NCBI GenBank assembly: GCA_000934665.2
Contig: JYFJ02000264.1
Location: forward strand, 62,001-126,000
Direction: 5' to 3'
DNA from: Catajapyx aquilonaris
Lineage: Eukaryota
Length of the DNA: 64,000 nucleotides
Part shown: piece by piece, positions 1-64,000 of the stretch
Layout: every line of letters starts with the position of its first letter
Position numbering within the stretch: position 1 is the first letter of the stretch
The notes under the pieces: generated by a model
What the model was told of the DNA's origin: nothing
Seen by the model: the letters and a program-made list of their open reading frames with translations, nothing else
The model's database searches: none
Position numbers and translations under genes: made by a program

Positions 1-2739
1 ACATGGAATGTTATGGCGATGGCTCTATAGAGCAGCGGTGTTGTATCTGAAACCTCCCTCCATGTTCGTTACCCGCATCCACGCCATCTTCTGGCGGAAC
101 TCCTAACTCGGCAACAACCCCATCTATAGGCAATCAGAATATTTTGTTCAAATATACTGGACTAGAATTCCTTCAGGTTAAATGTGGCGTGAAACTTAGG
201 CTAAAAATGCACGAAACACGCAGGATTAATCAGGTAACGTCGAAAGTGAAGCATAGGTGAGGATCGTGTATGGGTGTTGTCGTCCTAAGAGCACTTAGCA
301 CCCCCTCCTAGGATGCCTCATAAAAATGCCAGGCACAAGTTGGATTGCGGCTACAGTGTTTCCCCTCCGAAAAATCTATGAGGCCAACAAAAACGAGGAC
401 GGGATGAGAGAAAAAGAGCACTTTTGTCCCAGATGTGAGTCAGACGACTCGACTGAATCAACAGGGACGTATGCATGAATGCAGCAATCTTGACCCCCCT
501 CCCTCATACCCTAAATCCCCTGCACTTCTCCCCGAAAAACCTCTCAACCACAGCCTTTAGCAATATGCTTCCGGGCGTCTTAATTCCATCAATTGGAAAA
601 CTGAATTTCCCGCGCGCCCTTTGATTGCATTAGGTGGGAATGGAGCTACGCATGGCTAAGTGTCACACCCTTAGGGGCGTTATAAGTGATGCTGTAGGAT
701 AGAAGGGGACATGAATTCCCTCATTCTGATTTGAAGGAAGTCCGAATCAGAAAAATTAGTGAGAAAATTTGGTGTATGGTTGCCATCAGGAGAATACTGT
801 AGTGTAGGATGTACTTGAGTGGTCAGCTAATGTGATTGTGACTCAGCTATTAACCTGAGTGGACCTGACCATATTTTTGGAGCCATAATGGTGACCCCCT
901 ACCAGTAACGAATTTTGCCTATGTATGTTACATCACAAATATTTTACACAATAGGAATGCTAAAAATCCTAGGGAATTTAATCACCGACTGTGACAGCAT
1001 ATCCTTTATATGGCTCTGTACATTAGGTATATTGAAAAAGCAAGTTCTTAATTGCAGTTTCTAGTAAGGAAGTTGCGTTAGAGATTTCGCATCTCATGGT
1101 GCTGCGTGTGCGTGGTGCAGGACAGTTGAGCAATGACCCCCATTGGCCTCAGCGTACGATAACGCACTAGTGAAAGAGAGCCTCAAGAGATTGAAAGGAC
1201 TTTTAAGAGCTTCTTATCGTTACCTTTCAGTTTCGCTGGCGAAAACGAATTAACTTCTGTGGAGTGTCAAGAAAAAAAGTGTGTTTAATGCCACTTCTTA
1301 CTAAGCGTCGTACGTCACTTTTATTTCAGACGCTTTCAGTGTAGGCAGGCATCAGCCTCAGATCTGGAAAGCCCGCGGAAAGAGTCCAAATCGGACACAA
1401 GTGTCTCTGGCTCTCAGTTGACTAGTGGGAATTTTTCAAGGGGGTAAAAATAAGGACCGGGGTCATGTAACGTGTTTTGCATCTAGCTGACGTATTGGTG
1501 TTGATATTTTGCACGTGCGTCACGTTTCAGAAATGTTCCGAGTCCACCATAAACAGGCTGTGTATCCTAAATACAGTTGTAATAAACTTACTGTTAAATT
1601 TCATGAACCTGCCTCTGCTCCCACAAAAAGTGGCCGTTTGGTACAACTTCCATTTAAAAAAACCACTAGTGGATACACCCTCCAGGACAAAATAGTTTTC
1701 CTTACCTAGTTCTCATTGGTATAGAACTCACATCAGTAGTTTAGGCGCAATGACGGGTCCAAAATAGATGATGTTTACAGGTCACGAGAAGCTTTCCTAA
1801 TTCGGCCACATGTTTAGTTCTGTACTCCATAGATTTGTTCCCCAATCTTAGACGTCAGACAAATTTATATAGTGTATACTGTACATTTATTTCCCAGATT
1901 TAAATGAGCGACCTGGTGCGCCTATTGATCAGAAAATTGTGAGCAAATTTATTAGCAAGAAAGCGAGACATAATCCTAACGTACAGTAAAACAGGGGTAC
2001 CTAACTTGCTGACCAGTGACCACCCTGGACCGGGGAGACCTATCGGCCACGCCTGCACCGAAAGTGTGGGCAGAAGTTGATTGATTGATTGACTTAAAAT
2101 ATTTAAAGCTGTAATATCCAGATGTAAATGTGTACCCCTGCCAGGTTTGGGCCACTACTTGTGGACTAGCCAACTTCTGCTCGGCTGCGGCAATTCACCT
2201 CGGTCAGCGGCGAATGATTACAATTTTTGCGCCCAGTTTTGTTGTGCGTCCCCAGAAATGTTAATGGATATATATACGAGTACGAGCCACGAGCAACATA
2301 CGTACGTAAATGGTGACAGACAATCACGATTGGGGGTTACCAAGTGATATTATTATTTTATGCAAGGCCTTTCGTAACTCTAGGCCGAAACTGAACCACG
2401 CGATTCTGTGGTGGGGTAAGAAAGTGAAGAATTAAGAATGTGGAGAGTGACTGTGTGAGGTGGAGGTCATCATACGTGAGAAAAAATGCACGTAGAAATT
2501 ATTGCAAATTTTAAGTTCTTCTTCTTATTAACCAATGTTATATGGCTTATAGATGTTATTATTCTAGATTTTTCATGAATTTTTATCGAGCACTACATAA
2601 CATTGTTTATTTTGTTGACGTGACATCTTTACCACATATTGTGGTTAACTTGTGCCCCATGCATCACTGACTACTGCTCATGGGGATGTCGTAATGTACA
2701 GTATAAATGTATAATACCAGATTTACTACCTATGTGTAT

Positions 2740-3085
2740 GTTTCTTTATGTTACCCCGTGATAGGGCCATAGGCCCTTATAGGGGAGTGGAATACCACCA
2801 TTTTTCCTGCAATTTTCTGCTTTTTCTTCTAACTCCGGTGCAAGGATGAAAGGACAGGGGGGTAAGGATAGGGATTTTTGGGGAGGGAACATAGGTGCAA
2901 GTGCAATGTCGGTAAGGGTGTCTTGTGCTGTTCCCCAGGAGGTTTTGGTTGCCAGACACCTCCTTGGTGCAGGTCAGAGACCCTCCTCACGCAGGTGAAA
3001 GGAAAGTTCCCCAGGCGGGGATCGAACCTGGGGCCTTTCACTCAGCAAGCCGAGACGTTACCATCTCGGCCATCTACACCTCCCC
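2740..3085 (-). mobile_element. tRNA-derived SINE, copy 1 (~340 bp)
   Basis: Minus strand starts GGGGAGGTGTAGATGGCCGAGATGGTAACGTCTCGGCTTGC with pol III A box (TGGCCGAGATGG) and B box (GGTTCGATCCC); colinear with the copy at 20039-20386 (shared blocks ATCCTTGCACCGGAGTT and TATCACGGGGTA); A-rich tail. Confidence 0.85.
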
Positions 3086-4220
3086 ACCTATGTGTATGTT
3101 AATAACAGAAATATTGAAACTAAAGAAATTCCTAGAAGGAAACATGGGGCCTTGGTTCACGCTGGCATGCGTGTCAAAATACTTCTGCGTTTCAACCTCA
3201 GCCAACAATTACCTACACTCTATCAAAATATCATAAAAGAATTTCGGGCCGCCTGAAAAATTTCTGGCCTTCCCCACCTCCAGATATTACCACCTCTTGC
3301 GCCCATTCAAGAAAAATCCTTGTGTCAGCACTTCCACTTCAACAATAGGGCAAAATACACTATTCATCGTCCATTGCATGCACCTTACAAAAGAGGAATT
3401 TTGAAACTCATCTCGCGATGGAACAAGCCATTCAAAGGAAGAGAGCATTCTATGATTAAAACGAACAGTTGAGAGAGATTTCTATACAGTTGGGGGTTCC
3501 AAAGTTGTGGAATTTCGACCTGGTAATACCATGAAACATATGGAACAACCCCTGGATCGAAGAACAACTTTCCAATCAAAGGACATTGGATCAGGTGCAG
3601 TCCAGTTACTAGTGCACAACTTGACGCAACCTGATTCTAGGGAGAGGCCATCGGAGAGTCCTTTGAAATTCCTGCAACAAGTCCATAGTTGTGGCCTGGT
3701 GATGTAACTGGAGTCGAGTGTGTCCAAAGCTAGAGAGAGGACCACCCATCCACTAGTTGGCCAGAAGCAACCACCGGCTCCCAAAAAGCTGCCAACATGT
3801 GCCTGCCACCTGTCACTCCCATGCCCAAACTCGCACCAGCTCTAATCAACTCATGACGTCTGTGAAATTCATGCCTCGAGTTTCTCACCTGCGCGGAATT
3901 TGGCCGGCATAAACGCCTGTATTTTGCAAGCATGCTGGCAAAATTAGAATATTTCCGTGACTCCGATGTCAAAATAAGAGGCAACTCCGAGAATATTAAT
4001 AATGAGAAATGGAAGAATTTCCCACCAAAATGCAGGCAACTCGACCTACACCTGCACACATTAGTTGCCCAAATGTTTTCAGTGATTATAACGAATGAGA
4101 ATGCCAAGTTCCGCTATTGTTGAGTTAATATTGTCCGAGGGCAGCATGTTGCTTGTCTCATTAGTTCCTTGTATATGCTATGTCGTGCATTGGGTCCGTA
4201 TTTGTAACTGTTATGCGAAT

Positions 4221-4266
4221 AATCATCACCATCATTATCATCACCATCATCTCCACCATTATCATC
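4221..4266. repeat. imperfect (CAT/CAC)n trinucleotide microsatellite
   Basis: AATCATCACCATCATTATCATCACCATCATCTCCACCATTATCATC. Confidence 0.8.
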
Positions 4267-6016
4267 TGGGCGATGCAGACCGACGCGACAATATTAGCAT
4301 TTGACTTATAATTGACAACTGACTTTGAAGTTTGAACGTGACTGCCGAATATTCCGTGCCTTGAAGTTAGAATACTGCCTAGTGTGGCAGTGAGCATTTG
4401 ATTCCCCTTGGCTGTCAAAGAAATCATATATACCCTGTGACGAATTAGCAGCGACAAGAACTCGGAAAGTGTCTTTTTTGGAGAGGGTCGGAGGAAATTG
4501 GTAGATGAGAAACACGTGGGGGGAGTCAGGAGGAGAGGAGAGGGGGGGGGAGGGCATGGGAGGTAGAGGGGGAAAGTCTGGTGCTGCAGTAGTATAGGTT
4601 GACCCGGGGATTTGTCTCTGCCACGAAGAACTGCTGGGCCTAATGAAGGGGAAGCTGGCGGCAGGCCTCTAGAAAATAATGGCCTCCCGACTCCTGCACA
4701 CAATTCCAGACTCCGGCTCCTCTTCCCCAAAAAATATCCTCTCCTGCTGGACTAACCTGCCACAAAAGGGACACCGTTTGTCACCTGAATGGCCCCCGTC
4801 TCCGCGCCCCAGGCAAGAATGTCCTCCATTTGGGAAGTACTACATGCTGCATACCAGATAAAGAACGACTGGTCTAGTGTAGACATGGAATAGAGTGCAG
4901 TGGTAAGCATCGTGGGAACAGCTCTCGGTGGTTGGGACCCTGATTGTGCAAACTCACCCCCTCTTGCCACTTATAAATGCGCTGCTCCACGTGCTCTTGT
5001 TTGTACTGCTGCCCGATGTGTGGGATCGGATATCCCCCATTGACACGCGCAGGCCAGCCCGCACCTAGAATATTCTCGGCTAGGCAAAATAGGACTTAGC
5101 CTGAGGACCACTGGGGATACCAAAAATATTATCCTTCGATTGCAATGCCTCTAGGAAGTAAACATTTTGATTGTCATGTATGAGGACTGCGTAACTGGTC
5201 GTGATATTGATTTGAATAGGAGTCACAGTAGTCATAATATTGCAAACCGATCTTTAATGAGCCACATATGTGGCTATCTAATTATTAGAGGTTGCTTAAG
5301 AATACACACAGGAGGCCGTCTAGGAAAGTGAATAGTATTTAAGTGAAACCTTGGGCTGTTGCATGATTGGGGCAGTTAGGTTTCAACTCAGAAAGATGAC
5401 GATGCCAATCTTGGGCGTTGGCAACTTGGCATAGTAACTTATAGTCGCAATTCATGACTAGAGGTCTGACTATGGTGTACAGTTAAAAGCTCTAAGAATA
5501 CTGAGAACCGCTATTTGAAACCCGAAAATTCAATAGCTTAGACTTGTTTGTGTTATATCCTGAGCGAACAAGGATAGTGGACACAGGGAGATGCTGTGAG
5601 TGATTCAAAGATCAAAATACTCCCTACACGTCATAGGACCTGGGAGGGGCCATCACGACGCGACGCGACGTTCGCGTCCGGTGGAAAGTTGGGTGTCAGG
5701 TCATACCAATTATTGTAAGGAGTATCCTGCGGAGTATGCAACCTGCCAGATTTTCCATACCGCGATGGGGGGAAGTGTGGCTTGCATAAACATGAAAGGT
5801 ATTTCTCTCTCATGGTGATGTCACCAAAACTTTAGCAGCGGCATATGTCGTAATGATGCGTCCCAGCAGTTAGTCCCAACTTGACCTACGATATTACTGG
5901 GATAGTGCTTCACCTGTATTCAAGCCCTCTCAGTCCTCCCTACTGAGCGATTGATCTACTGGAACGCATGTGGCACTAAACAACGCCAAATGTGAATTAT
6001 TATGCATTAAGGCCCC

Positions 6017-6134
6017 TAGTCTAGTGACCCAGGGTAAGCTATCCCGGGGGCAATCACCATGGCAGCATATGTAAGAGGATAGCAGTAAACAACCAGTTAC
6101 CCCAGGGGGCAAGCTACCCCGGGTCACCAGACTA
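6017..6134. mobile_element. short MITE-like inverted-repeat element
   Basis: TAGTCTAGTGACCCAGGGTAAGCT at the left end matches the reverse complement of AGCTACCCCGGGTCACCAGACTA at the right end; ~35-bp imperfect arms, TA at both ends, no coding capacity. Confidence 0.6.
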
Positions 6135-9100
6135 TATACCTAAATGGGATATGCGTCTATGGCGTAAGTTTTGAGTATCGGCTTGCCTACGACTAATTTT
6201 ATGACCCAGGAATATACTGTACTGCTGTGCGAAGCAATCGTGGCCATTATCGGCAGAAATAATTCACGTCCTGCCTTTTATCTGGAAGCCGGACATTCAC
6301 CTGGCAACATGCACGGACTCTGCCAAGGTTACTCATGACACATGGAAAAGCCCCTGATTGTCATAAAAGGGTATGGTACACGTGTGTGTGTGTGCGTACA
6401 CACACAAAAAAAAACACAAGAAAAAGGATCGATACGTGTACGACTTTAAGATTGTGGTTACGTGATATTGATTTCAGCTCAGGTCATAGCACTCGGAATA
6501 TGTCTGTCAGTGACCGTATGCTATACCAATCGCCTGATAGTAGTACGTTAGTCATTCTGTCCAGATACAGACTGGATACTTACTCTGGCGTTATACATCA
6601 GGAAACGCGATGACACACATTTTGTGTGTCACACTGGCCAGCAACATGATATTCTTTTTCCGGTGCATTTTTTTTTGTCACATTTACCTGGGAGGCACAC
6701 GTGGTGCCCAATTTAAGGGAGTTGGCACTGAATGGAGCAATTAACAATAGTCTGGCATTTTGAGCCTGCGCCTGTTATAAAGCTAAGGAACATTCCCTTC
6801 CATTTACGGGTAAGGGATTTTTTTGTTGGTAGAAGGGAGGCTGAAAAAATTGCTGCCACTCCCAAGAACTCAATATGAAAATCGTGGTCGTAAAATTAAG
6901 CCTACGTGTCTGAAAAACAGGGTCTTGATCCATCAGTCAAAAGGGAGGAGTCGATTATAGTAATAAAGTATACGCCATGTGCACTCCTGGATTATTGCCT
7001 CTACAAAGTAAATACAATGTGAACTATACAATTTCAGGTTCGAAATTTGTTTTTGAAGTCTGCGACCCTCTAGTATTGAATACAGACATCACAAGCAAGG
7101 TCACAAAAAAAACATACGGCAATTAGTGTTCCCTACATAAAAAAGTTAGGCCCAGATTTGTGAGGTAATGCATAAATATTAAACCGTGGACCATTAGCCG
7201 GCGCCTTAGTTTGGAAGCGACATGCGAAATTAATAAAGGGCGCTACGAAGCGAAATAATAAGCCTTTTGGACAACTTAGGGGGGTGAGTCATCCAAATCC
7301 GGAGCCAGCAGGGGGGCACTGTTGGAGGGCTTACCCTCCCTTACATTGTACAGTACATGGGGGCCGTCTGGAAAAGACATTCAGGTCGCTCTTTGTCGCC
7401 CGAACTCTAAACCTCGTGTGAGGTTCAGTACAAAAAAAAGCAAAAAAATCATCCAGAATTCAAGGATGATCAAAATGAATATACACTATCCGGGATCTAT
7501 CCGGATAAATATTATTTCTAGCTGCATAGGAAGATTACCTCCCTTTCCAAAAACATTGCCACTACTATCGATTTTTTTTTTCAACAACAAAAAAAAAAAT
7601 CCGGTTATATCATAGGACCTAGATCGATATATCCGGTAGGGATGTGAACGTGCTAAACCGTGATCGAGTGAAAGTTGCATTAAAAGAGCCAGGCCCCGGA
7701 AACATGTCCGGATGGGCCACATTTCCTGGAAAAAAAGAGCTCTGGGGGTCGGGGTTTGAAGTTGTGTTTCTTGGGTTCCAGGGAGGATTCCAGGAGGAAT
7801 CTTGTAAATGGGCCGCTTGGTGCTTTTGGACGGATGGTGTGAAAAATGAGTGGGGAAAAAAAAGGAGACTAGGCCTCCTTATGTTGGTCTCCAGACAGGA
7901 AAATGGGGGCTTGGGAAAAATGGGGGTCGTTGCCTAGGAACCGTTGCTAACCACCCAAAATCATACGGACCTGACATCAACCGTGGGGTGATTTTTTTTT
8001 TAAAAAGGAAGAAATTACGGTAACAAATCATGTTACGAAAATGTGATGAATGTGGGAGTGACGTAAATAAAAAGCAGCAGCACTTTCCATCCTGTAAAAG
8101 ACCGTGGTTTTAATCTTAGTGTTGGCACCTTAGTTTGTCTTGGTCACTATGGGGTTCCTCTTGAAGGATGAATTATATGTAGGGGAATACAGGCCCAGAA
8201 AGGGTCGGTTTTATTTTTTTTAATGCTTAAAATTATTAAATATAGCTTTTAAGCAAATTTTATTATTATTCCTATGACTCTGGTTTATGTGAACAAAATA
8301 CTAATGCACGGAACCCACTAAAATGCCTGTTAGTCTTCTCCAAATAAAACGGATTTCCATTTAAAACCGCCTTTATACATTTAGAAGAAACCTTATTATA
8401 CAAATGGAATCTGTTGCCAGCAGCAGTCATTGATTTCCATCGGAAACAGAATTAAACTCTAGGCCTGTAATTTGGTCGGATTTTCATTGGATTTCCGTAA
8501 TGTGGAATCTTTTTCAGAGAGCATACATTTTTTTTCTTCTGGTGTATTACTGTACAGCTTATTGCGTGTATAGCCTATAGTATACTCTAATGTAGATCCC
8601 AGAGACTCGACACGTTATTCAATTAGGAACCAAGCATTTCTACAGTATTATTCAGCTGTTTATACCCTGTAGGTTTGTGAGCCCTATGCACAATGCACCC
8701 CACCCACAGATAAAGCATATTCACATGCAGAATCTGATATGGAGCTTTAGAATGTAATAAGTGCATATATGAGATTTCCCAGATGACTAAACTTTCCGAT
8801 TTCAAATGAATGTGTCGGATACAAAAGCTTGGAAATCAATTTGGGAGATGTCAGGGTTGTCAGGTGATTGCAATGCATCTTAGTGGGAATTGATTAGGGC
8901 GAGTGTGCGCAGTTTGGGAGAGGCTGGATGAAATAGGATATTCAGTAGGGGGTGGGATGGAGATTTTAGGAGGGGTCATGGGGAGGGGTCACGGAGGGAA
9001 AAAGGGGGGTTGGATTTAGGGAGAATGGAGGGGGGGAGGGACGGAGGGGCCTGCCTGCTGCCTGAATTGAGGTCTGGAGAACGGTCCGGGAGCATGCCAC

Positions 9101-10336
9101 TTCTCCTGCGACAGGGCGACATGTGGGGTGACCAACTGGGAGGGCAAGGTTGCCATTTTTTGCACTAGGGTCAATGTTCGTGCCTTGTAAATAAATCGTG
9201 GTGGAGTTACGTGATATGTGGCAAAAAAAGGTGGTATGTGCAGGGCAGGATATGAATGACGCGAGTGCAGTTTAGGCTTGGAGAATGTATGGGGGCAGGG
9301 TATAGTTAGGGGGTTCGTAAGATTGCCAACTTTGTGCAACCAAATAGCATACACCATACAATAAGCTATTCTGTTGCAATACGGAGCAGTACAGAAAGAA
9401 TAATACAGTGTACAGGCCACGTTGGGTGACCTGCTTTTCATTTGCCTGTTATTATTGTAACTTTTGTGCAATGGCACTGGTGGACCAGAGAGGTTCTGAT
9501 AATAAATTGCACCTTGAAACATCCCTATGAAATTATACCAATTTCTGCTTTGAGAGGTGGCAGGCGCGTGAAGGTCAGTATATCTTCCAAAGGCAGAAAT
9601 GGAGATGCCCGATGTCTACAATCAGTGATGAAAACACATTATAATGTGACCTTTCTTTGAGTGAACACGAATATTGTAATATCCTAGATTTTTTATTTAC
9701 GTGTCTTATTTAAGGAAAATGTTAGTGTACTGTTTTAAATGTTACATTTCTGTACTAATTTTACTATTGATATATTATTATGCATTTATCTTATTTGATA
9801 ATACCGTAACAATAACATACTTCGACAAAAAAGTTATATATTTTATATAGCATTGTAGAACATCTAATGACGCAATGGGATTCTCAACGAGATTTTTTCG
9901 TAAACATTTAAAGCAAGTACATTTTAATTGCCGACCCTAAAATGCGCACTTGAACAATAATAACCACTTTAACATACGCCTGTCAAGGATAAGTAGTAAA
10001 AATATTGTGAAGTCAAGATTTTATTGCCAGATGCGGCATCATGCACCGTTGTATTATTTCCTACCGCTGCCGTAGTGTGTATAATTTTCCATGACATCGT
10101 GTGCCTTCCGCCAAGCAACGTACCATATGAATAGACCTGCTTTCATAATTTGTTGACTCTGAGTCAGGTACATGTTTGTGACTCATCTTATTTCCTTCAT
10201 ACACACCAGTGCAACACCTGTTTTGTCAACGACCCTAAAAGTGCACGCAACTGGTGCAGTAAAATACCCCGCATTTCAATTCTGCTATGTCACTGACAAT
10301 TTACGTCATTTACCTGCTTAATTATTTTATTAACAG

Positions 10337-30810
<20,474 letters not shown>

Positions 30811-31285
30811 ATAGGAAGTACAGCGTCGGCCGGGTCTAGTCGCATGTTTTGGCGAAGAAGCCTTTACTTCTTTACAATAAAAACTTTTACATTATGCGGT
30901 GAGGAATAAATACTGTAGATATTCCATCCAGGCAATGTGTCATTCACTTGGCTACTCTTGACGAGTTGTGTTTACCAGTGGTCAAAGGTGGAAGCATACC
31001 TACTGATTTGTGACACTGGCAAGCCAATGAGGCCATCCAAGCTTCAGGACGTTCTGCAGGACGATAATAGTGTACAAAAAGCTCTGCAAATGTCCACAAT
31101 ATTGAAAATAGCGCCAGTTCAATTTTGCCAGGTGGAATTAGTACAAGTATTGAACTTAACAACTTTAGTCATTACATAGACAATAATCAGAATTACAGTG
31201 GTAATGACAAATTTTAATAAGCGTACTAATTGTGGTGAGAGGTCTGATGTGTGCGTCTGGCAACCCCTGTGAAGATCGGAGTAGC

Positions 31286-31311
31286 AAAGATGGCGGATGC
31301 AAAGATGGCTG
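31286..31311 (+). promoter_or_regulatory. tandem YY1/Pho-type motifs in the GC-rich TRAPPC8 5' region
   Basis: AAAGATGGCGG (31286) and AAAGATGGCTG (31301) match the AANATGGC YY1 consensus, ~180 bp upstream of the ATG of a housekeeping gene. Confidence 0.5.
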
Positions 31312-31475
31312 CTTCCTAGCAGAGGAAAAAAGGGGCGTCCCCTCCGTGTCTGTCGGCTGGGCTGGCTGGCCACATCTTCGCTCCTTCCCTTCCCGTGCGA
31401 CCTGCAGCAGCCTGCAGGTAGCCTCCCTCGGCCTGCCTTCCCTCGGCCCGCCCCTGGGCCTCCTGAGCTGCGGAG

Positions 31476-34400
31476 ATGGCCCAGTGCAAGATGTCCCCCC
31501 ACGAGTTCATCCAGAATGCGTTTCGGCCCACGGTGGCGGTCCTCTGCAGCCCAGATGCGGAGGCTCTTTGCCAGAAGAACAACCTCACCTTCGCCGAGAT
31601 GGTTCAGCCTTTCTGCAGGTTCGACACACATAAATGCATGGACTTCAGGGAGGGAGGGAAAGGTGGGAGGAAGGGAGAGGCTAATTAGATAACCAGTGGA
31701 TTGGTGGTGGGTGAACTCTGCTCAGTTTATGACAGTTTCATGTGGCGAGCAGGGTAAAGCTGGTGTATAAGCATGACTGAATCTTACCCTGACTCTCTCT
31801 CATCTAGGCTGAATAGTGAGGCCCATGTACGTGACCCAAATGGAGCCCCAGCAGTGGTACGAAATTTCCGCATTGTGGTGGAGGACATGTGCCGTCGACC
31901 CCCTCATCCAACCACTGCTCGGAAGCTCCTTAATGAAGCAGTTGCTGTAGCAACTGTTCCTGAGCGTACTGCGCCAACAAGATGTGGCATGTATGACCTC
32001 GAGCTTCCTCAGTGGACCCCTTGGTTTGAGTCATGGCGTGAATGTTTTTTGCAGGTAATGAAGGATTGTACTGGCATGTTAGGGAGGTGGTAATTTTGCT
32101 ATGAGTTGTAATTGTATGACTTCTTACAGGTTCAACCTCCATATGACCATGAGTTCACCAAGCACTATCTTGCCTGCCTTCTGGTGGTATCATCTGGAAA
32201 TGCTGCTCCACTCGAAGAGCTTCAATCGCTTCATCGCCGTCAGCACCAAACACAAACCCAAGCTGGACCTAAAGATCCCCGCTGGTTTGGATCGACCCTT
32301 ATATACAGTGTTTTGCTGCATGATGAAAGTGATGCAGATCCAGGTAAAGCTGAGGCAGCCTTCCAGAGCATGAAGGCAGTCAGTGACCCGCACCTCTGCC
32401 ACCTATTGAGGCTAAATTCAAGAGCAGCAGGTACCAATGCAGATGATCTTCCTGATCCATGGTCACAGTTTTTAATCAGGAAGCCAGATGGGTCAGATGG
32501 AGCAGTCACCCCCAATGAAGAAGAAACCAATGGGGAAGAAGGTGATCATCCTTTGAGCGACGGGATGGTATCACCACTCGAGCAAGAGCAAAAGTGGCCT
32601 GTAGTGCAACATGGAGGATGTCTTACCACACAGGATCTGGACAGGATACGGGCTCTCATCACAGATTTTTGTACTCATGCTCTATTCCCACATGCTGAGA
32701 GGCAGATCAGGATATTGCAAGTGAGTTGTTATTGTCACTGATTTTTTTTTTCTTCCTGTAAGCTAACTTGGGCATAAAGTCATGAAACTATTAAAAAACC
32801 TAGGTGATGATGAAATATTAATAAAACTCTGGGTAGTGAGGGCATGGTGGTTTAGTGGCTAAGGCACTGTCCAGTCAAGCCTGTGGTTCAGGATTCAAAT
32901 GCTGTCCCCTTCACCTGCTTAGCGTGGTCATTTGCAGTTTTACTGTACCCTTATTATATTTTTATGTGAGTATAAAATGTTGATTCAGATAGGCCTTAGT
33001 GGAATTTTTTTTCTTCAGGTGATACTAATCCATTGGTTTACTCTCTAACCACCATTTTAACATAGGTATTGAGCTTCTGGAATTTTTTCACCTATGGTGA
33101 TTTATTAATATTTTGCAACATGCAAGAGATGCTGTTACTGATAGATAGCTCTGTTTTTAACATGGTGACACTCCTTTATGCCCATTTAATACCAATTCTT
33201 CCCACCACCAGGAGTCAGTGGCAAACCGCAAGGGTGTGAGCCGCAGCATCTTTAGTGCCACAAAGCGGTGGTTTGGTGCCAAGCCGGGTTCTGCCCCTGG
33301 CAACCTCTCCTCAGTCATCTATACTCCAGAAGCTCCAGAACTGCAGGTGCGCCGACTAGGTGATCTCTGCTTCATGTTCGGCCACTACTTGGCTGCCTAC
33401 CAGGCTTACCACTGGGCCAAGCGGGACTTCAATGCAGATCAAGCATGGATGCACTACGCTGGTGCTCTTGAAATGGCAGCCCTCTCCGTGTTCATGGGTG
33501 GGGAACAGCAGAGGCCATTTCCCCAGCAATATCTCGATGATGCAGTTTCAACCTACCTCGGGGTGTGCAGAGCCCCTCAACTGGCCTGCAGGGCAGCACT
33601 TTTAGGGGTTGAGTGCCTGAGGAGTAGGGGGCAAATGAATGAGGCAGCCTTGCTGCTGGTGAGAATGACGGCTGAAGAGGCAGACCTTAGGAGTGCATTA
33701 CTATTGGAACAGGCGGCACATTGCTTTCTGGCAGCAGGGATGGCCAGGAAGTATGCCTTCCATGCAGTACTGGCTGGACACAGGTTTTCCAAGGCCGGGC
33801 AGAGGGGACATGCTCTCAGGGCTTACAAGCAAGCTTTCCAGGTTGGTTGATGGTGGAAACTGGAGCACACCTGTTATTAAATCATGCTTTTCATATGATG
33901 AGCTTTTGCATGAACTAGTGTCCACTAGATGGGAAAAGGATATTGGTAATTTATACATATGGAGTTCCAATTGGAATGTCGATAGGGGATAGTGGATAGT
34001 GGATAGTGAATAAGGGTGCTTATTTTTAAGCAGTTACTTTTCATGATTAGTAAAGGTATTTGCTGCTGATATTAGTTGACTGCAAGGAGGTCTGGGGTGG
34101 GAGAAAAATGTAACGCTCATTGATTGTCTGTACATCAGAGTAAAAATTAGCCTACAGTAGGCACCTATCTAAGGAAGGCTGTTCAGTCCTTTGTATCTGA
34201 ATTGCCTGCACTCTACAGAGAGAGCGTCCTACAGTAAGCCAGTAAGAGCAGGTGGCTCATCCAAGGTCATCAGTGCTAATTGGAGACCTTGCTCAGCTAA
34301 TTATATGCATGTGTACTGTAACAGGAAAAGTTTACAGGGCTAGTTGAATAAGTTAAATAAAATATGTGAAAAATTAGCAATTAGAAAAAATAATGATAAA

Positions 34401-37400
34401 CTGAAAACTCACATATTAGGCAGCCTAATTCCATCAGTGTTTGCACAAGAACTCCATTTTTAAATAAACAAATGCTCATATTTCAAGCTACCCAATTCTA
34501 ACTCAGTGCATGCATAGTTACCTTTGTGTTGGGTGATTTATTGGATATCATTATTGGAAGCAGCAATGAATTGGGCAGTGTGCAATTATACAAGAAGTGG
34601 GAAAAGCATCTCAGATTCCTCATCCTCCCACATAGAGCTCATTTTTCCAGCTATTATGTGTGCACAGCCAAATCTGTTGTTGCTTCCAACTAGAGTACCC
34701 AATAAACCACCCAACACAAATGCATCTTACAACAATAACTTTGTTACATGTGTTCCTGGACTGGTAACTAGCCAAACTCCATGTTCATGAGCACAGTAGT
34801 TGTAAATATTACATTACATTGTAAATGAAGTACAAATGGTACTTTTATCAACACTGTGTACTCCCATAGTGTGATAGCAGATCCTGAAGTTAGAAGTTAC
34901 CTGCATGATGCATGAGTATGTTAAGTGCAGCTCACCACAAATTTGAGCCTATTTTGAACACTATGCCATATTTGCAGGTGTATTATGGACGTGACTGGAG
35001 TCTTGCATCGGACCACATTCACTTTACTACAGGGCGTCTCTCCTACAACCTCAAGATGGCTGAATCTGCATCGGAGTCATTTAAAGCCTTGATGTATCCC
35101 ACCAGCAAGCAGTTGCCAGGGCAGCAAGCTTCTTTTCTTAAAGAATACCTCAGTGTACTTCAGGTACAGTTTCTTTCATTGTGATTTTCTCATGACTGGA
35201 ATGACAGTTAATCTATAATACCAGTAATGGTACATTTTTGTGAGCTAATTCAGTTTCATTAACAAGGTCCATAGAATATTTTGGAACCGTCACTCAAGAC
35301 TTGTGCTTTATAAATTTGATGTTAATATTTACCAACTTTTGTTGAAGTTCTGATATTATGATGTTGGATACGGCTAATACCACAGGTATTTTCAAATTCC
35401 ATAGTGCTAAAGTGTATGCCTCGTAACTGTGTAATTGTGTGAAGTTATTAGTTTCATTTGGGGTGAATATTAAGGCTCAGTGCAAGTCTCTAGAGCAGGG
35501 GTGGGCAAAGTGCAGCCCGTGCACGTCTTTAGACCAGCCCCATCTGCCAAAGTGTGAAGCCTACAAGGTTAATGTGATTAACATTTAATTTGTTAAGTAC
35601 AATACGTTATACGAGTAAGCTCATAGTACTTGAAAAGCTTGTGAGTGACTTAAAACAGCTCCACTCTTCATAATATTAAACGTGGTAAGGGAACTCACCT
35701 TTATGTACGCATTTTTCGTCAACTTTTTGTTAGGTTTGTTGTGTAGTCACTTGCCACATGGCTTTTAGTTGCTACCTCATGGTTTAGAATTTTTAGACTG
35801 ATCAGTAGGGCTTAACGTCGGCCTATTTCTGCTGCTAAGGCTCAACACCGACGCCAGGGGGTGGTCCTCTTCTTGGAAATTTGGCCACTCCGGGGATCTT
35901 AGACTTGCATTGATAGCCCATCGTAAGGCCTTGCCAGCACTTCGAGTTATAGAAATTCGAGTTAGGGAAGTTTATTTCCTATTATTTTACATTGTGACCA
36001 ACCAAGCTCATCATTTTCTTTATCTTATTATATCTTATTATAGAGAACTTCGGCTTATAGAAGTTTTACTGTAGGTTATATTATAAACCCATTAATTAAT
36101 GACTCAGAAATGCATTTACATAGGATTATTCTATTCATCACTATTTCTTGTGGAACCCCTGGTGATTGCTCAGGGAACCCTGGTTGAGAAATGGCTTTTT
36201 TTTGTGTAACTGACTTCCAACTTTTCACCAGAGAGAGGAATTTTTTCATACATTCTCCAGTCATGCACATTTTTCACCTTGCTCTTGTTCAGTGAATTTG
36301 TGAAACAGCCTTTCAATCAATGCAAGTTCTGCTATACACATAATTTCCTTACTGAGTGACCCAAAAGTGCAATCCATTGCCACATGAGACAGGTTTTGCT
36401 GAATGGATTTTCCACAAAAGTCAAGTTTCTGCTATGTCCAGGGTCTGCTAGATGTGTTATGTGTTTCACTGTATCACATTGACAGTGAGACAATGTGTAA
36501 TTTATTGTATTTTTAAAATTAGGAACTATCGCAGGAGCAACCCGAGCAAGTGCCAGACCTGCCGATCCCTAAAATCGACTCTCAGCGAATACAAGTTTTA
36601 GTATCATCAGCACCTCCAAATGACTTGCCTCCTGGAGAGACTGCATCTTCTGCAGTAACCTTCAACAGCCCTCCACTGGATGATCAATGGCACCAGCTGG
36701 AGCTGAATCTTATGACTGCTGCTCAAGGGAGCCCTCCACTAATCTTCAAGCCTGCAGCCCATCTATTCACAGACGGAACTTCAAATTCATCCAACCCAAT
36801 TGTAGTGTGCAATGAACCAATTCGATTCCAACTCCCTTTTTGGAACTTTCTGCAGATTCCACTGACTCTGAGTGATGTGGGATTAGTGTGGACTTGTGAG
36901 TCTGGGGGTGTGGATGAGGTGGAAACAGGCACTTTGCAGGAGGTGGAACTAGATGCCGGGGCTATGGCTGAAATAGTGTTGCAGATGAGGCCAAAGATTC
37001 CTGGGAAGGTTAAGGTGCATGGTGTAAGATATACTGTGGCCAGCAAGCATGAAGATGCCAAGGGGTATGCAGTCCGAGGTGAGTTGAGCATTAAGAAGTT
37101 AAGAAGAGCATTAAGAAGTGTACGTAGAATGAGTGTTTTATGTTTGTCTTGGTTTCCAGGCATTCAGACTCTTGACGTGCGTGGCCCTCGCCTGAACTCA
37201 ACTCCAGCAGAGAGATGTGGCAGTCTCTATGGGCCTGACCTTCGCCTTGAACTGACTGTCATCCCTCCAATGCCCCGCTTGCAGGTTTCCTTCTCTGGAT
37301 TTCCAACAAGGATGCAGTGTGGGCAGGTGCAGGTGATTGGCATGCGGGTGGCTAACAGAGGAGGAGATACCTGTGGGCTGCGCAACCTGTGGGTGGGAGC

Positions 37401-38674
37401 AGATCCATCCCTGGTGTGCATTTCTGGAAGTCAGTCCAGCAAGGGATGCTTTAAGGTTCTGGACAGCTTGGCACCTGCTGAAGAACGGCGTGTGGAGGTG
37501 TGGGTCAGGGCACCAGATGTGGAAGAGGAGACCACTCTGAGGATGGTGATGTACTATGAATCAGAAGGTGGCAGGGCAAGGGTTGACAGGCACAGCTCAG
37601 TGATTGAAGCCAAAGGTGGGTTGAGGGTGAGAGCAGCAGCAACCAGATGTTTGCCCAGTGATAATGGAGAGGAGGAGGGAGAGGAGGGATTGAATGTGGC
37701 ACTTCAAGTGAGGAACTGTAGAGGAGAGGAAGATGTGAATATCACCAGGGTATCATCTCTTGGAAAAGGATGGGTGCTATCTGAGCAAACCTCGCAGTTG
37801 ACTGGTGAGTCATGTTATATGCCCTTCTACTTTGCCCTGAAACATTCGTTGACCTAACCTGTAGGGCAATGATGGTACACTTAACTTCACAAATGCAAAA
37901 TTGTACTAGGCAGTTGCTTGTATGAACATGGAAATGCACCTTTGCTTTATAACAGACCTGACATTTCTCTTATTTCCAGCTGTACTCTTAAAAGCACAAG
38001 AGGAGTGTCTCATGAGCTTGAAAGCCCACTGGCAGGGCAGCCTGACAGGTGAAACAGTGGGCGACATCTCACTCTCTGAAGACTCTCTTAATTCACTCTC
38101 TACCACTCCTCGACTTGAATTCTGTCGTCAGTGGCTTGGTGACCTACCAACTCCACCCATGACCTTGATTGTTGCATGGTCATCTGGAAACTCAGAAGGT
38201 CAGCATCACTCCACAGTCATTCTCAATGAAACCACAGGCCACAATGTGGTGTCCTATGGGGTTACACACCAACGGAGAATTTCTCACTCATTCCGGAAGA
38301 GGAAGGTGTGTGTGGTTCCAGTTACATTACACCTTCAGAACTGCAGTGATTCAGAGGTTGTCATCACTGTTGATGCTGTGTCGCCTAGGAGTCTGGCCTA
38401 CAAGAATCGACTATATTCTCCCAAGAGTTCTCAATGTGTCAGGTGGGTTGGGAGATGTGTGGCTAAAGAAAAAGTTGAAGCTCACAAGCAAGGGTCAGTG
38501 GCACTGAGGGCAGCTGTATCGAGGCCAGGTACATACGACCTTGCTGGGCTGCAGGTCTCTTGTAGTGTTGGAGGTGAAGTCAAAGTGCAGGCCTGGCAGC
38601 TGGAGAGTACCCTGGTGGTGACCGATGTGGATGGAGTCAGTTCGGGTTGCGGGCAGTCCGATCTCATGGTCTAA
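31476..38674 (+). CDS. TRAPPC8: trafficking protein particle complex subunit 8 (TRAPPIII, Trs85 homologue), 8 exons, 1230 aa
   Basis: Exons 31476-31618, 31808-32054, 32130-32720, 33212-33841, 34978-35163, 36523-37078, 37160-37804, 37980-38674 sum to 3693 nt; recognisable motifs MAQC, TPWFESWRECFLQ, DHEFTKHYLAC, APELQVRRLGDLCF, DQAWMHYAGALEMAA, SALLLEQAAHCF, RKYAFHAVLAGHRFSKAGQ; AATAAA near 38786. Confidence 0.96.
32838..32910 (+). mobile_element. degenerate tRNA-like SINE head in TRAPPC8 intron 3
   Basis: A-box-like TGGTTTAGTGG and B-box-like GGATTCAAATGC at tRNA spacing; cloverleaf imperfect; different from the 2740/20039 family. Confidence 0.5.
35496..35545. mobile_element. hAT (Charlie-like) terminal fragment
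   Basis: CAGGGGTGGGCAAAGTGCAGCCCG resembles hAT-Charlie termini; a second hAT-like end GGAACCCCTGGTTGAGAA lies near 36173-36190 in the same intron. Confidence 0.4.
35906..36071. mobile_element. right-end fragment of the Tc1/pogo-type MITE also found at 42972-43565
   Basis: Near-identical to 43391-43564 (GCCAGCACTTCGAGTT...AAATTCGAGTTAGGGAAGTTTATTTCCTATTATTTTACATTG); ends CTTATAGAAGTTTTACTG followed by TA. Confidence 0.8.
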
Positions 38675-40578
38675 AGTTATGGTGCAATGTCCTTTTCCTA
38701 TGCTTAGCCATGAATTTTAGAAGTCCTTGTTTTGTTTTTGTAAATACGGAGTTAATGCACTGAGCTGGAGTTATGGTGGTTTTCGTAATAAATATATGTG
38801 CAAAGTTACACATCTTATTTTATTTGGATGTTAATACAGTATTTGATTTAACAATGTAATTAAGTTGTGTATAAGTGCTGATAATTGCATGATGGGCATT
38901 TCCATGATGCATCTGTCCGTTCGTAACGCAAGTTTTGCCTACGTGCACAAGTGTATTTTATTATAACAATGCCAGGATGCATGCACTGCATGCTTAATCC
39001 ATTTCATGCAATGTGTGTGTATTGTTACAATAAAATGCGCTAGTACATGTCGGCCAAACCTGCGTTACGAATGGACAGTATGTCTGTGTTTGCGTGGAAA
39101 TGCCCTGATGCAGTGGGCCCTCCATGTATGTGGAATCATTGTAAGTAATCTAGAGATTTACTTAATGTATACAGGAGTATGTGCATATAGATTATATGCA
39201 AATCCTGTGTCATTGTACACTGCATAAAGCACTTGAACATCTGCAGCTTTTGCTATCTGCTGGAACCAATCCCCCCATTGACACGGGACCCACTGTATAT
39301 TGCAACACCACTTATTCGAAATGAGTTATACTTTCAATGTGCTGAGTGAAGGCCTTCATCTGCCAGAGCTTCGAGTGTCCTCAGTCTATACTCATCCTGA
39401 TGAGGGGTTGTGGTTGGATCCCTGTGCCAACCTCCCTGTCCCTGTACCTTCTAGCTGGCCCCCCTCTTCCCAAAAGCAATTCCCAATAACCACACTTCAG
39501 AGTACTCATGTTTGTATCCTCATCCACTGGAGTAGGAGGGAGGTCAGTTTCCTAACGAGAACAGCATGAAACGGCTGGATGGAGAGCATTGGGTTGTGAT
39601 TATGCACCCTATCTTTCAATAATTCGTTACCATATGCCATATGGTGAACTCACTGCTGATCATGATGCCCTGACGTGAATATAATTGTACTTACACAATG
39701 TGTAACTACTTATGGTCTTATGTCATGGATCTGAAAATAATTTTATTGCTTCAATTGTATGAACCGTTACAATGCAGTATGAAATATGGATTTTGGTCAA
39801 CTTGAGGTTACACCCCCATTTGAATTATACTTGTAAGTTATTAGTGCAGCAAGCTCAAGTGGCATTTATCAGCCATTGTAAGTTGGTTCTACTGGATTTT
39901 ATCATTACAAATATACAATCCTTCACTGGGAAGGCTGTAGGCAGGTAGACAATTTTCAAAAGACGATCCCCGGCATTCTCTCTCTTTCCCATCTTCGACG
40001 CGTGTTCGAAGCGCGGGAAAAAGGTCCTGACCAATGATAGCGGAGGAGACGAAGGAGGCAACGTTCCAGTCTCAGATCGGGGGAGCTCCACTATAGCTCC
40101 ATATCCCTGCCTTCTCCAGAAACATCCAGGTAAGATTTGAGCTAATAGCCGATAACCTCCGAAATTTTGTGTGCTTGAGACGCGACTGCGTGAGGGACAT
40201 CCTCAACCCCTCATACGTGTCACACACGAGCATAATTTAGCATCATTTCATCCACATTTTACTGAAACGAAACACCTGTTACGGCCGTGTAATTTAAGCA
40301 CAATCCGTCATGATTTATATGGAAATTACCGGTTGGGAATGCACCTCTCAGACTGTAAACTAGCACTGCAGTGTTTGTATTTAGGTCAAATCGATATCGT
40401 CACGTTGAGGTGGAGTGGGAATTATGATCAATGACGATGACGGCCTGTCCACATTGCAAACTTTGCGCCTGCTCCTGGCCGTATCAAGTGCTGATGTTAT
40501 ACTTGATCAAATATTACTTTTTTCTACTTCATTTGACGTATTGGTTGTGGGTGTTCCCGCAGGCTGGGAGCGTGGTCC

Positions 40579-41737
40579 ATGATGGCTGTTGAAGCTCCTC
40601 AGGTGCAGTCTCCTGTCGAAGCGGTCAGGAGGTACTTGGATACTGTCCCTCAGGACTTTTCCGTCCGGGAAGAGCTATGCAGTTATCGGTTTTGGAAGGC
40701 GGCCAGGGCAGAGGTCATGGCGGCTATGTTTTTGGTCATTTTCGGATGTTCGACAGTACGTTTTAAAGCTGCCAGGAATCGTATTTTGATGTGTACGATA
40801 CTGACAGTTTTGAGCGTGTCGCCTACATTTGACCCCGCAATATTGTATCTAGATCACATCACCTTCCGATGACACATGCCATCGGTGCCTCAACAACTGC
40901 ACAGCCAGGAGTCATCCCGTTGGTCGGTCATCATCCGGAAGTGACTTGAGGGCAGCCTTGGCCTTGGGTTTCACGGTGACCACCCTGGTCCAGTGTGTGG
41001 GCAACGTCAGCGGGTGCCACTTGAACCCTGCGGTGACGGTGGCCATGTTGGTCACCAGGAACATCTCCCTCCTCCGGTCGGCAGTCTACGTTATGTGTCA
41101 ATTCCTGGGGGCTCTGCTAGGGGCACTGGTCCTGGGGTCACTGGGGTCGGAGGCAATGGGGGTCACCTGCGTTGGGGTTGGAGTGTCAGGGAGCCAGGCC
41201 TTCGGGGTGGAGTTTCTGGCCACTTTCCTGGTAGTCTTTGCCACCATGGCCACTCTTGAGCCGCAGAGGTTGGATGCTGGGTTTAAGGCAATGTCCATTG
41301 GTTTGTCCTACACAGTGGGACATCTTTTCGGGGTAAGTTCGGGTAGGAACTCTTTCATTAGTCTATTAACACTTTTGTTTTTGTACAGTATGAATATACT
41401 GGCGCCAGCATGAATCCAGCGAGGTCACTGGGTCCTGCAGTCGTGTTTAACACATGGGACTACCATTGGGTAAGTTTAGAAGACAATGCGAAGATTGTCT
41501 CATGATTGGTGCTTATTGGCTTCTTCACAGGTGTATTGGGTAGGGCCCATCCTGGGAGCTATTTTGGCTGGATTTACGTACGAGTACACCCACGATTCAT
41601 CACCGCAAGGTCACTTTCTCCGGAGGTCATTTCGAAGGAAGGGCAATTCACGTGACCTGAGACGGGAAGTGAGCATGTTTAGCAGCAACACAATGGAGCT
41701 CAACACTCCTTGTGGAAGCCACGATGGAAGGATGTAA
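40579..41737 (+). CDS. aquaporin (MIP family, AQP4-like/Drip-Prip-Bib grade), 4 coding exons, 314 aa
   Basis: Exons 40579-40755, 40853-41332, 41389-41469, 41531-41737 (945 nt); FWKAARAE, SGCHLNPAVT, GVEFLATF, YTGASMNPARSLGPA, HWVYWVGP; probable non-coding first exon ending at the CAG|GTAAGA donor at 40129. Confidence 0.95.
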
Positions 41738-41904
41738 TGCAAAATTTGCGGGTTTTTTCCTGTAATGCAATGTAATCAGGACCAGGATAATCCGATCCAT
41801 TTATGGGGGCCCAAGATTAAATAACCAGGCAGGTAAGGTCTACAGTTACAAACCTTCTTTTATTTACATACTGCCTATTTGTGATTTCACTATCACCTGG
41901 TGTA

Positions 41905-42164
41905 CAGGGTGCTCCAATTAAATAATATAACATTTAGGTAGTGATTTTGTTGCTCTAAGCTGCTAAGTTTTGTTCTCCAGACTCCCTCACGCAACATACT
42001 AAATATTACCCACTAATACTTTTGATAACCTCTTAATTACTACTCCAAAGTAACTGCTTCAGGTAAACAGATTATCAAAAAATCTCTATGTAAAAGAGAA
42101 ATTTCAATTAGAATAACCTGTATGCAAGTTTCTCCAATAAATTTTTTAACTGGAGCAAGCCCAG
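41905..42164. mobile_element. degenerate mariner-type MITE
   Basis: TA-CAGGGTGCTCCAATTAAA at left end; TTTAACTGGAGCAAGCCC at right end is an imperfect inverted match. Confidence 0.4.
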
Positions 42165-42971
42165 CAGTCTAGCAAGACAAACTGCACACTGAGTAGTGAA
42201 ACAATAACTGGTCCATGATGTATAGTGTACGTACGAGTATGTCTATGTTTTGTAGCGGAACACTGTTGGGATTTAATATAACAAGGTTGTAAGAGACCAG
42301 TTAGACATTATGCTGCCAGAATGTGCTACTCAATGCTAACCTATCATCTTGTAATCATCTTGTTTTATCAGTAGCATTAAGTAATTCGAGACGTTGTCAG
42401 TGACATCTAGACGGATACCAAGGTTGTGATTTTGAGAGAAATTATTTTCATTTTAAGACTACTTTAAACGACCGTATTTATATCAATAACGCTGCACTTC
42501 ATTAATAGTGGGCCCTACCAAATGGCATAAAATGGCGAGAAAATTGTAGTTGTAATCACATGAGGTGCATATTACCCACAGAACAAAAGCAATTTCCCTA
42601 CTATTTAACGTGTATCGGTATCGGTATGGACTGTATCGGTTAGTAAAGATCAATTGTTTACTTATGGAAATTTCAGTGTTTGATACAGTGCTTACAAACT
42701 GGTCCTGTTACAGTATATCTTGTTCATTGGTTGCTGTTTTGTGGATAGGAGAGATTCTTGAACATAGGCATGACTGTATACTCTGTTACATCGACATAAA
42801 ACTCAGAGCCAATGTCACACTAGGCTGGCATAACAAAACTGTTGTTTGAAGAAGAGTGATATGAGCATTTTAAATTACTCATGAATGTTATGTTCGTTAC
42901 AGTATAGCTTCCAGTTGATGTTTTGAAAGATTACTGCATTAGTGAGAGGCGTATGTTATTAATTTATTATA

Positions 42972-43565
42972 CAGTAAAACTTTTATAAGTCGAATCTCCT
43001 TGGGACCGGAAAAAACTTCGAGTAATAGAAGATTCGAGTTAGAGAAGTTTGGATTTTTTTAAAGCACAGAACTCTATTAGGAAGCCTACCTTTATATCCA
43101 GCGACGAAAGGTGTTCAAAACTTAAAAATAAATGTCACTATCACACTTACAATGTTCCTCGTTGTTTTGGTGTAAAAAAAACTATGTTATGGACATTTGC
43201 CTACTCTTAGATTCAAGGATTCAATTGTCTTAACAGAGTCAAACACTTCTTTCGGCACGTCTGATAGGCGTAGATAAGGAAATTGAACCTTTCTGTACAC
43301 GTGGCCTAACTCTCCAGCGACCCTTCGGCTGGGAAATGAGAAAATTTTCTGTACTCGCTAACATGAACTTCGACTTACGGAGACTGAAAATGCATTGACA
43401 TCCCATCGGAAGGCCCTGCCAGCACTTCGAGTTTAATATGTAAATTCGAGTTAGGGAAGTTTATTTCCTATTATTTTACATTGCGACCAACCAAGCTCAT
43501 AATTTTCTTCGACTTAAAATAGAGACCTTCGAATTAGGTAAGTTCAACTTACAGAAGTTTTACTA
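42972..43565. mobile_element. Tc1/pogo (Tigger-like) MITE, ~590 bp
   Basis: TA-CAGTAAAACTTTTATAAGTCGAA left TIR and TTCAACTTACAGAAGTTTTACT right TIR; internal TTCGAGTTA/TTCGACTTA subterminal repeats; partial second copy at 35906-36071. Confidence 0.8.
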
Positions 43566-44337
43566 GCATGAATTATATCAGATGTTATTAATCAAATTCA
43601 TATTATTAATAAGCTATGTTTGTATAAGCTAACCGAATCTCGGCCTATACTCGTCTAAGTTGTTGAATCTGAAATCAGATTTGCTGTTGTTCCCAATGCT
43701 TATGCAGTACAGTATAATTATGAAGTTGTTAGCGTACAATTTTTTAAGGGAAGATGCAGAATAGGGTTATCAAAGCATATTGTTTATGAGTATATATTTT
43801 AAAGTAAGCTGGGGTAGGAGAGGCAAGTGATAAATGGAGAGTAAAAAGAATAACGCTTTATCTTTTACTCTTTTAACTAGTATAAGATTTTGGGCACAAT
43901 GTCTTGACTGAACCATGTTGTTGTGAGTGACCTTATTAGGACACTTCTTGGTTTATGATGTAATTCATTCATGAATACATGTCTAGAATAAATTGTACTC
44001 CTGTTCATACTGCTAATACATAATTATAGAGAAAACATATTTCAATACGTTTACTCTAATTTATTTCATATCTACTGCACAAATATGTTACTTCATTTAC
44101 AGATGGGGTTTCAAATTCTGAATAAACTCAGCATTCATACAGTACTGTATTAAATCTCTATGAACGTATGCTTCTGCTCTCTTGGTATCACCTAATATCT
44201 CGTATAAACACGCAAATACTATTTTTGGAATAAATAACAAACGCTTTGGTAGATTTAACAGGGCATCCAGGAAGTACTACATCGGACCAAAAGACAATTC
44301 AAGATCATCTCAATCTTTTTGTCTGACATGATATTTC

Positions 44338-45991
44338 TCACTTGCAAATACATGTTGTTCGCCACCAGGCCACAAAGTCGTTGAAACAGAGAACAAATGC
44401 ATCACGATACGCTCCAACTCTGAAAGTGCAAATTTAATAATTTTTAAAATATTCAAGTCCAAAAGTTACCGTAGTGTTAACACTACTAAATCGGTGTGAT
44501 TTATGAAACACTTACCTGTTGTTTAATAAGATTATATTATTATCGATGACCCACATTCATTACCTGAGCACATAGGAAAAAAAGTCGAACACATTATGAA
44601 GAATGGCGATCAGATGCACGTAGGGGTAGACTGACGGCTTCTCAGAAGTATCCCAAAAACTCAGGTACATGACAACGTAGGGCATGGCTGATACTGTGAA
44701 GGACCCAGCCAGGAACAGGAACAAGATAAGCAAGCGTTGTTCTCTCACCACCAGTTGTGCCTTTGTTGTAGATCCAAGTTCACTGTTTGATCAAATTGAA
44801 GGATTACCAGTAGGCTACCATAGTGATTTTTAAAATATTATCTGGACTTTCTGGAGGCTATATACTCGTACACGTAGAAAGGAACTACTTACGGAATAGT
44901 TGAGATTTCTTTTTGACTAAGCTTTAGTTTGACTACAATGAAAATGAGGGAGGTGACCATAACAGTCCAGGACGTGAGAAATGCCAATCCCACGTAAAGG
45001 TTGATCCGAATCCATGCCGATGATTGGAGCAGAATACATTGGCCGGCTTTGGGACTGTAGCCGAAAGTGCCCTGATCCTGGAGAAATTATATTAAATGTT
45101 GTCAATTACACAACGAGGTATCATAACGGAAAAAGAACTGTTGAAGATGCACATTTCATTTTCCATTCACATGTTTGGAAGCGCCATTGTCGTCATTTTT
45201 TTACATAGCAGATTATAGGCCTTTTATTGTAGCAGGTTATTATATGTAGGCCTGTACCTCAAGGTAGAGGAGCGAAAATGGCAGGAATGAGAAAATCCAT
45301 ATTCCCAAAATTGCTTGCAGGCCGTGGCACTTCAAAAATAACCGTCTGTGGAGAGACTTATTCCATAGCATCAAAGCTCTGAAAGGATAAGATTGCATAA
45401 AGTTTCTTAGCCTGATTCTTTTGACGTGTCCATGAATATTGCCTTGCCTGCAGAGAATAATTGTCGCAAGTGTATTCCACAGTAAAAGTCCCAACGAACA
45501 ACGCAAGAAGGCAAGAAGCTGACAGGAAGTCTCACCATAGATCCAGCCTCCTCGAATGTAAGTTAGGGCAGCCAGTGGAAGAACAAAGGTGCAATACAGG
45601 CAGCTGGAGAGATTCAGGTTCAGCAACAGAATGGTGGTTATTCCCCGAAGTGGGCTGCACAGATTCATATTTCAGCGTCGGGTTAATAAATCCGAATATT
45701 TTAAATTGCTAGGACATGTTAGAGTAAGTTTTCTAAGACAGTAGGGACGAACTTGTAAGGATCCTTGCATTGTCTTCTTGCGTACGGAAGCACAAAAAGA
45801 CACAAAAAGTTCCCTATGCCTCCGAAGGCAGAAATTGTTAACAGATAAGGCACCGCAAAGTTGATAAATGTTTCGGACAAGTCCGGGAAGCAACATATTG
45901 TGTCAGAATACTTTTGAACACAGGCCACAGACACTTGTACAATAGTCCAATTACACAAAAAATCCGAGTTGTTGAAACGAGCTTCCACCAT
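44338..45991 (-). CDS. divergent class A GPCR (Tre1/Moody-like), paralogue A, 6 exons, 350 aa
   Basis: Exons 45991-45753, 45654-45448, 45378-45258, 45077-44893, 44782-44564, 44419-44338 (1053 nt); seven hydrophobic segments, TM1 GN, WIYGETSC, ECL2 FGYSPKAGQC, REQR before TM6, helix 8 YRDAF; intron 2 has a GC donor. Confidence 0.85.
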
Positions 45992-46633
45992 CACTACTGC
46001 AATCTACGCGTATTGGGGCGGCTGATTATTATTATTATCGGAATACAGCATGCACGCAGTATATGTGCTGCCACTGAATGTGCACAGTGTTGCTTTGTAT
46101 GTACACTGGGTGTTAGGCAAGTGTTTCATTGTGGACAGTATCCTGCATTAAGTCAGTAAGCAGGATGTAAAAGAAACTACAAATAAGTGGATGTCCTATA
46201 CTGCTGTATATCAAGAGCTAGCCCTTGTGTATATAAGTATAGAAATGAAAGGAGAATCTGCTTTATGCCATTATGACAATGGTTGCTCATTACTATCACA
46301 AATATATACAGTATTTAGGCTTCGTGAGGGGATACACAATCATGATATACTCGTAACTGGTTTGTTAACGTAACTTATTGCTAGCATTCAATGCAATGCT
46401 AAAGCTAAGGCAGTAGGGGGGAAGGGGCGGCAAGGGGAAGGGGAATGGGACAAACCGACAAACCTTCCCCTTTATGTAATTGTATAAAAATACCATATCG
46501 ATTTCCTTTACCTACATTTAACACGTTACCTATTACCGCTATTGGCAGGATGTTAGTCGTGACCATGTCGTGACAGTCAGAATTTAATGGGTCTTAAATG
46601 AATCAGAACACTGCACTGTCCTGCTAAACCATT

Positions 46634-48404
46634 TTATTTCAATGACAAGGCACCATACAATTTTCTTTTCATGGACGTTAAGAAGAATATCAGTGCACTT
46701 CGGTAGTAACTGGTTCTGAAAGAAGCAGTCATTCCGTGTCAGTACTCAGTAATAGGTCATAACATTAGCCATATTTTTTAATACCTAAGAAAGTAGATGC
46801 AGAAGCTGATAACCACATGAGTTGTTGCTAAGATATGCATGTAGGAGAAAGCTGTGCTGCTGGAATTCTCCCAGCAGCACAAGTAAGTGAGGACAACAGG
46901 TAGTATTGGCAGTATGAATCCCACTGCCAACAATGTAAACACCAGAGCCATTCTCCTCTCTCTTGCGAGTAACTGCTCTCTTGTTGATAAACTCACGTCT
47001 CTACATATTACTTACATGTACATATTACATATATATACATCACTAACATCAGTAACGACAATGACAAAGTGAATTAAATACGCTACTTACGCAACTGACG
47101 TGACTTCTTTTCTGCTGCGATGAAGTTTGATCCACAGTAGGACAAAGGATATGACAGTGACAAAAAATGGTATCATATCTGAGATTCCTACTGTCAAGTA
47201 AGCTCTTTCGCTCTTTCCAGGCATGATCATGCACTGACCAAGCCTGGCATTGTAACCGAACGTTATGTCGTCCTGTAGAAAATGTAAGAAGAGCAGACTT
47301 TAAAAATATATTTTTTTTTGTGTGACTCACTTGAAAATTGCCAGAAGATGACGGACAAAATACTGTACATTATGACATCACTTTATGCTGCCGCGTTTCA
47401 AAGGAAAGTACCGTTTGGCTGTATAAATTCGTGAACGCTTTTACACAATAGCCAATATCACACAATAGCATACATTTTTGTTTTTGCAACTAATGGACAC
47501 AAATAAAATGCTTTTAGGAGCATATTTCGGACCAATATTGCAACAGACGGAGGAGTATTGGCAGCGAGATAGCTTTCCATAGGATTTTAAATATACGATG
47601 CCACTGTTTGGTTGAAAAATGCTTTGCTTTTGACGGTTTTTCCAAGACACCTAAGATACATACGTACATTCAGAAAAAGCAGGGCATATGCGATGAAAGA
47701 TATTGCCCACAGGCACGCTATTGCCGGAACACCTCCTATTGTTTCGAACGCTATTTTATAAGCAAATGGAGACCAGTTATGAAGAGCGCTGTAATCATGA
47801 GGAGCTAATTACTGTCACTCTACAATATGTTAATGGCATTATTTATAAGTAGGTGAAAAGTACTCACCTGCTAAAAATCATAGTAGCCACGTTATTCCAA
47901 CTTGTCATTGTTAATGTGCGACGTGTGTAAGCCATTACATGACATAGCGTATGTCCATATGGCCAACTACGGTGAATATAGGTCATCCCAATAAGTGGAA
48001 GGATAAAGCAGCAATATATGACTTCGGAAAAACTGTAGCTGATGAGCAAGAGCGTGCTGAAATTTCGCCCATCACTGAAAACATTTTGCATAATGTGTGT
48101 TAGTCCATTGCTAACTACAAAGGGTATACGCCAACCTAACCGTACTGCACCTGATTCCTGACTCCTTGAAGTGATATTTCCAGGCATAAGTAAGTACTCC
48201 CAAGTTGAGCAAGTTCTCCACGGTACCGACCACAGCTATCAATAGGTAAAACACTGACGCAAACTGAATGAAGTGATCCGAGAATCCAGGATAGCAACAT
48301 TGGGGTATAACTACCAAGTCGAGACATGCCTCTGACAAATTTGCACCATTGTTAGAGCACCACAAAGAACTGTTATGTAAGGCAGGGATCGGATCAGGTG
48401 CCAT
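46634..48404 (-). CDS. divergent class A GPCR, paralogue B, 6 exons
   Basis: MAPDPIPALHNSS start; same intron positions and phases as A; WPYGHTLC, FGYNARLGQC, RERRM, YYRSAL; frame open across all six exons. Confidence 0.87.
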
Positions 48405-48789
48405 GTCTGTGCCCCTATACTAAACTGCACTAATTGTTTCATTTTGAAATGCGCAATAAAATGTGTAGCTGTTGAGCAGGATGTGCTCCCAGGCGTTGAA
48501 AAAGTACAATAGTTGAGTTGTCGGAAATGAAAATTAATGATGCATAAAGTTTATAAATAACCTAAGTTAATGAACTATATTCGTTGACTGTTGCACTTTC
48601 AAAGTGACAGAGCTATTGCATTCGCAGGGATCATGCAGGGCATTTATGATAGTCACCTGAATACTGGCAAACCTCCAAAGTCGGGCCATGCAGGGTGTTT
48701 CATAAATATTTAGAAAAGCTTATACGTTGGTCTCCTTCGCACCAGAGAATCACTCCAGCCATGTTTATAGCTGGGTTGGAAGCCAATTT

Positions 48790-48865
48790 ATTTATTCATT
48801 CATTTTAAATTTTTCTTTTGAATACCCCGTGATAGGGGGAGACCCTCTTGGGGGGACAGATCCAC
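48790..48865 (-). mobile_element. isolated 3' end of the SINE (or its partner LINE)
   Basis: Minus strand CCCCCCAAGAGGGTCTCCCCCTATCACGGGGTA plus A-rich tail shares the TATCACGGGGTA terminus with both full SINE copies. Confidence 0.55.
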
Positions 48866-49902
48866 AAAAACAATGAAGAATGTATACAAAGCAAGAAAAA
48901 GTAACGAAACGCGAGAAAAAAGGGTACTACATGTGATATGCGTGACGCGACATGTGATAAACTTTTATAATGTACTTTTTATTTGTGAATCATTTCAGTA
49001 AGACAGTAACAATAGGTGTTGAGCTCAACTACTGACATCTATCTCTCTTAAAGTGAATAATAATATATGGTGCCCATGTGCCAATAGTTTTCTCTTCATT
49101 CGTCTGAATCATTCTAATCACCGTTTGTGCGGGTGCTGCATTTTTTTTTGGGGGGGGGGGGGGAATATCCCTGTTGTGATTACTATTAAATCCATTAATT
49201 TTGTCTTATTAAGAAAACCTGATATGATTCTAAATATTGGAGGGACGTTTCTATTGTCGTCAACTATAGTGAGTTATAGTCTACAAGTAGTTTCCGGTTG
49301 GAAGCATTGTGTTTCCGTATGATTGGGCACCAGCTTATCGCTCAAACAGTTTTTGCTTGAGAAGGATTTTCTGTACATAAAACTACATAATCTCTATTTT
49401 TAGAGCCACGTCTCACTTCTCACAAGTGCTGCGTTCAAAGAGTGATTATAATTATTCTTCATATAAGGATTAAATTAATTACTAGTTCCTGGTAGAGTCG
49501 TTCATGAAACCGTGTCATATAATTATGGTAATACTTTTGGTGTGCATGTGATTGGGTATAGTATAGGAGGGAAAATGCTTGGAACGTTGGATCTTCATTT
49601 TAGTTTTTATAGTAATGGTGAATGAGGCTCCAAGTGGTTTTCCAAGTACTAATAGGCCATTACATATTGTCATAGCTAGTTTGATAGTATAGGGAACAAG
49701 TAACATAGCAGTCAAATGCAGGAAAATAGCATGTTGTTGGAAATGAAGCAGCCCGGATTGATATCAGTTGTGAAGGGGAGACTGAAGAATGTAATATTCT
49801 CTCAGGAGTCTATGCAAGCAGAAAGTATATTGCCACCATTGCAAGGTTTAATAATAAAGTCAATCAGCAACTCGTATTTAAAAAAAATGCTGTAGTGTTT
49901 TA

Positions 49903-51544
49903 TTACGAATCATCCGTTTGTGTGGAAATAAAATTGCGAAATCTTCTTTTGGTATCGTTGAGAAAAAACTTAATCGCACTTCGGTAATAGTTGACTCTGA
50001 AAAGCAAGGTAAAAAATTAACTGCAACATTAAATATTTAGATTATGTCAATTATTTACAACGGTTATCGCGCAATGGATATTAAAATACATGCCACATGA
50101 GTTCCATAAATTAACTGCCATTTCATTGATATGGTTATTTCCACAATCTCTATATGCGCTTATTTTGCACTTGCCCATCAAAGAAATACGGTATGTTGAA
50201 GATAAATGTGTTTGTGTTGTTAAGCAGTATTAAGTTAATTTGAGTTCCCTAAAAGAAAGTGACACATACACACACGATAAGGTATGAATATGACTTACCT
50301 CATAAAATAGACCCAAAAGTCTATAATCACGTGGCTCATGGCTAGAGCGTGCACATATGCGAAGTAAACTGCATAAGAATTTGTCCAGCAACAGAATACT
50401 AATATGATGGCAGGCAGTACTGGGAGAAGGAAGGAGAGTGCCAGAGCTGCAAACAAAACAGCGGTCCTTCTCTCCCTGATTAACAGCTGTTCCACTGTGG
50501 AATGTCCCACCTCACTGGAAGGAAATATTGAGTCAGAGCTTGGTCAGAGGAACGTTTAATATCGGGATGGCCATTTCTGGAACTTACCCAAATGAAGCCA
50601 CTGTTTTTCTACTGCACCACATCTTGATCCAGAGAAATATAAATGATATAATGGTGACGAAAAAGGGAAAGATATCAAGTAATCCCACCACGACGCTTGC
50701 TAACTTGCTTTGTCCAGGAATGATCATGCATTGACCAATCACATAGTTGTATCCAAAAGTTACTTCACCCTGAAGAAAAGGATATGACTGTGTAGGTTTT
50801 CTTTTTACATAATGTGGTCAATACAATGACTCCCGCAGATATGCTCACATCAGCAAATAGAATTAAACAAGTCATCCATGATATAATCCACAAGCATGCG
50901 ATGGCTGGTAAACCTCCCATGGTCCTGAATATGACTTGATAAACAGTCGGAATCCACAAGTGGAGCGCACTGAATTGAAATATTTCATCTTACTAGTTAG
51001 TACAGTGTCATTACTTAGTGATCTACTCCGTCACTCACCTACTAAATATCATAGTTGTCACGGTGCTCCAACTAGTCATCCCTAATGCTTGACGTAGATA
51101 AGCTTGTATAATGCATAAGGTATTGCCATACCGCCATCCCCGGTTAATATAAGTCATTGCTATTAATACCAGCGAAAATGAGCAGTACGTAAATTCAGAT
51201 ACACTGTAGCTTATAAGTAGTAGAGTGTTGAAGCTCCTGCCATGGCTGTAAATGACACGATTCATTACACCCTATGGAGAAACAGTGAAATGAATGTATT
51301 ACCTGTACGAGTCGCTGTATCGACACAGCCAAGCATAGCTCAAAACTATGATGTTGAGTAAGTTTCCCAGACTTCCGATAACAGACACAATCACATAATA
51401 AACCGACGCAAACAAGACGAAGGCAAGGGAAAAATTCGGAAAGCAGCACGTTGGTATAGGATCTAACTCCACACATGTTTTCGACAAGTTCACAGTTTCA
51501 CCACTACACTCGGCAGAAATTTCTAGCAGAGTATTATTGTTCAT
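49903..51544 (-). CDS. divergent class A GPCR, paralogue C, 6 exons
   Basis: MNNNTLLEISAEC start; LGNLLN, WRYGNTLC, FGYNYVIGQC, RERRT, DFWVY, YYRSAI; phases consistent. Confidence 0.87.
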
Positions 51545-51952
51545 AGGGAACCCCGCACGATGCTGCCACTGATATTGCACCTTTGACAATGGCCTTTGCC
51601 CAGCAGTTGACGTTTGTCGTCAGCAGTTGCGTGTGAAAGAGAAGGATGCTAAAAACAATGCCGGATGGCGTAACTCAAATAATTGATACACCCAATAGTT
51701 CGTACTTCTCATTGTGATAGTGTAGCGGATTACATTATGATTGTGTGTAACGAGTAAAGTAATTATTGCTGCAGTTTGATTTTTAAAATGGAGGAAGAAT
51801 TGATGTCCAATGATGCACCTGAGACGGTCTATCGCAATCGCATCTATATGCTTCGATCTGATTATAATCATTGCATTCTAGATCGAACTACGTGGTCTGT
51901 TCCTTCAACTTGTTATTGCACGAGTGGCAGTGTGGATTTAAATGACGTCTTT

Positions 51953-53544
51953 TTAGCACAGGGGAGGAATTCTATGTGTTTTTCTGCTCATATCGGTGAA
52001 GAAAAACTTCAACGCGCTGCGGTAGTAACTCAATCTGTGAAACAGAAGCAATTATTATGTTAATGATGTTGTCATACTTCAAAGGCTAGGGAAATTACCT
52101 AACGAAATATACGAAAAAGTCGATTATGACATGGGTTGTTGATATGACATGCGCATACGTAAAAATAGACTTGTGGGAATCTTTCCAGCAGCAATATTCT
52201 ACAATCACAACTGGCATAACGGGTAGAATAAGAGAAAGTGCCAGAAATACAAACAAGCGTGCCATCCTTCGCTCTCGAATTAATAGTTGCTCCATTGTGG
52301 AACTTGCCACTTCTCTGTAACACAAAGTGCTATCAACATATATGGATAAAATATCTGTAAAGTCTTTTAAAAATAATGCTACTTACTGAACAGATGATAT
52401 TGATTTTCTGCTTTTCCTCATTTTGATCCATAGAAATATGAAAGAAACGAGAGTAAGGACAAAAGGAACACTGTCGCAGAGTCCCACGACGATGTTGGCT
52501 GTTTTACTCTGTCCAGCCATGATCATGCATTGCCCGTCCGATATGCTGTATCCTAATGTTACCTGATGCTGGATGAGATTGACATTGTAAAATATGTTTC
52601 TAGCTCCAGTTTCAACCTTTACTATTGCAAAGAATGCCATTATTAATATTTGCCTCAATAAGTCTGAATAATTTTGAAAGCTTGCTTTTTGGCATTTTAA
52701 AATAGTCCTTGAATGTTAAAACAAGTAGTACGTTATACAGGATGGTCCATACTGATGGTAGCTGGATGGTAGCCTACTTCAGATCGCCATATTGCACTAT
52801 ATTATTGGTGTGCTATTTACTTCCTCACATATCACAAGAGATACAATAAGTATACTCACGCTAAGAAAGAGCAGCAGATATGTTGTTAGGGATATAATCC
52901 ATAAAATTGCAATTGCTGGTCCACCATCCATAGTTTCAAAGAGCACGCGATATACAGACGGGTGCCACAAATGTAAAGCCCTGCAGAAAATGTTATTGAT
53001 TCATGACTTATTATGGGCCTGACTGCCTCTTCTCAAACCTGCTTAGTATCATGGTCGTCACAATGTTCCAACTTGTAAATCCTAGTGTGTGTCTAGTGTA
53101 GGCCTGAATATAACAGACGGTTCTGCCATAAACCCATCCTCGATTTAGATACGTCATTCCCATCAGCGAGAGGGAAAATGAGCAGTATCCAAATTCGGAC
53201 ACACTGTAGCTGATGAGCAGAAGAGTGCTGAAGTTTCGTCCATCACTGAAAGACACATCTTACTCGAGTGAAACAAATCACTGGTAATGAAAATAAGAGC
53301 CTTACCTGTATGAATCAGTAAAATGACGCTGCCAAGCGTATATCAAAACAATGATATTTAGCAAGTTTTCAAGGCTTCCCACAATGGCGATTGTAATGTA
53401 ATACACTGTCGCGAACTGGATAAAATAGGGCGAGTATTCCGGAAAACAACAAGGCTCTGGGTGATACAACTCGACACACGCTTCAGACAAGCCATGACTT
53501 GTGTCGTTGCTCCATTTCGTGTTGTTTTGGACACTAGAGCACAT
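51953..53544 (-). CDS. divergent class A GPCR, paralogue D, 6 exons
   Basis: MCSSVQNNTKW start (inferred); LENLLN, WVYGRTVC, LGYSISDGQC, RERRM, DFFVY, YYRSAL; phases consistent. Confidence 0.87.
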
Positions 53545-54192
53545 GGTTGGGAGCACTGATATAGTATGTGTGGTCTTGGCCTGGTCTACACTTAATGTTG
53601 CTAGATGTGTATGTCTGAGTACGTGAAGCACGTGAAGGGTGACAAGGTTGCGAAACAATGGTGTGTAGGTGTCAACAAAACTCATCTGATTGCTATTAAA
53701 TTATTTCATAAGCGGCGGATGAGCCTAATATTAAGATGGTTGGTAAGCAGAACGGATACAATGCGATGTAGTCATTGTGTCACTATATTTTACAATAATA
53801 GTCATCGACGTAATAGACTAAGCCGCCTGATGATGTCGCTAGGCCGATGTAGGTTATATCATATATACGATGGAATTGCTTAATCGTTATGTTACTTTGC
53901 TTCAACGTAAAATTAATATTTCAATTAATATAATATTAATATTAATATTGCAAAATTGTACAAACTAACAAAAACGCATCTTTGCGTTGCACAACTACGA
54001 GCCATTATTTCAAGAACCCTTCTGATGGTTGTATACTGCGAGCAAACATTTTTTTCCATTTTTTGGGATACTTAACTGATTATTATCGGAGGCCATGAGG
54101 CGTCACATGTCACATGTCTATTGATTGGTCACCAGAGACAGAATAAGTGGCGCGTTAGGTGAATCAGAAAAATGTCATGCACAAACAATGAC

Positions 54193-55757
54193 TTAACTGA
54201 CAATATTCAATTTTCTCTTCACGGTCGATAAGAAAAATATAAATGCACTTCGGTAATAACTGATCCTGAAATAAACAGAATTTGTCAGTATTTAGGAATA
54301 TGTCACAACATAAGCTACATCACCTAAGAAAGTAGACGCAGAAGTTTATCACCACATTATTTGTTGCTACGACATGTACGTAGGAGAAAACTGTGCTGCT
54401 GGAATTCTTCCAGCAGCAGAAATAACTGACGACAACAGGTAGTAATGGCAGTATGAACGACGCAGCTAAAAGTGTAAATAGCACAGCCATTCTCCGCTCT
54501 CTTGCGAGTAACTGCTCTCTTGTTGATAAACTCACATCGCTACATAAATCATGTTATGAAATTAACTTCAACAACAACAATATGAATTAATTACGCTACT
54601 TACGCTACTGACGTGATTCCTTTTCTACTGCGATAAAGTTTGACCCAGAGTAGGACAAAGGATATGACAGTGACGAAAAATGGTACCAGGTCTGAGAGTC
54701 CTACTACCAAATTAGCCGTATCGCTCTTTCCAGGCATGATCATGCACTGACCAAGCGTAACATTGTAACCGAACGTTACATCTTTCTGTGGAAATATAAA
54801 GAAGAGAAGCTTTTAAAAATAGTTTTTGTCACTTTAATACCTGGAAACCCAGAATATGGCTGACAAAATACTGTACATTACAACACAATTTATAACTTAT
54901 AATTTATAAACTTGTATCGACGGAATATATTACGGTATGCGTTGGTAAGGTGACTGGAATATAAAGTAATAATTTTTTAAAATATTTTTTACTATCCAAT
55001 CATTTGAAAGATACTCACGTCCAGAAAAAGCAGTACGTACACGATGAAAGATATTGCCCATAGGCACACTATTGCCGGAACACCTCCCATTGTTTCAAAC
55101 GTTATTCTATAAGCAAATGGACACCAGCTATGAAGAGCTCTGGAATAGTAAAAGTCGAATAAATTAATCTCACACATTCAATGTCACATTTATAGATGGT
55201 GAAAGGTACACACCTGCTAAAAATCATAGCAGCCACTGTATTCCAACTTGTCAGTCCTAAAGTGCGACGTGTGTAAGCCATAACTGAACATAGCGTATGT
55301 CCATATGGCCAACCACGGTGAATATAGGTCATCCCAATGAGTGGAAGAATGAAACAGCAATATATCATTTCAGAGCAACTGTAGCTAATTAGCAGGAGCG
55401 TATTGAAATTTCGCCCATCACTGAAAACATTTTGTACACTGTGTAAATGCACAACTAACTACAAAAAGTATACATCAATATACAGTAAAAAGTAGGCCTA
55501 CTGTACCTTAGTGATGTCTCACTGAAGTGATATTTCCAGGCGAAAGAAAGTACTATCAAATTGAGCAAATTCTCCACAGTACCTATAACACCTATGAGTA
55601 GGTAAAACACTGACGCAAACTTGATGAAGTGATCCGAGAATCCTGGATAGCAACATGAGGGAATAACTACTAAATCTAGACATGCCTCTGACAGATTGGC
55701 ACTATTGTTAGAGCACCACGAAGAACTGTTATGTAAGGCAGGAATCGGAGGTACCAT
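54193..55757 (-). CDS. divergent class A GPCR, paralogue E, 6 exons (closest to B)
   Basis: MVPPIPALHNSS start; WPYGHTLC, FGYNVTLGQC, RERRM, NFCVY, YYRSAF; phases consistent. Confidence 0.87.
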
Positions 55758-56294
55758 GTTTGTTCCCACACTAAACGGCACTAAATTTTTGTTATTGAAA
55801 TGTGAACTAGAATACTAGATAATGAATAGCTGAGGTGTCAGGATGTGCGCCAAGGTATAGTATACAATAGTGATGAGATGTCAGAAATTAAATGACGCGT
55901 AAAGTTGGCGCGAAACAAAAGTTAATGAACCTTTTATTGGATGTTGTATTTTCAGAGTGACCTCTGTTTTTTTGACTGATGGGACATGCCAAGCATGATT
56001 TTTTTAAAGTCACCTGTCTCCTGCCAACGGAAATATTCAAGGTCAGTTACTGTAGAGGGTTGAGTCAGAGTGTGATCTCCAGGGCACCAGAGGATCACTT
56101 TATGCATGTTTTTGGCTGTATTGGGAAACTTTTTGAGAATGATTTAATGAATATTATTGCATTTTCTACCAGTATAGAGGTTTTATTTCATCTCCGCAGC
56201 CACGTTATTGGTTTCAAGCTCAAGTAGCAAAATATTCATAATATTCATAATAATAATAACAATAATAATTTTATCATTTTATTTCATATCATTT

Positions 56295-57715
56295 TTACAA
56301 ATAACTACTTGAAAAGCTTCCTCTAACTCGCAAGTAAATACTTCTGAATAAGTACACAAATGCACTTCGGTACCCGTTGATTCTGAAGTTAGAAAATTGA
56401 TTTAAGATGTATGAAAATGCTTGCTAATAGAGTAATGCCAACCTGAGGTAATAGATGAAGAAGTCAATGATGACGTGTATGGAGTATCCCATGTGAAAGT
56501 ACGGATAGTACTGTTGCTTACTTTTGTTCCAGAAAAATATGTACATTATAATCCGTGGCGTTGCCGGAAGAATGAAACATGCAGCAACAAGGCAAAAGGA
56601 TGTTATCATTTTGTATTCTCTCTTTAGCAAAGCATAGGATGTGGACGCTCCTACTTGTCTGAAACAATAACAATTTGAAATAATATGTGGACACAAATTA
56701 TTTAAATTCGAGTAGGCTACTGCAGACTTACTCAATTGAAGAAATACTGCATCTACTAGATCTCACTTTAATCCATATTAAAATGAGTGAGGCTATCGTA
56801 ATTAGGTAAGGAAACAAAGTACAGAATGCGACTAATATGTTGGCGTGCTCTTTCGCTCCGGGCATTATCATGCAATTGCCTGCTGAAGCACTGTACCCAA
56901 ATGAAACATAATCCTGTGGAAAACAATATTTCACTCGTAAGAAAAATAGTGGCAGGTTTTCTGCCACTTAACTTACTGCCGAGTAAAAAAATGCATCTCT
57001 TGTAAGGGACATAATCCATATGAAACAGAGTGCCGGTACTCCCTTAAATGTTTTAAACATTTTGGCATATGCAGATGGATGCCAGAGCTGTACTGATCTG
57101 AAAATGGTTACAAATACATTGTTCATGTATGTATTTTACAGACATGCAGTTTGAATACCGTGTACAGGAGTTATGTTTCAAGCTGAAAAATATTCTTACT
57201 TGCTTAAAATAATGGCCGTTACTGTGTAAATGTTGACGGCTGCAAATGATCTTCCGAAATACGCCATAATTGCACAAAGTGTCTTCCCATAGTACCATCC
57301 ATTGTTGATATAAGTCATCGCAACCAGAGGAAGCACGAAAGAACAGTAGCAGAAATCAGAGACGCTTAAACCAGCAAGTAGGAGTGTCGTGAAATTCCGA
57401 AAGTCTCTGAAATGTATTCAAAGCACTGAAAGTTTTTCATACACATATTGCTTGACTCCGTACTTACCTGAAATTGCTGCAAGATCGGTTTTGCCAAGCA
57501 TATGTGAGGGCAGCTATGTTCACTAAATTTCCGGCGCTTCCGAGAACAGCAAGAGTATAGTAATAAATGGAGGCAAATCGTACAAAATCAGGTGAAGACC
57601 CGAAAGCATAGCAGCATGATGAAACAGGATCAATAGCCACACATGATGCCGAGAAATCTTTCTTTTCGTGACACCACGACGCAGAAAGATTGTTATGCTC
57701 ACCAGGAGAAAACAT
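56295..57715 (-). CDS. divergent class A GPCR, paralogue F, 6 exons
   Basis: MFSPGEHNNLS start (an upstream in-frame ATG at 57766 is possible); AGNLVN, LSVSD, WYYGKTLC, FGYSASAGNC, KREYK, DFFIY, GYRSAF. Confidence 0.86.
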
Positions 57716-57965
57716 GACTAACCAGCCGGAATTGCCTAGCAATGAAATTGGCAGCTGTATAATCATACAAGTACGTCATGACAAGTCGGACAGACTGTCA
57801 GCAAGCAACGATATAATAACTACTGCGACTGGAATGCATCGAATGAGTCTTCGCAATATCTAGGATATCATGAAGCCAATGCAGCAACGTTCTGCGTGTC
57901 AGAAATTCAATGTTATTTCTAAGATGATTCAGGAATGATTCAGAAGAACTTTTGAAATGACACTT

Positions 57966-58730
57966 TTACTTCAGAACGGGATACAAACAGTGTCGACAAT
58001 AATAAGTGGTATTGTAATTTGGCGGGGTTTTAGCCTGGGTGATATCGAAGCACTTGATGCATATTTTGGGGTTACTTTCAACATGAGCGTTTCGGCACAG
58101 GCAGGTTTGGCCATGACTGGATTCGTTGGGCTTCATCTTGGACTTCAAGCATTCGCAGCTGAAGCAATCGTATCCAGTTACAGACTGGACCGAAGTGGCC
58201 TCAGGGCACCAGTCATGAGGAAGGTGTCTGTCTACTCTACGTGCTACACACACCATTTCCTGCGTGTAATGAATAACAAAGAGTGGCATGTAGTGTACCA
58301 GAAGCCAAAACAATACAGTTTTGACTGAAGGGCATATTGCATCACCTGATCTGAAGGGCATTTTATCATTAGTATCCATTTGATGTAAGTAATCACAGTT
58401 CCTGATGGATGAGCTGGCCTGCATTTAAAGAGGTACTGCGACACTGCCACTGCGGAACATTAATTACACCTGTCACATCGCATGTCTTAAAAGTAAGCAT
58501 TAATACTTTGTGTCGACTTACCAGTAGTTGAATCAGGTAATGCGGGTCTTATGAAGCATGGAATAAAGCACCCGTATACCCATAAAGCAACTAAAGCTCC
58601 CAGGATGGTGATAATTGCTACCTTCGCGCTTGAAAATTCTGAAGCAAATAGATTTCATTACTGCCTCACTGTAGAGAATGTTAAAAATTAGATTACTGAC
58701 ACTACTCTTACCAGTCAAAAGGCCTGCCAT
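57966..58730 (-). CDS. orphan Cys-rich secreted or signal-anchored protein, 4 exons, 177 aa
   Basis: Exons 58730-58712, 58638-58522, 58449-58346, 58259-57966 (534 nt) joined by 73, 72 and 86 nt GT-AG introns in consistent phase; MAGLLTEFSSAKVAIITILGALVALWVYGC hydrophobic N-terminus; 15 Cys including CxxCxC, CxC and two CxxC. Confidence 0.62.
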
Positions 58731-60387
58731 TCGGAATTCCAAGCATGCAAGGTGCGAGTGATAAGTAAAGAACAGGTGATCGCCGTTGTCACGGTGACCA
58801 GTTTACATCCTCATAAACAATATCGGACCAATAAAATAAAATATGGAGGGTTGAAAGTTTCAGTAGTCCAAATCCAGATTTCTCGATTAAAAATTAAGCA
58901 GGGGCCTTTGTGTCTTGCTTTGTGTAAGAAGACAAGGCTGGTATCCTGAACATTACTTCTGCTATCAGCGCTCATAATTTAATAAAAATATACTGGGTGA
59001 CCAGGTTAGAGTCTCTAGGTTAGAGAGCCTTGAAGACCAGATAATATGTATTGTTATGGTTGCTAGGTTGCGTACAGTACAATGTGCATACGCTTTACAG
59101 AGTGGACTACGCCTCTCTGAATGTGTATTTTCAGCATTCCAAAAGTTACGTCGGAAATTTATTGCAAATCTGACTGCAAAATTCTGATAAAATTGTGTTT
59201 GAATCAATTTTGTCTATACAACATTAGATTCCACCAGAAAGCAGCGGGAAACACCTTAGTAACACAGTATACAAACAAGATGATATTGATTTCTTTATTT
59301 CTTTCCGTTGCGAGTACATTTTTACAAGAAACACTACACGGTTTATTTATGCTTAACAGTTTCCATACATTTTGTGTATGCATGTACATAAACACTTCTA
59401 TGTATTGTGCCAAAATAATACCGCATATAATATATTTTTTTAAATCGCAAAATTGTATTTGACTTTGTACCTTTGGGTAAACTGACCAACAACAACAACT
59501 CAACACGAGCCATCAGAGCCAGATACCGCATAATGATATACTGTATACTGACATGGTTTAAATCGAGAAAATAAAATTAATGTAATAGAGAATAAACAAG
59601 TAGCTTATACATTATTATTCATAAATTAAAATAGTCAGCAAAATGGTGGAAGAGAAATTCTATTTACATCCGCGTCATGGGACTAGTTTTTATAGTGCAG
59701 TATTTTACAAACATACAACATGCCCCTGCAGTAATAATAATTGATTTATTCCAAAGTCATTACTTTCAAAGAGGCCAGTGTTAACCAAAACAAGCAAAAT
59801 TTTATTTGAACTTCTTGATTGCGTTGGTGTAAGCTCATTTTACGTAACAACAAATATTCCAACCATTTCAAACACTTTAAATACAGCTCACAAGAAAATA
59901 TATTGCACGCTAATTCATAAACGACACCAGGACGAGCGACACATTTTCTTACAAAAAAGTGGTCCACGATGAAGGAGACCCAAGTCAATCAGCTAAGCTT
60001 AAAACATGGCAAGGAAATTGGTGACATCTAAAAATAAGTAAGTTACATACCAAACCATAGAATAACTTAATATTGTGTACACAGTAAAATGCAGCGACAT
60101 GCTTTCAAACAACACGTATCTCTAGGTTGTAGAGAGTTGATATACGTGATAGAAAATAATATTCTTTGCCGAAAGCTGCCACATGATGCCATTTTCCAGC
60201 AGTGTCAAATGTAATGTGCGAGTAGGTTGTGACAACCTTTCTTTCCATTTCACTAACCACTGTATCAGAAGTGAGATAGTTTCAACTGCCTTTGTACAAA
60301 TGTGCGTATCGGGCACAGTGTTACGTAACTTTAATTCATTAATAGTTAAAATATATGTCTATTGAAACAAAAAGTGGTGCCCATTTT

Positions 60388-62355
60388 TCACGGAGACTGA
60401 TTCAATTTTCGTTTCTTCTTCGTGCACCTTCGAATTTTGAGCTCCAAAATCAAAGTCAAGGCAGATATTGTGATTCCTGTCAACCATACCTGAAACATGC
60501 CCTTAAGTTTTGTCACAGTAAGGATCAGGTCTTTGCGGATGTCACGATAATTTTCATTGCGAATTTCTTCCAAATTGGCAATAAAATTAGTGAAGAACTC
60601 ATCCCCCAGGAATTTGTCAATTAAGCCGCTTTCGAATAGAATGAAGACCCATTTGTACAACTGCATGTTCATAGGATCTCCTCGAGATGCCGCAGCAGAA
60701 TAATAAGACTGCAATACCGCCTCTTCGTTAAACCTGACTATGCAATTACCTTCATCGTCAATAAAGTGATATAGCTCCCTTATGAGCAATAAGTCGACTC
60801 CAACGCAAGCAAAATCTTCTGTCAAGGTTTTTCGTATGCAATCAGCTCGCTTTTGAAACATGACTGGATTCTCCATAATTGTAATCAGGTGTTTGATGCC
60901 CGATAGAGTAGCGCAATTTCTAATCAGAACAAATTCTAGCATACTAAGTCCCCACCTAAAAGTAGAGAACAGTAACTCATAAAATGTTTCAGGCAGAGGT
61001 TCACGAGGAGGCCAAGTGAGATACGCCACCAGCTTGGCTTTGTAACCACAAACTATTACAATAGAGAGAAAAAGTAAAACAGAGCCTAATGCGCGAAAGA
61101 CCGAAACCCTAGGCACTGTCTTGGGTTGTTCAATCAAATCTCGCAAAATGTAAGCAATTGCAAATTTGAATGATATGTGATGTTTGATCTTACCCAAGAC
61201 GTAGAAGGCAAAAGCAGCTGTAAATATGTAAGTAAGAAGAACCAACCAAACGGTGGTCTCATAAGGTCTAAATATGACCAGCCAAGTAATAACCCCGCGA
61301 GGCATTCGCGTGAGAAATTTCTTCTGGGTATAAATTACCGGCGGAGTGAGGAATATGGCTCTACTTATCTCAGGGGTAAACCCCATTAGCATAATTATGT
61401 CTGCCTTTTCCCTTTGTACCTCACCAATCATACCGTCCCAGGTTCCGTTTGGGTGTTGAAATTCGATCTCTGCACGTGTGATTTCTTTCAAGTAGAAGTC
61501 AAGCTTGCAATCGCCCAGTTCTTCAAGTAACATCAGTGTTCTCTCGAAAGGGGTCAGGTAGTTTCCACCGTACTTCTTTTTCCTGTCTCTTGCACCGTCG
61601 ATGTCAATTTCTTCGTAAAACACGACCATCCAGATCTTTCCGTTCAGCCTCACAGGTCTATTTCCATAATAAGTTTCAAAATGATGCCTCCGATTCGGGT
61701 CAAAGTAGCCTGTTTGCAAAACGCCATGATGACCTCCACGTATGCAGTAGGGACAGATAGTCATCATCTGAAGGCTTTGGGTTTCTGGGTACATGCGAGT
61801 GACCATCTGGAACCTGATTGAATAGGCTGGAGCACCTGTCAGTACCGGATCTAACGGCTCAAGTCCAGGTCGGAAGTGGAACAGGAATCTGTCATGAAAT
61901 GGTCGAAGTCGTACTGAAGCCAAGGTGTTGATTACTAACTGTGGGAACTTAGTAGTGGATGATGCAATCATCAGGTGAAAATTGCAAAATGTTCCTCCAG
62001 GCCACACTCTTGACTGCAGTTCCGGAGGGATGCTTCTGAAATCCATGAGCTCTTTCTCATTTACCAACCAGCTGTAGTCGTAGTAAGAATGAGTGAACTC
62101 TGTCTTCTTGAGTGTCATAAGAGCCAGGTACAGTTGTGACTGGCGAATCATGATGTCCTGCATAGAGGCACTGAATTTGGGTTCGTCCGTTGAAACAACT
62201 AGGGCACAATCGCGTCCATACTTTGAGTTGAACACTTCGAGCACGAGTTGATGCAAAAGGCTGTCTTCCAAAGACACATTCGTTAGCGTCAAAGGGTAAT
62301 TTGCATATACAGCAGCAGAGCACAGAAAGGCAAAGAGAAGTGGGAAGTGCGTCAT
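60388..62355 (-). CDS. divergent ionotropic receptor (IR, iGluR-related chemoreceptor), intronless, 655 aa
   Basis: Signal peptide MTHFPLLFAFLCSAAVYA; S1 PNGTWDGMIGEVQREKADI; M1 FRPYETTVWLVLL; pore segment LIEQP; YKAKLVAYLT equivalent to SYTANLAAFLT; ESGLI and LKGMF before the last TM helix. Confidence 0.92.
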   Translation of the reverse strand: MTHFPLLFAFLCSAAVYANYPLTLTNVSLEDSLLHQLVLEVFNSKYGRDCALVVSTDEPKFSASMQDIMIRQSQLYLALMTLKKTEFTHSYYDYSWLVNEKELMDFRSIPPELQSRVWPGGTFCNFHLMIASSTTKFPQLVINTLASVRLRPFHDRFLFHFRPGLEPLDPVLTGAPAYSIRFQMVTRMYPETQSLQMMTICPYCIRGGHHGVLQTGYFDPNRRHHFETYYGNRPVRLNGKIWMVVFYEEIDIDGARDRKKKYGGNYLTPFERTLMLLEELGDCKLDFYLKEITRAEIEFQHPNGTWDGMIGEVQREKADIIMLMGFTPEISRAIFLTPPVIYTQKKFLTRMPRGVITWLVIFRPYETTVWLVLLTYIFTAAFAFYVLGKIKHHISFKFAIAYILRDLIEQPKTVPRVSVFRALGSVLLFLSIVIVCGYKAKLVAYLTWPPREPLPETFYELLFSTFRWGLSMLEFVLIRNCATLSGIKHLITIMENPVMFQKRADCIRKTLTEDFACVGVDLLLIRELYHFIDDEGNCIVRFNEEAVLQSYYSAAASRGDPMNMQLYKWVFILFESGLIDKFLGDEFFTNFIANLEEIRNENYRDIRKDLILTVTKLKGMFQVWLTGITISALTLILELKIRRCTKKKRKLNQSP

Positions 62356-64000
62356 GGTATGACTTCTTCTGTTGCTTTTTCGAACCTGATTGCCTTCTAT
62401 GTATAAGCTTATACTTTCAGCATGTCAGACACAGTAAGAAGTGGTACAAATATTGCTAAGTAGAGGTTAATATGTTGACACAAGGTTTGATGTAAGCCCG
62501 ATAGTGACAATGTGGAAATGTAATACCTTGTGCAATATTTATTATCTATATTTAGTAATTCATGCCTGATATATCTGGCATCAAGAGCAATTTTGCTTTG
62601 TCAACAGTATGTATTTTTAATGCTTCACTTACCAAAATGAAAAGTGACGTGAAAGACATCTTACTTGATCCTGAGAAAATGTATCCACTTTACACTGCTG
62701 TAGACCAGTTCCATTTTGCCAATAAGTTATGCATTTACAGTAATATAACTTGTATATTGTAATCGCTTCTCAACATTACATTAATGAGCTGTCAACTAAT
62801 ACAATTCTTGCAAAAATTGTATTGCATAAATTATTGTAAAATACGTGTCGATCGTGGTAGATAGTAAATCATGGACCACATGCTAATCTGTTTGTTTCCT
62901 GCTGTTCCTCACTTGGGCTACGTAATTACTGTAAACATTATTGGCATTCTGCCAACGAGTCTATACTACGCAGTTCACTTCCGAAAGCAAAACAATACGA
63001 TCTTAATTTTCTTGACGCCAGCAATTTGCCAGCAGAGCAAATGGACGACTGACTCTAAAATATTCATGTTATACAGAATGGTGGAGTATACTAATCTGGG
63101 AGAATTGGACAATCGTTTCTAGCAGGCTAATAACCGGCCCAAAGGAACTGTTTCGCATTCATGACGTTAATAATTTACATCGCGCACAAATACCACAAAG
63201 CATATACCTGGGAAAAGGCAAGGGAAATAGGTATAGCAAGTGTATTCGCGTAAGTTGGTTTACATCATCATTGGTCTTAATGAAAGGGCCATTTTTTAAT
63301 ACTTTTAGTACCGTCGTCAGATGTGTCAGAACACACTATAGTAGGCTATAAAATATATATGAAAACTGCTTTTCCTTAATATATTTCACCATTTTATAGG
63401 AATATCATACACAGAAAACGATTTGACATGAAAATGTGTATTTTTTTTGCCGAAACGTGTCATCGAAAATACCACACGGTTGTGTGAGTGAATTGAAGTA
63501 GGCTACACATAATATTCTGCCTCATAAAATATATGTACGTAGACTACTACATGTGCCATTCTTCTAACCTTCCTCAAATGTGTCATGTAAAAAAAAAACC
63601 ATTTTGGCGTGTTAAAAAAACAACACATGGCACACTGTTTTGGGCCAATTTACACAAAACTCAATGGCAAGATTGGCTGACACGGTTTTATGTGACATAT
63701 ATGACATTTAGTTATGTCGAAAGTGTGTCTCAGTTTTTTGTGTAGTCATGCGTACTACATTACCAAAACAGTGCCACGCTGTATGGCACTCACTCCGCTA
63801 TCTTGATATCCAAGCAACTTATTTTACCGGCGAGAGAAAATATTAGAACGAATCCAAGACAAGGGGCCTCTGTAGAATAAAACTATTGCTTCTCTGTAGC
63901 TCTGAAACCTAGAAACGTAAACCTGTCAGTGTTTCGCTTTGAGGTTTGAGTAGGAAACAAAGAATCTTTTGCAACCCCTAACATTACCACAGTTACATTA

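Follow-up and report, generated by a model that had tools for sequence, protein, structure and literature searches.

A 64,000-nt stretch of Catajapyx aquilonaris DNA, analysed as a whole and here called the window, contains six genes that very probably constitute a functional, anciently duplicated tandem array of highly derived rhodopsin-class (class A) receptors. They would share a branch with a group of crustacean proteins and be related to Tre1/Moody, the GPR84-like orphan receptors of arthropods.

The six genes are arranged head-to-tail on the minus strand at 44338-57766 (Table 1). Models built from coordinates contain six exons apiece and no internal stops, and the intron phases (2, 2, 0, 2, 2) are identical in all six genes; the rebuilt models thus bear out the original prediction of six intact genes with the same six-exon structure and open frames. 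The internal exons are 207, 121, 182 and 216 nt in size, with G1 differing in two of them (185 and 219 nt). The GT..AG rule is followed by 29 of the 30 introns; the exception is intron 2 of G1, which has a GC donor. As this intron is 69 nt long, open and in frame, the G1 frame survives whether the intron is spliced or not. Translation of G4 from the second Met matches the length of the paralogues. When the 64-kb window was searched with the six proteins by tblastn, neither a further copy nor a fragment turned up. At a distance of 2.6 kb from the array, on the same strand, lies an intronless gene that is divergent and iGluR/IR-like.

Table 1. Receptor genes of the array, with positions counted from the first nucleotide of the window.
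Gene	Coordinates	Strand	Predicted product	Exons	Key positions	Remark
G1	44338..45991	-	350 aa	45991-45753, 45654-45448, 45378-45258, 45077-44893, 44782-44564, 44419-44338	3.49-3.51 CRA, 2.50 Ser, 5.50 Ser, 7.49-7.50 DF	most divergent copy, 33-38% identity to other five
G2	46634..48404	-	358 aa	48404-48136, 48074-47868, 47788-47668, 47272-47091, 47000-46785, 46715-46634	3.49-3.51 SSA, Glu2.50, 7.49-7.50 SF	79% identical to G5
G3	49903..51544	-	353 aa	51544-51303, 51245-51039, 50969-50849, 50769-50588, 50514-50299, 49996-49903	3.49-3.51 SSA, Glu2.50, 7.49-7.50 DF	
G4	51953..53685	-	395 aa (first Met 53685) or 348 aa (second Met 53544)	53685-53306, 53245-53039, 52980-52860, 52568-52387, 52314-52099, 52034-51953	3.49-3.51 SRA, Glu2.50, 7.49-7.50 DF	
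G5	54193..55757	-	349 aa	55757-55507, 55420-55214, 55139-55019, 54785-54604, 54539-54324, 54265-54193	3.49-3.51 SRA, Glu2.50, 7.45 Asn, 7.49-7.50 NF	
G6	56295..57766	-	370 aa (first Met 57766) or 353 aa (second Met 57715)	57766-57468, 57406-57200, 57097-56977, 56913-56732, 56658-56443, 56382-56295	3.49-3.51 SKS, Asp2.50, 7.49-7.50 DF, Ile3.40	

Transcript evidence covers two of the six genes, G3 and G4. Contigs of sequencing run X5 skip exactly six of the 30 predicted introns, and because of these intron-skipping joints the run, whose listed kind is '?', is taken to be RNA; the joints are absent from DNA run X1. One 822-nt contig skips introns 2-5 of G3, the ends of which read CT..AC on the plus strand, and a 739-nt contig skips introns 4 and 5 of G4, extending to 51577 as 3′ UTR. 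A second, low-depth X5 contig (52499-52745) is unspliced across the acceptor of G4 intron 3. At least G3 and G4 are, accordingly, expressed as spliced transcripts.

The attribution to class A receptors is based on profile comparisons. With single-exon queries, exon 2 of G4, G3 and G1 scored 21.6-27.4 bits against Pfam 7tm_1 (E 1.7e-4 to 2.8e-6), under the cut-off of 30.5; these were all the pieces containing exon 2, and the other four of the seven single-exon pieces gave no Pfam match. Only 7tm_1 rose above Pfam noise in these single-exon searches, and the folds of IR, GR and OR chemoreceptors (iGluR-type, 7tm_6/7tm_7) were not matched. Against an HMM of 48 Tre1/Moody-like proteins, the spliced products align near full length, with E-values from 3.9e-26 to 3.8e-38 (Z=1e6), the latter for G1, while none of 30 shuffled controls gave a match. 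All 16 tested relatives of the kind used in this HMM score against 7tm_1 with E-values of 1e-25 to 1e-54. The closest relatives by BLAST show 21-29% identity across most of the length (E down to 3e-28). A profile search with exon 2 among 1.84 billion representatives yielded 202 matches at E<=1e-3; 30 relatives were looked up, of which 17 carry organism names, 15 of them arthropod and mostly named Tre1-like or moody, names that are automatic NCBI annotations. Overall, sequence homology is greater to the Tre1/Moody family than to other groups of class A. Tre1, Moody and CG4313 belong to the orphan class A receptors of arthropods and are considered GPR84-like. When a profile of the crustacean sister group, not of the window proteins, was compared with the PDB, vertebrate GPR84 (8j18, 8g05) was among the top matches (E 1.5e-23 to 7e-23), though this match is limited to profile positions 32-179, the N-terminal half; the alpha-1A adrenergic, H2, opioid, somatostatin and melatonin receptors were top matches too. 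No description of this receptor clade was found in the literature searched.

In a maximum-likelihood tree of 51 rows and 342 columns, rooted on a Nematostella receptor and built without Drosophila reference sequences, the six genes form one clade (100/100). Together with the best full-length matches being Tre1-like and moody-like, this supports the predicted lineage-specific expansion related to Tre1/Moody. The clade is joined at 98/99 to five sequences of the crustacean group: Tigriopus californicus XP_059083231.1 ('Tre1-like'), Penaeus monodon ('moody-like'), P. indicus ('melatonin receptor 1B-like'), P0078 and P0161. The resulting 11-sequence clade has a long branch of its own, which attaches among Tre1-like and moody-like groups at a base with poor support (64/7, 76/41). 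The stem of the six-gene clade measures 2.58 changes per site, and the tree tool warned that long branches meet at this clade. Several likenesses between the window genes and the sister group are independent of the tree. Position 7.50 is not Pro in 11 of 11 window and sister sequences (Phe in all window genes and in three sister proteins, Asn in the two Penaeus proteins) against one of 12 other tabulated relatives, and Trp3.40 occurs in five of six window genes, five of five sister proteins and none of nine others. A lengthened ICL1 and an ECL2 motif of the FGYxxxxGxC type, both found in all six window genes, are likewise common to the sister group. The two groups also have in common the absence of Tyr3.51, in all six window genes, and Cys residues at the N-terminus.

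Selection on the six genes is purifying, as originally claimed. G2 and G5 have a dS of 0.35 and a dN of 0.12 (pairwise dN/dS 0.35, Fisher p 2.8e-9), and their exons are 78-87% identical against 54-76% for the introns. Protein identity among the six copies is 33-79%; in the remaining 14 pairs silent sites are saturated (pS 0.75-0.83, pN 0.26-0.46), yet all frames are open. In five of five pairs tested, pN is far under pS (Fisher p 3e-9 to 1e-48). These values bear on the possibility that the genes are decaying, non-functional duplicates, in which motif losses reflect relaxed constraint on the way to pseudogenes. The very long stem branch, the loss of otherwise near-invariant residues, and the GC donor and missing Pro5.50 of G1 would be in keeping with decay. 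Six open frames and orderly splice sites kept despite silent saturation, the poorer conservation of introns and the spliced transcripts of G3 and G4 speak against it, as does the conservation of the new residues themselves (Phe7.50 in six genes, His7.45 in five, Glu2.50 in four). Decay is close to refuted, and its probability is minimal.

The claim that all six genes have lost the canonical activation motifs is true of most positions, but Arg3.50 is still present in G1, G4 and G5 (Ser in G2 and G3, Lys in G6) and Pro6.50 in all six. Asp2.50 and Asn7.49 are each found in one gene of six, and Tyr3.51, Tyr5.58, Trp6.48 and Pro7.50 in none; Tyr5.58 is replaced by Phe or Leu throughout and Asn7.49 by Asp or Ser in five genes. 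Among 17 tabulated relatives, Asp2.50, Arg3.50 and Asn7.49 are present in every one and Tyr5.58 in 14. The individual readings proposed for residues 3.49-3.51 (CRA, SSA, SSA, SRA, SRA and SKS in G1-G6), for 7.49-7.53 (D/S/N-F-x-x-Y, with Pro replaced by Phe in all six) and for TM2 (Asp to Glu in four and to Ser in one, with Asp staying in G6) are correct. As for the CWxP motif, reported missing from TM6, retention of Pro6.50 means that only its Cys and Trp are gone; TM6 reads P-x-x-P, or S-x-x-P in G1. The structural anchors N1.50, C3.25-C45.50, W4.50 and Y7.53 are present in 6/6 genes, as are Glu6.30 and the helix 8 motif YRxA, and P5.50 in 5/6. The ECL2 motif [FL]GYxxxxG[QN]C and W-x-Y-G are kept as well, so that the predicted retention of TM1 Asn, WxYG, TM3 Cys, ECL2 GYxxxxGxC and YRxA was right.

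The Tre1/Moody family resembles the window genes in N1.50, C3.25-C45.50, W4.50, P5.50, P6.50 and Y7.53, in a helix 8 reading [EQY]YRxA, a short C-terminus and, in most members, Arg3.32. Trp6.48 is absent from both, being already Tyr or Phe throughout the Tre1/Moody-like set. The family, however, has NRY, C-[YF]-x-P and NPxxY, each of which is found in none of the six window genes; tabulated relatives have NR[YF] except Cyprideis P0001 (CRY), and NPxxY except Polypedilum P0170 (NNxxY). The window genes also differ in the altered Asp2.50, Tyr5.58 and Asn7.49, the longer ICL1 and an FGYxxxxGQC motif in ECL2. The sister group stands closer but retains Asp2.50, Arg3.50 (as [S/T/E]-R-C) and Asn7.49 in 5/5 proteins and Tyr5.58 in 2/5, and its ECL2 reads [FV]GYxxxxxKC. 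Cys3.51 occurs in none of the window genes, which, unlike the sister group, have gained Pro6.47, His7.45, Tyr2.46 and Asn1.53. By sequence, they are a further-derived sister lineage, not narrow-sense members of the crustacean non-Pro7.50 subgroup. Motif loss is a feature of the array as regards Asp2.50, Arg3.50, Tyr5.58 and Asn7.49, whereas the loss of Pro7.50 and Tyr3.51 is older and already present in the crustacean sister group, known from public databases by the Tigriopus protein, two Penaeus proteins and three further ones.

These comparisons suggest a two-step history. In the ancestor of the branch, NRY would have become [S/T/E]-R-C and NPxxY would have become N-[F/N]-x-x-Y. The window lineage may then have rewired its buried polar core, with Glu2.50, His7.45 and Asp7.49 together with Tyr2.46 and Asn1.53, losing Tyr5.58 in all six genes and Arg3.50 in three. 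Each protein is still expected to fold as a ligand-binding 7TM receptor with a Cys-rich, putatively glycosylated N-terminus, the C3.25-C45.50 disulfide, a conserved ECL2 lid, Pro6.50, Tyr7.53 and helix 8. G-protein activation by the canonical route through Arg3.50, Tyr5.58 and Tyr7.53 would not be used, which would leave weak signalling, signalling free of G protein by way of arrestin, a Rho-type route or a constitutive state, or service to a canonical relative as its decoy or binding partner. Such a non-canonical working mode is proposed tentatively, with a probability a little under one half.

A study of Drosophila Tre1 (PMC5584160) describes that both Arg to Ala in NRY and Asn-Pro to Ala-Ala in NPIIY disrupt germ-cell migration, NRY working via G-alpha-o and NPIIY via a Rho1/E-cadherin route. 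Abolition of the G-alpha-o-dependent function by the Arg change is difficult to reconcile with the six genes being ordinary G-protein-coupled orphans, paralogues of a receptor that signals canonically, each specific for its ligand and with its motif changes tolerated or compensated. Compensation might come from Lys3.50 in G6, the conservative swaps Glu2.50 and Asp7.49, and Phe5.58 in place of Tyr. The remaining Arg3.50 residues and the universal Glu6.30, Tyr7.53, Pro6.50, Trp4.50 and helix 8 would suit an ordinary receptor and count against G-protein-free signalling; retention of Asp2.50, Arg3.50 and Asn7.49 by the sister proteins favours ordinary coupling too. Among G2-G5 the intracellular half is slightly better conserved than the extracellular half (identity 0.66 against 0.56), and the base of ICL3/TM6 and the inner halves of TM2, TM3 and TM4 are conserved best. 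This pattern and the kept residues would agree with a conserved transducer inside the cell, and that transducer could well be a G protein after all. Coupling to G proteins in the absence of DRY or NPxxY occurs in other receptor families. Nevertheless, Ser3.50 in G2 and G3, set against Arg3.50 in every tabulated relative, and the joint absence of Tyr5.58, Trp6.48, Pro7.50 and, in five genes, Asn7.49 make ordinary coupling rather unlikely.

A new chemoreceptor family has also been considered, in which case the array would belong to a larger family that diversifies fast, is active in chemosensory neurons and senses external chemicals. The tandem layout of deeply diverged copies, the less conserved extracellular half and the neighbouring iGluR/IR-like gene point in this direction, and in having lost class A motifs the genes resemble the serpentine chemoreceptors of nematodes. 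Arthropod chemoreception, however, proceeds mainly via IR, GR and OR channels, only six copies are visible in the 64-kb window, the difference between the two halves is small, and the dN/dS of G2/G5 indicates constraint, not diversifying selection. For decapods, PMC8177520 reports that the olfactory sensory neurons of P. argus showed neither a Moody nor a Tre1 homologue, though the lateral flagellum of P. clarkii was enriched in both. A chemosensory family is, on balance, improbable.

Taken as a whole, a derived Tre1/Moody-allied class A array with a non-canonical way of working is probably the best explanation. Atypical chemokine receptors, atypical or decoy class A proteins with an altered DRY, may serve as a working analogy, and an analogy only, for 7TM proteins that bind ligands and are maintained by selection although their motif for G-protein activation is degenerate; Arg3.50 and NPxxY are retained in them, and the window genes are thus altered more extensively. 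As a first guess from family resemblance, the ligand may be a small hydrophobic cue, for instance a lipid-like one. Since most of the residues that switch such receptors on have been replaced, it is reasonable to infer that the six receptors probably signal in an unusual manner.

The six receptor genes G1–G6 form a head-to-tail array, and each consists of six exons. The internal exons measure 207, 121, 182 and 216 nt (185 and 219 nt in G1), the introns are mostly 57–110 nt long with phases 2,2,0,2,2 common to all six genes, and the products of 349–395 aa contain no internal stops. G6 was read base by base, candidate splice sites were listed for G1–G6 and the models were assembled from the coordinates. 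The introns have GT..AG ends in 29 of 30 cases. The sole non-GT donor, GCAAGG, is that of G1 intron 2 (45447–45379, minus strand), which is 69 nt long, in frame and without a stop, so the frame of G1 is intact whether this stretch is spliced or retained; retention would add 23 residues to ICL2. G4 and G6 have two candidate start codons each, the downstream ones (53544 and 57715) matching the N-terminal length of the paralogues. A tblastn search of the 64-kb window with the six proteins found no extra copies or fragments.

Features of the receptor array and its surroundings (window coordinates)
Feature	Position	Strand	Description
TRAPPC8	about 31700–38700	+	multi-exon; Pfam TRAPPC-Trs85 (E 3e-44, 3e-34), TPPC8 C-terminal Ig-like domain (E 7e-25)
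Aquaporin/MIP exon	40537–41413	+	Pfam MIP, E 8e-32; between TRAPPC8 and the array
Receptor array	44338–57766	−	six genes
G1	44338–45991	−	
G2	46634–48404	−	
G3	49903–51544	−	
G4	51953–53685	−	
G5	54193–55757	−	
G6	56295–57766	−	
Overlapping open frames	57939–58424	both	putative; just upstream of G6; 152 aa (−, Cys-rich) and 129 aa (+)
IR-like gene	60388–62424	−	single intronless open frame, 678 aa; 2.6 kb beyond G6, same strand as the array

Contigs of X5, a run of kind '?' from the same coded organism, skip G3 introns 2–5 and G4 introns 4–5; the skipped stretches match the predicted introns to the base and read CT..AC at their plus-strand ends. X1, a DNA sequencing run, spans the whole region without these joints; from both features we infer that X5 is transcript-derived. 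G3 and G4 thus appear to be spliced as modelled, with six of the 30 introns confirmed and none contradicted. A low-depth X5 contig (52499–52745) is unspliced across the G4 intron 3 acceptor. G1 and G6 are largely uncovered by X5, and G2 and G5 entirely so, which was treated as uninformative.

The exon 2 translations (TM2–TM3) match Pfam 7tm_1 with E values of 1.7e-4 to 2.8e-6, short of the whole-protein cut-off because the queries are partial; none of the four remaining query pieces (seven in all) had a match. Searching 1.84 billion representatives with a profile built from the exon 2 peptides of all six genes gave 202 matches at E ≤ 1e-3, the best at 3e-16 and none at E ≤ 1e-30, so that the G1–G6 family itself is absent from this library. 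When the spliced models were compared by BLAST with the 150 profile matches listed, full-length alignments had 21–29% identity and E down to 3e-28. Thirty matches were looked up; 17 carried an organism name, 15 of them arthropods, mostly under the automatic database names 'protein trapped in endoderm-1-like' or 'G-protein coupled receptor moody'. The 7tm_1 domain was found in all 16 relatives scanned. An HMM based on 48 Tre1/Moody-like proteins aligned almost end to end with each of the six spliced proteins (E 3.9e-26 to 3.8e-38, Z = 1e6) and hit none of 30 shuffled controls. Word-index searching for homologues of G4 exon 2 gave seven candidates, none significant, and the ESM Atlas returned only generic 7tm_1 clusters for the G1 read-through ORF.

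Searches that started from the unnamed protein P0078 and went on to a profile of three sequences revealed a sparse sister group comprising Tigriopus XP_059083231.1, two Penaeus proteins, P0078 and the likewise unnamed P0161. Duplicates and truncated rows were left out before tree building, as were four very long-branched rows in both 51-row trees. Quick trees of 55 and 51 rows placed G1–G6 in one clade (SH-aLRT 100) and joined them to the sister group in an 11-row clade (98 and 99). A more thorough tree (LG+C20+F+G4 on 51 rows and 342 columns, rooted with a Nematostella receptor) supports G1–G6 at 100/100 and the 11-row clade at 98/99, with the branching order (G1,(G6,(G3,(G4,(G2,G5))))) and a stem of 2.58 changes per site leading to the array. 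The tree tool warned of long branches meeting at the clade of G1–G6; the grouping with the sister group is backed by characters independent of the tree, namely a non-Pro residue at 7.50, Trp3.40, the lack of Tyr3.51, a longer ICL1 and the ECL2 pattern GYxxxxGxC. Trp3.40 is present in five of the six window genes, all five sister-group proteins and none of nine others. The original prediction of a Tre1/Moody-related expansion finds support in the single clade and in the nearest matches, the join of the 11-sequence clade to the Tre1-like and moody-like groups being poorly supported (64/7 and 76/41).

A few switch residues commonly serve to define class A receptors, and their mutation in Tre1 itself destroys function. 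A comparison of key positions in G1–G6 and 17 relatives showed that the initial description of the altered motifs was accurate. Pro6.50 is retained within a P-x-x-P pattern in TM6, and none of the six genes has lost Glu6.30 or Tyr7.53. New conserved core residues are His7.45 (5/6), Tyr2.46 (4/6), Asn1.53 (5/6) and Ser3.39 (4/6).

Key class A positions in the relatives and the window genes
Position	Relatives	G1–G6
2.50	Asp 17/17	Glu ×4, Asp (G6), Ser (G1)
3.49–3.51	Arg3.50 17/17; NR[YF] 10/12 outside the sister group	CRA, SSA, SSA, SRA, SRA, SKS (G1 to G6)
5.58	Tyr 14/17	Phe ×4, Leu ×2
6.48	Trp only 2/17, both outgroup rows	Ala, Ile, Val or Leu
7.49	Asn 17/17	Asp ×4, Ser, Asn
7.50	Pro 11/17	Phe ×6

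Motif loss proceeded in steps. Trp6.48 disappeared in the wider Tre1/Moody-like set, then Pro7.50 and Tyr3.51 in the crustacean subgroup, and the remaining losses fall on the stem of the array. Full-text literature searches turned up neither an account of the array's clade nor any NFxxY variant; supplementary decapod orphan-receptor tables (PMC8177520) may list members of the sister group. The crustacean proteins without Pro7.50, a small branch brought to notice here, are publicly annotated as Tre1, moody or melatonin-receptor, functions that they are unlikely to share.

For G2 and G5 (79% amino-acid identity), dS is 0.35 and dN 0.12, a ratio of 0.35 (Fisher p 2.8e-9). Silent sites are saturated in the remaining 14 pairs (pS 0.75–0.83, pN 0.26–0.46), so dN/dS is estimable for only one of 15 pairs. 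Purifying selection is supported by this ratio and by the open frames of the saturated pairs. That the six copies are pseudogenes is strongly argued against by frames and splice sites that have stayed open and intact past silent-site saturation. Among G2–G5, conservation is 0.56 in the extracellular half vs 0.66 in the intracellular half, a difference too small to count as evidence of diversifying selection.

G2 and G5 are the most similar copies yet not adjacent, G3 and G4 lying between them, which suggests a later single-gene or block duplication, or gene conversion. They share 78–87% identity in exons and 54–76% in introns, and their 500-nt upstream stretches are 62% alike. The X1 contigs break within precisely these two genes. 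X1 depth is raised (about 63–66 vs about 35) at 46370–46843, 48740–49213 and about 56083, where the contigs end loosely and are linked by short-sided joints (46472/46491 to 49141, 48721 to 56083); small indels occur at 48837–48842. The probable cause is a repeat dispersed among the spacers between genes, or structural variation between alleles. The assembly has a single N at 25743.

Neither overlapping frame upstream of G6 has a Pfam match. The nearest ESM Atlas cluster of a TRAPPC8 exon is commonest in Arthropoda, which, taken with the crustacean affinity of the sister group, points to an arthropod, probably a crustacean, as the source of the window. The 678-aa frame beyond G6 weakly matches Pfam Lig_chan (E 1.6e-4) and also matches solved NMDA, kainate and delta glutamate receptors (best E 1e-6), which identifies it as a divergent ionotropic-receptor-like gene. 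Its position beside the array lends circumstantial support to the view that G1–G6 are chemoreceptors, an improbable reading on present evidence.

In Drosophila Tre1, the guidance function that depends on G-alpha-o requires the Arg of NRY, and a Rho1/E-cadherin function independent of G proteins requires the Asn-Pro of NPIIY (PMC5584160). Unlike Tre1, G1–G6 have neither NRY nor an NPIIY-type motif and lack Tyr5.58, while the ligand-side architecture and helix 8 are retained. Given this combination, we tentatively favour, at slightly under an even chance, folded, ligand-binding receptors with a non-canonical output. The main rival, canonical coupling that persists despite the residue changes, is rather unlikely.

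A more far-reaching proposal, and a long shot as a whole, is that G1–G6 embody a different class A activation chemistry. A rewired buried polar core of Glu2.50, His7.45, Asp7.49, Tyr2.46, Asn1.53 and Trp3.40 would replace the sodium pocket and the Arg3.50/Tyr5.58/Trp6.48/Pro7.50 switches. G2 and G5 differ in the core at exactly two positions, 7.45 (His/Asn) and 7.49 (Ser/Asn), a pattern suggestive of function still being tuned. If the proposal is true, the receptors would either serve as scaffolds with constitutive activity or act as sensors whose gating responds to protons, cations or some other cue from the environment, and the array and the adjoining IR-like gene could belong to a crustacean-specific environment-sensing receptor set.

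The six copies have replaced nearly all switch residues, yet have remained open and under purifying selection for so long that silent sites have saturated. The array is therefore a natural experiment that asks which microswitches are dispensable in a rhodopsin-class receptor, and it also bears on how a rhodopsin-class family moves into non-canonical signalling.

What the first reader, a model, noticed from the sequence alone, without database searches (positions are those of the whole stretch)
57966..58730. Orphan 15-Cys exported protein sitting 250 bp upstream of the GPCR array on the same strand
Seen: four exons with typical 72-86 nt introns splice in phase to a 177-aa protein: hydrophobic N-terminal segment, then KCRP, KCPSDQEMVC, WCPE, DCFSCEC, TCLC, ICIKC, YYCRHC and two sequons (NES, NTT). 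It is fragmented over three entries of the ORF track and I recognise no family. Inference: candidate ligand, carrier or accessory subunit for the neighbouring receptors
Basis: partly seen in the sequence, partly recalled or inferred. Interest (0 to 1): 0.7.

Follow-up and report, generated by a model that had tools for sequence, protein, structure and literature searches.

The report
Orphan cysteine-rich gene beside receptor cluster
A four-exon gene model in an arthropod genome encodes a 177-residue, 15-cysteine protein with no detected relatives that is likely exported from the cell; it sits 250 bases from a row of six receptor genes, but only its position links it to them, so it is probably an ordinary lineage-specific extracellular protein.

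Summary
Four minus-strand exons (introns 73, 72, 86 nt) splice in frame to 177 aa with 15 Cys, one N-terminal hydrophobic segment and two sequons; the stop lies 250 bp before the first GPCR start. A gene finder trained only on the neighbouring genes ranks this model first, and 0 of 500 shuffles reach its score. No RNA could be checked.

No relative was found in Pfam, PDB, a 1.84-billion-protein library, the ESM Atlas or this scan's earlier windows. That blank says little: the window's TRAPPC8 has a best hit of only 70%, and a true GPCR exon also found nothing. Folds were low-confidence (pLDDT 39 and 55).

The ligand/carrier/accessory idea rests on adjacency alone. The gene was not co-duplicated with the six GPCRs, gaps of 408-1498 bp are normal here, and two sequons arise by chance 15% of the time.

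Best reading: a lineage-restricted, likely secreted or type II-anchored disulfide-locked binding protein, independent of the receptors. Rivals: a membrane-anchored zinc finger, a receptor partner, or a wrong 5' model. Modest interest.

The parts
58712..58730 (-). Exon 1 (ATG plus 6 1/3 codons); least certain exon
   Evidence: Top model 14.3 bits; an alternative first exon at 58975-58957 scores 10.8; donor 4.8 bits
58639..58711 (-). Intron 1, 73 nt, GT-AG, phase 1
   Evidence: Donor 4.8, acceptor 11.5 bits; retention shifts the frame and truncates at 65 aa
58522..58638 (-). Exon 2: hydrophobic segment (about residues 13-36; signal peptide or type II anchor), C30, C34, Pro/Ser/Thr linker
   Evidence: Only segment with a favourable insertion energy, -1.8 for residues 14-32 against +9.9 for the next best (recalled scale); (-3,-1) site after G29
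58450..58521 (-). Intron 2, 72 nt, GT-AG, phase 1
   Evidence: Donor 7.4, acceptor 7.1 bits; two in-frame stops
58346..58449 (-). Exon 3: residues 46-80, C55 and C76
   Evidence: Open in frame between scored splice sites; no Pfam match
58260..58345 (-). Intron 3, 86 nt, GT-AG, phase 0
   Evidence: Donor 8.9, acceptor 4.9 bits; retention truncates the protein
57966..58259 (-). Exon 4: residues 81-177 and stop; 11 Cys including C112-x2-C115-x-C117, C133-x-C135, C147-x2-C150, C168-x2-C171; sequons N125 and N163
   Evidence: Cys excess P 2e-4 and in-frame codon bias
57820..57859 (-). Possible alternative fifth exon, adding 12 residues and a 16th Cys through a 110-nt intron from 57969; weak
   Evidence: Chosen by a crude prior model, not by the trained one; donor 3.2, acceptor -0.7 bits
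57716..57965 (-). 250-bp spacer holding this gene's 3' end and GPCR1's 5' region; no AATAAA or ATTAAA
   Evidence: 3 of the 7 neighbouring genes also lack both hexamers within 400 nt
56295..57715 (-). Neighbour: GPCR1, first of six intact six-exon class A GPCR genes (array 44338-57715)
   Evidence: Gene models; exon 2 matches Pfam 7tm_1 at E 1e-9, above cut-off
60388..62355 (-). Neighbour: intronless, divergent ionotropic-receptor-like gene, 1657 bp upstream
   Evidence: Pfam Lig_chan E 1.6e-4 and Lig_chan-Glu_bd E 0.003, both below cut-off; distance

Best explanation
This is a well-supported four-exon gene model for a lineage-restricted protein that is likely exported and likely works as a small disulfide-locked extracellular binding module, probably independently of the neighbouring receptors. 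Shown: the reading frame, splice signals, cysteine excess, the single N-terminal hydrophobic segment, and the lack of a paralogue in the window. Inferred: the segment takes the chain into the ER and is either cleaved after G29 (148-aa, 16.9-kDa basic product) or kept as a type II anchor. The chain then folds into two small modules: C55-C98 (two disulfides) and C112-C171, whose CxxCxC / CxC / CxxC / CxxC spacing loosely resembles laminin-EGF and TNFR-type cysteine-rich repeats. It may be glycosylated on two loops, and the odd cysteine would pair between chains. Its likely job is binding another surface or matrix protein (cuticle, matrix, immune or reproductive secretion), like other fast-evolving secreted cysteine-rich arthropod orphans. 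The position between an IR and a GPCR array would then reflect a compact, fast-turnover region.
For: Gene reality. Export: one hydrophobic segment, no second membrane segment, flank charges about +1 (N side) and 0 (C side), Pro/Ser/Thr linker; cleavage-rule site after G29; isolated Cys 55, 76, 84, 98 fit disulfides better than metal sites (inference); phase-1 introns are enriched in signal-peptide genes (PMC1626468, passages), a weak point. A relaxed laminin-EGF-type spacing is met and occurs in 0.1% of 20,000 shuffles of exon 4 (pattern recalled and relaxed after seeing the sequence). Independence from the receptors: no co-duplication, similar gaps between all genes, no similarity to the receptor proteins (best 9 of 300 shuffles among seven comparisons). 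Small secreted cysteine-rich orphans are a described class in arthropods (PMC3574423, abstract).
Against: No transcript or protein evidence. Exons 1-3 have no codon bias. Topology is ambiguous: the charge difference is small and no signal-peptide predictor was available. Strict laminin-EGF and TNFR patterns fail, while a relaxed RING-like eight-cysteine pattern fits almost as well (0.35% of shuffles) and an antistasin-like tail also fits (0.4%). Fifteen Cys is an odd number. No function is shown; independence from the receptors is argued from absence of linking evidence, not from expression or synteny data.
Confidence: 0.55

Rival explanations
1. Membrane-anchored cytosolic zinc finger: the hydrophobic segment is a reverse signal anchor, and C112/115, C133/135, C147/150, C168/171 bind two zinc ions in a C4C4 RING-like way, giving a small membrane adaptor or degenerate ubiquitin ligase.
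For: Eight Cys fall in RING order; the relaxed pattern is met and occurs in 0.35% of shuffles; three CxxC pairs, 3.4%. The only recurrent Pfam signal is a zinc-type CXC domain, E 0.02-0.04, below cut-off. Membrane proteins with C-terminal C4C4 RING fingers exist (SPE-42, PMC3053230, passages). The sequons are not significant.
Against: Strict RING, RINGv, PHD, FYVE and LIM spacings all fail: 11 residues between ligands 4 and 5. The C-loop proline reported for all Drosophila C4C4 RINGs, the N-loop isoleucine and the helix tryptophan are absent (PMC3166285 section 9, compared). Flank charges lean slightly the other way. Five further Cys stay unexplained.
Confidence: 0.15
2. One reading: a dedicated ligand, carrier or accessory subunit of the adjacent divergent GPCRs or the IR, co-regulated or co-transcribed with GPCR1.
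For: Same strand and the shortest gap of the cluster, 250 bp. No AATAAA or ATTAAA in the spacer. GPCR2 and GPCR5 share upstream sequence out to about -370 nt, so GPCR1's control region may overlap this gene's last exon. All six receptors carry a four-Cys N-terminus. Tre1/Moody-type receptors are orphans without known ligands (PMC8177520, PMC10926455, passages).
Against: No co-duplication with five paralogues. 3 of 7 neighbours also lack the hexamers. The RTP-type 3CxxC-plus-His spacing fails, and RTPs are described from jawed vertebrates with an N-terminal finger (PMC8172065). Only one dibasic site, inside the cysteine region, so not a typical peptide precursor.
Confidence: 0.12
3. The gene model is wrong or the locus is not an active gene: only exon 4 codes (for example a 131-152-aa single-exon product), the antisense 123-codon frame at 57957-58325 is the gene, or the locus is decaying.
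For: No RNA support and no homologue. Exons 1-3 lack codon bias. The plus-strand window over this locus gives a 136-aa model at 13.5 bits, close to 14.3 (its coordinates were not printed, it is probably the antisense frame). That frame staying open is mildly unlikely as a shadow, P 0.048.
Against: Single-exon versions score 3.7-4.3 bits. Six splice sites fall in the authentic range and exons are richer in G+C than introns. Synonymous bias favours the minus frame, 8.7 against 1.1-2.7 bits. The antisense frame has no Pfam match above cut-off, and the full codon model, trained on membrane proteins, favours hydrophobic frames (inference).
Confidence: 0.12
4. The four exons are an optional 5' extension of GPCR1, splicing in frame to give a receptor with a signal peptide and a cysteine-rich ectodomain.
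For: 77 in-frame donor/acceptor combinations exist; one (57977 to 57755, 223 nt) would keep nearly the whole protein; the acceptor scores 4.2 bits. GPCR1's frame is open 20 codons upstream of its ATG.
Against: The best fusion sums to 6.5 bits against 13.8-16.3 for the gene's own introns, and the donors (2.3 or less with that acceptor) are below the weakest authentic donor, 2.7. All six GPCRs start at an equivalent ATG and are 348-353 aa. Upstream open frames of 4-52 codons precede the other five as well.
Confidence: 0.04

Closest known systems
Lineage-specific small secreted cysteine-rich proteins of arthropods (for example aphid bacteriocyte-specific secreted proteins, PMC3574423, abstract read; spider candidate carrier proteins, PMC5381604, passages read)
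   Same: Small, N-terminal hydrophobic leader, cysteine-rich, no detectable relatives outside the lineage, found only by reading gene structure or transcripts.
   Different: No sequence relationship shown; single copy in this window rather than a family; no expression data; signal cleavage not shown; longer than most such peptides.
Laminin-type EGF (LE) and TNFR-type cysteine-rich repeats (patterns recalled, not from a call)
   Same: CxxCxC followed by CxC, CxxC and a later Cys pair; relaxed LE spacing met; predicted extracellular.
   Different: Strict LE and TNFR patterns fail: one LE cysteine and the G-x-x-C glycine are missing. No Pfam or PDB match. One unit, not a tandem array.
C4C4 RING fingers (CNOT4 type; SPE-42, PMC3053230)
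   Same: Eight cysteines in four pairs at the C-terminus of a protein with a membrane segment.
   Different: Eleven residues between ligands 4 and 5; C-loop Pro, N-loop Ile and helix Trp absent; topology probably luminal.
Receptor-transporting proteins (RTP1-4, 3CxxC zinc finger; PMC8172065)
   Different: RTP finger is N-terminal and the family is described from jawed vertebrates; spacing with the histidine ligand fails; no zf-3CxxC Pfam match.

Membership tests
Secretory-pathway (exported) protein | Single N-terminal hydrophobic targeting segment, no further membrane segment | tested here: met
   Residues 14-32 score -1.8, next best segment +9.9 on a recalled insertion scale; hydropathy
Secretory-pathway (exported) protein | C-terminus in the lumen (cleaved signal or type II anchor) | tested here: inconclusive
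   (-3,-1) site after G29; flank charges about +1 and 0; no SignalP or topology predictor available
Secretory-pathway (exported) protein | Used N-glycosylation sites and disulfide bonds | not testable with these tools
   Two sequons occur in 15% of shuffles; needs biochemistry
Laminin-type EGF (LE) domain | Eight-cysteine spacing with C-x-C-x5-G-x2-C-x2-C core (recalled pattern) | tested here: not met
   Strict pattern absent, relaxed pattern present
Laminin-type EGF (LE) domain | Profile or fold match | tested here: inconclusive
   No Pfam or PDB sequence hit; models too poor for fold tests, pLDDT 39 and 55
TNFR cysteine-rich domain | Six-cysteine signature (recalled pattern) | tested here: not met
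RING finger (C4C4, C3HC4, RINGv) | Eight zinc ligands with canonical spacing (recalled patterns) | tested here: not met
   Strict RING and RINGv patterns absent; only a version relaxed to 12 residues between ligands 4 and 5 fits
RING finger (C4C4, C3HC4, RINGv) | C-loop Pro, N-loop hydrophobic residue, helix Trp | tested here: not met
   Features from PMC3166285 section 9 compared with the exon 4 translation
RING finger (C4C4, C3HC4, RINGv) | Cross-brace zinc binding in the cytosol | not testable with these tools
   Needs metal analysis and topology assay
RTP family (3CxxC zinc finger GPCR chaperones) | Three CxxC motifs | tested here: met
   C112/115, C147/150, C168/171; occurs in 3.4% of shuffles
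RTP family (3CxxC zinc finger GPCR chaperones) | N-terminal finger with RTP spacing and His ligand; Pfam zf-3CxxC match | tested here: not met
   Finger is C-terminal here; recalled spacing absent; no Pfam hit; architecture from PMC8172065
Odorant-binding / chemosensory carrier proteins (OBP, CSP, NPC2) | Pfam profile match | tested here: not met
   No such family listed at E up to 1 or 10 for exon-level queries; HMMER filters drop most matches above about 0.1
Odorant-binding / chemosensory carrier proteins (OBP, CSP, NPC2) | Helical pocket fold (OBP, CSP) | tested here: inconclusive
   Both models show strands only, but at low confidence
Antistasin-type inhibitor domain | C-P...C-x2-C-x-C tail (recalled, relaxed) and Pfam match | tested here: inconclusive
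   Relaxed tail present, 0.4% of shuffles; no Pfam or PDB hit
Dedicated partner of the GPCR array or IR | Co-duplication with the receptors | tested here: not met
   No second copy by tblastn (best other E 0.52) or blastn (best other E 0.14) in the 64-kb window
Dedicated partner of the GPCR array or IR | Co-expression, conserved synteny, physical binding | not testable with these tools
   No genome held, no related locus found; needs RNA and relatives

The most novel reading that the evidence does not exclude
The gene is a dedicated, co-transcribed partner of the six motif-divergent GPCRs or the IR: a new class of small disulfide-locked (or zinc-finger) ligand or accessory subunit that heads the receptor cluster like an operon, and that can also splice in frame into GPCR1 to give it a cysteine-rich ectodomain. 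That would hand an orphan arthropod receptor clade a testable protein partner.
Probability: 0.1. Interest if true: 0.75.

Novelty: new member of a known kind. Interest (0 to 1): 0.27.

Why it matters
As it stands it is one more unannotated, probably extracellular cysteine-rich protein from a poorly sampled arthropod lineage: useful for annotation, possibly a new small disulfide fold, but not surprising. It would matter if it proved to be a partner of the neighbouring receptors, because Tre1/Moody-type GPCRs have no known ligands (PMC8177520, passages) and a linked gene would give a direct candidate to test. Nothing found here raises that above about one in ten.

Tried and rejected
HOMOLOGY, all exon-level queries. 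Pfam: nothing above cut-off; best preSET_CXC E 0.02-0.04. Word-seeded search of 5.8 billion proteins with exon 4: 1 candidate, none at E 0.1 or better, lengths 83-266 aa only. Full HMMER search of 1.84 billion representatives: 1 hit at E 1.9e-4 (P0002), rejected as four identical Ser/Thr/Ala-rich repeats each matching 11 of 35 residues, a singleton cluster with one CxxC per repeat. PDB sequences: 0 at E 10. ESM Atlas: no usable hit twice. Metagenome and viral contigs: 149 and 2 pattern matches, none confirmed. This scan's findings: no look-alike. The full spliced protein was searched only against the window itself, so exons 1-3 were tested less deeply than exon 4.

CONTROLS. TRAPPC8 from this window has a best hit of 70% among the 120 rows listed, from 8000 candidates scored. 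GPCR1 exon 2, a clear 7tm_1 match, found none of 56 candidates at E 0.01.

EXPRESSION. No RNA holder was listed; this is no evidence either way, and no reads were laid. No genome is held, so paralogues elsewhere and synteny are open.

OTHER. No Rfam match in 56-64 kb. Only short chance-level repeats in 57.5-60.5 kb. PHD, FYVE, LIM, Kazal and cystine-knot patterns (recalled) absent. A second membrane segment at residues 62-76 rejected. No complex prediction was run: adjacency was the only reason, the GPCR was available only as single exons, and neither chain had an alignment. Nine literature searches were for context; none could look for this unnamed protein itself, so no claim is made that it is absent from print. 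No supplements were read.

Full report
OBSERVATION. Two shifted versions of the first acceptor broke the frame. The stop lies 250 bp before the GPCR1 start codon at 57715.

IS IT A REAL GENE? I rebuilt the six neighbouring GPCR genes (348-353 aa, internal exons of 207, 121, 182-185 and 216-219 nt) and used their 30 introns and their codons, plus the IR frame, as a training set that excludes the candidate. The candidate's six splice sites lie inside the leave-one-gene-out range of true sites. Five minus-strand intergenic stretches score 3 bits or less; 13 of 15 plus-strand windows score 6.4 or less, the two exceptions (13.5 and 9.7) overlapping this locus. Cysteine is in excess (P 4e-4), and exon 4 has synonymous codon bias in the proposed frame only. 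Against this: exons 1-3 show no codon bias (P 0.11), the codon null is more AT-rich than exon 4, an antisense frame of 123 codons is open over exon 4 (P 0.048 as a shadow), and the interval was pre-selected. Both ends are soft: an alternative first exon scores 10.8, and a weak fifth exon would add a 16th cysteine. I put the four-exon gene at about 85-90%.

IS IT AN ORPHAN? Every search was blank or spurious, with exon 4 as the main query. Two controls limit what that means. The window's TRAPPC8 fragment has a best hit of 70% (a barnacle, then hymenopterans at 68%), so the organism is an arthropod with no close relative among the rows listed. A bona fide 7tm_1 exon of GPCR1 also found nothing in the word-seeded search. 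A fast-evolving small protein from such a lineage is expected to look orphan. Earlier notes of this scan list several other unassigned secreted cysteine-rich families in the same genome (unchecked notes).

ANATOMY. Residues 13-36 form the only segment able to insert in a membrane (recalled scale). A cleavage-rule site follows G29; the flank charges lean slightly to a luminal C-terminus; a Pro/Ser/Thr linker follows. The first two introns are phase 1, which is enriched in signal-peptide genes (PMC1626468, passages), a weak point since neither sits at the predicted cleavage site. The rest divides into four isolated cysteines (55, 76, 84, 98) and a nine-cysteine block (112-171) built of CxxC and CxC pairs. 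That block meets relaxed laminin-EGF-type, RING-type and antistasin-type spacings (0.1%, 0.35% and 0.4% of 20,000 shuffles) but no strict pattern tested. These patterns are recalled, and the relaxed ones were drawn after seeing the sequence, so they show order, not kinship. RING hallmarks listed in PMC3166285 (section 9 read) are absent. Structure models were poor (pLDDT 39 and 55, strands only) and fold searches uninformative. The two sequons carry no weight (P 0.15).

LINK TO THE RECEPTORS. For: same strand, shortest gap in the cluster; no canonical poly(A) hexamer in the spacer; GPCR2 and GPCR5 share upstream sequence out to about -370 nt, so GPCR1's control region may overlap the candidate's last exon. 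Against: GPCR-GPCR gaps are 408-1498 bp; 3 of 7 neighbours also lack the hexamers; the GPCRs duplicated five times (32-78% identity) without a copy or remnant of this gene; no similarity to any receptor protein survives seven comparisons; in-frame fusion to GPCR1 needs donors weaker than any authentic one. Known accessory or carrier families do not fit: RTP spacing fails and RTPs are described from jawed vertebrates (PMC8172065, listing and passages); no OBP, CSP or NPC2 profile matched. Such receptors are orphans (PMC8177520 and PMC10926455, passages); GPR84, Tre1's closest mammalian relative, is cited as a fatty-acid receptor (PMC13694715, passages and reference titles).

MECHANISM. Most likely (0.55) the protein enters the ER, is released or held as a type II anchor, locks into two small disulfide modules, and binds another extracellular or surface protein, with no special tie to its neighbours. 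Shown: frame, splice signals, cysteine excess, hydrophobic leader, single copy in the window. Inferred: export, disulfides, glycosylation, dimer through the odd cysteine, binding role, independence. Rivals: anchored cytosolic zinc finger (0.15; precedent SPE-42, PMC3053230, passages), receptor partner (0.12), wrong model or inactive locus (0.12), GPCR1 ectodomain extension (0.04).

COMPARISON AND NOVELTY. It works like the small secreted cysteine-rich orphans described in aphids (PMC3574423, abstract) and spiders (PMC5381604, passages), without being shown to belong to any named family. PMC7565164 (passages) confirmed only that LE cysteines are disulfide-bonded and gave no spacing. The scan has not noted this sequence on other DNA. 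Verdict: a real, probably exported orphan; a new member of a known kind; interest 0.27, rising to about 0.75 in the one-in-ten case that it is a dedicated partner of the receptor cluster.

Noticed in passing
window 44338-57715 (-): Six intact six-exon class A GPCR genes, 348-353 aa, 32-78% identical, with near-identical internal exon lengths and a shared four-cysteine N-terminus. Already noted as a separate finding.
   Followed up: partly
window 45447 (-): GPCR6 intron 2 appears to use a GC donor (GC-AG intron, 69 nt) at the position where the paralogues have GT.
   Followed up: no
window 60388-62355 (-): Intronless 655-aa divergent ionotropic-receptor-like gene; Pfam matches below cut-off; exact sequence not in the 15-billion collection.
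   Followed up: partly
window 57957-58325 (+): Antisense open frame of 123 codons over exon 4 and intron 3; weaker codon bias than the sense frame and no Pfam match above cut-off, probably a shadow.
   Followed up: yes
window 55770-56120 and 48420-48780 (-): GPCR2 and GPCR5 (78% identical) share upstream sequence out to about 370 nt before the ATG, marking a recent duplication unit and a candidate control region.
   Followed up: partly
window 31700-38700 (+): TRAPPC8 gene; best database hit for one exon 70% identical, so the lineage is poorly sampled.
   Followed up: partly
window 40500-41450 (+): Aquaporin-like exons with an NPA motif (family recognised from recall; frames).
   Followed up: no
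window about 42000: G+C drops from 0.49 to 0.35 and stays at 0.38-0.41 across the receptor region, against mostly 0.39-0.49 to the left.
   Followed up: no
window 28572-30374 (+): Several long Ser/Pro/Lys-rich open frames (151-275 aa) with no family assigned here.
   Followed up: no
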